From Acidimicrobiia bacterium (GTDB taxonomy: Bacteria; Actinomycetota; Acidimicrobiia; Spongiisociales; ZC4RG35): a DNA stretch of 52,669 nt. The translations under genes and the position numbers were made by a program. Shown here one piece after another: positions 1 to 52,669 of this stretch. The notes under the pieces are model-generated. The model saw only the letters and a list, made by a program, of their open reading frames with translations. It searched no databases and was not told where the DNA came from. Numbering within the stretch: position 1 is the stretch's first letter; the number at the start of each line of letters is the position of its first letter. The DNA lies in contig JBFHXF010000003.1 in the NCBI GenBank assembly GCA_041599115.1, positions 1 to 52,669 on the forward strand. The letters are read 5' to 3'.

Positions 1-2355
1 GCCGATGAGCACCTCGTGACCCCCCTCGATGAACTCCTGGACGAGAACACCGCTGGCATCGCCGGCAAGACGGCTCAGTTGCTCGAACCCTGACCGAACC
101 TGATCGGCACCCTGCACATCGAGCAGCACCCCACCGATGTCCGATTTGTGGAGGGCCGATTCCGATACCAGCTTCAAGGCCACCGAGCCACCGACTGCTG
201 CCGCAGCCGCCACCGCCTCCGCCACCGACTCCGCCACCTGTGCCCTGGGTGTTCGGAGACCGGCCGCGTTGAGCACGGCGTCGACGGTCTCGGGGTCGAG
301 CCATCCCCCCTCCGGCCCGACTTCTGCGATGACCGGCTCGACGATCGATCGGACCTCCGCAGCCCGCGGGTCATCGAGACGGGCCTCGATCCCGGGATCA
401 CGCATCCGCCAGCGCCCATGGCGGGCCGCCCGGGCGAGAGCCAGGGAGGCATCTTCGGGGAAGGTGTAGGCAGGAATGGTCCGGGTCGAGCCGTACCCCT
501 TGAGGAGGTCCGCCGCACCCTCGGCCTGCATGAACACCGACAGCACCGTCACCGGGCCGGCATAACCCGCCTGTGCCTCCTTGAGAGCCAGGGCCACGTC
601 GGCGGCTCGTTCCGGCGAGGTTGGAACGTATATGACCATCAGCGAGTCGACTTCGCCGGACTCGAGGACGAGCCGAACCGAATGCCTCATCTCCTCCGGC
701 CCGCCTGAGGCGATCATGTCGATGGGGTTCCTCGTGGACGCCTCGGGTGGCAGAGCCGATGCGATCTTCTCGCGGAGGGATGCCGAAAACTCGGGAAGTT
801 GCAGCCCGTTGGCTTCGAGGGCATCAGCGGCGAGGATCCCGGGACCGCCGGCGTTGCTCACTATGCCAACGCGGGGACCCCGCGGCACCGGTTGGTTGGC
901 CAGCAGGTTGGCGGCATGGAACAACTCCTGAATGGTGTCGACCCGGATCACGCCAGCCTGACGGAAGACTGCTTGAACTACCGTGTCCGACGAGGCCAGG
1001 GCCCCGGTGTGGGAGGAAGCCGCCTTTCGGCCCGACTCGGATCGACCCGATTTCACTGCGATTATCGGTTTCTTCCGGCCGATCCTTCTCGCTATGCGGG
1101 AGAACTTGGTGGGATTGCCGAAAGACTCCAGGTAGAGGGTGATCACGTCGGTCTGGGGATCATCCTCCCAGGCCAGCATGAGATCGTTGCCGCTGACATC
1201 GGCCTTGTTTCCCACCGACACGAACTGCGAGATCCCAATGCTGTTACGAGTCGCATAGTCAAGGACGGCGATTCCCAGGGCACCCGATTGACTGGACATG
1301 GAGACGTTTCCCGCCGGTGGGAAGACCGGGCCAAAGGTGCCATTCAACCGAACCGAGGGAGCAGTGTTGAGCAGACCCATGCAGTTGGGCCCGACCATTC
1401 GCATTCCTGATTCCCGGGTGATGTCCAGCAGTTCGGCCTCCAGGGCGGCCCCGGCGGGCCCGACCTCGGAGAAACCCGCCGAGATCACCACCATTCCCCT
1501 CACGCCGGCGCCGGCACATTGACGGGCCACATCGAGCACGAACCGTTGTGGAACCACGACATAAGCAAGGTCGACCTCATCGGGAACCTCACCGATGGTC
1601 GGATAAGAACGGACCGAGTTGATCACTTTCGCCTTCGGGTTCACCGGATAGACCGGCCCGCTGAAGCCTCCAGCCATCAGATTGATGAACAACTTGCCCC
1701 CGATCGAGGATCTATCGGTGGATGCACCGATCACCGCGACGGACCTGGGGAAGAGGAGCGGCAGGAGCGAGGCGGCGACCGCCCGTTTCTCTCTCTCCGC
1801 CTCGGCGTGGAGGTAATTCTCGCTTTCGGCAACGGGAAAGTCGACCGTGAACACCCCCTCGTCGATGGTCCGGGTCATGTCGAATCCCGAGTTCCTGAAG
1901 AGACGCATCATCTGACGGTTCTCCGGCAGAACATAGGCCCGGAACCGGGCCACACCCGCCGATCGAGCGTGAGTGGTGAGAAGTTGGAGAAGCTGGGTCC
2001 CCAGACCCCGACCCTGATGATCATCCGCCACGGCAAAGGCGACCTCGGCCACAGGGGAATCAGTCCCCTCCCGGTCATAGCGGGCCACTCCGATCATCTT
2101 GCCGTCGAGAAGGCCGATCAGGGCCATGCGATCGTGATAGTCGACCTGGGTGAAGAATCGCACTTCTTCGGGCTCGAGGGACTCCTTGATCCGAAAGAAC
2201 CGGTAGTACCGAGACTCGGGTCCGAGTCGTTCGAAAAAGTCGGTGATCAACTCGTCGTCGCCAGACCTTATGGGTCGAACCCGAGCACCGCCCCCATCTC
2301 GAAGCACCACGTCGAGTTCGTATTCGGAGGGGTATCCAGGTGGGTTCCGGCTCAT
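1..2355 (-). CDS. GNAT N-acetyltransferase fused to NDP-forming acyl-CoA synthetase/CoA-binding domains (Pat/PatZ-like); runs off left edge
   Basis: Not in the ORF track. Hand translation from ATG at 2355 gives MSRNPPGYPPEYELDVVLRDGGGARVRPIRSGDDELITDFFERLGPESRYYRFF...VDYHDRMALIG (GNAT), then the CoA-binding SVAVIGAS, VVISAGFSE, VGPNCMG and GNKADVS motifs. Confidence 0.88.
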   Translation of the reverse strand, partial: MSRNPPGYPSEYELDVVLRDGGGARVRPIRSGDDELITDFFERLGPESRYYRFFRIKESLEPEEVRFFTQVDYHDRMALIGLLDGKMIGVARYDREGTDSPVAEVAFAVADDHQGRGLGTQLLQLLTTHARSAGVARFRAYVLPENRQMMRLFRNSGFDMTRTIDEGVFTVDFPVAESENYLHAEAEREKRAVAASLLPLLFPRSVAVIGASTDRSSIGGKLFINLMAGGFSGPVYPVNPKAKVINSVRSYPTIGEVPDEVDLAYVVVPQRFVLDVARQCAGAGVRGMVVISAGFSEVGPAGAALEAELLDITRESGMRMVGPNCMGLLNTAPSVRLNGTFGPVFPPAGNVSMSSQSGALGIAVLDYATRNSIGISQFVSVGNKADVSGNDLMLAWEDDPQTDVITLYLESFGNPTKFSRIARRIGRKKPIIAVKSGRSESGRKAASSHTGALASSDTVVQAVFRQAGVIRVDTIQELFHAANLLANQPVPRGPRVGIVSNAGGPGILAADALEANGLQLPEFSASLREKIASALPPEASTRNPIDMIASGGPEEMRHSVRLVLESGEVDSLMVIYVPTSPERAADVALALKEAQAGYAGPVTVLSVFMQAEGAADLLKGYGSTRTIPAYTFPEDASLALARAARHGRWRMRDPGIEARLDDPRAAEVRSIVEPVIAEVGPEGGWLDPETVDAVLNAAGLRTPRAQVAESVAEAVAAAAAVGGSVALKLVSESALHKSDIGGVLLDVQGADQVRSGFEQLSRLAGDASGVLVQEFIEGGHEVLIG

Positions 2356-2547
2356 GGGAACCCCAAGGTAACTGAAACTTTGGCTATCGCGACCGTGGTC
2401 CCATGAACTGAAATCAGGGTAAACTCGTGCGACGGGGGTCGATCTCGCGAGGGACTGTCGCTTCGAGGAAGATCCTCTTCCGTGCATCGTGGGGCCCGGG
2501 TCCGGTTCCTCTCCCCTCCCCCACCCACCGGCCCGGGTCCCACGACC

Positions 2548-2721
2548 TCAATATGCAGGCCGACTTTGGCCGATTGCCCCCCACCGGACCGGGTCCGACT
2601 CCCCGCCGGGGACCACATCAATCGGCTCCCGCGGCAGAAGCGAGCCTCGGCCAAACAGACGCCGGTCGGCCTGATCAATATGCAGGCCGACTTTGGCCGA
2701 TTGCCCCCCACCGGACCGGGT
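2548..2721. repeat. Perfect 47-bp direct repeat, two copies (2548-2594 and 2675-2721), abutting the tRNA 3' end
   Basis: tcaatatgcaggccgactttggccgattgccccccaccggaccgggt occurs twice with a 127-bp period. A degenerate partial copy (ccacccaccggcccgggt) lies near 2521-2538. Confidence 0.92.
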
Positions 2722-2805
2722 GCCCGGGGTGGGATTCGAACCCACACGAGCCGATTCGGCTCAAGGGGGTTTAAGCCCCTCGCGTCTGCATTTCGCCACC
2801 CGGGC
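2721..2805 (-). tRNA. tRNA-Leu (anticodon TAA), long variable arm, CCA not encoded
   Basis: GCCCGGG/CCCGGGC-A acceptor stem, AGGGG-CTTAAAC-CCCCT anticodon arm, GAGCCGAATCGGCTC variable arm, GTGGG-TTCGAAT-CCCAC T arm. Position after ppx matches actinobacterial synteny. Confidence 0.95.
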
Positions 2806-2838
2806 ATTCACTCAACATCCGCATCCCGCGGATCGCCC

Positions 2839-3732
2839 TCAGGATAAGGCCAACAATTCTGCAGCGAGAGCGTCGAGTGTGTCGTGTTCCGACACGACCA
2901 CCGTGTCGGCGCCGACAACCCGTGCGACGGCGCCGGCAATAACGGCACCCGCCAGAATCACCTTGGCCCGCTTTGGGTCCAGCGAGGGTATGGCCGCCGT
3001 CTCCTCGACGGTCAGACGAGAGAGACGATCAGCGAGCCCTGCCAGATCGGTGCTGCTGATGCGGCTGAGATGAACCCGATTCCGGTCGTACACCGGCAGT
3101 CCGAGGCTCATCGCGGCGAGACTCGTCCAGGTTCCGGCGACGCCAACGAGTGTCTGACAGGCGCCGAGGCTCACACCCGAAAACATCTCAGCAACGACCT
3201 GCCGGGCCTCCGTCATCTCGGAGGCATCCGCAGGGCGGCGGGGAAGGTGACGTTCGGTCAGCCGGACCGAGCCGATATCCACGGAAACGCTCCCACGGCT
3301 GGTGACGAATTCGGTGCTCCCGCCCCCGATGTCGGAAACGAGCACCGGGCCGGGCAGATCAACGCCCGATGTTGCCCCGGTGTAAGCCAGGGATGCCTCC
3401 CTCTTGCCGGAAATCAGAACCGGGCGCACCCCAAGAACCGCCCCGGCCTTCTCGAAGAACTCCTCGCGGTTCGAGGCATCCCTGCACGCGGATGTTGCGA
3501 TGGCACCGCGCCGGATGACACCGTGACGGTCCATCAGTCGCCCAAACCCTGCCAGCACCTCGATCGTGTCCGACATGGCACGCTCGGAAAGACGCCCGGT
3601 CGCATCCACCCCCTCGCCGAGTCCCGTGACCTCGACCCACCGACCTATCTCGGTGGCGGGGCCGATGATGAGGAGACGCATCGAATTGGTGCCGATGTCG
3701 ACCGCGCCAACCGTCACGGGTTGTTCACCCAC
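2839..3732 (-). CDS. ppx: Ppx/GppA family exopolyphosphatase
   Basis: AVDIGTNSMRL, ATSACRDASN and DIGGGSTE motifs; eno-ftsB-DUF501-ppx synteny. Confidence 0.92.
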   Translation of the reverse strand: MGEQPVTVGAVDIGTNSMRLLIIGPATEIGRWVEVTGLGEGVDATGRLSERAMSDTIEVLAGFGRLMDRHGVIRRGAIATSACRDASNREEFFEKAGAVLGVRPVLISGKREASLAYTGATSGVDLPGPVLVSDIGGGSTEFVTSRGSVSVDIGSVRLTERHLPRRPADASEMTEARQVVAEMFSGVSLGACQTLVGVAGTWTSLAAMSLGLPVYDRNRVHLSRISSTDLAGLADRLSRLTVEETAAIPSLDPKRAKVILAGAVIAGAVARVVGADTVVVSEHDTLDALAAELLALS

Positions 3733-4223
3733 AGCGGGTTGATTTCACCTTCCACCACACACGGCTGTTCACAATCGAGAGGTTCGATGAACCCGGCGAC
3801 GACCTCGCCCACCGGTGTGGACCCCCCGCCGCGCCAGTAGGCGTAGTGGGCATGGAGGCATTTGACCCCGACCCGGGTGCCTCCCACCCCGCCGGAAGGT
3901 CTGTGCAGGGAATCTTGGGGAACCAGGTCATCACGCTCGGCGGCATAGGCCTCATTGGCCATGGCGAGACGATCTCCGAACTCGGGGTCACGATCAGCCT
4001 TCCGCTCCAGCCTCTTCACCCCGCCGGCCCCTTCCAACCGCCCGATACGCGACGAGGCGAGGGGACAGGTCAGCCAGTAGAGAGTGGGAAAGGGAGTTCC
4101 GTCATCGAGGACCGGCGGGACCTTCACGACAACCGGCATTCCCAGATGGCAACGGCTCACCACCTCCGATGCGGCGCGTAAGGGTCTTCCCAGTTGGGTC
4201 TCGACGGTATCGCGGTCGTCCAT
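3714..4223 (-). CDS. DUF501 domain protein
   Basis: GTPFPTLYWLTCP and GVKCLHAH motifs; start reassigned to MDDRDTVE. Confidence 0.9.
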   Translation of the reverse strand: MDDRDTVETQLGRPLRAASEVVSRCHLGMPVVVKVPPVLDDGTPFPTLYWLTCPLASSRIGRLEGAGGVKRLERKADRDPEFGDRLAMANEAYAAERDDLVPQDSLHRPSGGVGGTRVGVKCLHAHYAYWRGGGSTPVGEVVAGFIEPLDCEQPCVVEGEINPLWVNNP

Positions 4224-4227
4224 GGAC

Positions 4228-5981
<1,754 letters not shown>

Positions 5982-7394
5982 TCAGAGAGACCGTTTTGCC
6001 GCCTCCCAACGTCGGTTCATCTCGTCGAGCGAGAGCCCTGCCAATGACCCCCCGGACTCCATGAATCGGAAGCGGGCATCGAACCGAGCAATCGTCGATA
6101 CCAAGGCGAGCTCGGGATCGACTTCAAGATGTCGGGCCAGATTGATCACCGAGAACAGAAGATCCCCGATTTCGGATCCGACCGCCCCCGGATCGTCGAT
6201 CGCCTTAGCGACCTCGTCGATCTCCTCGAGGACTTTCGACAACACCTGCCGGGCGTCGTCCCAGTCGAAACCGACCTTGGCCGCCCGATTCTGAATCTTG
6301 GCTGCCCGGTGGATCGCGGGCATCCCGGCCGGTATGCCGTCGATCGCCGACACCGGAAGCCCGGGTCCCTCGGCAGCCTTGATCCTGTCCCAATTCTCCT
6401 TGACTTCGGCAGCCGTGCCGGCCACGGCGTCCCCGAAAACGTGCGGATGACGTCGGACCAGTTTCTGGCGCAGCCCCTCTGAGATCTGGTCGATGTCAAA
6501 CGCCCCCTCGCGACGCCCGATCGCCTCATGCATGAGCACCTGGAGAAGAACATCGCCCAACTCGTCCTCGACCGCGGCATATGCCGGCCAATCGACCCCG
6601 TCGGCGGGAAGCCGGCCGATGGCGTCTACCAACTCGTAGGTCTCCTCGACGAGATTCTTGACAAGAGTCCGATGGGTCTGCTGCCGATCCCAGGGGCACT
6701 CCTCGGAAAGGAGACGAACGGTTTTGAGAACGCCGACCAACCCTCCCGGCTCTGGATCCACGAAGAGCGACGTCCTCAGGCCCGCCAGCGAGATGTCGAT
6801 CCCGGCCGGGTCGCCTTTTACCAGCGAGCTGCCCGGTGACCCTAGATCCGACATCAGGGTGACCGGGGTTTCCTCCGGAACGACGGCATCGATCGCGGCC
6901 AAAGTATCGGCGAGTACCTCGGGAGAGCTCAGCTGGGCCACGATCGTGGGCTTGTCGAGGATCAGTGGGTCGGGAAGCTGGTGCGCATTGAGGATCTGCA
7001 GGCCGCGATCGAGTGGATCGTATTCCAGTCTCTCGAGGATCACGTCGATGAAAGACTCGCCAGGGATGACCCGGCTGTCTGGAGCCAAAGCGAGAATGCG
7101 GCGGATGGCGAACTCCCCGACCAGCGGACTCCCGGGAACTGCATAGATCACAGGTGCGGAGCGGGATAGATCGACGACACGCCGGGCAATCTCGTCGTAG
7201 ACCTGATCAAACGTGCCGAGTGTGTCGTACAGATCGTCACACGTGACCACCTCACGGAGGTTCGCCAGAGTCTGCGCCGCGGGATGTTGGGAGGTCCGGA
7301 CTACGACAACTGATTCCGTATCCTCCAGAATCGACTTCACATGGCCCGGTATACGGTCGTAGTCGCCGGGACCGAGCCCTGTGATGGTGATCAT
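5982..7394 (-). CDS. mazG: MazG nucleotide pyrophosphohydrolase with N-terminal tetrapyrrole-methylase-like domain (YabN type)
   Basis: ITGLGPG and YAVPGSP N-domain; CPWDRQQT, EETYEL, DELGDVL, KLVRRHPHVF, EIGDLLF. Confidence 0.92.
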   Translation of the reverse strand: MITITGLGPGDYDRIPGHVKSILEDTESVVVVRTSQHPAAQTLANLREVVTCDDLYDTLGTFDQVYDEIARRVVDLSRSAPVIYAVPGSPLVGEFAIRRILALAPDSRVIPGESFIDVILERLEYDPLDRGLQILNAHQLPDPLILDKPTIVAQLSSPEVLADTLAAIDAVVPEETPVTLMSDLGSPGSSLVKGDPAGIDISLAGLRTSLFVDPEPGGLVGVLKTVRLLSEECPWDRQQTHRTLVKNLVEETYELVDAIGRLPADGVDWPAYAAVEDELGDVLLQVLMHEAIGRREGAFDIDQISEGLRQKLVRRHPHVFGDAVAGTAAEVKENWDRIKAAEGPGLPVSAIDGIPAGMPAIHRAAKIQNRAAKVGFDWDDARQVLSKVLEEIDEVAKAIDDPGAVGSEIGDLLFSVINLARHLEVDPELALVSTIARFDARFRFMESGGSLAGLSLDEMNRRWEAAKRSL

Positions 7395-8317
7395 GCCGGC
7401 GGCGGGGTTACTCCAGGTGGTGGTCCTGGGTCCCAGGTCCCGTATTCGGCTTCAACCTGCACGACGGCAGCTGCAATCTTCTCGACGAACCAGTTCTGAA
7501 AGGCGGTCGCGGCCAACTGGGGCCTCAGCTGGGCAATCAACTCCTCGTTGGTGGGGAGGTCGGCCGGATCCGCCTCGGTGCGGTCGTTGACGAGGATGAT
7601 GTGAAAGCCAAACTGGGACTCCACCGGGTCGGTAGGCACGCCGATCTCTGCGGCCATCGCCGCTTCGGCGAACTCTCTCACGTAACCCCCTGGGGCCGCA
7701 CAACCGAGATCGCCACCATTGGCGCCGGAACCGGTGTCCAACGAAAGCTCTAATGCCAGGTCGGCGAAGGCTTCGCCGTCTGAGAGCCGCGCCAAGACAT
7801 CATTTGCCTCATCCTCGGTGGCGACGAGGATGTGAGCCGCACACACCTCGGCGGCGCCGAGTTCGGCGGCTCGTCGTGCATCCTGGACATCGGCCTCAGT
7901 GGGCTCAATGCTCTTCCCCAGCGAGGTCTGCACCGCATCGTTCACCAACTGCTGGCGGGCGATCATCTGCAACAGGAGCTCCGAAATGCCCGCTTGTGCC
8001 AGAAACTCCTCGCGGGTCTGGTTGATGGCGTTATCCGCCACGAGTTGATCCGCGGTGGCAGCCACCTCTTCGTCGCTCGGGTCGATGCCGAATTCGGCCT
8101 TGGCGGCGGCAAAGATGATGTCGAGTTGGATGGCCGCCCCGAGGAACTGGGAGAAGGTCGGCCGGTCAACGGTGCCTTGGTCCGGGGCCATGAAGGCCTC
8201 GACATCGCCGACGCTGATGATGTTGCCGTCGACGGTGGCGGCAGGAGCAGAGTTGGGGCCGCCACAGGCGACAACAACCAGGGCCAGGAGGGCAAGATTC
8301 AGTGCGAGTTTCTTCAA
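7391..8317 (-). CDS. PpiC-type peptidyl-prolyl isomerase lipoprotein (PrsA/SurA-like)
   Basis: Lipobox VVAC, AAHILV, SLDTGSGANGGDLG, ESQFGFHII. Start at TTG 8317 is estimated. Confidence 0.88.
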   Translation of the reverse strand: MKKLALNLALLALVVVACGGPNSAPAATVDGNIISVGDVEAFMAPDQGTVDRPTFSQFLGAAIQLDIIFAAAKAEFGIDPSDEEVAATADQLVADNAINQTREEFLAQAGISELLLQMIARQQLVNDAVQTSLGKSIEPTEADVQDARRAAELGAAEVCAAHILVATEDEANDVLARLSDGEAFADLALELSLDTGSGANGGDLGCAAPGGYVREFAEAAMAAEIGVPTDPVESQFGFHIILVNDRTEADPADLPTNEELIAQLRPQLAATAFQNWFVEKIAAAVVQVEAEYGTWDPGPPPGVTPPPA

Positions 8318-8376
8318 GGGAATCCTTACGAGGGGAACGGGTCGCAATGGTAGGAGAAGCGTGAGCCAAACCCTAG

Positions 8377-11300
8377 CTAGCCCCACATCTCGGAGATGAA
8401 TCCGCGAATCCCCTCCACCAGCAACACAGGCGCCGGAATGAATAGCAGACCTTGAGGGGCCTGCAACACGGACCTTGGCTGTAGCCGTTTGAGACGCACC
8501 TCCTGGGATTGCCTCAGGTCGACCGGGCCAATCCTGATTTCGTTGCGGAGCTTGACGATTTCCTCGAGGCCCACGGACAACGCATCGACACGGAGTCGGG
8601 CAAGCTCCAAGAGGGCGAGCGCAGCCTCGGGAAGGGGCCCAAACCTATCTGCCCATTCGGCAGCGACGTCCTCCACCTCATCGTGGCTCGTGGTTGTCGC
8701 CAATCTTCGATACGCCTCCAGTCGCATCTCCTGTTCTGCGACATACGAATCGGGCAAATGCGCATCGACTGGCAGATCGATGCGGACCTCTCGCCGGACA
8801 TCGGGCAAGGGATCCCTGCCCTCCAACTCGGAGACGGCCTGGGCGACCATCTCGGTGTAGAGCTCAAAGCCAACCGCTGAGATGTGACCGGTCTGCACTT
8901 CTCCAAGGATCGAGCCGGCCCCTCGGATCTCCAGGTCGCGCAGGGCCAGCTGAAATCCGGACCCGAGATCGGCGGCCTCGCCGATCGCCTCCAACCTGCG
9001 ATGGGCGTCCTCGCTCAGGGACTGGTCGATCGGGTGTAGGAGATAGGCATAGGCTCGCTGGCTGGATCGCCCGACCCGCCCCCGGAGCTGATAGAGCTGG
9101 GCCAGCCCGAGGAGATCGGCCCGTTCCACGATCAGAGTGTTGACCTGAGGCAGATCGAGCCCGGACTCGATGATGGTTGTGGCCACCATCACGTCGTAAT
9201 CGCCGTTCCAGAAATCGATCATCACCTGCTCGAGTTGACCCTCCGACATCTGACCGTGGGCGATCACAAATCTCGCATCGGGCACCAGTTCCTTGAGCCT
9301 CGCCACGGCCCTTCCTATCGACTGAACCCGGTTGTGGACGTAGAAGACCTGGCCTTCGCGCAACATTTCTCTTCGTATCGCCGCCGACACGGCCTGCTCG
9401 TCGTAGGGCCCCACGTAGGTGAGGATGGGATGACGATCCTCCGGGGGCGTTCTCATGTGTGAGACCTCGCGAATCCCGGTGAGGGCCATCTCCAGCGTGC
9501 GCGGAATCGGTGTTGCCGTGAGGGTGAGCACATCCACCCCTAGCCGAAGCCGTTTGATCGCATCTTTCGCAGAGACCCCGAAACGCTGCTCCTCGTCGAC
9601 GACCAGCAGGCCGAGGTCTTTGAACGCAACATCCTCTGACAGCAATCGATGGGTGCCGATCACCAAATCCACTTCACCTCGCCGAATCCCGGCGAGGACC
9701 GACCTCTGCTGCTTTGGAGTGAGAAAGCGCGACAGCGCTTCAACTCTGACCGGATACGGTGCTAGCCGATCGGAGAATGTCTGGTGATGCTGTTGGACCA
9801 AAAGCGTCGTGGGACAGAGGACCGCGACCTGCTTTCCCGATTGGACGGCCTTGAAGGCAGCCCGTATGGCGACCTCGGTCTTGCCGAACCCAACGTCGCC
9901 AAAAACAAGCCGGTCCATTGGTTTCTCCGACTCCATGTCGGCTTTCACATCGGCTATGGCCGTCAGCTGATCCGCGGTCTCCTCGAAGGGAAAGACCGTT
10001 TCCATCTCGCGCTGCCACGGTGTGTCCGGGTCGTAGGCATGGCCGCTCGCAGAGGCCCGTTGCCGGTGCAACTCGACCACTTGCTGGGCCACGGCCGCCA
10101 CCGCCCGGCGGACCCGGGTCTTCTGCTCCGACCAGTCCCGGCCTCCCATTTTGGAAACACGCGGTGCATCACCGCCGGTGTATCTGGTCACTGACGCCAG
10201 TTGATCGACAGGGACGTACAGACGGTCAGCGCCCGCATAACCGATGACCAGGTAGTCCCGTTCGACTCCAACCATGGTCCTGGTAACCAACCCCTCGAAC
10301 CGCCCGATGCCGTGCTGATGATGGACCACGTAATCGCCTTTGGTGAGGTCCCTGTACTGCTGAGAGGCAGCGGCAGAAGGCCTTCCCTGCCGGCGATGCG
10401 CCCGCCTACGGCCGGCGATCTCCTGCTCTCCCAACACCGCCACACCCAGAGCCGGGGCAAAGAAACCTCGGTGTATCCCACTCGCGACGATCGCGGGCAT
10501 GGGGTTCTTCAAGAATTCAACCCTTTGGATCGCCAGTCCGTTCTCGGCGAGGGTCTGGCCGACCCGGTCGGCGGCGGATTCACCATCCATCGCCACCACG
10601 GCCGTCACCTTCTTCTCGAGAAGTCGAATCAGTCCTGCCGCGACTGATTCGGGATCTCCCGGTGTGGCATCGAAGGTGCGGATCTCGAGATGAAGATCGC
10701 CGGGACCCCTGGGCGATGACGGGATTTCGAGATGAGCCCGCCTGGCCAGGGAAGACTCGAGGTCGAGAAACAAAGGAGGATGGTTCCCGGCCCGCGGGGC
10801 ACTTTCACCCCAGGTGGGGGCCAGGGCGGCCGCCAGCTCGGATTCCTCCTCGACCAGATCCCGTGCCCGGTCAATGGCGCGAGACGGATCTATGACCACA
10901 AGGCCGGCAGATGACGGACACTCCTCGATCATCGAACGCGCCGCGGACAGCCACGGCAGCCACGACTCGATGCCGGCAAAGAGTTGTCCCTCAGCGATTC
11001 GGTCCCAGGTGGAGGCGCCCCACGGCTCGGATCGAACCAGTTCTCGCGCGATTTCGCGCGTAGTTGCATCTGGCCGCACCTCCCGAGCCGGAAAGATGAC
11101 CACGCGGGCGATGGAGCCCTCCGACCTCTGGGTGCCAACCGAGAAACTCCTGATCTCATCGACCGTTTCACCCCAGAAGTCGATGCGAACGGGCGTGTCG
11201 GCCTGTGCGGGAAAGACGTCGACTATTCCTCCCCGAACGGCGAATTCTCCCCGGGCCTCCACTCGATCGGTTCGGGAATAGCCCAGGGTCGCCGCTCCCA

Positions 11301-11727
11301 TGACGAGCTCTTCGAGATCCACTGCGGCGCCCTTCTCGATCACCAGAGGCACCATGGGAGAAGGACTGACCCGTTGAATCGCGCTTCGGACACTTGCGAC
11401 CACAACGACGGCATCGCCAGAAGCAAGGGCAAAACGCGCCTCGGCGCGGTGGGCCATCGTGGCTATGTTCGGAGAAACGTGCTCGAAGGGAAGGGTTTCC
11501 CAGGCCGGTGCAAGAAAGACCCTCTCCAGGAATAGGGCGAGATCGTCTGCCAGTTCCTCAGCGTCATGCTCGCCAGGAGTCAGAACAAGAATCGGTCTCT
11601 CGATCTGGGAGGACAGACCGGCGACGGCAAAGGCCCGACCCCCGGGAGCGACGGCCCAGCTCCCCTCCAGATCGGGCAAGGGGACGCGACTCCATGCCGA
11701 AAGAAGCGGTGCAAGAGGAGCAGTCAT
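8377..11727 (-). CDS. mfd: Transcription-repair coupling factor
   Basis: [49 protein letters not shown]-terminal domain. Confidence 0.97.
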
Positions 11728-11761
11728 CGGGAAGGACGATGGTATCGACGGCCGGACCTTC

Positions 11762-12733
11762 TCAAACAAGCAGACCCTGCTCGCGGAACCACTCAACCGT
11801 CCTTGCCATGGTCACCCTCAGCGGTGTGTATGACAGCCCGAGGTCCCGCTCTGCGCGTGAGCCGTCGTAAGAGGCACCGGCCCGCATAACTCGAATCGTC
11901 TCGCGACAGACGGTTGGCCGCCGCCTCGTCGCCCGGGCGGCGGTCTCCACGGCCGCTCCCGCGATCGCGGCGATCCACCCCGGCAAATAGCGAACCTTCG
12001 TTGCAGACCCCGTCACTTCGACGAGCATCTCGACGGCCTCACTCACCTTCAGACTCGCCCCGCTGAGGACATAGCGCTCCCCGGCCAGCCCTCGCGAGGC
12101 AGCCAGCAGGTGCCCGGCGGCGCAATCGTCGATGTCCACGATCGAGATGCGGGCGTCGATCAGGAAGGGGAGGCTCCCCCTCAAGAGATCCAGGATCAGT
12201 CTCCCCGTCCCGGTCGCCCTGCCCGGGCCCTGTACCGATGCCGGATTGACCACGACCACATCCAACTTGCCCGACCCCGACAGCATGAGCACTTCCGAGA
12301 GATGCTTGGACCGCTCGTACCGGGTGAGATATCTGCCGCGATGAGAGGTCGATTCCGAGCCAGTGTCACCCGGTTTCTCGCCGAGAGCTGCCGCTGAGGA
12401 GGTGTGGATCAGCCGCATGACGCCCTGGGCGGCACATGCGGTGAGGACGTTGCGGGACCCTTCGATGTTCACACGATCCATCCGATCAGGATCCATTGAA
12501 CAAATCTCGTTGACCCCGGCGACGTGGAACACCCAATCTGCCCCGGAGACAAAGCCGAACAGACTTGCCAGATCGAGAACGTCCCCCAGAATGGGAGCTG
12601 CCCCGAGCGAACTCACCGTGGCCGAGGCCGCCTCGGTTCGAACCAGAGCGGACACTTCGTGGCCAGCCCGAACCAGATGATTGACCACGGCACGGCCGAC
12701 CACACCCGAGCCCCCGGTGACGGCGGTCTTCAC
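11762..12733 (-). CDS. NAD-dependent epimerase/dehydratase (extended SDR, dihydroflavonol-reductase/HpnA-like)
   Basis: TGGSGVVG, FHVAG, HTSS and YERSK (YxxxK) motifs; GTG start at 12733 overlaps the pgsA stop. Confidence 0.85.
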   Translation of the reverse strand: MKTAVTGGSGVVGRAVVNHLVRAGHEVSALVRTEAASATVSSLGAAPILGDVLDLASLFGFVSGADWVFHVAGVNEICSMDPDRMDRVNIEGSRNVLTACAAQGVMRLIHTSSAAALGEKPGDTGSESTSHRGRYLTRYERSKHLSEVLMLSGSGKLDVVVVNPASVQGPGRATGTGRLILDLLRGSLPFLIDARISIVDIDDCAAGHLLAASRGLAGERYVLSGASLKVSEAVEMLVEVTGSATKVRYLPGWIAAIAGAAVETAARATRRRPTVCRETIRVMRAGASYDGSRAERDLGLSYTPLRVTMARTVEWFREQGLLV

Positions 12734-13305
12734 GTCTTGATGCCGGCAGGCTCCGACTTGACCGTGTGCCAGAACGCCGACAGATATCCCCAGGCCGATC
12801 CGATGGTGGCTGCCACCGCCACCAACATCACCCACTGATCCAGGTACCAGGGGCCCCAGCGATCTGCCAGCCGGACAAAGGCAAAGAAGATTGCTGCGAA
12901 CTGGGTGAAGGTCTTGATCTTCCCCCAGGTGGAAGGGGCGACGATCCCGCCCTGGACCGCCACCACACCGCGGAGTGCCATCACCGAGAATTCGCGAAAG
13001 ATGATGATCGCAGCCGGCCAAATCGACACCCTGTCCACCGAGACCAGGGCCAACAACGTTCCGGTGACGAGAATCTTGTCAGCGGTGGTGTCGAGGAACC
13101 CGCCAAGTACGGTCCCGCCGCTGGTCCTGCGGGCGAAATAGCCGTCCAGGAAGTCGGTGAACGCCGCCAATGCGAACAGGGCGGCGGCGTAGTAGAACGA
13201 GTTCTCGATTCGATCGGCCCTGGTCAACGACATGACCGGAATCACGAGAACGATCCTGATCAGCGCGAGACCGTCAGGCAGATTCAGGCGAGAAGGGCGG
13301 CTCAC
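12730..13305 (-). CDS. pgsA: CDP-diacylglycerol--glycerol-3-phosphate 3-phosphatidyltransferase
   Basis: TDFLDGYFAR...GGFLDTTADK signature, REF, GKIKT; next to glpK. Confidence 0.85.
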   Translation of the reverse strand: MSRPSRLNLPDGLALIRIVLVIPVMSLTRADRIENSFYYAAALFALAAFTDFLDGYFARRTSGGTVLGGFLDTTADKILVTGTLLALVSVDRVSIWPAAIIIFREFSVMALRGVVAVQGGIVAPSTWGKIKTFTQFAAIFFAFVRLADRWGPWYLDQWVMLVAVAATIGSAWGYLSAFWHTVKSEPAGIKT

Positions 13306-13346
13306 AGACTGATCCTACCGGCGCACCGCTGATCGAGATTCCCGGC

Positions 13347-14837
13347 TCACACCCAGTCCAGAGAACGGGCCACCGCCTGTCGCCAGCGGGCTTGAAGGCG
13401 CTCACGCTCGGCTACCTCCATTCGAGGAGACCAACGTGTGTCCTCCTTCCAGATGTCTCGCAACTGGTCGAGACCTGTCCAGAAGCCCACGGCGATCCCC
13501 GCCGCGAAGGCGGCTCCCAGCGCCGTCGTTTCGGTGACACGCGGGCGCAGCACATCCACCCCGAGGATGTCCGCCTGGAACTGCATGAGGAAATCGTTGG
13601 CGGTCATCCCGCCGTCCACACGCAACTCGGCCAACTTCACCCCCGAGTCGGAGGCCATTGCTTCCAAGACGTCCGCAGTCTGAAATGCCGCCGACTCGAG
13701 AGCAGCCCTGGCGATGTGCTCCCGGGTGGCGAACCCGGTCAGTCCGGTGATCACGCCACGAGCGTCGGGACGCCAGTGCGGTGCGAACAATCCGGAGAAG
13801 GCGGGGACGAAATAGACGTCTCCGTTGTCATCGACCGAGCTTGCCAGACGTTCGATGTCGCCAGGCTCGTCGAACATCCTCATGTTGTCCCGGAGCCACT
13901 GGACCAGGGCTCCCGTGACCGCGACCGAGCCTTCCAGGGCATAAACGGTCGGCTCACCACCCCGTTTGAAGGCGACGGTTGTCAACAAACCTGAACTCGA
14001 AGGGATCGGGGTTGGCCCGGTGTTGAGCAACATGAAGTTTCCCGTCCCGTAGGTGTTCTTGGCGTCACCCGGGCTGAAACAGGTCTGCCCGAACAGTGCC
14101 GCCTGCTGATCACCGAGAATCGAGGCAAGGGTCACCCCTTCGAGTGGGCCGGTGCACCGGCCCATCTCCCCTATGGACGGCACTATCTCGGGAAGACACG
14201 CCGTCGGCACACCGAGCTCGAGGGCCAGATCGGCATCCCATGTCGTAGTAGCGAGATCCATCAGCATCGTCCGGGACGCATTCGACACGTCGGTCAGATG
14301 GAGCCCGCCGGAAGCCCCGCCCGTCAGGTTCCAAGCCAGCCAGGAATCGATTGTGCCAAAAGCGAGATCGCCCCGTGCCGCCGAGTCGCCAAGACCGTGC
14401 TCGTCGAGCAGCCAGCGCAGCTTCGGCCCGGAGAAATAGGTCGCGAGTGGCAGGCCCGTTGTGGCACGGTACCGATCGGGACCAACCTCTCCTCCCAGTT
14501 CGGCGCACAGGTCGGTGGTTCTCGTGTCCTGCCAGACGATCGCATTTGCAACCGGCTCACCTGTGCGTCGGTTCCACAAGACCGTGGTCTCTCGTTGATT
14601 GGTGAGACCGACCGCTGCGAGGTCTTTCTGCTCGACCCGGGCCTTGGCCATGGCCCCCTCGATGACCGCGACGGCTCTGTCCCAGATCTCGACAGGGTCG
14701 TGCTCCACCCAGCCGGGACGGGGAAAGATCTGACGATGCTCGCTCTGCTCGGTGACCACCACCGAGCCGGCCCGATCGAAGATGATGAACCGTGTCGAGG
14801 TGGTCCCCTGATCGAGCGCCCCTACATAGTCGGCCAT
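13347..14837 (-). CDS. glpK: Glycerol kinase
   Basis: [40 protein letters not shown]. Confidence 0.96.
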
Positions 14838-14858
14838 CTGGTCACGTTAGAGCGCGCC

Positions 14859-15452
14859 TCACCCTTGGGAACCCGGCTCGTCCCGTCCTCTCAGGGCCGC
14901 CAGTTCCTGGGCGCGGGCCGGGTCGGTCAACCACAACTCCACGACCCCAACGGCATCCGCGACCATCAGGTCGACCTCCGACCGCTCCGACCTGGCGAAA
15001 GGCCGTAGAACGTAGTCGGCCGGATCCATCGACCGCGGTGGGCGTCCGACTCCTATCTTGAGGCGGCTGAAATCCTTGGTCCCGAGGGATTCCTCGATCG
15101 ACCTGATCCCGTTGTGACCCCCGCTGCCGCCGCCCACCTGCAAACGGAGCCGTCCGAACCCGAGATCGATGTCGTCGTGGACAACCAGGATTGCCCCGAC
15201 GCCCACCTTGTAGTAACCGAGCACGGCGCGGACTGCGCCACCCGATTCGTTCATGAAGGTGTTGGGCGACGAAAAGACAACCCGGCTCTCCCCGACACCG
15301 GCGCTGGCGATGACACTGCGTAGCCTCAAAGGAGCCCGGCCCAGCTTGCCCCCGGCGCGATCGACCGATCGTGAAACCACTTCGAAACCGATATTGTGGC
15401 GGGTGCCTTCGTAAGCCGAGCCCGGATTACGGAGCCCAACCACGAGGCGCAC
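14859..15452 (-). CDS. pth: Peptidyl-tRNA hydrolase
   Basis: LVVGLRNPG..Y..TRHNIGF, FMNESG, HDDID, GGHNG; next to rplY. Confidence 0.94.
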   Translation of the reverse strand: MRLVVGLRNPGSAYEGTRHNIGFEVVSRSVDRAGGKLGRAPLRLRSVIASAGVGESRVVFSSPNTFMNESGGAVRAVLGYYKVGVGAILVVHDDIDLGFGRLRLQVGGGSGGHNGIRSIEESLGTKDFSRLKIGVGRPPRSMDPADYVLRPFARSERSEVDLMVADAVGVVELWLTDPARAQELAALRGRDEPGSQG

Positions 15453-15456
15453 CGGG

Positions 15457-16128
15457 TTATTCGGTGTCTTCGCCCTCGGCGTCCGTTGCAGCCTCATCGT
15501 CCGCCTCACCCTCAATCGGCTCCTCGCCCTCGAAAAGCTCGAGCTCTTCTTCCGGCTCTTCCTCGATCTCGGCGGCGGGGGTGGTGACGCTCATGACCAC
15601 CTCATCCGGATCCTCGGTGTAGGCAACGCCCTCCAATTCGGGGAGGTCGCTGATTCGCAGCGAATCGCCGATATCAACCCCAGAAATGTCGAGTTCGATG
15701 CTGGACGGAATCGCAGTTGCCAGTGTTTCGACCTCGACATGGGTGCGGCGGGGTGAGAACACTCCCCCTTCTGTCACTCCATGTGGCGTCCCCACGAAGT
15801 CGATCGCCACCTCGACGGTGATGGTCTCATCGAGGGAAACTGTCACGAAGTCGACGTGGCGATACTCATTGCGGAAGGGATGGCGCTCGATTACCCGGGC
15901 AAGGGTGAGCAGGGTGTCTCCACCGTCGATCTCGAGGTTGATGAGAGCATTGGTCCCGGCTTCGGTGTGCAACGCCACGTGGAGGTCGTGAGCATCAACC
16001 GAAAGGGGAAGCGGGCTCAGCCCCTTGCCATAGACGATGGCGGGCACATCTCCGGTGCGGCGAACCCGCCGGGAGGCGCGCGATCCAGGCGTCCGGCCCG
16101 ATCTGGCGCGCAGACTCACTTCCGACAT
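15457..16128 (-). CDS. rplY: 50S ribosomal protein L25/general stress protein Ctc
   Basis: VPAIVYG, HVDF, acidic C-terminal tail; start MSEVSL at 16128. Confidence 0.94.
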   Translation of the reverse strand: MSEVSLRARSGRTPGSRASRRVRRTGDVPAIVYGKGLSPLPLSVDAHDLHVALHTEAGTNALINLEIDGGDTLLTLARVIERHPFRNEYRHVDFVTVSLDETITVEVAIDFVGTPHGVTEGGVFSPRRTHVEVETLATAIPSSIELDISGVDIGDSLRISDLPELEGVAYTEDPDEVVMSVTTPAAEIEEEPEEELELFEGEEPIEGEADDEAATDAEGEDTE

Positions 16129-16165
16129 TGAAAGACTCCTTGAAGAGGTGAGGGGTGAACTCGGA

Positions 16166-16828
16166 TTATGGCCGAGATGGCGTTGTTTCGCCAGATGAAA
16201 GACCCCGGATCCAGGCCGTTGTGTGATCGCTGAGAAAACCAACCACTCGCTCGGGGGCCCAGCCTTTGCCGCGAAATGAATGATCGACGCCTTCGATGAT
16301 CTCCACATCGCTGTTGGGGAGCGACCTTATGTGCCTGTCGAACAACTCCATCCTGCTCAGGGCATCCCGGGTGCCCTGGAAGAACAGCATGGGCACGTTT
16401 ACATCAGGAAAATGGGCGATCCGGAGCTTGTCGGGCTTGCCTGCCGGATGTAGCGGGTAGGCATAGAGAACCACACCGGCAGCCGGGTACCCCTCGGCCA
16501 CGAGATAAGTAGCCATCCGTCCACCCATCGATCTCCCGGCCAGGAACAGCCGCTCGATGTGGGCGCGGAAGAAGTCGGCAGCGGCCATGTGGCAGGCGAC
16601 GAGTCTCTCCGGGCGGTCGGGGCTGCGTGAGCCTCGCTCTGTGTAGGGGTAATTGAAAGTCATGACCGTGCTCCCGGCGTCGGCAAGGGCATCACGCAAC
16701 GAGACGATGAGGTGGTGATCCTGATTGGTGCCGGCCCCGTGGGCGAGGAGGATCCCATCCTTTCCCGAGCCAGCAATGCGCCCGGAGACCTTTCCGCCCT
16801 CCCATGGGACGGTGACTGAAGAGACCAC
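16166..16828 (-). CDS. Alpha/beta hydrolase (KANSL3/Abhydrolase_11-like)
   Basis: LAHGAG, GRSMGGR, YPLHPAGK, QGTRD, DHSF. Confidence 0.85.
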   Translation of the reverse strand: MVSSVTVPWEGGKVSGRIAGSGKDGILLAHGAGTNQDHHLIVSLRDALADAGSTVMTFNYPYTERGSRSPDRPERLVACHMAAADFFRAHIERLFLAGRSMGGRMATYLVAEGYPAAGVVLYAYPLHPAGKPDKLRIAHFPDVNVPMLFFQGTRDALSRMELFDRHIRSLPNSDVEIIEGVDHSFRGKGWAPERVVGFLSDHTTAWIRGLSSGETTPSRP

Positions 16829-16863
16829 GGCACAAATCTAGGCCCTGGGTACCGTTCGGTCTC

Positions 16864-17541
16864 GTGAAGCTGAACGTGTACGACAACACCGACGAACTGG
16901 CCAGCGGAGCCTCGACCCGGATCGCCGAGTTGATCGCCGCTGCTCCAGATCATTTCTCCCTCGGCATTGCCGGCGGCTCCACTCCCCGGGCCACCTACCG
17001 AATCCTCCGACAGGCGGACCCTGGCTGGAACAAAGTCACCTCATGGATGTCGGACGAGCGCTGGGTGACTCCGGATCATCCCCGGTGCAACGGCGCCATG
17101 GCCGCCAGGGTCTTGTTCGACCATGTCCCCGCCAAGTTTGTCCGCCCGGTTCTGGGTGGCCCGCTCAGCGCCCCTGAGTCGGCTGCGGCATATGACATGA
17201 TGCTTCGAACTCTGCACGAGAAGAGACCACCCGATCTGATCATGCTGGGCATGGGAGATGACGGCCATACCGCCTCGCTCTTTCCGGGGACGCTTGCCCT
17301 CGGCGAACGCGACAGATGGTATGTGGCCAACGACGTCCCCCAAGTCGACGAGGAGCGGCTCACCGCCACCTATCCACTGCTGTGGTCGGCGAATATCTTG
17401 ATGGTCCTCGTGGCCGGCGCCGGCAAAGCGAGGGCATTGGCGGAGGCTCTTCAAGGCAGGATGCCGGCGGGCAAACTGGGCGAGGGCCACGCAGAGGTCG
17501 AGTGGTACGCCGATCGGGAGGCGGCATCACGGCTCGGCTAG
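16864..17541 (+). CDS. pgl: 6-phosphogluconolactonase
   Basis: AGGSTP, SDERWV, LGMGDDGHTASLFP. Confidence 0.92.
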   Translation: MKLNVYDNTDELASGASTRIAELIAAAPDHFSLGIAGGSTPRATYRILRQADPGWNKVTSWMSDERWVTPDHPRCNGAMAARVLFDHVPAKFVRPVLGGPLSAPESAAAYDMMLRTLHEKRPPDLIMLGMGDDGHTASLFPGTLALGERDRWYVANDVPQVDEERLTATYPLLWSANILMVLVAGAGKARALAEALQGRMPAGKLGEGHAEVEWYADREAASRLG

Positions 17542-18413
17542 CCCCCATCTTCTTGGGTCTGGCATTGATCGCCTGCTCGTCGCCTGGCGTGTCCGGGTCC
17601 ACCAGCGTGACTGCACCCGACGGGAGCGCCACCACGACCACCACCGTCAACATCCCTTCGACGGAGTCGGACCCATCCATCACCTCGGTTCCGGGGTCAA
17701 CGACGGTCCCATCGGTACCGCACATCGACCCTGAGATCATCCTTCCGGAAGGAAAGGGGCCCTTTCCCGCGGTGGTGCTGGTACATGGCGGCGGATGGAT
17801 CGCGGGTGACCCATCCATCATGAGGCCTCTGGCTCGTTTCCTCTCCGATCAGGGGTTCATGACGGTCAACACCAACTACACCCTGTCCGATGAACAGCCC
17901 GGCTTCCCGGCCGCGATCAATGACGTGGCGTGTGCCGTCCGCCTTGCCCAGACCCATCCCGAGTCGGATGGCACGGTGGTGATCTTGGGTCACTCGGCAG
18001 GCGCCCATATCGCCGCAGTTGTCGCTCTCACCGGGAATCAGTACGGCGCGGGCTGCCCCTATCAGGGCAGCGGTCTCCCGGACAAACTTGTCGGCCTGGC
18101 CGGCCCCTACAACGTGGAGCGTCTCGGGTTCATCATGATCCCCTTCTTCGGAGGTGGCCCTCAGGTGGAGCCGGACGCCTGGTTCGCAGGGAATCCGCTC
18201 AACCATGTCAGTGAGAACACCAATCTGGTCACATTGCTCCTGCATGGCGACGCCGACGGCATCGTCGATATCGGCTTCAGTTATGAGTTCGAGACAGCCC
18301 TGACCGATGCCGGGTCAGATGTCCTCATGGAGGTGGTGGAGGGCGCCAATCACGAGATGCTTCGCGAGGCAAACGTGGTGGGCGACCTGATCGTCACCTG
18401 GCTGCTTCGCTAG
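17502..18413 (+). CDS. Lipoprotein esterase/lipase (HGGG alpha/beta hydrolase) with Thr/Ser-rich linker
   Basis: Lipobox LIAC, HGGGW, GHSAG, HGDAD, NH. Start uncertain. Confidence 0.8.
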   Translation: MVRRSGGGITARLAPIFLGLALIACSSPGVSGSTSVTAPDGSATTTTTVNIPSTESDPSITSVPGSTTVPSVPHIDPEIILPEGKGPFPAVVLVHGGGWIAGDPSIMRPLARFLSDQGFMTVNTNYTLSDEQPGFPAAINDVACAVRLAQTHPESDGTVVILGHSAGAHIAAVVALTGNQYGAGCPYQGSGLPDKLVGLAGPYNVERLGFIMIPFFGGGPQVEPDAWFAGNPLNHVSENTNLVTLLLHGDADGIVDIGFSYEFETALTDAGSDVLMEVVEGANHEMLREANVVGDLIVTWLLR

Positions 18414-18817
18414 GCCGGATCAGCGCCCGACGCCAGGGTCCAGGCCGAAGGGTGCTGTTCCATTCCGATCTTCGGGTAATACCCCACCGCATTGGGAGCG
18501 GAAAGCAGGATGATCTTGGCCTGCGGTGCCGCCGCCCGGGTGAGACGAACCAATTCCCTGCCGATGCCTTGGCCCTGGTAATCGACGCTGACAGCCAGAT
18601 CGGCGAGATAGGTGCAGTTGACCCAGTCGGTGATCGAACGGCTGACACCCACCATCCTCTCGCCGTCCCAGGCAGTGATGACCAGGCCGGCATTCTCCAA
18701 CATTGCCTTCATCCGGGCGCGATCATCGACCGGGCGGCGCTCCCCCAACGTCGAATCGACATAGACCCCGATGAACTCGTCCAAATCGAGGTCGTTCCCG
18801 GTGCGGTAGGTGATCAT
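18410..18817 (-). CDS. GNAT family N-acetyltransferase
   Basis: YLADLAV...YQGQGIGREL, YYPKIG. Confidence 0.88.
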   Translation of the reverse strand: MITYRTGNDLDLDEFIGVYVDSTLGERRPVDDRARMKAMLENAGLVITAWDGERMVGVSRSITDWVNCTYLADLAVSVDYQGQGIGRELVRLTRAAAPQAKIILLSAPNAVGYYPKIGMEQHPSAWTLASGADPA

Positions 18818-18847
18818 GCGATCAGCGTACGGGACAGACGACGCGGA

Positions 18848-19723
18848 TCACATCCCGGTGATGTCCCGGGGTTTCATCCTTGGCCCGAATTTCGGCTCGT
18901 GACCCAGGGTATGAAGGAGCCGGGCAACCCGGCCGCGATGTGGCCGGAAGGGCTCGAGTAGCTCAAGCATCTCCCTGTCGCTGCCCCGGGGACGACCGGT
19001 GAGGTGGAAGACCACCAGATGCTTGAGGTGGAAATCGCCAACCTTGACGAGGTCCGGATCGCCGTGTGAGGAAATGAGCGTCTCGGCGACCGTCCAGGGG
19101 CCGATGCCCGGATGGCTTTCGAGGAAGGTGGCTGCGTTCGATGGACTCGCTTCCCGGAGGCGGTTGATCTTCTCGTGCTCGGCCGCGACCTTTCTGATCA
19201 GATCGGCCCGGCGTCTCTCGAGATGCAACTCGTGGAAGACCCAATAGGGAGCTTCGGCCACCCTGTCCGGATCGGGTGGCAGCCGAAGCTCGGCGGCGGG
19301 CCCGGGCGAAGGATCTGAGAATCTCCGATACAGCCCCCTCATCGCCTCCGACGCCTCCCGCCCGGTGACCTTCTGACCGACGATCCCCGCGACCAGGGCG
19401 TCGAAGACAAGATCGGTCCTTCCAAAGCGCAAACCGGGATTGCGACGATGCAACTCGCCGATAACCGGATGTTCGGTGGCAAACCCCTGAGGATCGTCTT
19501 CCAGACCACAGATCCGACCCAAGCGGGCGAGCAACCAAGCCGATCCGTCTCCCCACGCCTCGCCAACGACCTCATCAGCGGTGCGACGCACCCGAAGGCT
19601 GCCGGGGCCATCGGGGGTCCGGGCCGCCAGCCACCAGCCATCGGGCATGAACTGCCCGTGCAGGGGCCGCAGGTTCGATCTGAGGTCGAGAGGCCCTTCG
19701 ATCGCCAGTGTCGAAGCGTCCAC
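18848..19723 (-). CDS. DNA-3-methyladenine glycosylase II family (AlkA-like HhH-GPD)
   Basis: IVGQKVTG, PGIGPWT helix-hairpin-helix, GDFHL. Confidence 0.82.
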   Translation of the reverse strand: MDASTLAIEGPLDLRSNLRPLHGQFMPDGWWLAARTPDGPGSLRVRRTADEVVGEAWGDGSAWLLARLGRICGLEDDPQGFATEHPVIGELHRRNPGLRFGRTDLVFDALVAGIVGQKVTGREASEAMRGLYRRFSDPSPGPAAELRLPPDPDRVAEAPYWVFHELHLERRRADLIRKVAAEHEKINRLREASPSNAATFLESHPGIGPWTVAETLISSHGDPDLVKVGDFHLKHLVVFHLTGRPRGSDREMLELLEPFRPHRGRVARLLHTLGHEPKFGPRMKPRDITGM

Positions 19724-19731
19724 TTACCCGG

Positions 19732-20487
19732 TCAGCGCCTGGGTCGATTCCGCCACGTGGAGTAGAGATGACGGACCACAGCCATCGAGTAGGTCCCCAG
19801 GTCTCTTGGCTCGTCGTCGGTCGCAGTGTCGCCCCCGTCGGGGCGCGCCGCCGGCCGATCGACCGCCTCCTGCTGGGCCGGCGCCGGGGTGGCAGCCCCG
19901 GGTTGAGGCCGATCCGTGCGCTCGCGTATTTCGGCAAGGCGCTCCTTGAGAAATGTGACCTCGGTCTCCGCCCTGGCGGCCCGCTCCCGTGCTTCTGCCA
20001 GGTCCTGGCCCGCTTGATGCAGATTCCCCAGTTGCATCAGCAGCTTGTCCCAAGCGTCCATGGGCACCAGCATCGTCCCCGGTGGGACCGCGACCTCCCA
20101 CCTCCCATCATTGGATCCCTCCGGAGGAGCCTCTGCCGGTTCTTCAGGAGGCACCGGTGTTTCGACAATCGCTTTCTCGTCTGCCGCTGTTGCCGGTGAT
20201 ATCTCGCGACCCAGTTGATCGGCTCGTTCGAGCACGCCTTTCAGCGAGATCATCCTGAGTTGCCCGACGGGGGTCTTCTTCAGGTAGGAGGGGACGCTGG
20301 CCTTGCGCGCCCATTTGCGCAACGTTTCCACCGGGATCCCGGTGGCTTGATTTGTCTCGCGGAGACTCAACCAGTCCGGGTCTTGCCAATCGGAGGGCAT
20401 GATCGACTGTCCGGAGACAACCGCCGGAGTGGCTTGAGTCCGGATTCCCTCTATCTCGCGCAGGAATGAAGCACCACTGTCGCTCAT
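19732..20487 (-). CDS. Hypothetical protein with MerR/excisionase-like HTH and coiled coil
   Basis: WLSLRETNQATGIPVETLRKWAR HTH-like segment; LAEARERAARAETEVTFLKERL coiled coil. Confidence 0.65.
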   Translation of the reverse strand: MSDSGASFLREIEGIRTQATPAVVSGQSIMPSDWQDPDWLSLRETNQATGIPVETLRKWARKASVPSYLKKTPVGQLRMISLKGVLERADQLGREISPATAADEKAIVETPVPPEEPAEAPPEGSNDGRWEVAVPPGTMLVPMDAWDKLLMQLGNLHQAGQDLAEARERAARAETEVTFLKERLAEIRERTDRPQPGAATPAPAQQEAVDRPAARPDGGDTATDDEPRDLGTYSMAVVRHLYSTWRNRPRR

Positions 20488-20567
20488 CGCCGCATCATAA
20501 GACAGCTCGAGGGGCCCGGGTCCATCCGCTCGACCACCTGTGGAATCCCCCTAGCATTGGGTTGGTC

Positions 20568-21518
20568 GTGACCCTTGCCCCCACAAGTTCGATTCTGCCC
20601 GACCGTGTCAATACCGCCACGCTGCGGACCTTCCTGCGGAGCATCCCCCCGGTGGACGAAGTAGGGGCTCGAGAAAGGGTGGCCTCGTTATCGACGAGGT
20701 CCATCAAGAGAGAGTCGAAACAGAACGTGCTCGACCTGATCGTTCGCATGATCGACCTGACCACCCTCGAGGGCATGGACACCCCCGGCAAGATCGCCCA
20801 GATGTCATCCAAGGCGATCCGGCCCGATCCGATCGATGTATCGGTCCCGTCGGTGGCTGCAGTCTGTGTCTATCCGAACATGGTCAAACCGGCCGTTGAG
20901 GCCACCGAGGGAAGCACGGTGCGCGTCGCATCGGTGGCCACCTACTTCCCCTCGGGTCTTGCCGACACCGACATGAAGATGAAAGAGATCGGCCGCGTGG
21001 TAGCCGATGGGGCGGACGAGGTCGACATGGTCATCGACCGGGGAGCCTTCCTCAGCGGACAGTTCTTCAAGGTTTTCGACGAGATCCGACGCGCCAAGGA
21101 GGCGAGCCAGGGCCGCCATCTCAAGGTCATCTTGGAGACCGGTGAGCTACAGACACTGGACAATGTCCGGCGGGCGTCGATGCTGGCAATGGCCGCGGGC
21201 GCCGATTTCATCAAGACGTCGACCGGAAAGGTGCAACCCGGCGCCACCCTCCCGGTAAGTCTGGTGATGTTCGAGGCGATTCGAGATTTTCGCGACGCCA
21301 CCGGTCTCGTCGTGGGAATGAAGCCGGCTGGAGGCATCCGCACGGCCAAGGAGGCGATCAGATACCTGATAGTGCTCAATGAGACGCTCGGTGTGGAGTG
21401 GATGACACCCGACCTGTTCCGCTTTGGGGCCTCGTCTCTGCTCAACGACGTGCTGATGCAGATTCGCTGGCTCAAGACCGGCCGGTACTCATCTCTCGAC
21501 TACTTTCCCAAGGACTGA
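20568..21518 (+). CDS. deoC: Deoxyribose-phosphate aldolase (long actinobacterial type)
   Basis: IDLTTLEG, GADEVDMV, LKVILETGEL, FIKTSTGK, KPAGGIRT, RFGASSLL. Start estimated. Confidence 0.93.
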   Translation: MTLAPTSSILPDRVNTATLRTFLRSIPPVDEVGARERVASLSTRSIKRESKQNVLDLIVRMIDLTTLEGMDTPGKIAQMSSKAIRPDPIDVSVPSVAAVCVYPNMVKPAVEATEGSTVRVASVATYFPSGLADTDMKMKEIGRVVADGADEVDMVIDRGAFLSGQFFKVFDEIRRAKEASQGRHLKVILETGELQTLDNVRRASMLAMAAGADFIKTSTGKVQPGATLPVSLVMFEAIRDFRDATGLVVGMKPAGGIRTAKEAIRYLIVLNETLGVEWMTPDLFRFGASSLLNDVLMQIRWLKTGRYSSLDYFPKD

Positions 21519-21520
21519 CG

Positions 21521-22999
21521 ATGGCCAAGAACCTTCCGACGACAACTCACAAGCCGCTTCTCTGGGAGTACGCAACCTCCAGGGAGTCGGCCGATATCGT
21601 CAGCATCGATTCCAGATACGGGCTCTTCATCGATGGGGAGTTCAGGGCTCCCAAGTCGCGGAGATACTTCCCCACCGTCAACCCGGCCACCGAGGAGCAG
21701 CTCGCCGAGGTCGCAGAAGCCGATGAAGCGGATATCGATCTGGCGGTGAACGCGGCCCGTCGGGCATACACCGACGTTTGGCGCCCCCTCTCCGGGACGG
21801 AGCGGGCCAAGTACGTCTTCCGGCTCGCCCGCATGATCCAGGAACGTTCCCGCGAGCTGGCCGTGCTGGAGACCCTCGACGGCGGCAAGCCGATCCGGGA
21901 GGCGAGGGACATCGACCTGCCGCTGGCGGCAGCGCACTTCTTCTATTACGCGGGTTGGGCGGACAAGCTGGAATATGCGTTTCCCGGTCTGCATCCGAAA
22001 CCGCTCGGAGTTGCCGGGCAAGTCATTCCCTGGAACTTCCCCCTCCTGATGCTCGCCTGGAAGGTCGCCCCTGCGCTGGCGGCCGGCAATACCGTCGTCC
22101 TCAAACCTGCGGAGACAACCCCGCTCACCGCCCTGTTGTTCGCCCAGATCGCCGGTGAGGCGGGGCTGCCTCCCGGTGTTCTCAACATCGTCACCGGCGG
22201 AGGTCCCACCGGTGCGGCCGTGGTGGCCCACCACGACGTGGACAAAGTCGCTTTCACCGGCTCGACCACCGTCGGCAAACTGATACAAAAGGAGCTGGCT
22301 GGCACATCCAAGCGACTGACCCTCGAACTCGGGGGCAAGGGAGCCCACATCATCTTTGACGATGCCCCGCTCGACCAGGCGGTGGAAGGGGTCATCAACG
22401 GGATCTTCTTCAACCAAGGACACGTCTGCTGTGCCGGGAGCCGACTGCTGGTACAGGAGAACATCCACGATCAGTTTGTCGAAAAGCTGAGAAGGCGACT
22501 GGCGACCTTGCGGGTCGGCGACCCGTTGGACAAGAACACCGACGTGGGCGCAATCAACAGCAAGGCGCAACTCGAGAAGATCGAGGAATTGGTGGAATCA
22601 GGGTTGAGCGAAGGTGCCGAGATGTACCAGCCCGACTGCGCATTGCCCGACCGCGGTTTCTGGTTCAAACCCACTCTCTTCTCGAATGTGGCCCAGTCCT
22701 ACCGGATCGCCCAGGAAGAGATCTTCGGGCCGGTTCTCTCCATTCTCTCCTTCCGAACTCCGGAGGAGGCCGTGGAAAAGGCGAACAACTCCCCGTATGG
22801 CCTGGCGGCCGGGGTGTGGACCAATAAAGGCTCGCGCATCCTGTGGATGGCTGATCGTCTCCAGGCCGGAGTCGTCTGGGCCAACACCTACAACAAGTTC
22901 GATCCAACGTCGCCATTTGGGGGATACAAGGAGTCGGGATTCGGCCGCGAAGGCGGACGGCACGGGTTGCTCGGCTATCTGGATTGGGGTGAGGGATGA
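21521..22999 (+). CDS. NAD-dependent aldehyde dehydrogenase
   Basis: IPWNFP, FTGST, LELGGK, catalytic VCCAGS, EEIFGP. Confidence 0.93.
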   Translation: MAKNLPTTTHKPLLWEYATSRESADIVSIDSRYGLFIDGEFRAPKSRRYFPTVNPATEEQLAEVAEADEADIDLAVNAARRAYTDVWRPLSGTERAKYVFRLARMIQERSRELAVLETLDGGKPIREARDIDLPLAAAHFFYYAGWADKLEYAFPGLHPKPLGVAGQVIPWNFPLLMLAWKVAPALAAGNTVVLKPAETTPLTALLFAQIAGEAGLPPGVLNIVTGGGPTGAAVVAHHDVDKVAFTGSTTVGKLIQKELAGTSKRLTLELGGKGAHIIFDDAPLDQAVEGVINGIFFNQGHVCCAGSRLLVQENIHDQFVEKLRRRLATLRVGDPLDKNTDVGAINSKAQLEKIEELVESGLSEGAEMYQPDCALPDRGFWFKPTLFSNVAQSYRIAQEEIFGPVLSILSFRTPEEAVEKANNSPYGLAAGVWTNKGSRILWMADRLQAGVVWANTYNKFDPTSPFGGYKESGFGREGGRHGLLGYLDWGEG

Positions 23000-23844
23000 G
23001 CCGCCTCGACGTCCGAAAGACCTACAAGCTCTATGTCGGGGGACAATTCCCTCGATCAGAATCAGGTCGCTCCTACCCGGCTCTGGGCCCGGAGAATCAG
23101 GTGCTCGCCAGGGTGGCATTGGCCAGCAGGAAGGACCTTCGTGACGCCGTCAGAGTGGCAAGAAAGGCGCAGCCCGACTGGGCGGGCCTGACCGGCTACC
23201 ACCGCGGGCAGATCCTCTACCGGGTTGCCGAGACACTGGAGGACCGGGCAGACTCGTTCGTCGGGCTGCTGCAGGACCTCGGCGCCACCCGATCCAAGGC
23301 AAGAACGGAGGTCGGCCGGTCAGTCGACAGAATCGTCTGGTATTCCGGTTGGGCGGACAAGTTTGCCCAGATCTACGGGAACCTCAACCCGGTGGCCGGA
23401 CCTTTCTTCAACATCTCTTCTCCCGAACCGACCGGCGTTGTCGGATTGATCGCACCGGAGGAGCCCGCTCTGCTCGGACTCGTCACCAATCTGGCCCCGA
23501 TCCTGGTCCCGGGCAATACCGTGGTCGCCCTGGTGTCAGAGAGCGCGCCCACGCCAGCGATCACCTTTGCCGAGGTCCTGAACTCGTCAGACCTACCCGG
23601 AGGAGTGGTCAACCTGTTGACCGGATCGAAGGATGAGCTGATCCCTTATCTCGCAGACCATATGGATGTCAACGCCGTCGCCGTCGGTGGCGCCACCCCG
23701 GACCAAACCGAGCGAGTCCAGGAGGGCGCGGTCCACAATGTCAAGCGGGTGGTTCTACCTCGAGCCGATGGGGTGATGCAGAGTCCGTACCAGATCGCCG
23801 CATTCACCGAGATCAAAACGGTTTGGCATCCCAAAGGGCTCTAG
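22996..23844 (+). CDS. Short aldehyde-dehydrogenase-family partner protein lacking the catalytic domain
   Basis: KTYKLYVGGQFPRSESGR...EIKTVWHPKG; the usual third gene of the deoC-ALDH-ALDH operon. Confidence 0.85.
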   Translation: MSRLDVRKTYKLYVGGQFPRSESGRSYPALGPENQVLARVALASRKDLRDAVRVARKAQPDWAGLTGYHRGQILYRVAETLEDRADSFVGLLQDLGATRSKARTEVGRSVDRIVWYSGWADKFAQIYGNLNPVAGPFFNISSPEPTGVVGLIAPEEPALLGLVTNLAPILVPGNTVVALVSESAPTPAITFAEVLNSSDLPGGVVNLLTGSKDELIPYLADHMDVNAVAVGGATPDQTERVQEGAVHNVKRVVLPRADGVMQSPYQIAAFTEIKTVWHPKGL

Positions 23845-23856
23845 GAGGAGTCTCGC

Positions 23857-25083
23857 ATGAGCCCAAGTCGTGCCGTGGTGGACATCGGCGATCCCGATCT
23901 CTACATCGATTCCGTTCCACATTCTCGATTTCGCAGGCTCCGTGACGAGCAGCCGCTCAGCTTCCACGAGGAGGCAGACGGATCCGGGTTTTGGGCGCTG
24001 GTCCGCTACCAAGACGTAGTCGATGTGGGTCGGGATTGGCGCACCTTCTCCTCGGCGCAGGGCAGCACTCTCGAGGAGCTGGACGAGGATCAACTCGCCG
24101 TGCGACGCTCGATGCTCGACCTCGACCCGCCCGCACACACCCGACTTCGCCGACTGGTGACACCGGCTTTCACACCCAAAGTGGTGCGCAGCTACGAGAC
24201 GGCCTTCCGAGAACTCACCCGGGATGTCATCGGCAAAACTGCGGCGCTCCGCCGATTCGACCTCGTCGAGGTCGTCTCCAAACAGCTCCCGGTGCTGTGG
24301 CTGTGTCGCCACCTTGGAGTCCCCGAGTCAGAGGCCGATCGGATGATCGAGTGGACCGACCGGATGCTGGGCCAGAGCGACCCCGAATATCTGGAAAGCG
24401 ACGATGACGATCGGACGCGATACGCCCCATTCGGCACGATCGCCGGGCTCGAGGCCTACCGGTACGCAGCCCAGTTGGCCGCCGAGCGGCGGAACGATCC
24501 CACCGATGACCTCATGTCGAAGATCCTCTTCGCCGAACCCAACGGCGAGCCACTTACCGACGCCGAGTTCCAGAATTTCTTCACCGTCCTGATGATCGCC
24601 GGTCAGGAGGCCTCGCGGCACGCCGTTTCTCATGGCACTCTCGCCTTGATCCAGAATCCCGAGCAGCTTGCTCGGCTGCAGGATGATTCGACGCTGATGA
24701 CCACCGCCACCGAGGAGATCATCAGGTGGGCGACGCCCATCTACCAGTTCCGACGCACCGCTACCACCGATGTGACGATGCACGGCGAGACGATCAGATC
24801 GGGAGACAAGGTGACGGTGTGGTACATCTCAGCCAATTTCGATGAAGCCATGTTCGATGACCCGCTGGCATTCGACGTTGGCCGAACTCCCAATGACCAC
24901 GTCGCCTTTGGAAAGGGCGGGCCCCATCTGTGCCTCGGCGCCGGTCTGGCGCGACTGCAGGTCCAAATCGCTTTCGAAGAACTGCTGCCGCTGATTCCTC
25001 GGATGAAGCTCGACGGGCCGGTCGAGAGGCTTCGCTCCAACTTCATCCACGGGATCAAGCACCTGCCGATTGTCATCGACTGA
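23857..25083 (+). CDS. Cytochrome P450 (CYP124/125-like), I-helix Thr replaced by Ala
   Basis: DPPAHTRLR, EEIIR (ExxR), FGKGGPHLCLG heme Cys; I-helix reads AGQEAS. Confidence 0.93.
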   Translation: MSPSRAVVDIGDPDLYIDSVPHSRFRRLRDEQPLSFHEEADGSGFWALVRYQDVVDVGRDWRTFSSAQGSTLEELDEDQLAVRRSMLDLDPPAHTRLRRLVTPAFTPKVVRSYETAFRELTRDVIGKTAALRRFDLVEVVSKQLPVLWLCRHLGVPESEADRMIEWTDRMLGQSDPEYLESDDDDRTRYAPFGTIAGLEAYRYAAQLAAERRNDPTDDLMSKILFAEPNGEPLTDAEFQNFFTVLMIAGQEASRHAVSHGTLALIQNPEQLARLQDDSTLMTTATEEIIRWATPIYQFRRTATTDVTMHGETIRSGDKVTVWYISANFDEAMFDDPLAFDVGRTPNDHVAFGKGGPHLCLGAGLARLQVQIAFEELLPLIPRMKLDGPVERLRSNFIHGIKHLPIVID

Positions 25084-25091
25084 CCCGCGGA

Positions 25092-26225
25092 CTATTTCTT
25101 CTGCATCCGCTCCAGAACTGCCCTGGTGAGACTCTCGATCTCGTCGGACGTGACCGCGCCCCTCTCCCACAAGACCTGGTTCACCGCACGCCGGACCCGC
25201 GATTCCTGTCGAAGAGAATCCAGGCCACCGCCCCTCTCATCGGCTCTGGTGCCCTGGCTCGGCGTGACCTTCTTCAGAGGGCCCGGGTCCGGGCTGGGGC
25301 CGTCGAAGCCGAGAGCCGCCACCCGTGAGCGCACTGTGTCAGCCGCCTTCTTCATGAGCCCCATCTCTTCGTCGGTGAGGGACAGTTCGACGACTTCGAT
25401 AACTCCCCGACCTCCCAGACGGGCCGGCACTCCGAGGTACACATCGGTGAGCCCGTATTCGCCACGCAGGTAGGCGCAGGCCGAAACGACCCGTCTCTCA
25501 TCGCCGGCAATGGCCGTGGCCATGTCGGCGATCGAAGCCGAAGGCGCCATCCAGGCCGAGCCCCTCGGCAGAAGCGCAACGATCTCCGCACCGCCGTTCC
25601 GGGTGCGCTCGACAAGTTCCTCCACGCGCGAGGCCGGAAGGAGCGAGGTCAGTGGGCGGCCCGCCACATTGGTCAACCGGGGCAACGGCACCATCGTCTC
25701 GCCGTGAGACCCAAGCACGATGGCGTCGACTTGGTCGGGATGGACACCGAGCTCGGCCGCAATGAAATACCGATAGCGGGAGGTATCGAGCTCACCCGCC
25801 ATTCCCACGACCTTCTCCGACGCAAAGCCACTGGCCTTCCACGCCAGAGTCGTCATCTCGTCGAGAGGGTTGGTGACGATGATCAAGATGGCGTTGGGCG
25901 ACCGCCGGCTCACTTCCTCGGTCACCCCCGCGACGATCTCGGAGTTCGTGGCCAAGAGGTCCGAGCGGCTCTGACCGGGCTTGCGGGGAAGGCCCGCGGT
26001 GATGATGACCAGATCCGAACCTTCCGTTGGTCCGTAGTCAGAGCTGCCGACGATGTCGATGGTGTGGCCCCGCAACGGGGCCGACTGAGCGAGGTCCAAG
26101 GCGACTGCCTGAGGCAGGCCTTCGACCACGTCGATGAGGGCCAACGATGTGGCAGTCCGATCCTCGAGCAGACGCAATGCGGTTGTGGCTCCAACCATGC
26201 CCGCGCCGACCACCGATACCTTCAT
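25092..26225 (-). CDS. mdh: LDH-like malate dehydrogenase with C-terminal encapsulation-peptide-like extension
   Basis: VGAGMVG, TAGLPRKPG.SRSDL (MDH Arg), VTNPLD, LDTSR, GSHG, RTRNGGAEIV; ~69-aa tail ending DEIESLTRAVLERMQKK. Confidence 0.88.
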   Translation of the reverse strand: MKVSVVGAGMVGATTALRLLEDRTATSLALIDVVEGLPQAVALDLAQSAPLRGHTIDIVGSSDYGPTEGSDLVIITAGLPRKPGQSRSDLLATNSEIVAGVTEEVSRRSPNAILIIVTNPLDEMTTLAWKASGFASEKVVGMAGELDTSRYRYFIAAELGVHPDQVDAIVLGSHGETMVPLPRLTNVAGRPLTSLLPASRVEELVERTRNGGAEIVALLPRGSAWMAPSASIADMATAIAGDERRVVSACAYLRGEYGLTDVYLGVPARLGGRGVIEVVELSLTDEEMGLMKKAADTVRSRVAALGFDGPSPDPGPLKKVTPSQGTRADERGGGLDSLRQESRVRRAVNQVLWERGAVTSDEIESLTRAVLERMQKK

Positions 26226-26539
26226 GACTCACCTTCACAGCCGCAAGAGTGTTCAACTCTGAGCATCACCGCCGTCACCAGATCCTCCAGGCCGGAGAGA
26301 TCGCGTCCGGTCTTCAGCAGGGCCCGGCGAGCGATCATTCGCACCTTCGACTCCTTCACCAATCGATGAAGGCCGGGCTTGTGGCTCGGTTCAGACCCGG
26401 TGGTCGTCTCGTCGAAGGCCACCCCCAACACCGCGGCCCGGTCCCTGGCCAGAGGGGTCACCAGCGTGTCGTCATCGACGGCGAGCCCGGTACCCGCCGC
26501 CGCAGCGGCTTCCACCTCGGCGCGGGTGACGACTCTCAT
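26222..26539 (-). CDS. Small BMC-associated protein (VTPLARD domain, encapsulation-like helices, CxC tail)
   Basis: MRVVTRAEVE...DTLVTPLARDRAAVLGV resembles the small domain of EutQ-type BMC accessory proteins; ATGA overlaps with both neighbours. Confidence 0.75.
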   Translation of the reverse strand: MRVVTRAEVEAAAAAGTGLAVDDDTLVTPLARDRAAVLGVAFDETTTGSEPSHKPGLHRLVKESKVRMIARRALLKTGRDLSGLEDLVTAVMLRVEHSCGCEGES

Positions 26540-27153
26540 GACTCTCGACCGGGTATTCCGGCCAGAGCTGCCGTGGCTGCGTCCCGTGCGGTGAGGATAT
26601 CGGACTCCAACCCCGAGAGAAAAAGGCGGCCAAAGCGGCCGGCATTGGAAACGTACACGATGTCGATATCGGCGCTCTTTTCGGCTTCGTTGGCGGCGAG
26701 GCTGGCATACGCCGCCGGGAAGACCTCCATGACGCACAGGGTCCGTCCCGGCACGAGCAGCGAGCCCCGGCGAAACTTGTTGATGAGTTGGGCCTGGTGC
26801 GGGTCGACGTTGGTGATCACCTGGCTCGAGGCCACGACCGGTCTGAAACGGTCTTCCTCGGACACGCCGAGGTAGTCGAGGATCGCCCCGCCCGCTGCTC
26901 TGACCGCGGCCTGGTCGTAGGAGTGCACCTCCAGCAGCCCGAACTCCCGTTCGATGAACTGGGTGGCGGGCCGGACCGGCGCCGCCTTCAAGGCAGCATC
27001 GGCCACGGCGAATATCTCATTCGAAGGTGCCATCTCCACGAACAACTCGGCCATCCCCGCAACCGGGACATCACCCTGAACGGTGGCCCCAACGTAGGCC
27101 GCATACTGGGGCTGCATGCGATCTATGAAAACGTAGGCCCTCAGTTCGCTCAT
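26536..27153 (-). CDS. BMC-T tandem-domain shell protein, double-stacking (CcmP/BMC-Tdp) type
   Basis: ELRAYVFIDRMQPQYAAY, EMAP, EREFGLLEVHS, PAAYASLAANEAEKSA, GRFGRLFLSG. Confidence 0.92.
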   Translation of the reverse strand: MSELRAYVFIDRMQPQYAAYVGATVQGDVPVAGMAELFVEMAPSNEIFAVADAALKAAPVRPATQFIEREFGLLEVHSYDQAAVRAAGGAILDYLGVSEEDRFRPVVASSQVITNVDPHQAQLINKFRRGSLLVPGRTLCVMEVFPAAYASLAANEAEKSADIDIVYVSNAGRFGRLFLSGLESDILTARDAATAALAGIPGRES

Positions 27154-27154
27154 C

Positions 27155-28636
27155 TCAGACTCCTTGCAACGGCCGGTCCAGACGGGCGAGGACCCGGTGG
27201 ATGAGGTCTTCTGCCATGGCCTGACCGTTATTGGCCAGGTTGGCCAGACCCGATGGGTGGGCATTCGAGGCGTTCATCAGTTCACGCCAATCGCGTATTC
27301 CGCGGGCGACCCTCTTGCGGTTGATGAGGTGCAGCGGTCCGATGTTGTCCGCTGTGATGGTGCCGCCCCAGGTACCGGTGCCCAACATGAAGGACGGCGA
27401 CAACCCCGCGGTGCCGCCCATTGCCCCGAAACAGGACGGGGTGTTGACCAGGACGCGGAAGGCTCTCATACGGGCGCCATATGCCGCCGCCACCCGCTGA
27501 TCGGATGCCCATATCGCCGCCGTGTGTCCGTCGCCGCCATAGCGGAGCAATTCTCCGGCGCGGGCAAAGCCCTCGTCTGTGCCGCCCGTCTCATACCACT
27601 TGAGGGTGGAGGTGAGGATCTCTTTCGATAGAGGATGTTCGGGACCTACCCCTTGTGGAGTCACCACCAGGACCGTCGTCGAGGGATCAACTCTCAGCCC
27701 CGCCCGCTCGGCGAGGACCTGGGGGGACTGTCCCACCAGCGCCGGATTGACCGCTCCCTCCGAGGTGAGAACGACGGCCTCAAGCCTCTTCGTCTCGTCG
27801 TCCGTGAGGAATCTCGCCCCCGCCATCTCGAAGGTCTGACGGGTGCGGATCGCAATGCCTTTGTCGACGACCACGGCCTGTTCGGAGGCACACGGGGTCC
27901 CGAAGTCGAAGGTGCAACTGGCGATGGTCCCCGTCACGCAGTCGTCCAGGTCGCCCACAGACTGGTGGATGTAGGAGGGCACGTTCCCCGGGCCCACTGC
28001 ATACGTCGGTTTGCCCGATGAGTAGGCCGCCTTGACCATGGCTATCGACCCTGTGGCGAGGACGACATCCACCGCCCAGTGCGACCAGAGCTCCTGAGTT
28101 CCTGGCAGCGACACCTCGGTCATGCACTGCACCAACCCCTCGGGAGCTCCGACGGATGAGAGGGCCTTCACCAGTGTTTCGGCGGCAGCAACTGACGCTT
28201 TCATGGCGCGCGGGTGGGGGGCCATGACGATCGCGTTGCGTGCCTTGACCGCGATGAGAGCCTTGAAGAAGACGGTTGATACCGGGTTGGTGGTTGGAAT
28301 CAGGGCGGCGATCACGCCCATCGGCTCGGCTATCTCGACAACCCCCGCCTCCGCCCCGGCCGAGATAACCCCGACGGTGTGGAGGGGGGCGATTGCCTCG
28401 TACACATCGATTGCGTTGAATAGATCCTTGATGAGCTTGTGATCAGACCGGCCATAACCGGTTACTTCCACCGCCAGCTCCGACAGCCCTGGAGAGGCTC
28501 GACGGGCGGCCTGGGACATGGCCTCTACCGCACGATCGACCTCTGGCTGCGAGGCGTCGGCCCAGAGCCGCGCCGCTTCCCTGGCTTTGACCGCGAGGTC
28601 GCGCGCCTGCTGAATCGACTGCAGGTCGGTGTCCAC
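27155..28636 (-). CDS. Acylating (CoA-dependent) aldehyde dehydrogenase, EutE/PduP/AdhE-N family, with C-terminal encapsulation peptide
   Basis: PTTNP.ST, HPRA, AYSSGKP, GPGN, FDFGTPCASEQ (catalytic Cys), EIL, GHTA, LGTGTWGG; tail MAEDLIHRVLARL. Confidence 0.93.
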   Translation of the reverse strand: MDTDLQSIQQARDLAVKAREAARLWADASQPEVDRAVEAMSQAARRASPGLSELAVEVTGYGRSDHKLIKDLFNAIDVYEAIAPLHTVGVISAGAEAGVVEIAEPMGVIAALIPTTNPVSTVFFKALIAVKARNAIVMAPHPRAMKASVAAAETLVKALSSVGAPEGLVQCMTEVSLPGTQELWSHWAVDVVLATGSIAMVKAAYSSGKPTYAVGPGNVPSYIHQSVGDLDDCVTGTIASCTFDFGTPCASEQAVVVDKGIAIRTRQTFEMAGARFLTDDETKRLEAVVLTSEGAVNPALVGQSPQVLAERAGLRVDPSTTVLVVTPQGVGPEHPLSKEILTSTLKWYETGGTDEGFARAGELLRYGGDGHTAAIWASDQRVAAAYGARMRAFRVLVNTPSCFGAMGGTAGLSPSFMLGTGTWGGTITADNIGPLHLINRKRVARGIRDWRELMNASNAHPSGLANLANNGQAMAEDLIHRVLARLDRPLQGV

Positions 28637-28639
28637 GGA

Positions 28640-29959
28640 CTACCTGTAGAAGCCGAACACGCGGCAAACGCCGGACTCAGCGCATCGCCCTCCGATGGCG
28701 CCGTGGTCCACGTGATGCAACATCTCGTCGGGACTCATGCCTGCGAGCCCGAGGCTCTTGATGGTTCTTCCCTCTTCCCACCAATCGATCCCGCACATGG
28801 CGGAGGCGAGATGAACCATCGAATCGATCGTCGGCGTGGGAACACCGAGAGCGCAGCCAAGGCTGGCAATGGGGACCAGTGAGTTGGGGACATCATCGAG
28901 GATGTGGTTCTGGGCGAGCAAGTGACTCGGAGCGGTGAACCCTTCGTAATAGGGGTTGCGCATCAAGGCGTCGTAGATGTCTTCCCCCACGACGTGGTAG
29001 CTCTCGCGATACCAATCGAGCAACGACCACACCTCTCGCAGACCCAAAGCCCGTGCCACCGACTGCTTCTCCTTGTCGATCTTGTCCATCACGAGGCTGG
29101 CAATGGTCCGGGTGACCTGGTGTTTGTAGAACTTGAGATCCTCCCCTGCCGCGGTTCGCTCGATCACCTGGGTGTTGAGCATCACCGTTCCCGGATGAAC
29201 GATGGGCGCGACGTTGTTGAGGCTGGTCTCCAAGACGTTCTGAGCCGGTTCGATTTGCGGGTAGAGATCACGCACATACTCCATCAAGCCGTCGTTGTCA
29301 GAGGCGGGCAGGGCCGCAGCCCGCATCCTGAACTTCTCCTTGAGGATCTCCACCTTGTTGGGACCGCGTCTCTCTGCGGCGTATATGAAGGTTTGGGTCT
29401 CTCCCAGATAGATCCTGGCCGAACAGGCGAACCGGTTGAGCGTCCGAGCGAATTCCAGGGCGCCCCCGGTCCGCCCGGGGTTGAGCAACACCCGTTGGCC
29501 GTCGCGCAGCATGGGAGCCAGCAGCGAGGCATAGACCCGATGAGACAAGGCGGGAGCCACCACCATGATCAGGTCGGCCCCCTTGACCGCCTCATCGAGG
29601 CTGCGAGTGACCTTGGCCACCTTGCCGAAGCCCTGGACCTCAGGCCCGATGACCTCCACCCCGCCCGACTCCTCGAGCGGCTCGATCTCCCAGGAAAAGG
29701 GCGACCAAACCGTCACCTGAAAACCGAGAATCGCCATGTGGCCGGCCATGGCCAGGCCACCGTTTCCGCCACCGAGTATGGAGACCTTCATCGACCCGGC
29801 CCTCTTGGCGCGTCGGGAGGGATCGACAGCTCGTTCGAACGTCACCGCACCACGAGACTGCATTGGGGCATCGGCCGGGACACGGGCCCCGGTTCCCGTC
29901 ACCCCATGTGTCTGAAGTTCGGCGATGATTGCATCGACTAGGTCGTCGTTGCCTGCCAC
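28640..29959 (-). CDS. NAD(P)-dependent opine (octopine/nopaline) dehydrogenase family protein with 56-aa N-terminal encapsulation-peptide extension
   Basis: ILGGGNGG, LNPGRTGGALEF, ETQT, LETSLNN..PIVHP, DKEK, DDVPNSLVP, GRT..SLGL. Strong SD AAGGAGG before GTG; N-terminus NDDLVDAIIAELQ. Confidence 0.88.
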   Translation of the reverse strand: MAGNDDLVDAIIAELQTHGVTGTGARVPADAPMQSRGAVTFERAVDPSRRAKRAGSMKVSILGGGNGGLAMAGHMAILGFQVTVWSPFSWEIEPLEESGGVEVIGPEVQGFGKVAKVTRSLDEAVKGADLIMVVAPALSHRVYASLLAPMLRDGQRVLLNPGRTGGALEFARTLNRFACSARIYLGETQTFIYAAERRGPNKVEILKEKFRMRAAALPASDNDGLMEYVRDLYPQIEPAQNVLETSLNNVAPIVHPGTVMLNTQVIERTAAGEDLKFYKHQVTRTIASLVMDKIDKEKQSVARALGLREVWSLLDWYRESYHVVGEDIYDALMRNPYYEGFTAPSHLLAQNHILDDVPNSLVPIASLGCALGVPTPTIDSMVHLASAMCGIDWWEEGRTIKSLGLAGMSPDEMLHHVDHGAIGGRCAESGVCRVFGFYR

Positions 29960-29974
29960 GGCGCCTCCTTGGTT

Positions 29975-30265
29975 TTACTTGCCCTGCAAGAGGATTGCTT
30001 CGGTGTCCTGATGAGGTCGTGGAATGACATGCACACTCACCAATTCGCCAACCTTGGCGGCAGCAGCGGCACCGGCGTCGGTGGCCGCCTTGACGGCTCC
30101 GACATCGCCTCGCACTATGACCGTGACGAGACCGCCTCCCACCATCTCCTTGGAGACCAGGGTTACGTTGGCAGCCTTCACCATCGCGTCGGCGGCCTCG
30201 ATTGCGCCAACCAATCCCTTAGTTTCAATCATTCCCACTGCGCTGAGACTTTGCCCGTCAGCCAT
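29975..30265 (-). CDS. BMC-H hexameric shell protein (EutM/PduA/CcmK family)
   Basis: [26 protein letters not shown]...GDVGAVKAA...VHVIPRPH. Confidence 0.97.
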
Positions 30266-30362
30266 TTCGCTTTCTCCTTCTCGTTCAACTCGGTCGTCGA
30301 AGCGACCCTCTTTTTCTTTCCTCTAAGACTTGGAATCGCCGTAGTCCCGCACCCCCCTGTTC

Positions 30363-30659
30363 TCAACGAACCTTGACATAGGTGGCTTCGTCGCCCGCCT
30401 GGATCGAGTCCAGGATGCTCACGATCGAGACATCTGTGGGTGTCGATCGGGTTGACTCGGGAACTCTTGCCGCCGATCCCGTGGCGACCAGCACGATCTC
30501 CCCGACCCCGGCGCCCACGGTGTCGACGGCGACGAAATGCTCACCGTCTTCTAGTTTTCCGTCAGTGCCGCACGGGGCGCACAGCATCAGCTTCTGTCCC
30601 GTCAGATGGGTATCTTTTGCTGTTGATACGACGGTACCGACGATCTTGGCCAGCCTCAT
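30363..30659 (-). CDS. BMC-P pentameric vertex protein (EutN/CcmL family)
   Basis: MRLAKIVGTVVSTAK...VAVDTVGAGVGEIVLVATGSAAR...DVSIVSILD. Confidence 0.96.
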   Translation of the reverse strand: MRLAKIVGTVVSTAKDTHLTGQKLMLCAPCGTDGKLEDGEHFVAVDTVGAGVGEIVLVATGSAARVPESTRSTPTDVSIVSILDSIQAGDEATYVKVR

Positions 30660-30669
30660 TTCGCCTCCA

Positions 30670-31986
30670 TCAAAAACTCGCCATGTAACGGTCGACCTCG
30701 GTCCTGGTCACGGTGTTCACTGGGTCCTCCTCGTCGGAACTCATCATGAAGTCGTATTCCCGCTGGGCCTGTCCCACCAAGGTCTCGATGAGCATCGGAT
30801 GAAACAGGCCCTTGACCATAGATGACTTGTTGAAGCGCTCGATCGCCTCGGGGGTGCTGGTGGGCAACGGCTCGGCATCGGCCAATTCGTAGGCGTTGCC
30901 CGTCGTCATCGGACCCGGCTCCAACTCGTTGACCACACCATCTATCCCCGCGGCGATCTGTCCACCCACCAGGAGGTACGGGTTGCTGTCGGCAGTTCCA
31001 TCGCGCTGTTCGATCCGGACCGCGTTGGGTTCGCCCTCGATGACCCGGATCCCCAAGGTCCTGGTGTCGTGGCCCCATGCGGTGTTTACCGGGCAGAACG
31101 TATAGGGCTGACGTCTCTTCATGGCGTTCGGAGTCGGCGCGGCCAAAAGAGCGAGGTCTGCCATGTGACGTTGCAGACCACCCAGGTAATGAAGTCCCAG
31201 GGTGGAGAGCCGCCCATCGTCGGAGAAGGCATTGACGCCGTCCCTCCAGAGTGATTGGTGGACGTGGAAGCCGGAGCCCGACTCGTCGAAGAACGGTTTT
31301 GCCATGAAGGTGGCCAGAAGACCATGGCCGGCGGCGATCTCCTTGACGCAGTTGCGAAAGAGCATTGCGTTGTCGGCGGCGCTGACTGCGTCGGAGTAGC
31401 GCAGGTTCACTTCGAATTGACCGGCCGAGTACTCGGGGTTGGAGACTTCCACCTGTATCCCGAACTCGGTACAGAGATTGCGAATCGGCCCGACAACGTA
31501 TTCGAATCGGCTTCCTCTAGCAAGGCCGTACACCGCGATACCGCTGTCGAGTGGGCGCTTGGTCTCGGGGTCGAGAAGATAGAACTCGAGTTCGGTTCCG
31601 ACTTTGACCTCATACCCGAGGTCCCTGGCCCGGTCCACTGCGGTGAGGAGCACCGCTCGAGGATCCACCGGCACCGGCCCGCCGTCGGGAATCTCTTCGG
31701 CACGGCACAGCGTGAGAACAACGCCCTCCTCCCAGGGAACTTTCCTCAGGGTGCCTGGAATGGGCACTATGTGGACATCGGGATACCCGTTGTCGAAGTT
31801 GCCATAGGGGGTATCCCAGATGTCAGAGACCATATCCATCTGGAATAGCGCGTTTGCCAGGGCAACCCCGTGGTGCGCCGTGCCCTCCCACATGTTGGCC
31901 TGCAACCTCTTGCCTCGGGCTATCCCGTTCAGGTCACCGATGGCGAGTACGACGGTATGGGTGCCTTCGGGGAGAGAGTCCATCAT
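30670..31986 (-). CDS. Glutamine-synthetase-family gamma-glutamyl:amine ligase (GlnA4/PuuA-like)
   Basis: DLNGIARGK, ELEFYL, EYSAGQFE, ATFMAKP, GSGFHVHQS, RIEQR..ADSNPY. Flap region reads QPYTFCP, with Phe where ammonium-using GS has Glu (PGYEAP). Confidence 0.85.
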   Translation of the reverse strand: MMDSLPEGTHTVVLAIGDLNGIARGKRLQANMWEGTAHHGVALANALFQMDMVSDIWDTPYGNFDNGYPDVHIVPIPGTLRKVPWEEGVVLTLCRAEEIPDGGPVPVDPRAVLLTAVDRARDLGYEVKVGTELEFYLLDPETKRPLDSGIAVYGLARGSRFEYVVGPIRNLCTEFGIQVEVSNPEYSAGQFEVNLRYSDAVSAADNAMLFRNCVKEIAAGHGLLATFMAKPFFDESGSGFHVHQSLWRDGVNAFSDDGRLSTLGLHYLGGLQRHMADLALLAAPTPNAMKRRQPYTFCPVNTAWGHDTRTLGIRVIEGEPNAVRIEQRDGTADSNPYLLVGGQIAAGIDGVVNELEPGPMTTGNAYELADAEPLPTSTPEAIERFNKSSMVKGLFHPMLIETLVGQAQREYDFMMSSDEEDPVNTVTRTEVDRYMASF

Positions 31987-32080
31987 GCGTCCCTTCTTGA
32001 ATTGGTGCCCGGATCGTATCCGCCGCGATGATTGGCCGACGGGGCGAATACCTCGATCCGCTCTATGGAAGGAACAATTC

Positions 32081-33502
32081 CTACCACGTGAACTCCTTGT
32101 CGATCCCGGCGAGTTTCACTCCGGTGAAGGCGGAAGCCTGCAAACTGAGGGCGCGCAGGTCCTCCTTCTCCAGGTTGTGAACACTCGACTTACCGCAAGC
32201 CTTGGCCAGAAGGCTGATTTCCATGGTCCAAGCCGTGAGAAAACGCGCTACTCGCTCGGCGCCGGCGGCAACGTCCATCCGCTCTTCCAGGGCGGGCTCC
32301 TGTGTCGTGATTCCGACGGGGCAGAGACCGGTGTGGCAATGGTGGCAGCGGCCGGGTGCGGTGCCGAGCTTCTCGTAATCCTCGAAATACCGGGGTGAAT
32401 TGCAGCCCAGCGCCATCAGTGAGGCGAATCCGATCATCACTGCGTCGGCGCCCAAGGCGAGACACTTGGCGGCGTCGGTGCCTGACCGAATACCGCCGGC
32501 AGCGACGAGCTTGACCTCATCGGCCAGTCCGGTCTCCTCGAGTGCCTCCCGGGCGGCGGATATGGCGGACATCGTGGGGACCCCGGTGTGGTCCAGCAAG
32601 AGCTCCGGGGATGCGCCGGTCCCACCCTCCGCCCCATCGAGGACAATCACATCGGCTCCGGCTTTGGCGGCAACGGCTACGTCGAAACGCGGGCGGGTTG
32701 CGCCCATCTTGACGAAGATCGGGATTCGATAGTCGGTCGCCTCCCGGAGCTCCTCGATCTTGACCTTGAGATCGTCACCACCAAGGAAGTCGGGGTGCCG
32801 CACCGTTGACCGCTGGTCGACTCCCGCCGGAAGGGTGCGCATGCCGGCCACTCGCTCCGATACCTTCATCCCGAGCAGAAGGCCGCCGGTCCCCGGTTTT
32901 GCTCCCTGTCCGACGACGATTTCGATCCCGTCGACCATCCGGAGATGGTCGAGGTCCAGCATGTAGCGGCTTGGGGTCATCTGATAGACGAGACGTTGGG
33001 ATGCCGTCCGCTCATCCTCCAGCATGCCCCCTTCACCGGTGCAGGTCATGCTCCCCACCTTGGACGCGCCATAGCCCAAGGCCGCTTTGGCCGAGGCGGA
33101 CAGGGCGCCGAAGGACATCGAGGCGATGTAGATGGGGATGTCCAGCTCGAGGGGTTGTTCGACAAGACCCGGCCGGTCGCCGAGCACGGTTGTGGTGTCA
33201 CAGCTCTCGCGGTAACCCTCCAGGGGAAGCCGGGTCATTGTGGCCGGGACGAAGACCAAGTCATCGAGTGTGGGAAACCGGGGATTGAAAGCCGAAAAGC
33301 CCCTTATCTGATAGCGGCCGAGCTGGGCGATGGCGTGTGCCTCGGCGATGGCCTCGGGAGTCCATCTCGGCGAATTGCCGCGCTCGTAGGACGACGGCAC
33401 GCCCGCCGGGCGGCCCGGAATGCTGCCGTCAGAGAACCCGATGAGTTCCTCGCTCGGCATCTCGAAGGGGTAGGTGTACTCGTTGCTCAAATCATCAGCC
33501 AT
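32081..33502 (-). CDS. FMN-binding glutamate-synthase-family protein (GlxD/MgsC-like)
   Basis: SMSFGALS, TGEGG, GQGAKPGTGG, GGIRSG.D.AKCLALGAD, CHHCHTGLCPVGITTQ; start MADDLS at 33502. Confidence 0.9.
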   Translation of the reverse strand: MADDLSNEYTYPFEMPSEELIGFSDGSIPGRPAGVPSSYERGNSPRWTPEAIAEAHAIAQLGRYQIRGFSAFNPRFPTLDDLVFVPATMTRLPLEGYRESCDTTTVLGDRPGLVEQPLELDIPIYIASMSFGALSASAKAALGYGASKVGSMTCTGEGGMLEDERTASQRLVYQMTPSRYMLDLDHLRMVDGIEIVVGQGAKPGTGGLLLGMKVSERVAGMRTLPAGVDQRSTVRHPDFLGGDDLKVKIEELREATDYRIPIFVKMGATRPRFDVAVAAKAGADVIVLDGAEGGTGASPELLLDHTGVPTMSAISAAREALEETGLADEVKLVAAGGIRSGTDAAKCLALGADAVMIGFASLMALGCNSPRYFEDYEKLGTAPGRCHHCHTGLCPVGITTQEPALEERMDVAAGAERVARFLTAWTMEISLLAKACGKSSVHNLEKEDLRALSLQASAFTGVKLAGIDKEFTW

Positions 33503-34185
33503 GCTTTTGAATCCCTGCTCGTGAAGTACCACAACCCCTGGGCGGAGATGATCTTCTTCCAATCGCGGTTGCTGCTTTCCAGACTGCGGGTGGAGAGCAG
33601 CTTTTCCACGTCTTCGACCTCGTGGGACTCGGGCTCCACGACTTTCGAGTCGACGCCGAGCGACCCGATCGGGCCGGCCACCCAGACCTCACCCCCCCAC
33701 AGCGAATCGGCGGTGGCCTCGCCTGCCCCGCCCAGGGCGATGATGCGGCCGGCGTGACCCATGAAACCGCTCAGGTAGCCGATGCGACCCTCGACGATGA
33801 TGTCGCCACCTTTCATCGCCACCCCGCAACGAGGGCCGGCATCTCCCTTTATGTGGATGAGCCCGCCCCGCATCGAGGCGCCAACGCTCATCCCCGCATA
33901 GCCGTGGACCACTATCTCTCCCGAGGCCATCGCCTCGCCCAGGCCCCAACCGGCGTCACGGGTGATCTCGATGTCGGCCCCGTTGTTCAAGCCGCCGCAG
34001 TAGTAACCGACGCTTCCCTCGAAGGTCACCCGAGCCCCATGGGGGAGGCCGATCCCGAGGTTGTGCCGGGACAGGGTGTTGGTGACCACTACATCCTGGC
34101 CCATCTCGAGGGCGGCACGGATTGCCAGGTTGATCTCTCTGGTCGGCCGATCACCGGCTTCTATGTTGACAACGTCTCCCATCAC
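33487..34185 (-). CDS. GXGXG glutamate synthase alpha-C-like protein (GlxC/MgsB-like)
   Basis: GSVGYYCGG, G.AMASG, AGPRCGVAMKGGDIIV, GFMGHAG beta-helix repeats. Confidence 0.88.
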   Translation of the reverse strand: MMGDVVNIEAGDRPTREINLAIRAALEMGQDVVVTNTLSRHNLGIGLPHGARVTFEGSVGYYCGGLNNGADIEITRDAGWGLGEAMASGEIVVHGYAGMSVGASMRGGLIHIKGDAGPRCGVAMKGGDIIVEGRIGYLSGFMGHAGRIIALGGAGEATADSLWGGEVWVAGPIGSLGVDSKVVEPESHEVEDVEKLLSTRSLESSNRDWKKIISAQGLWYFTSRDSKAWLMI

Positions 34186-35123
34186 ACCCTCTCCGCCACT
34201 TTTATGTCCCAGGTGGCGGTCCGATCCGGTCCGTCATAATTGATCACGTCGACCTCCCGGCGATAGACCTTGCGTAGCGCCTGCTCCTCGGTCGCCACGG
34301 CCAGGTCGGGACCGTCCTCGACGACGGCTACGGGCTTGATGGCCCATCGATCCTTGGCCAGCCCAAGCCGATTCGGCGTCGCTATCAAGTAGGTGAAGAC
34401 CCCGTCGAGAGCACGAAGGCTGAGAGTCAGGGCTTCATCGAGACCCCTGCCGTGAGCCATTTGGTCGGAGATCCAGATGGCAATCAGTTCCGAATCGTTG
34501 TCGGTCTTGAAACGATATCCCTGACGGGTCAGCCTGTCTCGGAGCAGGTGGTAATTGGTCAGCTGACCATTATGGACGATGGCCACATCGGGGAATGGCC
34601 GAGCCCAGAACGGGTGACTGGCCGTCGGCGACACCCGGGATTCGGTGGCCATGCGGGCGTTGGCGATGCCATGACTTCCGATGAAATCGGCGACCGGATG
34701 CTTGGCCGCCACATCCAGGGCGCTCCCGACATCCTTGATGATCTCGAGGGACTTGCCTACCGACTGAATCTCGAAACGGGGAAGGTCGTCGGCGACGGCG
34801 AGCCACTCGGCGAGGCCCGCCGAAGGCTCCGACATGACCATCCTCACCGAGACGTGTTGCTGGGTGGTGGTGTCCCATGTCGGATCCTCGAGAAAGTCGC
34901 CTCCGAACCCGCGTAGCACCGAGAGGAACCGATCCAAATCCGACGACAGCAGATCCCGATCGCTGGTCACCACCCGGACGACGTACCCCGCGTCTCGGGG
35001 AGCGCCGTAGAGAGCGAATCCCGTGGAGTCTCCGCCACGGTGCACCTGGGCCTGCATCATGGCGACCAGGTCTGAGCCGATGGGCCCAGGCTCAGCAAGG
35101 ATTCGGCCGGCAATACCGCACAT
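34182..35123 (-). CDS. Class II (Ntn) glutamine amidotransferase (GlxB/MgsA-like)
   Basis: MCGIAG N-terminal Cys, HRGGDSTG, RMATES, HPF, HNGQLTN, TDNDSE; SD GGAGGAG. Confidence 0.9.
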   Translation of the reverse strand: MCGIAGRILAEPGPIGSDLVAMMQAQVHRGGDSTGFALYGAPRDAGYVVRVVTSDRDLLSSDLDRFLSVLRGFGGDFLEDPTWDTTTQQHVSVRMVMSEPSAGLAEWLAVADDLPRFEIQSVGKSLEIIKDVGSALDVAAKHPVADFIGSHGIANARMATESRVSPTASHPFWARPFPDVAIVHNGQLTNYHLLRDRLTRQGYRFKTDNDSELIAIWISDQMAHGRGLDEALTLSLRALDGVFTYLIATPNRLGLAKDRWAIKPVAVVEDGPDLAVATEEQALRKVYRREVDVINYDGPDRTATWDIKVAERV

Positions 35124-35148
35124 CAGGTCTCCTCCGCCCGGAGAATAG

Positions 35149-35171
35149 CTTTTGTATACAGTACACAAAAG
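35149..35171. promoter_or_regulatory. Palindromic operator candidate upstream of the glxB-like gene
   Basis: CTTTTGTATACAGTACACAAAAG is a near-perfect 23-bp inverted repeat. It is AT-rich in a GC-rich context and contains a TACTGT -10-like hexamer on the minus strand. Confidence 0.7.
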
Positions 35172-35178
35172 TTGGGGA

Positions 35179-35772
35179 TCAGAATCTGAGAATTCTCTCG
35201 ACCAGGCCCAGTTGGGACTTCGCCTCGTCGAGCCGGATGGGCACGGTGTAAGGGGGGAGCGGCGGGATGAACACGGCGGTGATGGTCCCCGGCAGTGAAA
35301 TCAACTCCACTTGCCGACCCCCGACCGCCTCCATGACACGAAGCTTTTTCAGCTCGGAGCCTTCGATAAGACTGCGGATCCGGGTATCGCCGGAGAGCGC
35401 CGCTGCCAGGGCTGCGCTCTGAGCACCTCCCGATCGCACGGAGAACCGTTTCTTGTCGAATCGATAGGTCAGGATGTCCGGATTCGCCGCGACACTCCCC
35501 CGGCGCCCCACCCACATGGTGTCGATGAGCACGCCGAACAGACGGGTCTGGCCCTTGAACCCGACCTCAATGACCACATCGTCGTCGAGGTTTATCCGGG
35601 CCGAGCGAAACTCGGGATCGACCTGCACGTCTATCGATCGGCTCTGCAGCGCCGTGATCGGCTCTTGCAGGATTCGCCGCCGCCGACCCTTGTAGAGCAA
35701 CGAGGCACGACGTCGCAAAGAGAACGGAGCCGACCCGTCGGGTCGGCTCCGTTCAGACCGGTTGGGTGTCAC
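35179..35772 (-). CDS. Hypothetical protein, DUF3156-like
   Basis: Overlaps the permease stop. C-terminal pattern (SGG..AALAAALSGD..LKKLRV..VELISLPG..PPLPPYTVPI) recalls DUF3156 proteins found next to APC amine permeases; family call is from memory. Confidence 0.6.
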   Translation of the reverse strand: MTPNRSERSRPDGSAPFSLRRRASLLYKGRRRRILQEPITALQSRSIDVQVDPEFRSARINLDDDVVIEVGFKGQTRLFGVLIDTMWVGRRGSVAANPDILTYRFDKKRFSVRSGGAQSAALAAALSGDTRIRSLIEGSELKKLRVMEAVGGRQVELISLPGTITAVFIPPLPPYTVPIRLDEAKSQLGLVERILRF

Positions 35773-37190
35773 AGCTTCTGGTGGACTTCTTCCTCGAGAT
35801 GCGAAGCGACGCCGGAGGTCCCTCGCAAGGCGTAGGAAACGATCGCCGCAACCAGCGACCCGGCGAATATCCAGAGCGACCGGACCCCGAAGAGGTCATG
35901 GGCGCCTTGGAATGCGTAATAGATCGCCAGGACCGTGAGCACGATACCGACGACCGGCACCCAGAGTTGGAGCTGGAACGGCCGGTCGACGTCGGGATTG
36001 GCGTAGCGCGAGGTGATCACCATCACGTGATAGAGCACGTAGATGATCAGCCAGGCATACGCCGCCGAATAGACCAGTTCCAACACGTCTCCGAATGCGA
36101 GCGCCGCCCAGGTGTAGACCACACCCGTGACGATGATCGCGGTCCACGGTGTCCGAAAGCGAGGGTGCAGGGAGCTGAACACTCGCGACACCGGGCCGAA
36201 GAAGTGACCATTACGCGAAACGCCGTAGAGCACCCTGGGCATGGCGGCATAGACGATCGCCATCGAGGCCAATGTGGCCAGGAACGTCGCCAGCGCCATC
36301 AAGGTACGTCCGGTGTCACCGAACATGGCCTGCCCCACCGCCAGTTGGGCGCAGCCGCCTTCGCATCCTGCGGCGCTGGTAGCCGTCGCCAACCAGTCAC
36401 TGGTCGGCTGGGTTCCACCTACGCCGAAGCCCATCAGCAGCGATGTGAACAGGATCACCACCATGGCGGCGATGATCCCACGGGGGATATTCCTGTTCGG
36501 GTCCTTGGTCTCCTCGGCCAGTGGGGCAACGAACTCGATGCCGACGAAGCTCCAGAATGCCAGGGCCACGCCACCGGCCATGACAGTCGTCCAATCGAAC
36601 ATCCCGACGCCGGCATTCCAGTTGCCGGCGCTCCACCCCCCGGTGTCACCCAGGCCGAAAAAGCCGGCCGCGCCGAAGAACCAGCGCAGCCCCAGCATGC
36701 CGATGATCAGGTACAACTCGACCTTTGCCAGCACCTCGATCCCGAGCAGGTTGGGGATGATCGCCAGGATCGTCATAGCGACGATCCAGGGCCAGACGTC
36801 ACCCGTCGCGCTGAAGAGCGCCTGGAACCCGAAGGCACCGGCCAGGGTCTCCCCTGCACCGGCGAAGGCAAACATGCCATAGAAGGCGAAGGCCAGGAAG
36901 ATTCCCGTTATACCCGCCAGGGCACCCGTTCCCGGAACCGACGCCGCTCCGTAGTCGTACAGGGCTCCCGCCTTGGGGTACGTCGTGGCAAGCTCGGCCA
37001 CCGCCAAACCCAGCAACATGTTGATCACAAAGGCGACGACCAGCGCTGCAATGAAAGCGGTGCCGATCGAGAACCAACCGTTGAAGTCGCTGACCAGGGT
37101 CGTTGCCGCCACGATGAGTCCGACTCCTGCGACGAATACGTCACGTGTGCCGAGGGCTTTGATCAAGCCTGACTCTGTGGACTGTGTCAT
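35769..37190 (-). CDS. APC family amino acid/amine permease
   Basis: About 12 hydrophobic segments, ELATTYPKAG, FVGIEFVAPLAEETKDP..NIPRG, RPF; SD GAGGAGG before MTQSTE. Confidence 0.92.
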   Translation of the reverse strand: MTQSTESGLIKALGTRDVFVAGVGLIVAATTLVSDFNGWFSIGTAFIAALVVAFVINMLLGLAVAELATTYPKAGALYDYGAASVPGTGALAGITGIFLAFAFYGMFAFAGAGETLAGAFGFQALFSATGDVWPWIVAMTILAIIPNLLGIEVLAKVELYLIIGMLGLRWFFGAAGFFGLGDTGGWSAGNWNAGVGMFDWTTVMAGGVALAFWSFVGIEFVAPLAEETKDPNRNIPRGIIAAMVVILFTSLLMGFGVGGTQPTSDWLATATSAAGCEGGCAQLAVGQAMFGDTGRTLMALATFLATLASMAIVYAAMPRVLYGVSRNGHFFGPVSRVFSSLHPRFRTPWTAIIVTGVVYTWAALAFGDVLELVYSAAYAWLIIYVLYHVMVITSRYANPDVDRPFQLQLWVPVVGIVLTVLAIYYAFQGAHDLFGVRSLWIFAGSLVAAIVSYALRGTSGVASHLEEEVHQKL

Positions 37191-37246
37191 AGGCCTCCTC
37201 CCGTTCCGGCCGCTCTGTCCCACGGCACTCGCCGTAGCGGCCGATA

Positions 37247-37263
37247 TTGGATACAGTATGCAT
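37247..37263. promoter_or_regulatory. Second operator candidate between the permease and gntR
   Basis: TTGGATACAGTATGCAT shares the palindromic core TG-N-ATAC-A-GTAY-N-CA with the site at 35149-35171. Confidence 0.65.
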
Positions 37264-37398
37264 CTGGGACCGTCCCTGCAACTGATCCTGAAAACCCGAT
37301 CAGGGGGGAGCAGCGGCGAAACATGGATCCGGCTGCCCTTATCGGGGGGAGATCGGTATCCTTCCCGGGTAAAACGAAGCAACCGCGAGCCCTCAGAT

Positions 37399-38118
37399 AT
37401 GAGCCCTCGATTCGTCAAAATCGAGCACACCCAGCCCCGTCTCGTTGATCTGGTCTACGAGCAGGTGCTGAGCGCCATAATGTCCGGAGAGATAGGCCCC
37501 GGTGACCGGCTCATTCAGGAGACTCTCGCCGAGGAGATCAACGTGAGCAGGACGCCGGTCCGGGAGGCACTGCTGCGTCTTGAGCGTGAGGGGATCATAG
37601 AACTATCGGGTCGGCGTGGTTTTCGGGTTCGGGACATCAGTGATCGCGAGATCGAGGACATATACCAGGCCCGCCAGGCGATCGAGGGCTATGCAGCCCG
37701 GTTGTTGGCCGATCGGGGAACCGAGGTCGGCCTGAGGAGAATCAGCGATGTCTTCAAGGAGCAGGTTCTGACGACGCAAGATTCCGTCTCGGCGGCGTTC
37801 CGGGCCAATCGAATCCTCCACCGGGCCATAGTCGAGGCCACCGGCAACGCCTACCTCCTCGAGTTGTTCGACGGGATCTGGGGGCGAAGCGTGGCCATCC
37901 GACTCTATGCCGACCTGTTCAACGCCGACGACTTCGCCGAATCCTTCCTCGAAGGCCATGCCGGACTGCTGGAGGCGTTGTCGTCCCGTGACGGCGACCG
38001 GGCTGCAGAGGCCATGGAGGAACATATTCGCTCGGGTTTGAAGGCCCATCTTGCCGCTCACTCTTGGTGGCGGGAGGGAGCTTCTCAGGCCGAGAAGGTG
38101 CCTTCCGCCAGAACCTGA
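37399..38118 (+). CDS. GntR family regulator (FadR/FCD subfamily)
   Basis: LAEEINVSRTPVREALLRLE HTH; FCD N..LH..I..ATGN, H..LLEAL..RD..AMEEHI. Divergent from the permease. Confidence 0.92.
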   Translation: MSPRFVKIEHTQPRLVDLVYEQVLSAIMSGEIGPGDRLIQETLAEEINVSRTPVREALLRLEREGIIELSGRRGFRVRDISDREIEDIYQARQAIEGYAARLLADRGTEVGLRRISDVFKEQVLTTQDSVSAAFRANRILHRAIVEATGNAYLLELFDGIWGRSVAIRLYADLFNADDFAESFLEGHAGLLEALSSRDGDRAAEAMEEHIRSGLKAHLAAHSWWREGASQAEKVPSART

Positions 38119-38166
38119 ATCTGGCTGGGCGCCCCACCGGTAAGATCCGTTCGTGGGCTTCGATCG

Positions 38167-39243
38167 TCAGGTGGCAGAAGAATCGAGGAGCTTGTAGGAG
38201 AGCTGTTGGCTCACCGACATGTCCATCTTGAACCCGACCAGCTCACCGGTCGTCTGGTCGGGGAGGTTGACGTCCATCGAGATCCTGGTGGAGCCGTCGA
38301 CGTCGAACTTTCGGGCGACCCCGGCCACCGGATCGAACCAGGTGGTCGCATTCGAAGTCGCCCCATCAACCGATATCACGAAGCGGAACTGATCGAGCAA
38401 TTCCTGGAGCTGAGTCGAATCAGCGGTGGTCGAGTCCGTCGGCGTAAAGGCACCGAACAGACCTATGAAGAACTCGCCCAGGTCCAGGTTGATCGCCGAG
38501 GTGGTGGTTTCGGTGCCGATCACGAGCACGTCGAAACCATCCAGCTGATCTGTCCCGGTAACGGTGCTGGTGATGGTGGTGAGCGCGGGGTCTTCGCCAA
38601 ACATGGGGGTCTCGGTGGTTTCTGTCCAGGTATCGCCTACGGTGACCTGCCCGTCAGACAGAGGTGGGCCGACGAATTGCCCTGGATCCATCCCGAATCC
38701 ACCTGAGCCGAGTGAACTGAAGTCTCCCAGGGCGCCGCCGAGAGGATCCTGGAGACTCTGGTCGTCGACTATCAGATTGCCCTGTTCGTCGACGATGAAG
38801 GTGACATCGAAAGGCTCAAGACCGGCAAAGTCGGGGACCTCGTCCATCGGCTTGCCATCCATCGTGCCGCTCACGACGAGATCGTGGAAGCTGCCGGTGA
38901 TATTCACCTCGAACGTGCCCGGCTCAGGGCCATCGGAGATCATATGGGTGAATGTCGCCGATCCCGAGATGTCAAAGGAGGCATTGCCCGGGAATTCTTG
39001 ATCACCGAGAGTCGAGGAATCGCCGGAGGTTGACATTTCTATGTGCTGGCTCATATCGACCTGATACGAGTACGTCGTGCCGGAGGCGAGGTTGTAGCTG
39101 AGCAGGGCAGGTTTCATTGCGGCGGGAGCGGAAGTCGTGGTCTCGGCAATCGCAGTCGTGGAAGTCGATCCCGAAACAGCTGGACTGCAGGCAACAATCA
39201 CCAGGGCTAGAGCGGCCATGGCCGGCAGGGTGGGCCTCTTCAT
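38167..39243 (-). CDS. Hypothetical lipoprotein (beta-rich, acidic)
   Basis: Lipobox IVAC, S/T linker, long ORF between defined genes. Confidence 0.7.
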   Translation of the reverse strand: MKRPTLPAMAALALVIVACSPAVSGSTSTTAIAETTTSAPAAMKPALLSYNLASGTTYSYQVDMSQHIEMSTSGDSSTLGDQEFPGNASFDISGSATFTHMISDGPEPGTFEVNITGSFHDLVVSGTMDGKPMDEVPDFAGLEPFDVTFIVDEQGNLIVDDQSLQDPLGGALGDFSSLGSGGFGMDPGQFVGPPLSDGQVTVGDTWTETTETPMFGEDPALTTITSTVTGTDQLDGFDVLVIGTETTTSAINLDLGEFFIGLFGAFTPTDSTTADSTQLQELLDQFRFVISVDGATSNATTWFDPVAGVARKFDVDGSTRISMDVNLPDQTTGELVGFKMDMSVSQQLSYKLLDSSAT

Positions 39244-39308
39244 GACGTCAGGTTATCGGCAAGATCCGACAACGGATTGAGGACACCACCGGTTACCGTT
39301 CGAACCCT

Positions 39309-40217
39309 GTGAATCCTTGGACCCCGCTCGTTGCTGCCACTTTCGGCTGGGGAGCATCGATCGTGCTGAGTCGGGCGTTGCTGCAGGACGGGATCAACAC
39401 ATTCACCATGCTTCCGATGCGCATGGTTTTTGCAATGGCATCGCTTTTCGCCCTGATCGGGCTCACGCGGCGCTTTGGTGTTTCCAGTCTGGCCGCATGG
39501 CGCCGGGGAGCGGTCCTGGGATTGGTCGGCATGGGGCTGCCGATGGGTCTGATGACACTGGCACTCGAGGACCTTCCGGTGGCCATCGGCGGATTGCTAG
39601 TCGCGCTGATACCTCTCGCCACAGTGGCAGCTGCCCATTTTCTCGTTGACGGAGAGCGCTTCCAGGCCAAATCGCTGCCCGGGCTTTTGGTGGCGCTCGT
39701 CGGATCCGGAATCCTGGTGGGTGAGGGTGGTGAATCCATAGCAGGGGTTGGCAATCTCTGGCGCGGTGTCTTCTATATCACGGTTGGGGTGATTCTCGCC
39801 GGAGTAGGGGGGGCGCTAAGTCGCCGCTATGCCCTCGAGGTATCGGGGACCGACCTGGTTCTTCCTCAATTCACCGTGGCGACGTTCATTCTGTTCGCGG
39901 CGTGGCCTTTTCTCGGCGTTGGCGGAACCGGCACCTGGACCGTGACCGACTGGCTTCTGGTTGGCCTGGTGGGGGTGATCGGAACCACCCTCCCATTCGC
40001 TTCTTTCCTGGTCGCGGCCGATGTCAACCCCGCCTCCAGACTCGCACTGACCGGTTATTCCACGCCGGTCGTTGCCGTTGCCCTTGCCGTGATATTCCTT
40101 GGTGAGGTGATAACCCCCGCGGTCGTCATCGGCGCGGTGCTGATAGTGGGCGGTGTCGTCCTCGCCGAGCGCTCGACGACACACATCCCCGAACCCGGTG
40201 TCGTCACCTCCGGATAA
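39309..40217 (+). CDS. DMT/EamA family transporter
   Basis: About 10 TM segments in two EamA repeats; PVVAVALAVIFLGE. Confidence 0.88.
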   Translation: MNPWTPLVAATFGWGASIVLSRALLQDGINTFTMLPMRMVFAMASLFALIGLTRRFGVSSLAAWRRGAVLGLVGMGLPMGLMTLALEDLPVAIGGLLVALIPLATVAAAHFLVDGERFQAKSLPGLLVALVGSGILVGEGGESIAGVGNLWRGVFYITVGVILAGVGGALSRRYALEVSGTDLVLPQFTVATFILFAAWPFLGVGGTGTWTVTDWLLVGLVGVIGTTLPFASFLVAADVNPASRLALTGYSTPVVAVALAVIFLGEVITPAVVIGAVLIVGGVVLAERSTTHIPEPGVVTSG

Positions 40218-40260
40218 TGCCCGAATCGGCAATGACCAACAGGTCTAACCTCTCCCATTC

Positions 40261-41901
40261 ATGAGCAAGGCAATCCTGGTGGCCGTCGGCTGGCCTTATG
40301 CGTCGGGCGCCCCCCATCTCGGCCAGTTCGGCGGTGCTTATCTTCCTCCCGACATATTTGCCAGGTATCACCGTCTGGCAGGCGATCGTGTTCTGATGGT
40401 CTCGGGTTCGGACGCACATGGAACCCCGATCACGGTCCAGGCCGAACAGGAGGGCATTTCACCACGGGAAGTGGTTGCCAAGTACCACGCCTTGATCGTC
40501 GAGACGTGGCGCCGTCTCGGGATCTCCTTTGATTTGTTCACGACCACGATGACCGACAACCACGCTGCCGTCACCCAGGATGTCTTCCTTCGACTCCTCG
40601 AGAACGGCTACATGTTCAAACAGACAACCGAGCAGTATTTCGACCCGGAGGTCGGCAGATTCCTCCCCGACCGGTATTTGGAAGGGACCTGTCCCCACTG
40701 CGGCTTCGGCGAAGCCCGCGGTGACCAGTGCGACAACTGCGGGCGCACGCTTGACGTCACCGATCTGATCAAACCACGGTCCAAACTCTCCGGAGCAACG
40801 CCTGAGAGACGGCCCACCGAGCATTTCTTCTTCCGTCTGTCCGCCTTCGAACAGCCACTCCGAGAATGGCTGGAGGCCAAGACGACCTGGCGGAAACAGG
40901 TCAGGAGTTGGGCCCTGGGGATGATCGAAGAGGGGCTGCCGGATCGCGCCATCACACGGGACATCGAGTGGGGTGTCGAACTTCCCGTCGACGACCTTGG
41001 ACCTGGCAAGCGGATCTATGTGTGGTTCGACGCGGTGATCGGATATCTGTCGGCTGCGATCGAATGGGCTTCGGCGTCGGGAAATCCGGAATCATGGAAG
41101 GAGTGGTGGGAGAACCCGGAAGCGGAGTCGTACTACTTCATCGGAAAGGACAACATTCCGTTTCACACCGTTATCTGGCCGGCCATGCTCATGGGATACG
41201 GGGGACTCAATCTGCCCACCGATGTCCCGGCCAACCAGTTCATCACTTTCAAAGGCGCCAAGGCTTCGAAGTCAAAGGGTGTCGGAAGCTCGGTGCTCTG
41301 GTATGCAGACCGACTCGAACCCGATGCTCTCCGCTACGCAGTGGCCGCCGCGCTCCCCGAACAGAACGACACCGATCTCAGCGATGATCAGATAATCGCT
41401 CGGATCAACGATGAACTGGTCGCGACCTGGGGGAACCTGGTAAATCGGGTGCTCTCGATGAGCGATCGGTCCTTCGATGGGTTGGTGCCGGTCCCAGGTG
41501 AGTTGACGACCGCCGACTCGGGTCTCCTCGACCAGGTTGACGCGGCCCTTGCCACGGTTGGCCGCCACATCGAGAAGGTCGAGTTGAGGGCAGGGCTCCG
41601 CACCGCGATGGGGGCTGCGGGCGAGGTGAACGCCTACCTGAACACCGAGGAGCCGTGGAAAACCATCAAGACCGACGCGAATCGTGCGGCGACCACGTTG
41701 TGGACGGCGATTCAGGCGATCTCCGGAATCCGGGTCGCCCTGGCCCCCTATCTCCCCTTCTCGACCCGACGGTTGGGTCAGATGCTCGGGATCGAACCCG
41801 ATCTGGACTCATGGGTGAGACCAGGAGTGGCGGCAGGGAGCCATCTCGGAGAGGTTCGCCCTCTCTTCAGGAAACTCGAGCCAGAGGCCCTTGACGACTG
41901 A
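40261..41901 (+). CDS. metG: Methionyl-tRNA synthetase
   Basis: WPYASG.PHLGQ, GSDAHG, Zn knuckles CPHC/CDNC, YVWFDA, GKDNIPFH, KASKS. Confidence 0.95.
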   Translation: MSKAILVAVGWPYASGAPHLGQFGGAYLPPDIFARYHRLAGDRVLMVSGSDAHGTPITVQAEQEGISPREVVAKYHALIVETWRRLGISFDLFTTTMTDNHAAVTQDVFLRLLENGYMFKQTTEQYFDPEVGRFLPDRYLEGTCPHCGFGEARGDQCDNCGRTLDVTDLIKPRSKLSGATPERRPTEHFFFRLSAFEQPLREWLEAKTTWRKQVRSWALGMIEEGLPDRAITRDIEWGVELPVDDLGPGKRIYVWFDAVIGYLSAAIEWASASGNPESWKEWWENPEAESYYFIGKDNIPFHTVIWPAMLMGYGGLNLPTDVPANQFITFKGAKASKSKGVGSSVLWYADRLEPDALRYAVAAALPEQNDTDLSDDQIIARINDELVATWGNLVNRVLSMSDRSFDGLVPVPGELTTADSGLLDQVDAALATVGRHIEKVELRAGLRTAMGAAGEVNAYLNTEEPWKTIKTDANRAATTLWTAIQAISGIRVALAPYLPFSTRRLGQMLGIEPDLDSWVRPGVAAGSHLGEVRPLFRKLEPEALDD

Positions 41902-41968
41902 AACCCTCAGGGGACGACCAGGGTCATACCTGATTACGAAACGACGAACAGCTTGTAGGTTTTGAGTC

Positions 41969-42175
41969 ATGGCGCGTATGGCGAGAATCATCGGTGGCTC
42001 CGGCCTAGTCATTGCCGGTGTTTTCATGCTGGTGTTGCCGGGCCCCGGATTACTCACCATCGTCGGCGGCCTCGCCCTCTTATCCAAGGATCTGGTCTGG
42101 GCAGGCCGATTGTCGGACTGGCTGAAGACCAAATCACCGGGTCGAACCAAAGAGCGCACCGACCAGGACGGCTGA
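41969..42175 (+). CDS. Small PGPGW-domain membrane protein
   Basis: GVFMLVLPGPGLLTIVGGLALLS..LVWA. Confidence 0.78.
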   Translation: MARMARIIGGSGLVIAGVFMLVLPGPGLLTIVGGLALLSKDLVWAGRLSDWLKTKSPGRTKERTDQDG

Positions 42176-42191
42176 CCCCTCCCCGCCTCCA

Positions 42192-42599
42192 TCAAGAAGG
42201 TGGATAGACCCCCATGCTTTGGGCCTTCTCCGTCTGCCAGAAGATGGCGGCGATCTCATCGATCAGAGCGACCAGCTGTCTCCCCACCTCGGGATCAGCC
42301 GACTTCTTGGCGTCTCCAGCCTGATGAATCGCCCGCCAGAAGAGATCGTCGAGATTGGGGAACTGGGCTCGGTGGTCGGCGGAGAAAAAATCCGCCCAGA
42401 GCACCATTAGATGATGCTTCACCTCTTCGGCTCTCTCCTCCTTGAGAGCGAGGGCGCGAGCCTTGAACACCTCATCGTCGGAGGCCTGGTATTTCTCGGC
42501 AATCTTGAGAACCGACATCGCCTCGATCTTGGCCTGGGCCGGGTCGTAGACACCGCAATAAAGGTCACAGTGAGCGTGGGCAATCGTCACTTGTCTCAT
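42192..42599 (-). CDS. sodN: Nickel superoxide dismutase precursor
   Basis: AHA|HCDLYCGVYDPAQAKIEA Ni-hook, KEERAEEVKHHL.VLW.DFF; SD AAGGAG. Confidence 0.93.
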   Translation of the reverse strand: MRQVTIAHAHCDLYCGVYDPAQAKIEAMSVLKIAEKYQASDDEVFKARALALKEERAEEVKHHLMVLWADFFSADHRAQFPNLDDLFWRAIHQAGDAKKSADPEVGRQLVALIDEIAAIFWQTEKAQSMGVYPPS

Positions 42600-42647
42600 C
42601 AACAACTCCTTCTCGTCCGAATGTGCTGACCATACTCCGACCTCGAG

Positions 42648-43580
42648 ATGGTTATGCAAAGGTTCCGGGTCGCCGAACATTCGATGCTCCCGGAGCTCTC
42701 CCCCGGGGACGAGTTCGTCGCCAGTTCGCTGGTGCTTCCGGGTGCGGGGTCGGTGGTGGCCCTCCCCCACCCCGAGCGCGCAGACTTCTGGCTCGTAAAG
42801 CGTGTGGTGGAGAAGCCAGGGGTGGGATTGGGCCTGATCTGGGTGGAATCAGACAGCCCCTCTGTCCCGTCGGTTGACTCTCGCACTTTCGGCCCGGTTC
42901 CGGTGGAATCTGCCCTGACCAGGGTCGATCGGCTGGAACCGGCAACATTCTCCGAGGCGGCGCATTTTCTCGCCGGCGAAGATGCCGCCCTGGCCGCGGT
43001 GATCGACAGATTCGGCGTGCCGGAGTTCTGGCAGCGACCTGCAGGCTTTTCCACCCTCACCCTGCTCATTCTGGAGCAGCAAGTCTCCCTGGAATCGGGG
43101 GCGGCCGTATTCCAGAGACTCGCCGACCTCTGTGGTGAAGTGACACCAGGCCGGTTGGCCGAGGTCGGCGACACCCGCCTCCGCGGGATCGGGGTCACAC
43201 GTCAGAAAGCGAGCTATCTGGTAGGGCTCGCTGAGATGGTGCTGGCCGGCGAACTCGAATTCGACGCATTGACAGCCCTTCGCCCCGAAGCGGCGCGGGC
43301 TGCTCTGCTCGAGATCCGGGGCGTTGGTAATTGGACAGCCGATGCCTATCTTGTCTCGGCCCTCGCCCTCCCCGATGTGTTCCCACTCGGCGACCGCGCC
43401 CTACAGGTTGGCACCATGGAAGTGCTTGGTCTCGAGGCGCCCGCGATCGGCGAGGATCTCGAGTTGTTGTCCCGGCCATGGAGACCGGTGCGTGCGGTGG
43501 CGGCACGTCTCATCTGGCATGCCTACCTTTCGAGGAGGGGTCGAACCGAGCCCAAGCACGCGACCGGACCCGTCATCTGA
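42648..43580 (+). CDS. Fusion of SodX-like S26 peptidase (NiSOD maturation protease) and AlkA-like HhH-GPD DNA glycosylase
   Basis: N-terminal RVAEHSMLP.L.PGD, LVKRV, DSRTFGPV. C-terminal ILEQQVS, GVTRQKASY, IRGVGNWTAD, DVFPLGD, WRPVRAVAARLIW. Confidence 0.85.
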   Translation: MVMQRFRVAEHSMLPELSPGDEFVASSLVLPGAGSVVALPHPERADFWLVKRVVEKPGVGLGLIWVESDSPSVPSVDSRTFGPVPVESALTRVDRLEPATFSEAAHFLAGEDAALAAVIDRFGVPEFWQRPAGFSTLTLLILEQQVSLESGAAVFQRLADLCGEVTPGRLAEVGDTRLRGIGVTRQKASYLVGLAEMVLAGELEFDALTALRPEAARAALLEIRGVGNWTADAYLVSALALPDVFPLGDRALQVGTMEVLGLEAPAIGEDLELLSRPWRPVRAVAARLIWHAYLSRRGRTEPKHATGPVI

Positions 43581-43624
43581 AGGGCTCTGATCACCCACCC
43601 GTCGCGACGGCGTAGAGTCCAACC

Positions 43625-44026
43625 ATGACCGAGTTCATTGTCCGCATGGAGAATCGGCCCGGACAACTCGCCGCCCTCACCGAGGCACTGGCCGCCTTCG
43701 GGGTCAACATCGAAGCCCTGGCAGCCTATGGAACCAACGGCGAGGGAACGGTCCGTCTCATCGTCAGCGACGCCGCGACGACGCGAAGGGTCCTCGTGGA
43801 AGCGGGCCTGTCGAGTCAGGAAAACACCGTCCTGACGACCAATCTCCCGGATCGTCCCGGCGAGTTGGCCCGCCTCACCCGGATGATCGCGAATGCCGAG
43901 ATCAACATCGATGCCATCTATGTGCTCCGCTCGGATGCGAACGGGATCGAATTCGCAGTGTCGATCGATCAACCCGAGTCTGTCGTGCCCGACCTCCCCA
44001 TCAAGGGTGGAGTATTGACCGTCTAA
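43625..44026 (+). CDS. Tandem ACT domain protein
   Basis: ENRPGQLA...GVNI and PDRPGELA...INI repeats. Confidence 0.85.
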   Translation: MTEFIVRMENRPGQLAALTEALAAFGVNIEALAAYGTNGEGTVRLIVSDAATTRRVLVEAGLSSQENTVLTTNLPDRPGELARLTRMIANAEINIDAIYVLRSDANGIEFAVSIDQPESVVPDLPIKGGVLTV

Positions 44027-44054
44027 GGAACCGAGCGCCTTTAGCATCCCGTCG

Positions 44055-45179
44055 ATGCGCTCAATGCTCTCTCGAGTCCTCCGTTCGCGCCCCTTCTTAT
44101 CTGTAGCACTGGTCATTGTCCTGGGATCAATCGGGGTCGCGATCTTCAACCTTGTTGGCCACGAAACGGTCGTCCCGACAACGACGATTCCCCCAACAAC
44201 GACATCCCTGCCCACGACAACCTCGACGTCATCGTCGACGACGACCACCACCACCACCACAACGCTTGCCGTGTTTGAGACCTCTTTTGTCAATGGTCTG
44301 CCCGTCGACGACCCGTCACTGCTGGATCGAAGGGTGCTCGCCGTGAAGATCGACAACCACTATCTGGCGCGGCCGCAATCTGGGATCGACAGCGCCGATA
44401 TGGTCGTCGAGTTGATGGTCGAAGGAATCACTCGATTCATGACGATCTGGCAGCAGAGTGACACCGACTATCTCGGCCCGGTCCGGTCGGGCCGCCCCAC
44501 GGATCCCACTCTCCTCCAGGCCTTCAACGAGCCCACGTTCGCTCTTTCGGGTGCGCAGGACTGGGTGCAGAATCTCATCCGATCGAAGAATGTCCATCTC
44601 GTCGGCGAGGTGCACCCCGCCACATTCCGGATTTCGAGCCGTTCCGCGCCGCACGATCTCTACGCCAACACCGGACTGCTCCGGGAGTATGCCGACGGCC
44701 TGGGCTATCCGGACGCGCCGCCCGTCGGCCCGATCTGGGAGTTTGGCCCGATGGCACCGGTAGCCGCGACTGCCGACTCGGTTCGGCTCGATTTCTCTGG
44801 AAACATTGTCAGGTGGGAATGGGATGAGGCAACCGGGGAATGGCTCAGATTCGTCGGCGGCAATCCGTCTGAATGGCGAAATCAGGAAGGGGAGACCGGC
44901 CAGATCAGCCGACCGGTCCTGGTCGCCCTGTATGTGGAGCAATACACCGCCTACCCGGCTGCCGGGCAGTCGGGGACACCGGTCCCCGCCGAGAGGACGA
45001 CGGGAACGGGAAAGGCTTTTGTGTTCGCTGATGGCAAAGTCATCGAAGGCACCTGGGAGCGTCGGGACGAGACCGACTGGTTCCTCCTGAGGGATCGCAG
45101 CGGCAAGATCATCCCGGTCCCCCCGGGAAAGGTATGGGTGTCCCTCGTACCCAACACGACCGGGCTCACCTGGAAATGA
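44055..45179 (+). CDS. DUF3048 (YerB-like) membrane-anchored protein with Thr-rich stalk
   Basis: AVKIDN..ARPQSGI..AD.V.E.MVEGITR, GPVRSGR, R...RSAPH.LY. Confidence 0.85.
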   Translation: MRSMLSRVLRSRPFLSVALVIVLGSIGVAIFNLVGHETVVPTTTIPPTTTSLPTTTSTSSSTTTTTTTTTLAVFETSFVNGLPVDDPSLLDRRVLAVKIDNHYLARPQSGIDSADMVVELMVEGITRFMTIWQQSDTDYLGPVRSGRPTDPTLLQAFNEPTFALSGAQDWVQNLIRSKNVHLVGEVHPATFRISSRSAPHDLYANTGLLREYADGLGYPDAPPVGPIWEFGPMAPVAATADSVRLDFSGNIVRWEWDEATGEWLRFVGGNPSEWRNQEGETGQISRPVLVALYVEQYTAYPAAGQSGTPVPAERTTGTGKAFVFADGKVIEGTWERRDETDWFLLRDRSGKIIPVPPGKVWVSLVPNTTGLTWK

Positions 45180-45183
45180 GACA

Positions 45184-46503
45184 GTGACGGCGCCACCTGG
45201 TCCTGACGGATTTGGAGAATCGGCCGTGGGCCGGGTCGAGGAAGCGATCGAGATGGCGCGGGCGAGGCAGAGCGCTCTGAATGCTTTCACATTCATAGAC
45301 GACGAGGCCGTCGACAAGGCTGCGGAGGTCGACGCTGCCATCGCACGCGGTGAGCTCGTGGGGCAGCTGGCGGGCACACCGTTGGGTCTGAAGGACCTCA
45401 TCGATCAGCGGGGAAGGGTGACCACGTGTGGATCCGCCTTCTTCCGCCACCGCGCGGATCGTTCGGCGCCGGTCGTGGAGCGTCTCGAAAGGGCGGGAGC
45501 AGTCGTGATCGGACGCACCGGCCTCCACGAATTCGCTTTCGGCTTCTCATCCGAAAACCCCCACTTCGGGCCGGTCCGTAACCCATGGGACCCGGGGACA
45601 TCCGCCGGTGGTTCGTCCGGCGGGTCCGCTGCCGCCATCGCCGCGGGGATAACGCCGATCGGCGTGGGGAGCGACACCGGAGGCTCGATCAGAGTGCCGG
45701 CCGCCCTGTGTGGTTGTTTTGGCCTCAAGACGACCTACGGGCGAGTTCCACTCGAAGGGGTATTCCCCCTTGTACCGTCGATTGATACGGTGGGGCCGCT
45801 GGCCGACTCCATTCACCGGCTGGAATGGGCGTACAGGGCCATGGCTGATGATGACGCCCCACCCTCGGAGACACGCCGGCATATGAGGATCGGGATTCCC
45901 CGGCCATGGCTCGATGACTCACCCATGGACACCAAAGTCGCAATGGCCTTCGAACAGGCCATGAGCCGGATCCGTGAGATGGGCCATCGCGTCGAGTCGG
46001 TCGCGATGCCCGGTGTCTCTCCCCCGGGTCGGATCTGGTCAGCCATCGCCGAAGAGGTCACCGCGGTCCATGCCGGGTTTAGAGCCGCCGGCCAGCCGTA
46101 CGGAGAAGATGTGGCTGCTCGTCTCGACGATGCCGAAGCGGTTGGCCCTGAAGAGACGGCGCTCGCACGAGAATGGCAGGCGGACCTGCGAGACCGCTTT
46201 CAGCAAGTGTTCCGAGATTACGACTTTCTGGCAACACCCACGGTCCCGGTGATGAAAAAGGAGATCGGCAACGACACCATCAACGGGAAGCACTATCGAT
46301 CAGTCCTGTCCTGGTTCACGGCCCTGGTGAATCAGTCGCTTCATCCGGCGATGGCACTGCCGATCCTGAACTCTGGTCTCCCCCCGGTGTCGCTGCAGCT
46401 GATCGGGCCGCTCAACTCCGAGCCGGTGCTTCTCGAGTTCGGCCGATCGCTGGAGGAAGACTCTCTCGTCGGATTTCGCCGCGCCCCGGAAAGTCTTGTC
46501 TAG
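45184..46503 (+). CDS. Amidase signature family protein
   Basis: GLKDL, HEFAFG, GGSSGGS, GSDTGGSIRVPA. Confidence 0.9.
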   Translation: MTAPPGPDGFGESAVGRVEEAIEMARARQSALNAFTFIDDEAVDKAAEVDAAIARGELVGQLAGTPLGLKDLIDQRGRVTTCGSAFFRHRADRSAPVVERLERAGAVVIGRTGLHEFAFGFSSENPHFGPVRNPWDPGTSAGGSSGGSAAAIAAGITPIGVGSDTGGSIRVPAALCGCFGLKTTYGRVPLEGVFPLVPSIDTVGPLADSIHRLEWAYRAMADDDAPPSETRRHMRIGIPRPWLDDSPMDTKVAMAFEQAMSRIREMGHRVESVAMPGVSPPGRIWSAIAEEVTAVHAGFRAAGQPYGEDVAARLDDAEAVGPEETALAREWQADLRDRFQQVFRDYDFLATPTVPVMKKEIGNDTINGKHYRSVLSWFTALVNQSLHPAMALPILNSGLPPVSLQLIGPLNSEPVLLEFGRSLEEDSLVGFRRAPESLV

Positions 46504-46617
46504 CGTGTAGCCCCGATAAACTGTGACCGCGCGGCAATTGAGCGGTTAGACCATGCGACAGCACCATGACAACCCCCTTGAAAGCCGCGCCTCAAAATGC
46601 CAACAAGGATGTGAACA

Positions 46618-48489
46618 GTGGCCGATGACAACGCCACAGATGAAACTTCGCACAGTTCGACCAAGGTACTCGACAAGGTAGTTATCCGCTTCGCCGGTGA
46701 TTCCGGCGACGGGATGCAGGTGGCGGGGTCCCGATTCACCGATGCCAGCGCCCTATTCGGGAACGACCTGGCAACTCTGCCCTCGTTTCCGGCCGAGATC
46801 AGGGCCCCGGCAGGGACGCTTCCCGGAGTGTCCAGTTTTCAGGTTCAGATAGCCGATTTCGACATTCTCACGGCCGGGGACGCCCCTGATTGTCTGGTCG
46901 CCATGAACCCGGCCGCCCTGAAGAAGAACCTGAAGGACTTGATCCAGGGCGGGACCCTCATTGTCAACAGCGACGCGTTCGACGAGCGGAACAATGCCAA
47001 GGCCGGCTTCGCGACCAACCCTCTCGAGGACGACTCCCTGAAGGGATACCGGGTCATCAAGGTGCCCATGGACGAGCTGACCAAAGAGGCGGTCAAAGAC
47101 AGCGGTGTCTCCGGCAGAAGCGTCCTTCGTTCCAAGAACTTCTTCGCCCTGGGGCTCTTGGCCTGGTTGTTTCATCGCCCCACCGAGCCCACGGTGGAAT
47201 GGGCCAAGGAGAAATTCGCCAAGAAACCCGAGGTTGCGGCCGCCAATGTCGCTGCCTTCAACGCCGGATACACCTTTGGCGTGGCCACCGAGGCCACCAA
47301 GATCACTTTCTCGGTCAAGCCGGCGGCGCTTCACCCCGGCACTTACACCAACGTCAATGGCAACACCGCCCTGGCCTGGGGATTGATAGCCGCATCGAAG
47401 TTGTCGGGCCTCCCTCTCTTCTACGGCACCTACCCCATCACTCCGGCTTCTGACATCCTCCACGAACTGTCGCGGCAGAAGAACTTTGGTGTTCGCACCT
47501 TCCAGGCCGAAGACGAGATCGCGGGAGTGGGCAGCGCCATAGGCGCGGCATTTGCCGGGAATCTCGCCGTCACCGGCTCGTCCGGTCCGGGGATAGCCCT
47601 CAAGAGCGAGGGCATCTCCCTCGCCTTCATGACGGAGCTGCCGCTGATTGTCATCAATGTTCAGCGCGGAGGCCCTTCCACCGGACTGCCGACGAAGCCG
47701 GAGCAATCGGATCTCTTGTTTGCCCTCTACGGTCGTCACGGCGAATCACCGCTGCCCGTCATCGCGGCGGCGTCGCCATCCGACGCTTTCGACGTGGCCA
47801 TCGAGGCGGCCCGCATCGCTCTGAGATACATGACGCCGGTCATGCTGCTCAGCGACAATTACGTCGCCAACGGTTCAGAGCCATGGCTGTTGCCCGATGT
47901 CGCCTCGCTTCCGCCCATCGATGTCGAATTCGCCAAACATCCCAACGGGCCGGACGGGACCTTCCTCCCCTACATGCGGAACGTGGACACTTTCGCCAGG
48001 CCCTGGGCCCTGCCCGGGACACCCGGTCTGGAACATCGCATCGGCGGGCTTGAAAAGGAAGCGATCACCGGCAACGTGTCATACGACCCGGCCAACCACC
48101 AGTTGATGACCGACAGCCGCGCCTGGAAGATCGCCAACATCGCCAACGACATCCCCGAGATCGTGGTTCAGGGTGACACCGACGCCAAGATACTCGTGCT
48201 CGGCTGGGGGTCCACTTTCGGCAGCATTAGAGCCGCCGCACGAAGGGCTCGTCTCGAGGGCCGCAAGGTTGCCACGGCCCATCTCAGATACATCAATCCC
48301 ATGCCCCGCAACCTGCACAGCGTCTTGCGGTCTTACGACAAGATCCTCATTCCCGAACTGAACACCGGCCAGTTGCTCAAACTGATCCGGGCCGAGTTCC
48401 TGATCGACGTCGTCGGTCTCAACAAGGTGGCCGGTGAGCCGTTCAAGATTTCCGAGATAACCGACAAGATCATGGAGATGACGAAGTGA
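46618..48489 (+). CDS. korA: 2-oxoacid:ferredoxin oxidoreductase alpha subunit
   Basis: FAGDSGDGMQ, YPITPAS, QAEDE, SGPG, QRGGPSTGLPT. Confidence 0.93.
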   Translation: MADDNATDETSHSSTKVLDKVVIRFAGDSGDGMQVAGSRFTDASALFGNDLATLPSFPAEIRAPAGTLPGVSSFQVQIADFDILTAGDAPDCLVAMNPAALKKNLKDLIQGGTLIVNSDAFDERNNAKAGFATNPLEDDSLKGYRVIKVPMDELTKEAVKDSGVSGRSVLRSKNFFALGLLAWLFHRPTEPTVEWAKEKFAKKPEVAAANVAAFNAGYTFGVATEATKITFSVKPAALHPGTYTNVNGNTALAWGLIAASKLSGLPLFYGTYPITPASDILHELSRQKNFGVRTFQAEDEIAGVGSAIGAAFAGNLAVTGSSGPGIALKSEGISLAFMTELPLIVINVQRGGPSTGLPTKPEQSDLLFALYGRHGESPLPVIAAASPSDAFDVAIEAARIALRYMTPVMLLSDNYVANGSEPWLLPDVASLPPIDVEFAKHPNGPDGTFLPYMRNVDTFARPWALPGTPGLEHRIGGLEKEAITGNVSYDPANHQLMTDSRAWKIANIANDIPEIVVQGDTDAKILVLGWGSTFGSIRAAARRARLEGRKVATAHLRYINPMPRNLHSVLRSYDKILIPELNTGQLLKLIRAEFLIDVVGLNKVAGEPFKISEITDKIMEMTK

Positions 48490-49505
48490 CTGCTCCCAGC
48501 TACACCAGGGCTGATTTTCAGACCGACCAGGAGGTCCGGTGGTGCCCGGGGTGCGGTGACTACACCATCCTGGCGTCGGTACAGCAGTTCATTGCCGGTC
48601 TGGGCCGGGCACGCGAGGAATTCGTCTTCATTTCCGGTATCGGCTGTGCATCCAGATTCCCCTATTACATGAAGACCTACGGGATGCACTCGATTCACGG
48701 CAGGGCCCCGGCGATTGCCTCAGGCATAGCCGCCACAAGACCCGACCTGTCGGTGTGGGTGATAAGCGGTGACGGTGACGCCCTCTCCATCGGGGGAAAT
48801 CATCTGATCCATGCCCTGAGGCGGAACATCGGCATAAAGATCCTCTTGTTCAACAATCAGATCTACGGACTGACCAAGGGTCAATACTCGCCCACCTCCG
48901 AAGTCGGCAAGGCCACCAAATCATCTCCCTTTGGCTCCATCGACTACCCGTTCAATCCGGTGTCGCTGGCTCTCGGGGCTGAGGCGACCTTTGTCGCCCG
49001 CACCCTCGACATGGACCGGAGTCACACCCAGTCGATCCTCGAGGAAGCCTACGAGCACCCGGGCTCAGCCTTCATCGAGATCTATCAGAACTGCAATGTC
49101 TTCAACGACAAGGCTTTCAACGATCTGACCGGGAAGGAAGAGAGGGTCCACAACCGGATCGATCTGGTCGCCGGCAAGCCGATCGTCTTCGACGAGGGTG
49201 CCAAGGCGGTAGTTATGCGCGGGGGCGCCGCGGTCGTCGTCGATTCGAACTCGGTCGACCCCAAGGCGATCCTGGTCCATGACCCGACCAACTCCAACCC
49301 CTCGATTGCGTTCTCGTTGAGCCGGCTCTCTCACGGACCCCACGGTCCGACCCCACTGGGGATCTTCAGGAAGGTTGTCCGGCCGACCTATGAGGAAGCG
49401 CTCAGCGACCAGATAGAAGTTGCCAAGGAGAAGTTCGGTGAGGGTGATCTCGCCGAGTTGATCACCAGTTATGGGACCTGGACGGTCAACGGCCAAGAAG
49501 GCTGA
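48486..49505 (+). CDS. korB: 2-oxoacid:ferredoxin oxidoreductase beta subunit
   Basis: WCPGCGD, SGIGC, GDGD, NNQIYGLTKGQ. Confidence 0.93.
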   Translation: MTAPSYTRADFQTDQEVRWCPGCGDYTILASVQQFIAGLGRAREEFVFISGIGCASRFPYYMKTYGMHSIHGRAPAIASGIAATRPDLSVWVISGDGDALSIGGNHLIHALRRNIGIKILLFNNQIYGLTKGQYSPTSEVGKATKSSPFGSIDYPFNPVSLALGAEATFVARTLDMDRSHTQSILEEAYEHPGSAFIEIYQNCNVFNDKAFNDLTGKEERVHNRIDLVAGKPIVFDEGAKAVVMRGGAAVVVDSNSVDPKAILVHDPTNSNPSIAFSLSRLSHGPHGPTPLGIFRKVVRPTYEEALSDQIEVAKEKFGEGDLAELITSYGTWTVNGQEG

Positions 49506-49514
49506 AACATCGGG

Positions 49515-50090
49515 CTAGGCCAGGCCCGAGGTGACGAATCGATTCAGCTCCTCGATCAACTCGTTCCTGTCAATACCACCGTTGGGTCGATACCAGCCCT
49601 CAAACGCGTTGAGGGTGGAGAGAACCATGATCGAGGCCATATTGACGTCGAGATCCTTGCGAAAACGCCCTTCTTCCACCCCCTGGCCGAGCACCCTTCG
49701 GAAGGTGGCCTCATAGGCGTCACGGGCGGCGATCACCCGGGAACGATGATCCCCGTCGAGCATTCCGGCCTCGTTGAGGAACGTCCGTGCAACATCGAGA
49801 TTGTCCAGGACCACACCCACGTGACCGGCTATCAGAGCGTGAAGCCGTATCGCGGCGTCACCCGATGCCCTCATGGCCTCGTCCGCCGATTCCTGGAAGA
49901 GGGCTGCCCCCGATTCAACTACCTCAACCAACAAGTTCTGTTTGGAATCGACGTGCGAGTAGAGCGAGGATCCCAACACGCCGAGCTCCCGGCCGAGGTC
50001 TCTCATCGAGGTTCCGTGATATCCCTTCTGGGCGAAGAGACGCCCGGCCGCCGATATGACCTCGGCTCGTCGGTTGCGGGTGGCCACCAT
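49515..50090 (-). CDS. TetR family regulator (PaaR/KstR2-like)
   Basis: LFAQKGYHGTSMRDL..ELGV..SLYSH, WYRPNG; last gene of the paa operon. Confidence 0.88.
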   Translation of the reverse strand: MVATRNRRAEVISAAGRLFAQKGYHGTSMRDLGRELGVLGSSLYSHVDSKQNLLVEVVESGAALFQESADEAMRASGDAAIRLHALIAGHVGVVLDNLDVARTFLNEAGMLDGDHRSRVIAARDAYEATFRRVLGQGVEEGRFRKDLDVNMASIMVLSTLNAFEGWYRPNGGIDRNELIEELNRFVTSGLA

Positions 50091-51163
50091 CAGCGGTGGT
50101 CGTATCTGACGGTCACCCGATCGCTGACCGGATGTGATTGGCAGGTGAGCACATAGCCGGCCGCGACCTCGGACTCGATCAAGGCGTAGTTCTTGTCCAT
50201 GGTCACAGTGCCCTCCTCGATGCGTCCCTTGCAGGTGGCGCACATACCTCCTTTGCAGGAGAAGGGCAGCTCGGAGCGGACCCGGAGGGCGGCGTCGAGA
50301 ATCGATGTCTGCGGGGTCATGCGGGTCACCACAGCCCTCCCGTCGAGGATGACCGTCAGCTCGACAGTCCCTTCGCCCGGGAGGGGCTCAGGCGGCAGCG
50401 TCGAGAGGTCGACGGGGCCTGCGAAGAACAGTTCGGTGTGTATCTGGTCCTTGGTGACGCCCCGGTCGCGAAGCGTCTGCTGAGCCATCATGACCATGTC
50501 ATAGGGACCGCACAGGTACCACCCGGCGACTTCGGTGCCCAACATCAGGCGGTCGGCCACCGTGTGTATCTTCTGGGGGTCGATCCGCCCCGACAGCAAC
50601 GGAAGGTCGGAGCCTTCCCGGCTCAAGAAATGGAATAGCTGGAATCGATCCGGGTATCTGTCCTTCAACCCCTCCAACTCCTCGAGGAACATGATGCTAT
50701 TGGCGGTGCGGTTCCCGAATAGCAAGGTCCAGCTGGACGCAGCCTCCGACTCGAGGGTCGTTGAGATGAGTGACAACACCGGGGTGATCCCGGATCCGGC
50801 GGCAACGGCCACCCGGTGCGCCGTTGATGAAGATCGCGGCTCGATGACGAACTCCCCGACCGGTGGCATGACCTCGAGCATGTCTCCCGCACCCAACCTG
50901 GTGGTGGCGTAGGTCGAGAAGACCCCGCCGGGGAGGGCCTTGATTCCGACCCGGAGCTTTCCCGTGTTGGCATTGGCGCATATCGAGTAGGACCGGCGGA
51001 CATCCTCGCCGTCGATAGTGGCGCGGAGGGTCATATGTTGACCCGGCCTGTAACGAAAGGCTGATCGAAGTTCTTCGGGGGCATCGAAGGTGACTGTCAC
51101 CGAATCCGGAGTCAGCCGACTGACCTCGACCACTCGCAGCTGGTGAAAGGCGAGGTCGCCCAT
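50090..51163 (-). CDS. paaE: Phenylacetyl-CoA epoxidase reductase subunit
   Basis: RRSYSIC, AAGSGITP, YLCGP, ELF, C-terminal CKGGMCATC...C 2Fe-2S motif. Confidence 0.93.
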   Translation of the reverse strand: MGDLAFHQLRVVEVSRLTPDSVTVTFDAPEELRSAFRYRPGQHMTLRATIDGEDVRRSYSICANANTGKLRVGIKALPGGVFSTYATTRLGAGDMLEVMPPVGEFVIEPRSSSTAHRVAVAAGSGITPVLSLISTTLESEAASSWTLLFGNRTANSIMFLEELEGLKDRYPDRFQLFHFLSREGSDLPLLSGRIDPQKIHTVADRLMLGTEVAGWYLCGPYDMVMMAQQTLRDRGVTKDQIHTELFFAGPVDLSTLPPEPLPGEGTVELTVILDGRAVVTRMTPQTSILDAALRVRSELPFSCKGGMCATCKGRIEEGTVTMDKNYALIESEVAAGYVLTCQSHPVSDRVTVRYDHR

Positions 51164-51627
51164 CAGAAACGCTTGAAGTAGGCGAAGGGCTCGCCACACG
51201 ACGAGCACACCATGAAGGCCTTGCAAGCGGTGGATCCGAAAAGGCTCACCATCTTGGGATCGGTACCGCCGCAGCGGGGACATAGGACCTCCTCGGGCGC
51301 GGTGGGAGGGGCGATGCCGAAGGCAGCCAGTTTCTCCATGGCCTCGGCGTTGATCCAGTCGGTCGTCCAGGGAGGATTGTGCTGCACGCGGACCTCGACG
51401 TCATATCCCTCCCGGGTCACGCCGGCAACGATGTCGTCTTCTATCTGACGCAACGCCGGGCAACCCGAATAGGTCGGGGTGATGGTCGCGATCACCTTGT
51501 CGCCCTCGACCCCGACATCGCGGAGGATCCCGAGGTCTTCGATCGTCAGGACAGGTATCTCCGGGTCGACCAGCGCCCGGACAACCGACCTGACACGGTC
51601 GATATCGATCGCCACCCTGCTCACCAC
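51163..51627 (-). CDS. paaD: Phenylacetyl-CoA epoxidase subunit D
   Basis: DPEIPVL, TPTYSGCPA, WTTDW, CPRC, FGSTACKA, EPF.YFK. Start approximate. Confidence 0.92.
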   Translation of the reverse strand: MVSRVAIDIDRVRSVVRALVDPEIPVLTIEDLGILRDVGVEGDKVIATITPTYSGCPALRQIEDDIVAGVTREGYDVEVRVQHNPPWTTDWINAEAMEKLAAFGIAPPTAPEEVLCPRCGGTDPKMVSLFGSTACKAFMVCSSCGEPFAYFKRF

Positions 51628-52382
51628 TCCAACCCCGGATGGCTCCGCTGCAGCCATTGCATCTCGGCGAGGAGGAATCCGAGATGCTCGCTGTGAAAAC
51701 CGCTCCTTCCCCCAGTTCGCTGATAAGGGTCGTCGGGAATCCCGAGCCCGGCCTCATCGAGAACCTGACCGACAACCCCCTCCCAGGAAACCCGGTAGCG
51801 CTCATCGTTGTCCTCGAACATCTCGCCGGTGTACTTCCACAGTCGATCGACGGCATCCTGGGCACGTCGGTGTGACTCATCGGTCCCATCCCCGAGACGG
51901 AGCACCCAGCTCGAAGAGTGGCGGAGGTGGTAACCGGCCTCTTTTGCTGCGCGCCCGGCGATGCCGGCCAGGGTGTCGTCCGCCGATGTGAGCAGATCGG
52001 TCCACATCTCCTTCTGATAGGCGTCGAAGAAGAGCAGACGAACCATGGTGTTGGCAAAGTCCCCATTGGGTTGTTCGACCAACAGGAGATTCATGAACTC
52101 ACGCTCGCTCCGCAGCATCGCCAGATCGTCTTCGCCGCGTCCCGCACCCTCGACGGCGCCCGCGTAGGTGTACAGAGCTCGGGCGACACCGAGATGGTCG
52201 AGGGCGATGTTCCCCAGGGCGATGTCCTCCTCCAGTTCGGGGCCGTTCGAGATCCACTCGCCCATCCGCTGGGCGAGAACCATCGAGTCGTCGGCGCGGG
52301 AAAGAAGATATTTGAAGAAGTCGCCCGGATCGGGCAGAGAAGTGCCCTGAGGTGAACCGCTGGCAACGCCCTCGCTACTCAT
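51621..52382 (-). CDS. paaC: Phenylacetyl-CoA epoxidase subunit C
   Basis: LEEDIALGNIALD, KEAGYH, RLGDGT.ES, H.EHLG.LLAEMQ.LQR. Confidence 0.93.
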   Translation of the reverse strand: MSSEGVASGSPQGTSLPDPGDFFKYLLSRADDSMVLAQRMGEWISNGPELEEDIALGNIALDHLGVARALYTYAGAVEGAGRGEDDLAMLRSEREFMNLLLVEQPNGDFANTMVRLLFFDAYQKEMWTDLLTSADDTLAGIAGRAAKEAGYHLRHSSSWVLRLGDGTDESHRRAQDAVDRLWKYTGEMFEDNDERYRVSWEGVVGQVLDEAGLGIPDDPYQRTGGRSGFHSEHLGFLLAEMQWLQRSHPGLEW

Positions 52383-52501
52383 GACTCATGACCCAAAACT
52401 CAAAACTCACAACCCACAACTCACAACCCACAACCCACAACCCACAACCCACAACTCATAACTCATGACCCAAAACTCATGACCCAAAACTCAAAACTCA
52501 T
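52383..52501. repeat. Tandem array of 17 heptamer units (RACYCAH) filling the paaB-paaC intergenic gap
   Basis: Units gactcat, gacccaa, aactcaa, aactcac, aacccac and aactcat in exact 7-bp register. Confidence 0.95.
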
Positions 52502-52503
52502 AA

Positions 52504-52669
52504 CTACATCTGCCCAACTTCATCGGGGATGTCGTAGGTGGTCGCCAACCGGTACACCTTCTCGTTGGCCTCCACGAAGTCGACGGCGTCGTCGGGCTCG
52601 AATGAGTGGATCTCGGAGCTCCGCACGACCCAGACGCTGACACCTTCCCCCCTGCGGGTGTAGACATCC
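52504..52669 (-). CDS. paaB: Phenylacetyl-CoA epoxidase subunit B (3' part only)
   Basis: Hand translation DVYTRRGEGVSVWVVRSSEI...KVYR...IPDEVGQM*. Confidence 0.9.
   Translation of the reverse strand, partial: DVYTRRGEGVSVWVVRSSEIHSFEPDDAVDFVEANEKVYRLATTYDIPDEVGQM

Follow-up and report, generated by a model that had tools for sequence, protein, structure and literature searches.

Here we describe a conserved set of genes encoding a protein-shelled organelle, a bacterial microcompartment (BMC), in the genome of an uncultured marine actinobacterium. On balance, we lean towards the view that the organelle is an amine-catabolising metabolosome in which a homologue of opine dehydrogenase (OpDH) is the aldehyde-producing enzyme of an N-alkylglutamate route and a malate dehydrogenase (MDH) re-oxidises NADH. 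The observations behind this view are the gene content of the cluster, its conserved linkage, the targeting extensions on its enzymes and differences in the OpDH active site.

A conserved microcompartment locus

The window (the whole 52.7-kb stretch of DNA analysed) contains, between positions 25092 and 38118, a run of genes that all lie on the minus strand except for a divergent GntR gene, and that overlap or are separated by at most 97 nucleotides (nt) (Table 1). Positions, strand and tight spacing are as an earlier sequence-only reading had given them, and Pfam and NCBIfam models uphold its permease, glxBCD-type trio, glutamine synthetase (GS)-like ligase, BMC-P, BMC-H, OpDH, aldehyde dehydrogenase (AldDh), BMC-T, MDH and GntR. 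Assignment as a microcompartment locus is supported, and the genome (94% complete) has PF00936 matches here only. It yielded no EutB, PFL-like glycyl radical enzyme, PduL or diol dehydratase large subunit, the diol dehydratase search having likewise given zero matches in control genomes. A housekeeping GltB (on C8), two canonical GS and a housekeeping MDH (on C253; PRK05442, 528 bits) are encoded elsewhere.

Table 1 Features of the locus and its surroundings, in window coordinates
Feature	Position	Strand	Evidence or remark
DeoC-family (DeoC/LacD) aldolase	20466-21518	opposite to MDH	3.6 kb beyond MDH end
LDH-like MDH, proposed lumen NAD+ regenerator	25092..26225	-	TIGR01763, 368 bits, above cut-off
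Small EutQ-N-like protein, 105 aa	26222..26539	-	homologue alignment, hhalign, AF2
CcmP-like tandem-domain BMC-T	26536..27153	-	Pfam BMC; NCBIfam beta_CO2some_P
CoA-acylating AldDh (EutE/AdhE-N type)	27155..28636	-	NCBIfam EutH_ACDH, 460 bits
OpDH homologue, proposed signature enzyme	28640..29959	-	Pfam Octopine_DH
BMC-H hexamer shell protein, KAAN and PRPH motifs	29975..30265	-	Pfam BMC, 101 bits; alignment
BMC-P pentamer (vertex) shell protein	30363..30659	-	Pfam EutN_CcmL, 95 bits
GS-like ligase, presumed gamma-glutamyl-amine synthetase	30670..31986	-	Pfam Gln-synt_C
glxD/MgsC-like FMN glutamate-synthase-domain subunit	32081..33562	-	Pfam Glu_synthase, 308 bits
glxC/MgsB-like GXGXG subunit	33487..34185	-	Pfam GXGXG
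glxB/MgsA-like class-II (Ntn) glutamine amidotransferase subunit	34182..35123	-	Pfam GATase_6 and GATase_7
Operator-like palindrome TGTACTGTATAC	35154..35165	.	~30 nt upstream of glxB
DUF3156-like protein	35179..35772	-	precomputed PF11354 label; protein atlas score 0.96 to DUF3156 clusters
APC-superfamily permease, presumed amine importer	35769..37190	-	Pfam AA_permease_2
Operator-like palindrome GATACAGTATGC	37250..37261	.	GntR-permease intergenic region
GntR/FCD-family regulator	37396..38118	+	Pfam GntR and FCD; divergent from permease gene

The gene set recurs, in two distinct gene orders (groups 1 and 2), in 18 related loci from different species of Acidimicrobiia, Thermoleophilia and unclassified Actinomycetota, and because of this recurrence we consider the arrangement far beyond chance. 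OpDH adjoins other genes of the set in all 18 loci; BMC-T is present in 16, and the glxBCD trio, the GS-like gene and BMC-H with BMC-P in 15 each, the three loci without the trio being contigs of less than 5 kb. Loci that lack some of the genes are contigs of 2.4–4.9 kb or, in one case (L013), begin inside the cluster. Linkage of the shell genes to glxBCD, the GS-like ligase and OpDH, on which the sequence-only reading had staked its proposal, was thus found across Acidimicrobiia and Thermoleophilia. Twelve OpDH paralogues (28–40% identity) from ten other Acidimicrobiia genomes lack neighbours of this kind. On the contig of one locus, L019, there is another shell locus, which has a GS-like gene and glxBCD of its own.

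A GntR/FCD homologue adjoins the cluster in 15 of the 18 loci, and the exceptions (L003, L005 and L020) are contigs of less than 5 kb. In the window the regulator probably starts at 37396 (MSPRF...); the permease open frame reaches 37430, with a probable start at 37190. All NCBIfam matches of the permease fall far under their cut-offs (2A0306, BcaP and ethanolamine permease at 80 bits). Naming its neighbour DUF3156-like agrees with the precomputed label and the atlas score, but hmmscan gave no match, even at E ≤ 10; the gene adjoins the APC gene in L004, L006, L009, L010, L012 and L013 and is always a permease neighbour. The pattern [GT][AG]TACNGTAT[AG]C occurs only twice in the window, at the two sites from which it was built, one ahead of glxB and the other ahead of the permease gene, and seven times in 15 other loci (281,745 nt), each time immediately upstream of one of these two genes. 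TGTACTGTATAC sits inside a larger inverted repeat, TTTTGTGTAC-T-GTATACAAAA, and an identical 12-mer lies immediately upstream of glxB in L015, L016 and L017. The regulator may govern both the permease/DUF3156 pair and a long operon running from glxB to the MDH gene.

The sequence-only reading had also stated that the locus contains no aldolase. This holds within 25092–38118, but the DeoC-family aldolase, accompanied by a BADH-like aldehyde dehydrogenase gene, lies 3.6 kb past the MDH gene on the other strand. In the Thermoleophilia loci L018 and L019, the MDH gene is followed, after about 4 kb, by one encoding a diol dehydratase large subunit; on the L019 contig a medium-subunit match continues the reading frame of this subunit. 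Either enzyme could supply the aldehyde, with OpDH acting as a terminal, reductive enzyme that regenerates NAD+ or scavenges aldehyde: aldehyde, amino acid and NADH would give an N-alkyl amino acid, as for opine dehydrogenases in invertebrate muscle, and nitrogen handling by glxBCD and the GS-like ligase would be a separate process. The equilibria of opine dehydrogenases lie on the side of reduction, in keeping with this scheme. The 2021 BMC catalogue (PMC8217296), moreover, associates aldolases of PF01791 with the SPU type and, possibly, with the HO type. We nevertheless judge the scheme unlikely: the aldolase is near none of the 18 related loci and its N terminus shows no helix-plus-linker extension, the diol dehydratase search of the genome itself came up empty (as did its controls), NAD+ regeneration is already served by MDH in most loci, and the scheme would offer no reason for so strict a linkage with glxBCD and the GS-like gene.

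Shell and predicted cargo

Against the CcmP model (beta_CO2some_P) the BMC-T scores 258 bits over 202 residues, below the cut-off of 340; homologues place its real start at Met38 of the open frame. The adjacent 105-residue protein, previously read as a small BMC protein, lacks a BMC domain (no PF00936 match in a Pfam search) and resembles instead the N-terminal part of EutQ. It has three parts: a domain like the EutQ N terminus, a helical hairpin resembling the tail of MDH and a Cys-x-Cys at the C terminus, of which C99 and C101 are invariant in an alignment of 13 homologues (AF2 model, pLDDT 82). Its first ~45 residues align with residues 2–65 of Escherichia coli EutQ (b2460; hhalign probability 74%, E = 2.8 × 10−5), and by eye both proteins run on into a linker and then an amphipathic helical stretch; unlike EutQ, it has no cupin domain and adds the Cys-x-Cys. 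The EutQ N terminus binds the shell protein EutM. We propose that the small protein is a shell–cargo adaptor, and in group-2 loci a EutQ-N-like domain is fused to the N terminus of MDH (7/7 copies).

Encapsulation of OpDH, as claimed by the sequence-only reading, is predicted from an encapsulation-peptide-like helix, (D/N)DLVEAIVAEL, followed by a Pro/Ala-rich linker, in 17/17 copies with the N terminus on the contig. AF2 places a helix at residues 4–17 and disorder thereafter, in a model of low confidence (pLDDT 57). AldDh and MDH also carry targeting extensions in most loci. AldDh, which matches the solved structures 5j78 (E = 1 × 10−120) and 3k9d, ends in an encapsulation-peptide-like helix (AEDLIHRVLARLD in the window) in ten loci, window included; in six group-2 loci a recognisable targeting peptide was found at neither end. 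The MDH has a C-terminal extension of 70 residues ending in an amphipathic helical module, which is present in all five group-1 copies with a complete C terminus. MDH is absent from L011 and L014, and the only LDH-like MDH of the L011 genome sits outside the locus and has no extension. The earlier reading had assigned the MDH no role.

The best solved-structure match of OpDH is N-(1-D-carboxyethyl)-L-norvaline dehydrogenase (CENDH; 1bg6; E = 2 × 10−65), ahead of scallop octopine dehydrogenase (3c7a; E = 1 × 10−14). It shares their fold family, Rossmann motif and catalytic His, and has Asp or Glu at the Asp297 position. Unlike them, it has an N-terminal extension of ~55 residues with the targeting helix, a C-terminal tail of ~18 residues with two invariant Cys (GGxCxExGVCR), and Asn-His in place of Arg292-Tyr293 in the active-site cleft (CENDH numbering). 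Both the replacement and the tail occur in 19/19 sequences; the 12 paralogues have Arg (12/12) and Tyr (11/12) at these positions and none has the tail. By these sequence features the OpDH of these loci is a distinct subtype. P0043, a relative without the N-terminal extension, also lacks the Arg. R292V and Y293H are among seven cleft mutations in CENDH variants evolved for non-carboxylated carbonyl compounds, according to a review (PMC6033044). What the loss of the Arg means is ambiguous, because the equivalent Arg324 of the scallop enzyme is described as a sensor that binds NADH pyrophosphate and not the keto acid (PMC2924402).

A further possibility is that the cell takes up a secondary amine or an opine-like N-substituted amino acid, which OpDH would cleave first, leaving the GS-like ligase and glxBCD to process the released primary amine, possibly with a second OpDH pass. 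Amino-acid-like compounds are cargo of APC permeases, gene order does not fix reaction order, and CENDH, a close relative of OpDH, was obtained from a strain that had been enriched with an N-carboxyethyl amino acid (PMC6033044). The changed cleft residues, however, speak against the classical keto-acid-releasing opine reaction, the same downstream steps would still be required, so that nothing is simplified, and neither a hydrolase nor a second dehydrogenase is conserved in the loci. We rate this possibility as improbable, slightly more so than an aldolase or dehydratase origin of the aldehyde.

A proposed glutamate-linked amine module

The trio of Glu_synthase, GXGXG and GATase domains spans 32081–35168 and is matched at the domain level only, because NCBIfam has no curated MgsABC model. 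The N-terminal Met-Cys-Gly of glxB is kept in homologues from the 15 related loci with the gene, and the nearest solved structures to glxD are GltB FMN domains. The GS-like ligase falls under the cut-offs of the GlnA, GSIII/GmaS and PuuA-type models. An assignment as a GmaS equivalog was rejected (TIGR03105, 218 bits versus a cut-off of 470), and the ligase resembles GmaS structures (138 bits) no more than ordinary GS (~178 bits). The FDGSS, Tyr179-region and GYEAP flap motifs, kept by both canonical GS of the same genome, are missing from the ligase.

This arrangement recalls the N-methylglutamate pathway of methylamine users (GmaS, MgsABC and MgdABCD), in which a GS-like ligase likewise adjoins a three-gene split glutamate synthase whose amidotransferase has an N-terminal Cys. 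It differs in that the locus has no MgdABCD, its ligase matches GmaS weakly, and the module is joined to a shell operon, where an NAD-dependent opine-type dehydrogenase takes the place of the flavoprotein dehydrogenase.

Relation to known metabolosomes

The locus shares with the EUT, PDU and RMM metabolosomes, as the catalogue describes them (Sutter et al. 2021, PMC8217296), BMC-H, BMC-P and BMC-T genes, a regulator and permease, targeting by an amphipathic helix and linker, and an acylating AldDh of PF00171 that carries an encapsulation peptide at its C terminus (type I of the catalogue). In contrast to them, the proposed signature enzyme is an opine dehydrogenase homologue, the upstream cytosolic steps would use glutamate as the amine carrier, and phosphotransacylase and alcohol dehydrogenase are absent, an MDH bearing the targeting extension instead; because there is no phosphotransacylase, CoA recycling is unaccounted for. 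The presence of an AldDh without an obvious signature enzyme or complete core is reminiscent of the 'MIC' (metabolosome with incomplete core) types, especially MIC3, which also has a CcmP-like BMC-T(dp) (PMC8217296). The locus may already be an uncharacterised 'MIC' type of that catalogue, the type descriptions of which are in its Supplementary Data 2. None of the terms glutamine synthetase, glutamate synthase, malate dehydrogenase, malate, opine, pfam02317 and pfam00120 appears in its main text or preprint; judged on these two texts, the enzymes proposed here for glutamate-linked amine breakdown seem not to have been described in print for such organelles.

A proposed route of amine breakdown

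We infer the reactions, their direction, the role of the MDH and the substrate as follows, with gamma-glutamylation, N-alkylglutamate formation and alkyl-side cleavage suggested by homology and active-site differences. A primary amine would be imported and, in the cytosol, coupled to the gamma-carboxyl of glutamate by the ATP-using GS-like ligase, which lacks the ammonium-site motifs. The trio (Ntn amidotransferase, GXGXG and FMN domain) would shift the amine onto a 2-oxoglutarate skeleton, as MgsABC does with methylamine, and the resulting N-alkyl-L-glutamate, a dicarboxylate, would pass into a minimal shell of one BMC-H, one BMC-P and one CcmP-like BMC-T, to which the small EutQ-N-like protein would tether cargo. 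There, OpDH with NAD+ would oxidise the alkyl–nitrogen bond to give glutamate and a free aldehyde, which the EutE-like AldDh would convert to acyl-CoA. Because reductive condensation is the favoured direction of NAD-dependent opine dehydrogenases, oxidative cleavage needs a pull. Oxaloacetate reduction by NADH is strongly favourable, and the encapsulated MDH, converting oxaloacetate to malate, could pull the otherwise unfavourable amine oxidation, keeping a private NAD pool oxidised while reducing power leaves as malate.

OpDH, AldDh and MDH are all reversible NAD(H) enzymes, and the organelle could in principle run the other way, anabolically or for detoxification: AldDh would turn acyl-CoA into aldehyde, OpDH would join it to glutamate and MDH would draw NADH from malate, the product being an N-alkylated amino acid. 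Opine dehydrogenases are indeed synthases in most known settings (PMC4575208 and PMC6033044). Yet a locus composed of permease, GntR/FCD regulator and ATP-using GS-like ligase is built like a catabolic operon, and the loci share neither an exporter nor a gene for downstream biosynthesis. The oxidation of malate with NAD+ is, moreover, unfavourable. We regard this reversed operation as very improbable.

For the catabolic metabolosome that we favour, the substrate is most likely a small amine yielding a C1–C3 aldehyde: ethanolamine, ethylamine, methylamine or 1-amino-2-propanol, each of which, taken singly, is a tentative candidate at best.

Gene content of the locus

The window is contig C3 of a 2.39-Mb assembly (267 contigs, 94% complete, 63% G+C), and the same stretch is present in four DNA runs of one marine metagenome study. 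Thirteen minus-strand genes, overlapping or at most 97 nt apart, are divergent from a GntR/FCD regulator (Table). Among them is a clustered set of shell genes that makes this a bacterial microcompartment locus: BMC-H (101 bits) and BMC-T (30 bits) are the only two PF00936 matches in the genome, and BMC-P matches PF03319 with 95 bits. A sequence-only reading had described 25092–38118 as a candidate new microcompartment type that joins an N-alkylglutamate-like pathway to an encapsulated opine dehydrogenase. Pfam and NCBIfam identifications bear out its gene list, with the exception of a 105-amino-acid product called a small BMC protein, which has no BMC domain. The DUF3156-like protein gave no PF11354 match at E ≤ 10 (hmmscan, genome search) and no match to plasmids; it carries the precomputed label PF11354.14 and an atlas score of 0.96.

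Table. Positions of features in the window and, where a locus or contig is named, in related genomes
Feature	Position	Strand	Content	Basis
Gene run of the locus	25092–37430	minus	Thirteen genes	
Genes 1–2, as transcribed		minus	APC permease (probable start 37190); 197-aa protein without family match (DUF3156-like)	Pfam, NCBIfam
Genes 3–6		minus	Class-II amidotransferase (glxB); GXGXG protein; FMN glutamate-synthase-domain protein; glutamine-synthetase-like (GS-like) ligase	Pfam, NCBIfam
Genes 7–10		minus	BMC-P; BMC-H; Octopine_DH protein (OpDH); EutE/AdhE-type CoA-acylating aldehyde dehydrogenase (AldDh)	Pfam, NCBIfam
Genes 11–13		minus	CcmP-like tandem BMC-T; 105-aa protein without family match (small protein); LDH-like malate dehydrogenase (MDH)	Pfam, NCBIfam
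GntR/FCD regulator	probable start 37396	divergent from minus-strand genes		
Neighbouring set, convergent to the MDH gene	20466–25083	plus	DeoC/LacD-family aldolase; BADH-like ALDH; half-length ALDH fragment (282 aa); cytochrome P450	
Invariant C-terminal Cys, OpDH	28640–28700			
Invariant C-terminal Cys, small protein	26225–26245			
Additions in L006	L006:17989–18774 and L006:14976–15842		Extra class-I amidotransferase/Peptidase_C26 after the DUF3156-like gene; short-chain dehydrogenase between MDH and permease genes	
Thermoleophilia version	L075 = G401:C20:9468–9737 and 775–3042; L018:17373–19283		Extra BMC-H; diol dehydratase	
Second shell locus (L075/L076)	G401:C20:21512–33666			

Known metabolosomes obtain their aldehyde from a lyase, dehydratase, aldolase or radical enzyme, and recycle NAD+ by reducing part of that aldehyde to alcohol. 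No canonical signature enzyme was found in this genome, and no alcohol dehydrogenase lies within 25092–38118, where an MDH with a targeting extension takes its place. The phosphotransacylase PduL (PF06130) had no match in the 94%-complete genome, and the one PTA_PTB gene is on an unlinked 2-kb contig; the related loci examined yielded no phosphotransacylase.

The plus-strand neighbours of the locus supplied several candidate parts that were dropped. The DeoC aldolase, considered as the signature enzyme, was found in no related locus. The P450 is confined to the window and the related loci L012 and L013, both of which hold a 70%-identical copy inside the locus. For the BADH-like ALDH, L004 yielded an ALDH2 homologue and L017 a weak match to one; the ALDH pair of the window recurs in L004.

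Conservation and linkage of the gene set

A one-genome-per-species scan for OpDH relatives, with all window proteins compared by tblastn, yielded 18 loci with a relative at 54–90% identity, in metagenome-assembled genomes labelled Acidimicrobiia, Actinomycetota, Gaiellales or Thermoleophilia. AldDh is present in 17/18 and BMC-T in 16/18, and BMC-H, BMC-P, the GS-like ligase, the glx trio (glxBCD) and MDH are each found in 15/18. Absences are confined to L003, L005 and L020, whose contigs measure 2.4–4.9 kb, and to L013, where the sequence starts within the cluster; MDH is the exception, being truly absent from L011 and L014, and the sole LDH-like MDH of the L011 genome is encoded elsewhere and has no extension. 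The linkage of shell genes with glxBCD and OpDH, which had been set as a test of the proposal, is therefore kept in other genomes, with the trio, BMC-H and BMC-P in 15 of the 18 loci.

Of 401 Acidimicrobiia genomes sampled, 8 carry an OpDH orthologue (at least 73% identity) and 16 others have paralogues only (28–40%); ten regions fetched from those 16 genomes hold twelve OpDH paralogue genes and none of the other locus genes. The orthologue occurs in 3 genomes, G563 included, of a 401-genome phylum sample. From these counts and the bare paralogue regions, the linkage is specific and the system rare.

Two gene orders were seen. Group 1 (the window, L003–L008, L011, L014 and L018–L020) has the order glxBCD-GS-P-H-OpDH-AldDh-T-small-MDH, and group 2 (L009, L010, L012, L013 and L015–L017) has P-H-AldDh-T-MDH-OpDH-small, followed in L012 and L013, after 3–6 kb, by the glx genes, permease and regulator. 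Between the groups, identities of OpDH (70–75%), glxD (74–83%) and the GS-like ligase (57–70%) are much higher than those of AldDh (44–49%), MDH (42–44%) and BMC-T (49–52%), a gap that points to an exchange of modules or to different evolutionary rates in the amine module and the shell/core module. Accessory genes (P450, BADH-like ALDH, SDR and Peptidase_C26) differ among loci. The Peptidase_C26 protein added in L006 is, we presume, of the gamma-glutamyl-GABA hydrolase family, and the L006 additions would fit gamma-glutamyl intermediates.

The Thermoleophilia version has an extra BMC-H between AldDh and BMC-T; some 4 kb downstream of its MDH gene, on the far side of an AlkA gene, it also encodes the large and medium subunit domains of a B12-type diol dehydratase. 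On the L019 contig (Thermoleophilia), about 8 kb from the first locus, there is a second microcompartment-like locus with its own GS-like gene, a PucR/GAF regulator, a second glxBCD trio, a BADH-like ALDH, BMC-H, BMC-P, BMC-T, a cyclophilin-like DUF3830 protein, a 158-amino-acid protein of unknown function and a methyltransferase. Neither OpDH, acylating AldDh nor MDH was found in this second locus. The tie between a glutamate-linked amine module and a shell may therefore be wider than one locus type, which suggests a wider family of glutamate-fed microcompartments.

Regulation

Between the probable starts of regulator and permease, the control region spans 205 bp and contains the palindrome GATACAGTATGC; glxB is preceded, at a distance of about 30 nt, by a second palindrome, TGTACTGTATAC, and these are the sole two sites of their pattern in the window. 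As the pattern was derived from these two sites, the other loci serve as the independent test: 7 matches were found in 281,745 nt, in L004, L009 and L015–L017, and each of them immediately precedes glxB or the permease gene. This placement suggests two units under one regulator, one comprising the permease and DUF3156-like genes and the other running from glxB through the MDH gene, so that the glx genes and the shell genes would fall on the same side of the break. A promoter scan returned no sigma-70-like site, and terminator-like matches fell inside genes.

Signs of encapsulation

All 17 OpDH copies with the N terminus on the contig begin with a (D/N)DLVEAIVAEL-type amphipathic helix, followed by a Pro/Ala-rich stretch of variable length, a conserved FERAVDPSRR motif and the Rossmann fold. 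An AlphaFold2 model, poor overall (pLDDT 57), places the helix at residues 4–17 with disorder to residue 45. The 2021 catalogue of microcompartment types by Sutter et al. describes encapsulation peptides as helix-plus-linker (PMC8217296), and the OpDH extension has the same design. Prediction of a complex between three BMC-H copies and OpDH residues 1–57 gave a score of 0.00, which is no answer and has no weight either way.

The PF00171-family acylating AldDh of the window bears an encapsulation peptide, consisting of a linker and a C-terminal amphipathic helix, AEDLIHRVLARLD, and common to ten loci including the window; AldDh of six group-2 loci has no extension at either terminus. MDH has a 70-residue C-terminal extension containing a two-helix module in 5/5 group-1 copies with an intact C terminus; the 7 group-2 copies instead have an N-terminal domain, which is also the domain at the start of the small protein. 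A profile built from 13 small-protein sequences matched residues 2–65 of Escherichia coli EutQ (probability 74%, E = 2.8 × 10−5). The second half of the small protein forms a hairpin of helices, resembling the MDH tail, and ends in an invariant Cys-x-Cys (13/13); a fold search of its model against the PDB gave nothing at E ≤ 0.001. The Thermoleophilia small protein consists of the hairpin and Cys-rich end only, the latter longer than in the window version. Invariant C-terminal cysteines thus occur in two presumed cargo proteins, OpDH and the small protein, where a metal site, a cluster or disulfides are possible. No similar extensions were seen at the N termini of the GS-like ligase and glxB, nor in the full GS-like alignment.

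An unusual opine dehydrogenase

OpDH matches the Octopine_DH domain (PF02317) with 121.6 bits against a Pfam cut-off of 30. Its nearest solved structure is Arthrobacter CENDH (1bg6; E = 2 × 10−65, residues 59–409), and scallop octopine dehydrogenase (OcDH) is more distant. The His-Asp catalytic dyad is retained, with His255 in 19/19 sequences and the Asp297 position occupied by Asp in 16 and Glu in 3. At the position of the conserved arginine of opine dehydrogenases (CENDH R292, OcDH Arg324), OpDH has no arginine: CENDH Arg292-Tyr293 is replaced by Asn-His in all 19 shell-linked proteins, and the twelve unlinked paralogues have Arg in 12/12 and Tyr in 11/12. The C-terminal tail GGxCxExGVCRxFGFYR divides the sequences in the same manner, occurring in 19/19 shell-linked proteins and 0/12 paralogues.

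We considered the lost arginine as a binder of the pyruvate carboxylate and dropped this explanation, as the equivalent Arg324 of scallop octopine dehydrogenase is described as an Arg sensor for NADH, binding the pyrophosphate of the cofactor and bringing about domain closure (PMC2924402). In a reported directed-evolution study aimed at making CENDH accept non-carboxylated ketones, seven cleft mutations, including R292V and Y293H, were present in the best variant (PMC6033044). The natural Asn-His pair thus falls at two of the engineered positions, at one of them with the identical residue. As judged from the alignment and this variant, the pair would fit, though it does not prove, a simple aldehyde as the carbonyl product, one with no carboxylate.

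Searching 1.84 billion representatives recovered as relatives with the N-terminal helix P0040, P0055 and the more distant P0042, together with P0043, an Arg-less relative that has no N-terminal extension. A metagenome scan with P0040 returned two unrelated paralogue loci only (35–37% identity). Within the phylum sample, family f71 (genomes of 1.3–2.3 Mb) has an OpDH relative of about 38–40% identity in 27/28 genomes, also without the extension.

The amine module and the aldehyde and malate dehydrogenases

Two canonical GS genes and a canonical GltB are present elsewhere in the genome, and the GS-like and glx copies of the locus are therefore extra. In alignment, the GS-like ligase lacks the FDGSS motif, the Tyr179 region and the GYEAP flap, which we take to form the ammonium site of GS and all three of which the canonical GS proteins of the genome keep. 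Its scores do not reach the cut-off of GlnA, of GSIII/GmaS or of gamma-glutamylputrescine synthetase; for GmaS (TIGR03105) it scores 218 bits against a cut-off of 470, and it resembles the GmaS structures 7cql and 9qur (138 and 137 bits) no more closely than it does ordinary GS. The N-terminal Cys of the amidotransferase is retained, and the split into amidotransferase, GXGXG and FMN-domain genes is the architecture of GlxBCD/MgsABC, a likeness at domain level only. As far as annotated, no MgdABCD is present in the locus or the 18 related loci.

AldDh matches EutH_ACDH with 460 bits, and its best matches are the acetaldehyde dehydrogenases 5j78 (E = 10−120) and 3k9d. No conserved gene for an unusual acyl-CoA is found in the loci, which, together with the resemblance of AldDh to acetaldehyde dehydrogenases, favours a small aldehyde. 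MDH exceeds both of its cut-offs (TIGR01763, 368 versus 351.85 bits; PRK06223, 381 versus 283), and its specificity loop reads GLPRKPGQSR, in which the Arg presumably marks oxaloacetate specificity.

A proposed route for amine oxidation

Among the enzymes that carry a targeting peptide, OpDH alone could produce an aldehyde, and the ligase and glx trio are the only conserved source of a secondary amine; we therefore propose a route that joins them. An imported amine would be gamma-glutamylated and converted to an N-alkylglutamate, which would enter the shell and be oxidized by OpDH on its alkyl side to give glutamate and an aldehyde. AldDh would then thioesterify the aldehyde, and MDH would re-oxidize the NADH with oxaloacetate. 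Because NAD-dependent opine dehydrogenases favour condensation, cleavage would run in a lumen with an aldehyde sink and a strong NADH sink, which would give a reason both for having a shell and for the use of MDH over an alcohol dehydrogenase. Weighing against the route are the missing phosphotransacylase, the group-2 AldDh proteins that have no targeting peptide, and the two loci that have no MDH. We consider it quite possible, if on the doubtful side of even, that the locus represents a new functional class of organelle, in which the private NAD pool of the shell, kept oxidized by a malate/oxaloacetate shuttle, drives the uphill NAD-dependent cleavage of N-alkylglutamate by a re-tooled OpDH, so that the amine would go in as a glutamate adduct and come out as acyl-CoA.

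Relation to known microcompartments and implications

The sequence-only reading knew of no such combination among the described types. The literature found agrees with it, as does the main text of the catalogue: in no paper found are microcompartments linked to opine dehydrogenases, to N-methylglutamate-type modules or to Acidimicrobiia. N-methylglutamate synthase and opine dehydrogenases are likewise not joined in a catabolic context in the papers found, their sole co-mention being in N-methylanthranilate production. The catalogue comprises 68 types, several of which (ACI, FRAG1–7, HO, MIC2–7 and MUF2–3) have an AldDh and no obvious signature enzyme (PMC8217296), and the window locus may be one of these. 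MIC3, as presented in the catalogue main text, has a CcmP-like BMC-T(dp) (PMC8217296), as does the window locus; among the papers found, none but the catalogue and its preprint uses the name MIC3. Even if the locus is already catalogued, its functional interpretation would be new.

If the proposed route is true, a dehydrogenase as signature enzyme, a substrate supplied as a cytosol-made glutamate adduct and redox balance via malate would all be new, the last of these suiting aerobes, as it costs no carbon. Shell loci without an obvious signature enzyme are many, and one of them would gain a function; an opine-type enzyme that perhaps accepts non-carboxylated carbonyl compounds, otherwise an engineered property, would be found in nature. 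Were the amine methylamine, no earlier compartment would be known whose purpose is to contain formaldehyde. Glutamate-mediated amine oxidation would reach beyond methylotrophs, and, as its hosts are uncultured Actinomycetota of the sea and of soils, the pathway may contribute to the turnover of amines in both environments.

What the first reader, a model, noticed from the sequence alone, without database searches (positions are those of the whole stretch)
25092..26225. Encapsulated malate dehydrogenase in place of the usual alcohol dehydrogenase for NAD+ recycling
The MDH keeps the malate-specifying PRKPG motif but has a ~69-aa tail: a Pro/Gly linker and helices ending DEIESLTRAVLERMQKK. No alcohol dehydrogenase is in the locus. 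Both the opine DH and the ALDH would produce NAD(P)H, so aldehyde dismutation could not balance redox. A lumenal oxaloacetate-to-malate reaction would act as an organelle redox shuttle (inference).
Basis: partly seen in the sequence, partly recalled or inferred. Interest (0 to 1): 0.75.

Follow-up and report, generated by a model that had tools for sequence, protein, structure and literature searches.

The report
Microcompartment malate dehydrogenase with docking tail
This is an extra malate dehydrogenase gene, built into a bacterial microcompartment operon and carrying a tail related to a known microcompartment docking module, so it probably recycles NAD+ inside the compartment, but nobody has tested this.

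Summary
Window 25092-26225, on the minus strand, encodes a 377-aa LDH-like malate dehydrogenase (MDH). All catalytic residues are present. A 73-aa C-terminal extension follows: a variable Pro/Gly/Ala linker and two conserved amphipathic helices.

It is the last gene of a microcompartment (BMC) operon: gamma-glutamyl-ligase-like and glutamate-synthase-like genes, BMC-P, BMC-H, an opine-dehydrogenase-like gene, an acylating aldehyde dehydrogenase (ALDH), BMC-T, a small protein, then MDH. No alcohol dehydrogenase or PduL-type phosphotransacylase lies in the locus.

- A separate tail-less housekeeping mdh sits on another contig and is conserved across the family.
- Every tail-bearing relative whose neighbourhood could be read lies in the same BMC locus.
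- New here: the tail is not a plain encapsulation peptide. It is homologous to the two-helix module of the neighbouring small protein, which is an EutQ-N-terminus-like shell-cargo linker. In EutQ that part binds cargo peptides.

The locus fits the catalogued but uncharacterised "MIC2" type, whose tables already list an LDH/MDH protein. This scan has noted the N-terminally tagged sister form seven times on other DNA.

BMC association is well supported. The oxaloacetate-to-malate NAD+ shuttle stays an inference. Two related loci lack the MDH.

The parts
25314..26225 (-). MDH catalytic core, residues 1-304. LDH-like (tetrameric-type) L-malate dehydrogenase with GAGMVG, D32, R81 (in PRKPG), R87, D147, R150 and H174.
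   Evidence: Pfam. TIGR01763 scores 368 bits, above its 351.85 cut-off. End-to-end alignment to solved MDHs such as 7aob and 1guz. The catalytic columns are invariant in 44 sequences.
25227..25313 (-). Flexible linker, residues about 305-333. It is rich in Pro/Gly/Ser/Ala and varies in length and sequence among relatives.
   Evidence: Alignment A1. Low hydrophobic moment.
25095..25226 (-). Conserved two-helix module, residues 334-377. Helix 1 is LDSLRQESRVRRAVNQVLWERG and helix 2 is SDEIESLTRAVLERMQKK. It is homologous to the H3/H4-like part of the neighbouring EutQ-N-like protein.
   Evidence: Conserved in 39 tail-bearing sequences. hhalign of the tail profile against the small-protein profile gives probability 96% and E 4e-9 over 43 columns; the reversed control gives 1.2%. 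Hydrophobic moments are 0.67 and 0.53.
26222..26539 (-). Small 105-aa protein, an EutQ-N-terminus-like linker without the cupin domain. It has an H1/H2-like domain (..TPLARDRA..LGV), a variable linker, an H3/H4-like two-helix module and a C-terminal CxC motif. Its stop codon overlaps the MDH start codon (ATGA).
   Evidence: junction. Its profile finds 14 EutQ (PF06249) proteins among the 58 hits of 150 aa or longer that were scanned. hhalign against an EutQ-family alignment gives probability 99.15% and E 4e-19, matching residues 2-95 to E. coli EutQ 3-97.
26536..27264 (-). BMC-T shell protein, CcmP-like with tandem BMC domains. The true start is probably downstream of the ALDH stop at 27155.
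   Evidence: NCBIfam NF053796, 258.5 bits, residues 40-241. Pfam BMC.
27155..28636 (-). CoA-acylating aldehyde dehydrogenase (EutE/PduP/AdhE-N-like). A C-terminal encapsulation-peptide-like helix MAEDLIHRVLARL (about 27179-27217) follows a variable linker.
   Evidence: Pfam Aldedh; TIGR02518-like 460 bits, below its cut-off. The C-terminal helix is conserved in loci of the C-tail form.
28640..29959 (-). Opine/octopine-dehydrogenase-like enzyme. An N-terminal encapsulation-peptide-like helix NDDLVDAIIAEL (about 29912-29950) and a linker of about 40 aa precede the Rossmann fold.
   Evidence: Pfam Octopine_DH 3.7e-35. Sequence. The N-terminal helix is conserved in 16 loci.
29975..30265 (-). BMC-H shell hexamer protein.
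   Evidence: Pfam BMC 3.3e-29..
30363..30659 (-). BMC-P shell pentamer protein.
   Evidence: Pfam EutN_CcmL 3.8e-27.
30670..35168 (-). Upstream pathway genes. A glutamine-synthetase-like ligase (30670-31986) is followed by a glutamate-synthase-like trio: FMN domain (32081-33562), GXGXG (33487-34185) and class-II amidotransferase (34182-35168).
   Evidence: Pfam and NCBIfam. The gene order is conserved in related loci.
35179..38118 (.). Unknown 197-aa protein (35179-35772, minus strand), amino-acid permease (35769-37430, minus strand) and a divergent GntR/FCD regulator (ORF 36973-38118, plus strand; the domains start at residue 160).
   Evidence: Pfam. Conserved near the locus in relatives.

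Best explanation
The gene encodes a second, dedicated L-malate dehydrogenase that belongs to a MIC2-type metabolosome.

Shown:
- It is a catalytically intact, NAD-type LDH-like MDH.
- It is the last gene of the BMC operon, and its start is translationally coupled to the preceding gene.
- It carries a flexible linker plus a two-helix module homologous to the H3/H4-like part of the neighbouring EutQ-N-terminus-like linker protein.

Inferred:
- The module recruits the tetrameric MDH into the cargo core. It would do so by helix-helix association with the encapsulation-peptide helices of the ALDH (C-terminal) and the opine-DH-like enzyme (N-terminal), and/or with the small linker protein.
- Inside the shell the MDH re-oxidises the NADH made by the acylating ALDH, and possibly by the opine-DH-like enzyme. 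It reduces imported oxaloacetate to malate, and the malate leaves.
- The housekeeping MDH or the respiratory chain then re-oxidises the malate.

This would replace the alcohol dehydrogenase of classical metabolosomes. All of the aldehyde could then go to acyl-CoA. It would also keep lumenal NADH low enough to pull an unfavourable NAD-linked amine oxidation. That last point rests on textbook redox potentials, recalled: NAD+/NADH about -320 mV and oxaloacetate/malate about -166 mV.
For: Enzyme identity:
- TIGR01763 scores above its cut-off.
- The core aligns end to end at about 50% identity with solved tetrameric MDHs.
- D32, R81, R87, D147, R150 and H174 are invariant in 44 aligned sequences.

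Dedicated paralogue:
- A separate PRK05442-type MDH lies on C253.
- It has orthologues in 41 of 48 family genomes.

Locus membership:
- An MDH homologue lies in 15 of 18 loci fetched with the opine-DH-like protein.
- In 5 loci (the window, L005, L006, L009, L010) the small gene's stop overlaps the MDH start by 4 bases (ATGA or GTGA).

Searches that started from the tail or the MDH, not from BMC genes:
- Class sample: among 401 genomes only G000 and G174 cover the tail. G174's copy lies 3.8 kb from a BMC-H gene.
- Phylum sample: the tail query hit 2 of 401 genomes, G000 and G589, and G589's copy lies in the full locus.
- Metagenome scan: 3 loci. The two with enough flank (L028, L029) hold the full locus.
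- Housekeeping LDH-like MDHs of 47-56% identity stop at query residue about 305. Where both genes are on one contig they lie 0.24-1.07 Mb from BMC-H (G058, G202, G110).

Tail anatomy and homology:
- Variable linker plus conserved amphipathic helices.
- hhalign of the tail against the small protein: probability 96%, E 4e-9.
- hhalign of the small protein against the EutQ family: probability 99%, E 4e-19, spanning EutQ 3-97.
- In Salmonella EutQ, H1/H2 (residues 9-41) bind the shell and H3/H4 (62-99) bind cargo encapsulation peptides, with Kd about 6-7 uM for EutC1-20 (PMC12487888, passages read).

Sister form: the MDH carries instead an N-terminal H1/H2+H3-like arm (probability 96.8%, E 2.3e-10). 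Its 9 copies whose contig also carries a BMC-H gene lie 2.3-3.5 kb from it.

Co-cargo tags: the ALDH and the opine-DH-like enzyme carry terminal helix-plus-linker tags.

Need for a recycler:
- No ADH family matched in the window.
- No PduL PTAC was found in the genome, which is 94% complete.
- A 2024 paper lists MIC2/3 among the types whose NAD+ regeneration 'has yet to be determined' (PMC11626177, passage read).
Against: - There is no experimental or expression evidence of any kind.
- Localisation inside, rather than on, the shell is inferred.
- Two related loci (L015, L016) end with the small gene followed by a permease and have no MDH. Their genomes hold only one tail-less MDH elsewhere. 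A lumenal MDH is therefore not indispensable for this BMC type.
- The reaction and cofactor of the opine-DH-like enzyme are unknown. Its beta2 end (VTVWSP) lacks the acidic residue usual in NAD-specific folds. That reading comes from the sequence and is not tested.
- Direct profile similarity of the tail to EutQ proteins is weak (probability 17%, E 1.4e-3). The EutQ link is transitive, through the small protein.
- Shell permeability to oxaloacetate and malate is unknown, and cellular oxaloacetate is scarce (general knowledge).
Confidence: 0.55

Rival explanations
1. The enzyme is BMC-associated and recycles NAD+, but its physiological substrate is not oxaloacetate. It could be another 2-oxo acid or an aldehyde, for example glyoxylate, pyruvate, or the pathway's own aldehyde. 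The LDH/MDH-family protein PvmO was predicted to act in that last way as the 'alcohol dehydrogenase' of PVM compartments.
For: Axen et al. 2014 treat LDH/MDH-pfam proteins of PVM and MIC1 loci as candidate core alcohol dehydrogenases (PMC4207490, passage read). The amine substrate, and hence the aldehyde, is unknown. The BMC copies form clades separate from the housekeeping MDHs.
Against: The malate-specifying Arg (R81 in PRKPG) and all catalytic residues are invariant in the 39 tail-bearing sequences. The protein passes the MDH equivalog cut-off, and it scores far below the L-LDH cut-offs: 232.6 against 303.55 and 236.1 against 339.
Confidence: 0.15
2. The MDH is mainly a structural hub. A tetramer with four EutQ-H3/H4-like modules would be a multivalent cross-linker that condenses peptide-tagged cargo (ALDH, opine-DH-like) into the core. 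Catalysis would be secondary.
For: The tail is homologous to the module that in EutQ binds cargo peptides and tends to aggregate (PMC12487888). LDH-like MDHs of this type are tetramers (names of the solved relatives; quaternary state recalled).
Against: All catalytic and NAD-binding residues are invariant in the tail clade, so the chemistry is under selection. The small EutQ-N-like protein already supplies a linker. Two loci do without the MDH.
Confidence: 0.12
3. The MDH is not lumenal. It would be a cytosolic or shell-surface enzyme co-expressed with the operon to handle malate or oxaloacetate linked to the products of the pathway. The tail would serve another interaction, for example regulation by the small Cys-containing protein.
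For: No localisation data exist. EutQ-type modules bridge shell and cargo, so topology cannot be read from homology alone. L015 and L016 function without the MDH.
Against: A housekeeping MDH already exists. The tail or arm occurs only on the BMC-locus copies. The sister form carries the shell-binding H1/H2-like domain. The same kinds of N-terminal modules are fused to other enzymes of types known as BMC cargo: PTAC, enoyl-CoA hydratase and SDR.
Confidence: 0.13

Closest known systems
LDH/MDH-family (pfam02866) protein of MIC2 and MIC1 BMC loci (Sutter et al. 2021, Nat Commun 12:3809, PMC8217296; Axen et al. 2014, PMC4207490)
   Same: The locus make-up is the same. The catalogue's HMM table lists HMM02866_2_mic12 (Ldh_1_C) and HMM00120_1_mic2 (Gln-synt_C). 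Axen et al. weighed the LDH/MDH-pfam protein as the possible NAD+ recycler of MIC1. It has an AldDh, no PTAC and no AlcDh.
   Different: Seven earlier notes of this scan describe the MIC2 MDH with an N-terminal EutQ-like arm. Here the tag is C-terminal and corresponds to the other half (H3/H4-like) of the EutQ-type linker. I could not read the catalogue's Supplementary Data 2 (PDF and large zip files), so I cannot say whether the C-terminal form is described there.
EutQ N-terminal region (residues 1-99) of the Salmonella Eut microcompartment (Sci Adv 2025, PMC12487888)
   Same: The small neighbouring protein aligns with EutQ 3-97. The MDH tail aligns with that protein's H3/H4-like part. In EutQ, H1/H2 bind the shell and H3/H4 bind cargo encapsulation peptides.
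   Different: Here the module is fused to an enzyme's C-terminus without H1/H2. The small protein lacks EutQ's cupin (acetate kinase) domain and ends in a CxC motif. Direct similarity of the tail to EutQ is weak. No binding data exist.
PduQ / EutG alcohol dehydrogenases of Pdu and Eut metabolosomes
   Same: It holds the same logical role: a lumenal enzyme that re-oxidises the NADH produced by the acylating aldehyde dehydrogenase (role as summarised in PMC8217296).
   Different: The fold is different and, by sequence, so is the electron acceptor: an external dicarboxylate rather than the pathway's own aldehyde. No carbon would be diverted to alcohol.
PvmO, the LDH/MDH-family protein of planctomycetal PVM compartments
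   Same: It is an LDH/MDH-fold protein encoded in a BMC locus and was proposed as the cofactor recycler.
   Different: PvmO was predicted to reduce lactaldehyde. The catalogue uses a separate HMM for it (HMM02866_1_pvmeut against _2_mic12). I did not compare the sequences.
Peroxisomal/glyoxysomal malate dehydrogenase shuttle of yeast and plants (recalled, no call)
   Same: An organelle-targeted MDH paralogue re-oxidises NADH that cannot cross the boundary. It reduces imported oxaloacetate and exports malate.
   Different: That organelle is membrane-bounded with PTS targeting. Here the boundary is a protein shell and the tag is of the EutQ type. This is an analogy only.
MNdh / BMC-T(SE) electron-export system (PNAS 2024, PMC11626177)
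   Same: It is an alternative solution to the same problem, lumenal NAD+ regeneration without an alcohol dehydrogenase.
   Different: It moves electrons through an Fe-S shell protein. That paper lists MIC2/3 as having neither system.

Membership tests
LDH-like (TIGR01763-type) NAD-dependent L-malate dehydrogenase, EC 1.1.1.37 | Full-length profile score above the curated equivalog cut-off | tested here: met
   368 bits against a cut-off of 351.85, residues 1-303. The L-LDH models score below their cut-offs.
LDH-like (TIGR01763-type) NAD-dependent L-malate dehydrogenase, EC 1.1.1.37 | Arg at the substrate-discriminating position (LDH numbering 102), plus the catalytic Arg109, Asp168, Arg171 and His195 equivalents | tested here: met
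   R81 (PRKPG), R87, D147, R150 and H174 are present. They are invariant in 44 aligned sequences and align to solved MDHs. The mapping to LDH numbering is recalled.
LDH-like (TIGR01763-type) NAD-dependent L-malate dehydrogenase, EC 1.1.1.37 | Rossmann GxGxxG and an acidic residue at the end of beta2 (NAD rather than NADP) | tested here: met
   GAGMVG at residues 7-12. D32 is invariant.
LDH-like (TIGR01763-type) NAD-dependent L-malate dehydrogenase, EC 1.1.1.37 | Oxaloacetate/malate activity | not testable with these tools
   This needs an enzyme assay.
BMC cargo protein with a terminal targeting extension | A terminal extension that is absent from homologues not linked to BMCs | tested here: met
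   Housekeeping MDHs end at query residue about 305. The tail was found only on locus copies.
BMC cargo protein with a terminal targeting extension | A poorly conserved flexible linker followed by conserved amphipathic helix or helices | tested here: met
   Alignment A1. Hydrophobic moments. No structure model could be obtained.
BMC cargo protein with a terminal targeting extension | Physical encapsulation in the shell | not testable with these tools
   This needs shell purification or imaging.
EutQ-type shell-cargo linker module (H3/H4 region) | Sequence homology to the H3/H4 region of EutQ-family N-termini | tested here: inconclusive
   Tail against the EutQ-N-like small protein: probability 96%, E 4e-9. 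Small protein against the EutQ family: probability 99.15%, E 4e-19, covering EutQ 3-97. Tail directly against the EutQ family: only 17%, E 1.4e-3, though in the same region, EutQ 69-103.
EutQ-type shell-cargo linker module (H3/H4 region) | Binds encapsulation peptides of co-cargo | not testable with these tools
   This needs ITC or NMR with the ALDH and opine-DH-like peptides, as was done for EutQ and EutC (PMC12487888).
MIC2-type BMC locus (metabolosome with incomplete core) | Shell genes plus a pfam00171 AldDh, with neither PTAC nor AlcDh | tested here: met
   BMC-H, BMC-P, BMC-T and ALDH are present. No ADH family matched in the window. No PF06130 match in the genome.
MIC2-type BMC locus (metabolosome with incomplete core) | Gln-synt_C and Ldh_1_C proteins in the locus (the catalogue's HMM00120_1_mic2 and HMM02866_2_mic12) | tested here: met
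   Both Pfam families are present in the operon. The HMM names were read in Supplementary Data 6.
MIC2-type BMC locus (metabolosome with incomplete core) | Assignment by the catalogue's own locus classifier or locus description (Supplementary Data 2, BMC Caller) | not tested
   The files are not readable here. The type label therefore rests on the HMM-name table and on earlier notes of this scan.

The most novel reading that the evidence does not exclude
The compartment runs a true metabolite redox shuttle across a protein shell. A tetrameric MDH is docked through an EutQ-H3/H4-like 'peptide receptor' tail directly onto the encapsulation peptides of the NADH-producing ALDH and opine-DH-like enzymes. 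It turns imported oxaloacetate into exported malate. This raises the effective acceptor potential so that an NAD-linked oxidation of an N-alkyl-glutamate becomes feasible and all of the aldehyde is kept as acyl-CoA. It would be a prokaryotic counterpart of the peroxisomal malate shuttle. It would also be the first case of a cargo enzyme that carries the receptor half, rather than the peptide half, of the BMC targeting system.
Probability: 0.3. Interest if true: 0.75.

Novelty: new variant of a known kind. Interest (0 to 1): 0.5.

Why it matters
How metabolosomes without an alcohol dehydrogenase regenerate NAD+ is stated as an open question for MIC2 and several other types (PMC11626177). A dedicated, tagged MDH gives a concrete hypothesis that a bench experiment can test: oxaloacetate-dependent turnover of the encapsulated ALDH.

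The tail also extends the EutQ mechanism described in 2025. The two halves of that linker occur as separate, portable tags on an enzyme: H3/H4-like at the C-terminus here, and H1/H2+H3-like at the N-terminus in the sister form. This is useful for understanding core assembly and for engineering cargo loading.

The locus occurs in marine and soil Acidimicrobiia and Thermoleophilia and may process small amines. That last point is inference.

Tried and rejected
Attempts that gave nothing usable:
- Word-based search with the tail alone (residues 300-377) found only the query.
- Pfam at E up to 10 gave no family for the small protein or for the N-arm.
- Complex prediction of the small protein (A4) with the MDH tail (A1, residues 326-377) returned 'no answer': score 0.03 against a mark of 0.32, controls not run. 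I treat this as no information.
- Structure prediction of the MDH with alignment A1 was accepted once and failed. Six further requests were not sent because the queue was full. There is therefore no model and no fold search.
- Sequencing runs: 4 DNA holders from one marine-metagenome study and no RNA holder listed.
It was repeated with 3 rows.
- hhalign of the tail against the N-arm of the sister form showed no similarity (probability 0.3%).
- hhalign of a single E. coli EutQ sequence against the small protein was weak (probability 44%, E 2.3e-4, N-domain only).

Readings considered and rejected:
- The tail as a frameshift or read-through artefact. It is conserved in 39 sequences.
- This gene as the only mdh of the genome.
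- Contig C253 as contamination. Its MDH is 82% identical to that of the same-genus genome G150.
- A hidden ADH or PduL-type PTAC in the window.
- The locus as the SPU-type BMC that is common in the class. G150, G058 and G082 have DeoC-type loci without an MDH or an opine-DH-like gene.

Literature searches:
- 'bacterial microcompartment' + 'malate dehydrogenase' + 'encapsulation peptide': 1 unrelated review.
- 'microcompartment' + 'opine dehydrogenase': 0 papers.
- N-methylglutamate and MIC2 terms, and oxaloacetate and NAD+-regeneration terms.

None of these searches turned up a description of an MDH-based shuttle or of this C-terminal tail.
Full report
**1. What is at the coordinates**

The ORF at 25092-26225 lies on the minus strand and gives a 377-aa protein, P0001.
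- Pfam finds Ldh_1_N (residues 1-141) and Ldh_1_C (145-301).
- NCBIfam's bacterial malate dehydrogenase equivalog TIGR01763 scores 368 bits against a cut-off of 351.85, over residues 1-303. The L-lactate dehydrogenase models stay below their cut-offs.
- Against the PDB, the core aligns end to end at about 50% identity with LDH-like malate dehydrogenases (7aob 2.7e-94, then 1guz, 3nep, 1guy and others). These proteins stop within a few residues of query position 304.
- The NAD-binding GAGMVG and D32 are present, as are the malate-specifying Arg in PRKPG (R81), R87, D147, R150 and H174. All are invariant in a 44-sequence alignment. The mapping to LDH numbering is from memory.

Residues about 305-377 match no family. 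They form a Pro/Gly-rich linker followed by two stretches with the highest (0.67, window from residue 339) and a high (0.53, window from 363) helical hydrophobic moment in the protein.

**2. The neighbourhood**

On the same strand, upstream to downstream:

| Coordinates | Gene |
|---|---|
| 35769-37430 | amino-acid permease |
| 35179-35772 | unknown 197-aa protein |
| 34182-35168 | class-II amidotransferase |
| 33487-34185 | GXGXG protein |
| 32081-33562 | glutamate-synthase FMN domain |
| 30670-31986 | glutamine-synthetase-like ligase |
| 30363-30659 | BMC-P |
| 29975-30265 | BMC-H |
| 28640-29959 | opine/octopine-dehydrogenase-like protein |
| 27155-28636 | CoA-acylating aldehyde dehydrogenase |
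| 26536-27264 | CcmP-like BMC-T |
| 26222-26539 | 105-aa protein |
| 25092-26225 | MDH |

- A GntR/FCD regulator is divergent.
- The small gene's stop overlaps the MDH start (TCATGAAG).
- The opine-DH-like protein begins with NDDLVDAIIAEL, followed by a linker of about 40 aa.
- The ALDH ends with a linker and then MAEDLIHRVLARL. Both are typical encapsulation-peptide arrangements.
- None of the 53 long ORFs scanned in the window matches an alcohol dehydrogenase family.
- The genome (94% complete, 267 contigs) has no PduL-type phosphotransacylase match. It has one marginal Fe-ADH match, on another contig.

**3. Is it an extra mdh?**

Yes. PF00056 finds two genes in the genome. The second lies at G000:C253:475-1461. 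It is a 328-aa tail-less MDH of the PRK05442 type (550 bits against a cut-off of 271).

That type is the family's housekeeping enzyme. 41 of the 48 other family genomes sampled have it at 63-84% identity (82% in the same-genus genome G150), and so do 34 of 35 high-quality genomes. This sample includes one genome flagged unpublished, G420.

**4. Is the MDH a fixed part of the locus?**

I searched one genome per species with the opine-DH-like protein. This gave 18 loci, all from Acidimicrobiia, other Actinomycetota or Thermoleophilia/Gaiellales MAGs. tblastn with the window's proteins shows the same gene set in all of them, and an MDH homologue in 15 of 18. The three without:
- L007 is a 2.4-kb contig that ends inside the ALDH.
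- L015 and L016 continue beyond the small gene into a permease and a GntR gene without any MDH. Their genomes (G401, G402) hold only one tail-less LDH-like MDH, elsewhere.

Two architectures exist.
- **Form A** is the window's form. It is complete in L006, L008, L020 and L021, and cut by contig ends in L005, L009, L010 and L022. The MDH is last in the operon and carries the C-terminal tail.
- **Form B** occurs in L011, L012, L013, L014, L017, L018 and L019, at about 43% identity. The MDH precedes the opine-DH-like gene, has no C-terminal tail, and has an N-terminal arm of about 90 aa.
- In form A loci the ALDH has the C-terminal helix. In form B loci it ends right after the core.

**5. Does the tail occur outside BMC loci?**

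Three searches started from the MDH or its tail rather than from BMC genes.

(i) Class sample, 401 genomes.
- 162 have an MDH match.
- Only G000 and G174 cover the tail.
- The many 47-56% identical copies end at query residue about 305.
- Ten copies at 40-44% identity include G154, whose contigs are too short to judge. The other nine are G336, G226, G086, G038, G294, G018, G142, G369 and G186.
- Comparison with the PF00936 search of the same sample (82 of 401 positive) puts G174's copy 3.8 kb, and those nine copies 2.3-3.5 kb, from a BMC-H gene on the same contig.
- Housekeeping copies that share a contig with BMC-H lie 0.24-1.07 Mb away (G058, G202, G110).

(ii) Phylum sample, 401 genomes, tail-only query. 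It gave 2 hits, G000 and G589. G589's copy sits in the complete locus.

(iii) Metagenome scan with a 3-row tail alignment. It gave 3 confirmed loci. L028 and L029 hold the whole locus, and L030 is a 1.9-kb contig.

Caveats:
- L024 (from G174) and L037 (from G589) give the same hit figures as L006 and L008. They may be the same records, so I do not count them as additional.
- G212, G254 and G589 are flagged unpublished. Only the phylum-sample hit rests on one of them (G589).
- In the 5.8-billion-protein collection, 38 clusters besides the query carry the tail: 33 at 59-73% identity and 360-395 aa, and 5 at 50-54%. Scores then drop sharply to proteins of 307-311 aa that cover 81% of the query. 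Their genomic context could not be read.

A maximum-likelihood tree puts all C-tail MDHs in one group (support 95/78). It puts the sampled housekeeping MDHs in another (97/98) and form B in a third (94/87). The root, on a very long outgroup, is unreliable.

**6. What the tail is**

In alignment A1 the linker varies in length and sequence. Two segments are conserved: 'L..LR..SRVRRA..QVLWE.G' and 'E...LT.AV.ERL'.

The same two-helix pattern sits in the C-terminal half of the small neighbouring protein.
- Tail profile (39 rows) against small-protein profile (13 rows): probability 96%, E 4e-9, 43 columns, matching the tail to small-protein residues 57-98.
- The same comparison with the small-protein alignment reversed: probability 1.2%.

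The small protein's profile was searched against 1.84 billion representatives and found 485 proteins at E<=1e-3. Of the 150 best, 58 are 150 aa or longer. Pfam finds the following among them:

| Hits | Family |
|---|---|
| 14 | EutQ cupin (PF06249), C-terminal to the match |
| 2 | enoyl-CoA hydratase |
| 1 each | PduL PTAC, short-chain dehydrogenase, methyltransferase, CbiG/methylase, OmpA protein (probably spurious) |

The rest have no family.

Against an alignment of these EutQ proteins plus E. coli EutQ (read from MG1655), the small protein scores probability 99.15% and E 4e-19. Its residues 2-95 match EutQ 3-97.

A 2025 study of Salmonella EutQ (PMC12487888; passages read) dissected this region.
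- Residues 1-99 are necessary and sufficient for targeting.
- Helices H1/H2 (9-41) bind the shell.
- H3/H4 (62-99) bind cargo encapsulation peptides (EutC1-20, Kd about 6-7 uM).

My reading is therefore:
- The small protein is an EutQ-type shell-cargo linker without the cupin domain.
- The MDH tail is a copy of its H3/H4-like half.
- The form B arm matches the small protein's residues 1-77, that is H1/H2 plus the first helix (probability 96.8%, E 2.3e-10).

Direct similarity between the tail and the EutQ proteins is weak (probability 17%, E 1.4e-3, though in the same region). The link is transitive.

**7. How it most likely works**

Shown:
- It is an intact NAD-type MDH.
- It is dedicated to the locus.
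- It carries a BMC-specific module.
- Its co-cargo carries peptide tags.
- There is no other candidate recycler in the locus.

Inferred:
- The tail recruits the MDH into the core, plausibly by binding the ALDH and opine-DH-like peptides or the small linker protein.
- In the lumen it re-oxidises NADH with imported oxaloacetate and exports malate.

The upstream genes resemble the gamma-glutamylamide / N-alkyl-glutamate route for amines: a GS-like ligase plus a glutamate-synthase-like trio. This comparison is from memory, and earlier notes of this scan reached the same idea. The opine-DH-like enzyme would then release the aldehyde.

NAD-linked oxidation of a secondary amine is thermodynamically poor. 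Coupling it to oxaloacetate reduction would pull it without needing high aldehyde, which an alcohol dehydrogenase would require. This argument uses textbook potentials, recalled, and is mine and untested.

The main counter-evidence is the pair of MDH-less loci (L015, L016) and the total lack of experimental or expression data.

**8. Comparison with what is known**

- The 2021 BMC catalogue's HMM table lists HMM02866_2_mic12 (Ldh_1_C) and HMM00120_1_mic2 (Gln-synt_C) (PMC8217296, Supplementary Data 6, read whole). Its main text leaves MIC2-7 functionally unassigned (passages).
- Axen et al. 2014 considered an LDH/MDH-pfam protein as the possible recycler of MIC1, by analogy with PVM (passage).
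- A 2024 paper lists MIC2/3 among the types with neither known regeneration system (passage).
- Seven earlier notes of this scan, on other genomes, describe the N-arm form. They say that the catalogue's Supplementary Data 2 already mentions it. I could not read that file.
- No note matches this C-tail protein by sequence.
- My literature searches found no description of an MDH shuttle in a BMC or of the C-terminal tail.

**9. Verdict**

BMC association is strong, and the redox-shuttle role is plausible but untested.
- This is a new variant of a catalogued kind.
- The useful addition is that the tag is the H3/H4-like half of an EutQ-type linker.

Noticed in passing
window 26222-26539 (-): The small 105-aa protein is an EutQ-N-terminus-like linker without a cupin domain. 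It ends in an invariant CxC motif, conserved in all 13 aligned homologues. The Thermoleophilia loci L020-L022 have a shorter ORF with only the two-helix part and a Cys-rich end. The role of the cysteines is unknown.
   Followed up: partly
window 20466-25083 (+): A gene block converges on the MDH: DeoC-family aldolase, full-length ALDH (21398-22999), a conserved 'half' ALDH of 282 aa (22996-23844, matching Aldedh positions 13-234 only) and a cytochrome P450 (23857-25083). The ALDH plus half-ALDH pair also flanks L006. P450 genes also flank L013 and L014. They may belong to the same amine pathway.
   Followed up: partly
L015 13572-16363; L016 10015-12715: In two related loci from larger genomes (6.4-6.8 Mb) the small gene is followed by a permease and a GntR gene, with no MDH. 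Those genomes have only a tail-less MDH elsewhere.
   Followed up: yes
L026 (G336:C1) 11787-12524: In one form B locus the protein in the opine-DH-like slot is only 26% identical to the window's. No glutamate-synthase-like genes were seen within the 20 kb fetched.
   Followed up: no
window 28640-29959 (-): The Rossmann beta2 end of the opine-DH-like protein reads VTVWSP, with no acidic residue. It may therefore prefer NADP. Earlier notes of this scan say that its usual opine-DH active-site residues are replaced.
   Followed up: no
P0165, P0162, P0186, P0230 (hits): The EutQ-N-like module is fused to other enzymes. A short-chain dehydrogenase carries the whole H1-H4-like region at its N-terminus. 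A PduL phosphotransacylase has two H1/H2-like copies at its C-terminus. Two enoyl-CoA hydratases have it at the N-terminus. It looks like a portable targeting domain.
   Followed up: partly
L023 (G150:C9), L025 (G058:C1), L027 (G082:C8): The commoner BMC type in this class is a DeoC-linked (SPU-like) locus: DeoC, BMC-T, BMC-H, BMC-P, ALDH, BMC-P. The same-genus genome G150 has that type and not the window's. G000 has a DeoC gene at window 20466-21518 but no second set of shell genes.
   Followed up: partly
window 46618-49505 (+) and 50090-52382 (-): A two-subunit 2-oxoacid:ferredoxin oxidoreductase and the start of a phenylacetate (Paa) oxygenase cluster lie downstream. They appear unrelated to the BMC locus.
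   Followed up: no

What the first reader, a model, noticed from the sequence alone, without database searches (positions are those of the whole stretch)
28640..29959. Opine dehydrogenase with an encapsulation peptide: proposed new signature enzyme
The Rossmann fold begins at residue 57 (MKVSILGGGNGG). Before it lie an amphipathic helix NDDLVDAIIAELQ and a low-complexity linker, the usual encapsulation-peptide architecture. A strong AAGGAGG SD supports the long start. The gene sits between BMC-H and the acylating ALDH, where signature enzymes often lie. Opine dehydrogenases cleave secondary amines of amino acids with NAD(P)+, so action on N-alkylglutamate to release an aldehyde is chemically plausible (inference). 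There is also an extra C-terminal tail GRCAESGVCRVFGFYR with two Cys.
Basis: partly seen in the sequence, partly recalled or inferred. Interest (0 to 1): 0.85.

Follow-up and report, generated by a model that had tools for sequence, protein, structure and literature searches.

The report
Encapsulated opine-type dehydrogenase in microcompartment
This gene encodes an opine-dehydrogenase-like enzyme carrying a targeting tail for a bacterial protein organelle, and it probably releases the aldehyde that the organelle processes after an amine has been attached to glutamate.

Summary
Window 28640-29959 (minus strand) is a 439-aa opine-dehydrogenase-family protein. Its closest solved structure is Arthrobacter CENDH (1BG6). 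It has an N-terminal helix (residues 4-17), a disordered variable linker and a C-terminal Cys-pair tail. It lies between BMC-H and an acylating aldehyde dehydrogenase.

The helix motif occurs in 10 of 12 shell-linked orthologous loci, with a variant in the other two, and in 0 of 71 other relatives. On the family tree, two nested subclades without the helix have no shell genes within 10 kb.

The operon recurs in several phyla: glutamine-synthetase-like ligase, three-part N-methylglutamate-synthase-like enzyme, BMC-P, BMC-H, the dehydrogenase, aldehyde dehydrogenase, BMC-T.

The whole clade (121 of 121 sequences) has replaced two arginines conserved in ordinary opine dehydrogenases (E196, N/H351) and has Tyr replaced by His at 352. 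Positions 351 and 352 match sites changed in an engineered CENDH that accepts carboxylate-free carbonyls.

Best reading: an encapsulated NAD(P)-dependent N-alkylglutamate dehydrogenase that releases an aldehyde. Encapsulation is well supported. The chemistry and the amine are inferred. My searches found no paper on this.

The parts
28640..29959 (-). Opine-dehydrogenase-family gene, 439 aa, GTG start
   Evidence: ORF list. Pfam Octopine_DH 3.7e-35. 1BG6 at 2.2e-65. Foldseek against 1bg6: TM 0.93, rmsd 2.0.
29964..29970 (-). Shine-Dalgarno AAGGAGG, 4 nt before the GTG
   Evidence: Sequence read directly.
29909..29950 (-). Residues 4-17 (NDDLVDAIIAELQT), proposed encapsulation-peptide helix
   Evidence: AF2 helix 4-17. 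Motif conserved in 40 divergent homologues. Present only in shell-linked loci. Between the window and L001, codons 4-15 differ only by D9E and I12V, with 7 synonymous codon changes.
29840..29908 (-). Residues 18-40, variable low-complexity linker
   Evidence: pLDDT 49-61, no secondary structure. In homologues the stretch before the Rossmann strand is 41 to 103 residues long and Pro/Ala/Gly-rich.
29792..29839 (-). Residues 41-56 (FERAVDPSRRAKRAGS), conserved segment before the Rossmann fold
   Evidence: Conserved in the close homologues. Block pLDDT about 91.
28700..29791 (-). Residues 57-420, catalytic core (Rossmann domain plus Octopine_DH helical domain), with H255, E196, R163, N351, H352
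   Evidence: Alignment to 1BG6. Column counts.
28643..28699 (-). Residues 421-439, C-terminal tail with C426 and C432
   Evidence: Lies beyond the end of the 1BG6 alignment. Both Cys are invariant in 40 peptide-bearing homologues. Both are lost in the peptide-less subclades.
29975..30265 (-). BMC-H shell protein
   Evidence: Pfam BMC 3.3e-29.
30363..30659 (-). BMC-P (EutN/CcmL) shell vertex protein
   Evidence: Pfam EutN_CcmL 3.8e-27.
26536..27153 (-). BMC-T, tandem BMC-domain shell protein, CcmP-like
   Evidence: Pfam BMC. NCBIfam CcmP 259 bits, below the 340 cut-off.
27155..28636 (-). Acylating aldehyde dehydrogenase with a C-terminal peptide AEDLIHRVLARL (27173-27214)
   Evidence: NCBIfam acetaldehyde dehydrogenase (acetylating) 460 bits, below the 620 cut-off. 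Hydrophobic moment 0.72, reached by 1.9% of shuffles.
25092..26225 (-). Malate dehydrogenase, 377 aa, with a roughly 70-aa C-terminal extension ending in EIESLTRAVLERM (25104-25145)
   Evidence: TIGR01763 368 bits against a 351.85 cut-off. Translation. A housekeeping MDH lies elsewhere, on C253, 550 bits.
26222..26539 (-). 105-aa protein: a roughly 45-aa N-domain, a linker, the peptide-like LEDLVTAVMLRV (26258-26299) and a C-terminal CGC
   Evidence: Translation. No Pfam family. Conserved in L001-L003, L005 and L006. The N-domain is shared with fused forms.
30670..31986 (-). Glutamine-synthetase-like ligase with no peptide-like extension
   Evidence: Pfam Gln-synt_C 4.9e-84. Below every NCBIfam equivalog cut-off. 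Canonical GlnA lies elsewhere, on C78.
32081..33562 (-). FMN subunit homologous to the glutamate-synthase FMN domain (MgsC-like)
   Evidence: Pfam Glu_synthase 1e-91. A canonical 1593-aa GltB lies on C8.
33487..34185 (-). GXGXG-domain subunit (MgsB-like)
   Evidence: Pfam GXGXG 6e-16.
34182..35168 (-). Class II amidotransferase subunit (MgsA-like); probable start at MCGIAG
   Evidence: Pfam GATase_7 and GATase_6. Translation.
35769..37430 (-). APC-family permease
   Evidence: Pfam AA_permease_2 3.3e-28. No NCBIfam equivalog reached.

Best explanation
The gene encodes an opine-dehydrogenase-fold, NAD(P)-dependent enzyme that is packaged into a bacterial microcompartment by an N-terminal encapsulation peptide (residues about 4-17) on a flexible linker.

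Proposed pathway:
1. A permease imports a small primary amine.
2. In the cytosol, the GS-like ligase uses ATP to make the gamma-glutamyl amide.
3. The three-part glutamate-synthase-like enzyme converts that amide to an N-alkyl-L-glutamate.
4. Inside the shell, this dehydrogenase oxidises the C-N bond on the alkyl side and releases glutamate plus an aldehyde.
5. The co-encapsulated acylating aldehyde dehydrogenase converts the aldehyde to an acyl-CoA.
6. In this organism, an encapsulated second malate dehydrogenase would regenerate NAD+ by reducing oxaloacetate.

What is shown: the fold and family; the extension and its restriction to shell-linked orthologues; the conserved gene neighbourhood; the remodelled active site.

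What is inferred: the substrate, which side of the amine is oxidised, the identity of the amine (probably C1-C3), the cofactor, and actual shell loading.
For: Fold and family:
- Pfam Octopine_DH 121.6 bits.
- 1BG6 at 2.2e-65 by sequence and TM 0.93 by fold.
- The catalytic His (1BG6 His202) is kept as H255 in 263 of 264 aligned relatives.

Encapsulation peptide:
- Helix, disordered linker and core in the model.
- The motif [ILVM][ILV]xx[ILV][ILVM]xx[ILM] is found upstream of the Rossmann motif in 10 of 12 shell-linked loci. L005 and L006 carry the variant MYSDILDEL.
- It is also found in 2 of 2 loci cut by a contig end, and in 0 of 71 other loci. Four loci could not be assessed.
- A 27-row clade (SH-aLRT 100) holds all shell-linked forms, and its basal members are all shell-linked. 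Two peptide-less groups each sit as one nested branch.
- Purifying selection acts on the helix codons.
- Peptide-like helices on the C-termini of the aldehyde dehydrogenase, MDH and the small protein in the same operon resemble it.
- The GS-like and synthase-like proteins show no such extension by eye.

Pathway context:
- All 12 shell-linked loci have the GS-like gene, and 11 of 12 have the three synthase-like genes. The twelfth is a 4.9-kb contig.
- These loci come from Acidimicrobiia, Thermoleophilia/Gaiellales, Desulfovibrio, Clostridia, Thermincola, Thermoanaerobacteraceae and Deltaproteobacteria MAGs.
- Peptide-less orthologues in Thermoleophilia still sit directly after tandem GS-like genes. 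In one of those genomes the three synthase-like genes lie 11 kb away.
- The window's genome has separate canonical GltB, GlnA and MDH, so the locus copies are dedicated.

Active site:
- All 121 clade members have E196 where 128 of 143 other relatives, and 1BG6 (R143), have Arg.
- At position 351 the clade has N (110) or H (11), where 134 of 143 others, and 1BG6 (R292), have Arg.
- At position 352 the clade has H in 108 of 121, where the others have Tyr or Phe.
- An engineered CENDH that couples a carboxylate-free ketone and amine carries R292V/Y293H among seven changes (PMC6033044, section 11 read).
Against: - No assay exists. Characterised opine dehydrogenases oxidise the carbon that bears a carboxylate and give a keto acid, not an aldehyde (PMC6033044). 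The proposed regiochemistry therefore has no precedent in this fold.
- In octopine dehydrogenase the Arg equivalent to N351 is described as an NADH pyrophosphate sensor, not a carboxylate binder (PMC2924402, passages). Its loss therefore need not concern the substrate.
- R163 sits where OcDH Gln118 binds the pyruvate carboxylate, and it is invariant in the clade.
- The GS-like protein is no closer to solved GmaS (138 bits) than to ordinary GS (178 bits). None of the four accessory proteins reaches an NCBIfam equivalog cut-off.
- In Thermincola the FMN subunit carries a ferredoxin domain, as in ferredoxin-type glutamate synthases.
- Amphipathicity of the helix is statistically weak.
- All three Thermoleophilia genomes searched that hold a peptide-less orthologue do have a BMC-H gene 27-51 kb away on the same contig. 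'Non-BMC' here means only that no shell genes lie within 10 kb.
Confidence: 0.5

Rival explanations
1. The enzyme is encapsulated, but its substrate is an imported opine-like secondary amine (for example an N-carboxyalkyl or N-alkyl amino acid taken up by the permease), not a glutamate conjugate made in the cell. On this reading the GS-like and glutamate-synthase-like genes simply assimilate the nitrogen that is released.
For: - The family's known chemistry is opine cleavage.
- An APC-family permease heads the operon.
- The Thermincola FMN subunit has a ferredoxin domain like true glutamate synthases.
- The accessory proteins reach no NMG-pathway equivalog.
Against: - The genome already has canonical GlnA and a 1593-aa GltB elsewhere.
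- The GS-like protein scores 220 bits against a 429 cut-off for GlnA.
- The GS-like gene stays next to the dehydrogenase even in loci without shell genes.
- Loss of both conserved Arg argues against a second carboxylate on the substrate.
Confidence: 0.15
2. The enzyme is encapsulated and works reductively as the NAD+ recycler of the compartment. It would condense a carbonyl compound with an amino acid or amine at the expense of NADH, as opine dehydrogenases do in invertebrate muscle.
For: - The physiological direction of animal opine dehydrogenases is reductive (PMC2924402 abstract and passages; PMC6033044).
- Metabolosomes need an NAD+ recycler (PMC4207490, passages).
Against: - The recycler slot is already filled by variable partners: an MDH with a peptide in 4 loci, and a PduS-like flavoprotein in L013 and L015. 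The dehydrogenase is the constant element.
- No other candidate aldehyde-forming enzyme with a peptide is present in the operon.
Confidence: 0.1
3. The enzyme oxidises N-alkylglutamate on the glutamate side, as nopaline-type enzymes and SbnB-like enzymes do. It would give 2-oxoglutarate plus free amine. Or it acts on another substrate altogether and the aldehyde arises elsewhere.
For: - This is the regiochemistry expected from the family.
- R163 could hold a glutamate-derived carboxylate.
Against: - Coupled to the ATP-dependent ligase, it would make a futile cycle.
- It leaves the encapsulated acylating aldehyde dehydrogenase without a source of aldehyde.
Confidence: 0.07
4. The N-terminal helix is not a shell-targeting peptide. 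It could instead be an oligomerisation or regulatory element that merely co-occurs with the operon.
For: - Weak hydrophobic moment.
- There is no experimental targeting.
Against: - It meets the published definition in three of four sequence criteria (PMC4594438, passages).
- It resembles the C-terminal peptides of the aldehyde dehydrogenase and MDH in the same operon.
- It is lost twice, together with shell linkage.
Confidence: 0.08

Closest known systems
[quoted passage not shown] 1C, PDB 1BG6
   Same: Same two-domain fold (TM 0.93, rmsd 2.0, 34% identity). Sequence match 2.2e-65 over residues 59-409. The catalytic His is kept.
   Different: - This protein has a 56-residue N-terminal extension and a 30-residue C-terminal tail with two Cys.
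- R143, R292 and Y293 of CENDH are E, N and H here.
- CENDH is not linked to a microcompartment.
Engineered CENDH variants for reductive amination of carboxylate-free ketones (A111M/K156T/N198H/Y259M/Y280L/R292V/Y293H; PMC6033044, section 11 read)
   Same: Natural changes fall at two of the same active-site positions (R292 and Y293), one of them identical (Tyr to His).
   Different: These are laboratory variants. The other five positions do not follow the same pattern here: K209, Y317 and Y338 are kept, and position 163 is Arg.
N-methylglutamate pathway (GmaS, MgsABC, MgdABCD) of methylamine users
   Same: The gene module has the same logic: a GS-like ligase plus three proteins homologous to the amidotransferase, GXGXG and FMN domains of glutamate synthase. 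The pathway outline is from my own knowledge; the papers were seen as a search listing only.
   Different: - The last step would be done by an NAD(P)-linked opine-dehydrogenase-fold enzyme instead of the sarcosine-oxidase-like MgdABCD.
- It would take place inside a protein shell.
- The GS-like protein is not specifically GmaS-like.
Saccharopine dehydrogenase (NAD+, L-glutamate-forming)
   Same: It provides a chemical precedent, recalled rather than tested here: an NAD-linked enzyme that splits an N-alkylated glutamate into glutamate plus an aldehyde.
   Different: The fold and family are unrelated. A Sacchrp_dh_C protein does occur in a related Thermoleophilia shell locus that lacks the opine-type enzyme.
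Signature enzymes of known metabolosomes (EutBC, PduCDE, class II aldolase) with encapsulation peptides
   Same: A terminal helix of about 15-20 residues on a poorly conserved linker, found only on compartment-linked homologues (PMC4594438, passages).
   Different: The enzyme class differs. The substrate would be pre-activated in the cytosol by an ATP-dependent conjugation to glutamate.

Membership tests
Opine dehydrogenase family (Pfam PF02317, CENDH/OcDH type) | Octopine_DH helical domain above Pfam's gathering score | tested here: met
   121.6 bits against a cut-off of 30, residues 239-389.
Opine dehydrogenase family (Pfam PF02317, CENDH/OcDH type) | N-terminal Rossmann dinucleotide-binding domain with a glycine-rich loop | tested here: met
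   GGGNGG at residues 63-68. NAD_Gly3P_dh_N match at 58-157. G63, G65 and G68 invariant.
Opine dehydrogenase family (Pfam PF02317, CENDH/OcDH type) | Two-domain fold superposable on a solved opine dehydrogenase | tested here: met
   1bg6: TM 0.93 normalised by the target, rmsd 2.0. OcDH and staphylopine-type enzymes come next.
Opine dehydrogenase family (Pfam PF02317, CENDH/OcDH type) | Catalytic His (His202 of CENDH, His212 of OcDH) | tested here: met
   H255 aligns to it. His in 263 of 264 relatives.
Opine dehydrogenase family (Pfam PF02317, CENDH/OcDH type) | Conserved Arg pair (CENDH R143 and R292; R292 equals OcDH Arg324) | tested here: not met
   E196 and N351 here. The clade has E in 121 of 121 and N or H in 121 of 121. 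Other relatives have R in 128 and 134 of 143.
Opine dehydrogenase family (Pfam PF02317, CENDH/OcDH type) | Reversible NAD(P)H-linked coupling of an amino acid with a 2-keto acid | not testable with these tools
   Needs an enzyme assay.
BMC encapsulation peptide (definition of Kinney et al. as given in PMC4594438) | Terminal extension present on compartment-linked homologues and absent from others | tested here: met
   Strict motif in 10 of 12 shell-linked loci, with a variant in the other two. 0 of 71 other loci. Two nested losses on the tree.
BMC encapsulation peptide (definition of Kinney et al. as given in PMC4594438) | Short (15-20 aa) predicted alpha-helix | tested here: met
   AF2 helix at residues 4-17, 14 residues long, with block-mean pLDDT about 74-77.
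BMC encapsulation peptide (definition of Kinney et al. as given in PMC4594438) | Amphipathic character | tested here: inconclusive
   Moment 0.30 for residues 4-17, reached by 27% of shuffles. For the core of 11 residues, the median observed value is 0.40 against 0.26 for shuffles, but p<0.05 in only 4 of 40.
BMC encapsulation peptide (definition of Kinney et al. as given in PMC4594438) | Poorly conserved linker to the functional domain | tested here: met
   Low pLDDT at residues 18-40. Variable length and composition among homologues.
BMC encapsulation peptide (definition of Kinney et al. as given in PMC4594438) | Sufficient to target a foreign protein to shells | not testable with these tools
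   Needs an experiment.
Metabolosome signature enzyme | Encoded within the shell-gene locus and conserved across loci of the type | tested here: met
   The order BMC-P, BMC-H, dehydrogenase, aldehyde dehydrogenase, BMC-T is kept in the window and in 7 loci. The gene is present in all 12 loci, though these were found by searching with it.
Metabolosome signature enzyme | Produces the aldehyde used by the encapsulated aldehyde dehydrogenase | not testable with these tools
   Inference only. No other peptide-bearing candidate is present in the operon.
N-methylglutamate pathway | GmaS-type gamma-glutamyl-alkylamide ligase | tested here: inconclusive
   A GS-family protein below all equivalog cut-offs. 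Solved GmaS 138 bits against ordinary GS 178 and 5dm3 204.
N-methylglutamate pathway | Three-subunit synthase homologous to the amidotransferase, GXGXG and FMN domains of glutamate synthase | tested here: met
   Three adjacent genes with these Pfam domains. They are distinct from the canonical GltB on C8. This is domain composition only, not activity.
N-methylglutamate pathway | MgdABCD (sarcosine-oxidase-like) N-methylglutamate dehydrogenase | tested here: inconclusive
   No SoxD match in the 94%-complete genome, but the control genomes were silent too. None is seen in the operon.

The most novel reading that the evidence does not exclude
These loci define a cross-phylum family of amine-utilisation microcompartments with an unusual division of labour. 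The amine is first ATP-activated and transferred onto glutamate in the cytosol. An encapsulated opine-dehydrogenase-fold enzyme, with an active site naturally remodelled to accept a carboxylate-free carbon, then releases the aldehyde inside the shell.

In Acidimicrobiia a dedicated luminal malate dehydrogenase would make an oxaloacetate/malate shuttle the cofactor recycler.

If the amine is methylamine, this would be an organelle that confines formaldehyde.
Probability: 0.4. Interest if true: 0.85.

Novelty: new variant of a known kind. Interest (0 to 1): 0.72.

Why it matters
- Many catalogued metabolosomes have an aldehyde dehydrogenase but no recognised aldehyde-forming enzyme (PMC8217296, passages). 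This locus type would gain a candidate signature enzyme and a testable pathway.
- It would give the opine dehydrogenase fold a new reaction: an N-alkylglutamate dehydrogenase that forms an aldehyde.
- It would give the N-methylglutamate-type module an NAD-linked, compartmentalised last step.
- The natural Arg-to-Asn/Glu and Tyr-to-His changes are a ready-made guide for engineering reductive aminases.
- An encapsulated MDH would be an unusual cofactor-recycling solution.

Tried and rejected
- Complex prediction with three copies of BMC-H plus residues 1-45 of the dehydrogenase gave 'no answer' (score 0.00). It is reported here only and counts neither way.
- The hydrophobic-moment test of the helix was not significant for this protein and only weakly so across homologues.
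- GC content by codon position in the N-extension did not discriminate between frames. I relied on conservation instead.
- Pfam found nothing for the 105-aa protein. The protein atlas gave only hypothetical clusters and a sub-threshold EutQ lead of 0.82.
- The contexts of the peptide-less 57%-identity subclade were variable and gave no hint of function.
- The SoxD search of the genome found nothing, but its controls were silent, so it shows nothing. PduL was absent from the 94%-complete genome. A Pta lies on another contig.
- No paper linked opine dehydrogenase, PF02317 or N-methylglutamate genes with microcompartments. Searches returned no paper; one search returned two unrelated papers; some searches returned only irrelevant papers.
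- The main texts of the two BMC catalogues (PMC8217296, PMC4207490) and of PMC6620236 contain none of the terms I looked for. The single 'opine' in PMC7593272 is the verb.
- Supplementary Data of the catalogues were not seen. They may already list this locus under a named type of unknown function.
Full report
WHAT IS THERE

The finding's coordinates match one ORF exactly: 28640..29959 on the minus strand, 439 aa, with a GTG start. AAGGAGG lies 4 nt upstream of the start, 15 nt after the stop codon of a BMC-H gene. Pfam gives Octopine_DH (121.6 bits, cut-off 30) at residues 239-389 and a Rossmann-type match from residue 58. The best solved relative by sequence is CENDH of Arthrobacter, 1BG6 (2.2e-65, residues 59-409 against 7-350), followed by scallop octopine dehydrogenase at 1e-14.

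An AF2 model built on 140 sequences has mean pLDDT 93.8. It shows a helix at residues 4-17, no secondary structure and pLDDT 49-61 up to about residue 40, a confident core, and a less confident tail at 421-439. Foldseek puts 1bg6 first (TM 0.93 by target length, rmsd 2.0, 34% identity), then octopine, yersinopine, staphylopine and pseudopaline dehydrogenases.

Two refinements apply. Residues 41-56 (FERAVDPSRRAKRAGS) are conserved and well modelled, so they belong to the fold and not to the linker. The helix is only modestly amphipathic by hydrophobic moment.

THE OPERON

All genes below are on the minus strand, in this order:
- an APC permease;
- a class II amidotransferase, probable start MCGIAG;
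- a GXGXG protein;
- a glutamate-synthase FMN-domain protein;
- a GS-like ligase;
- BMC-P;
- BMC-H;
- the dehydrogenase;
- an acylating aldehyde dehydrogenase, nearest to acetylating acetaldehyde dehydrogenase (460 bits, below its 620 cut-off);
- a CcmP-like BMC-T;
- a 105-aa protein with no Pfam family;
- a malate dehydrogenase that passes TIGR01763 (368 against 351.85).

The aldehyde dehydrogenase, the MDH and the small protein end in peptide-like helices behind linkers (AEDLIHRVLARL, EIESLTRAVLERM, LEDLVTAVMLRV). These resemble the dehydrogenase's DDLVDAIIAEL. By eye, the ligase and the three synthase-like proteins have no such extension.

The genome is 2.39 Mb and 94% complete. It has one shell locus and one Octopine_DH gene. 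It also has separate canonical GltB (1584 bits), GlnA (653 bits) and MDH (550 bits). The locus copies are therefore dedicated paralogues.

IS THE EXTENSION SPECIFIC TO SHELL-LINKED FORMS?

A word-indexed search found 1830 relatives at E<=1e-5 among 8000 scored candidates. An exhaustive search of representatives found 3425 at E<=0.001. A scan of one genome per species returned 536 relatives, of which the best 80 loci were kept.

I used tblastn with the window's own proteins against these 80 loci.
- Twelve loci carry shell genes, an aldehyde dehydrogenase and the GS-like gene next to the dehydrogenase: L001-L003, L005, L006, L008, L009 and L012-L016.
- Eleven of the twelve also carry the three synthase-like genes. 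The twelfth, L001, is a 4.9-kb contig that ends in the GS-like gene.
- By their record titles, these loci come from Acidimicrobiia, Thermoleophilia/Gaiellales, Desulfovibrio, Clostridia, Thermincola, Thermoanaerobacteraceae and Deltaproteobacteria MAGs.
- The order BMC-P, BMC-H, dehydrogenase, aldehyde dehydrogenase, BMC-T is kept in the window and in seven of them.

All twelve have a helix-plus-linker N-terminus. I then searched the whole open frame upstream of the Rossmann motif with a strict pattern, [ILVM][ILV]xx[ILV][ILVM]xx[ILM].
- It hits 10 of the 12 shell-linked loci. L005 and L006 have the variant MYSDILDEL.
- It hits 2 of 2 loci whose contig ends where the shell genes would lie (L004, L017).
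- It hits 0 of 71 other loci.
- Four loci could not be assessed.

The 71 include three groups:
- four Thermoleophilia loci at 58-61% identity, whose 37-49-residue N-terminus lacks the helix;
- eight metagenome loci at 55-59% identity, of which three have full 10-kb flanks and none has shell, aldehyde dehydrogenase or synthase-like genes;
- the relatives at 45% identity or less.

On a quick maximum-likelihood tree of 49 rows (LG+G4, SH-aLRT only), all shell-linked forms fall in one clade of 27 rows (support 100, long stem). Its basal members are all shell-linked, and the two helix-less groups are single nested branches. With that rooting, this reads as one gain and two losses.

Between the window and L001, helix codons 4-15 show seven synonymous codon changes and only D9E and I12V. 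This is the comparison by which encapsulation peptides were originally defined (PMC4594438, passages).

One caveat applies. All three Thermoleophilia genomes searched that hold a helix-less orthologue have a BMC-H gene 27-51 kb away on the same contig, in a locus of different make-up.

A SECOND FEATURE THAT TRACKS THE SHELL

The C-terminal Cys pair (C426, C432) is invariant in 40 helix-bearing homologues. It is replaced in the helix-less Thermoleophilia forms (GGEARLHGVARRLPWFG) and lost in the other helix-less subclade.

I counted the pair among the 120 listed protein clusters with a Cys-pair pattern:
- 51 of 55 with the helix motif;
- 5 of 5 with a fused N-domain;
- 5 of 50 without either;
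- 1 of 10 N-truncated.

The four helix-bearing misses have the two Cys at a different spacing. I have no explanation for this tail.

ACTIVE SITE

In an alignment of 264 relatives the catalytic His is kept. The clade at 48% identity or more (121 sequences, both helix-bearing and helix-less) differs sharply from the other 143.

| Window residue | 1BG6 equivalent | Clade (121) | Other relatives (143) |
|---|---|---|---|
| E196 | R143 | E in 121 | R in 128 |
| N351 | R292 | N in 110, H in 11 | R in 134 |
| H352 | Y293 | H in 108 | Y in 107, F in 19 |
| R163 | A111 | R in 121 | R in 65 |

A review I read in the relevant section (PMC6033044) reports that directed evolution of CENDH towards carboxylate-free ketones and amines gave a best variant with seven changes, including R292V and Y293H. 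The natural changes at the same two positions, one of them identical, fit a substrate whose oxidised carbon lacks a carboxylate.

There are counterpoints. The equivalent Arg324 of octopine dehydrogenase is described as an NADH sensor that contacts the pyrophosphate (PMC2924402, passages). R163 sits where OcDH Gln118 binds the pyruvate carboxylate.

HOW IT MOST LIKELY WORKS

The ligase and the three-part enzyme have the domain make-up of GmaS and MgsABC of the N-methylglutamate pathway (pathway recalled; papers seen as a listing only). That pathway turns an amine into an N-alkylglutamate. The usual last enzyme is a sarcosine-oxidase-like dehydrogenase, and none is seen in the operon. The one genome-wide search for it was uninformative.

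The only peptide-bearing proteins are the opine-type dehydrogenase, the aldehyde dehydrogenase, the MDH and the small protein. Only the dehydrogenase keeps its peptide in every shell-linked locus. The aldehyde dehydrogenase has one in 6 of 13 loci counting the window, and the MDH in 4.

The simplest scheme is this. The cytosol makes N-alkylglutamate. The encapsulated dehydrogenase releases glutamate and an aldehyde. The aldehyde dehydrogenase makes the acyl-CoA. NAD+ is regenerated by the luminal MDH here, and perhaps through PduS-like flavoproteins in L013 and L015, where L015 also has PduL.

Two further observations support the link between ligase and dehydrogenase. The GS-like gene stays next to the dehydrogenase even where shell genes are not nearby; L007 has three tandem GS-like genes and then the dehydrogenase. 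The synthase-like genes lie 11 kb away in that genome.

A related Thermoleophilia shell locus without the opine-type enzyme carries an ornithine-cyclodeaminase/mu-crystallin protein and a saccharopine-dehydrogenase C-domain protein beside the same synthase-like genes. These are other enzyme classes that act on secondary amines. That fits a modular last step.

The amine is unknown. The aldehyde dehydrogenase's nearest model suggests a C2 aldehyde. The ligase is not specifically GmaS-like.

RIVALS AND WHAT WOULD SETTLE IT

The rivals are:
- an imported opine as substrate, with the GS and synthase-like genes serving nitrogen assimilation;
- a reductive NAD+-recycling role;
- oxidation on the glutamate side;
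- a helix that is not a targeting peptide.

Each is scored in its own section of this report. Enzyme assays with N-alkylglutamates, product identification and a shell-loading test would decide among them.

NOVELTY

My searches found no paper that links opine dehydrogenase, PF02317 or N-methylglutamate-pathway genes with microcompartments. The main texts of the two catalogues do not mention such genes. The catalogue does say that many metabolosome types lack an obvious signature enzyme. Its supplementary tables, which I could not see, may list this locus under such a type.

I rate this a new variant of a known kind: a metabolosome with a new class of signature enzyme and a cytosolic activation module.

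Noticed in passing
window 25092-26225 (-): A second malate dehydrogenase that passes TIGR01763. It carries a roughly 70-residue C-terminal extension ending in a peptide-like helix. The housekeeping MDH lies on another contig. This suggests an encapsulated MDH and an oxaloacetate/malate route for NAD+ recycling. The extension is present in the window, L002, L008 and L009, and absent in L003, L005 and L006.
   Followed up: partly
window 26222-26539 (-); L154:4878-6845 (-); proteins P0095, P0099, P0100, P0111, P0113, P0114: A roughly 45-residue N-domain (MR.VT..EV....G....L....IVTP.A.D.A..LGV) occurs in three settings: at the start of the 105-aa protein; fused to the N-terminus of the opine-type dehydrogenase in six homologues, in place of the helix; and fused to a 655-aa aldehyde dehydrogenase in a Thermoleophilia shell locus. 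It has no Pfam family. There is a weak atlas lead to EutQ (0.82). It may be another shell-association module.
   Followed up: partly
window 28643-28699 (-) and 26225-26257 (-): There are Cys motifs at the C-termini of two putative cargo proteins: C426/C432 in the dehydrogenase and CGC in the small protein. The small protein's CxC is conserved in L001-L003, L005 and L006. The dehydrogenase pair co-varies with shell linkage. Their function is unknown.
   Followed up: partly
L154 (G002:C16:8000-27999) and L155 (G003:C5:165000-184999): A different shell locus in Thermoleophilia. It holds BMC-T, a glutathione S-transferase, BMC-H, an aldehyde dehydrogenase with the N-domain, the three synthase-like genes, an ornithine cyclodeaminase/mu-crystallin protein, an MFS transporter with a cNMP domain, a GS-like gene, a saccharopine dehydrogenase C-domain protein, a P450 and a GntR regulator. 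It has no opine-type dehydrogenase; the helix-less copy lies 27-37 kb away.
   Followed up: partly
L013:13323-15267 and L015:13062-16573: In the Clostridia and Thermincola versions of the locus, a PduS-like flavoprotein (Nuo51 FMN domain, 4Fe-4S, RnfC_N) and an extra tandem BMC protein take the place of the MDH. L015 also has PduL. L013 has a sigma-54 activator upstream.
   Followed up: no
L015:16900-18315: The FMN subunit of the synthase-like enzyme in Thermincola has an N-terminal 4Fe-4S ferredoxin domain that the window's copy lacks.
   Followed up: no
window 20466-25083 (+): An operon convergent with the shell operon: a DeoC/LacD-type aldolase with a roughly 95-residue N-extension; a 533-aa aldehyde dehydrogenase; a 282-aa ORF that matches only the first half of the aldehyde dehydrogenase family; and a cytochrome P450. 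A P450 also lies near the Thermoleophilia shell locus.
   Followed up: no
L007:3674-9890 and 13578-15005: Three tandem GS-like genes precede the helix-less dehydrogenase. A B12-type diol dehydratase large subunit lies 2.3 kb downstream.
   Followed up: no
window 38167-39243 (-): A 358-aa ORF upstream of the permease has no Pfam or NCBIfam match.
   Followed up: no
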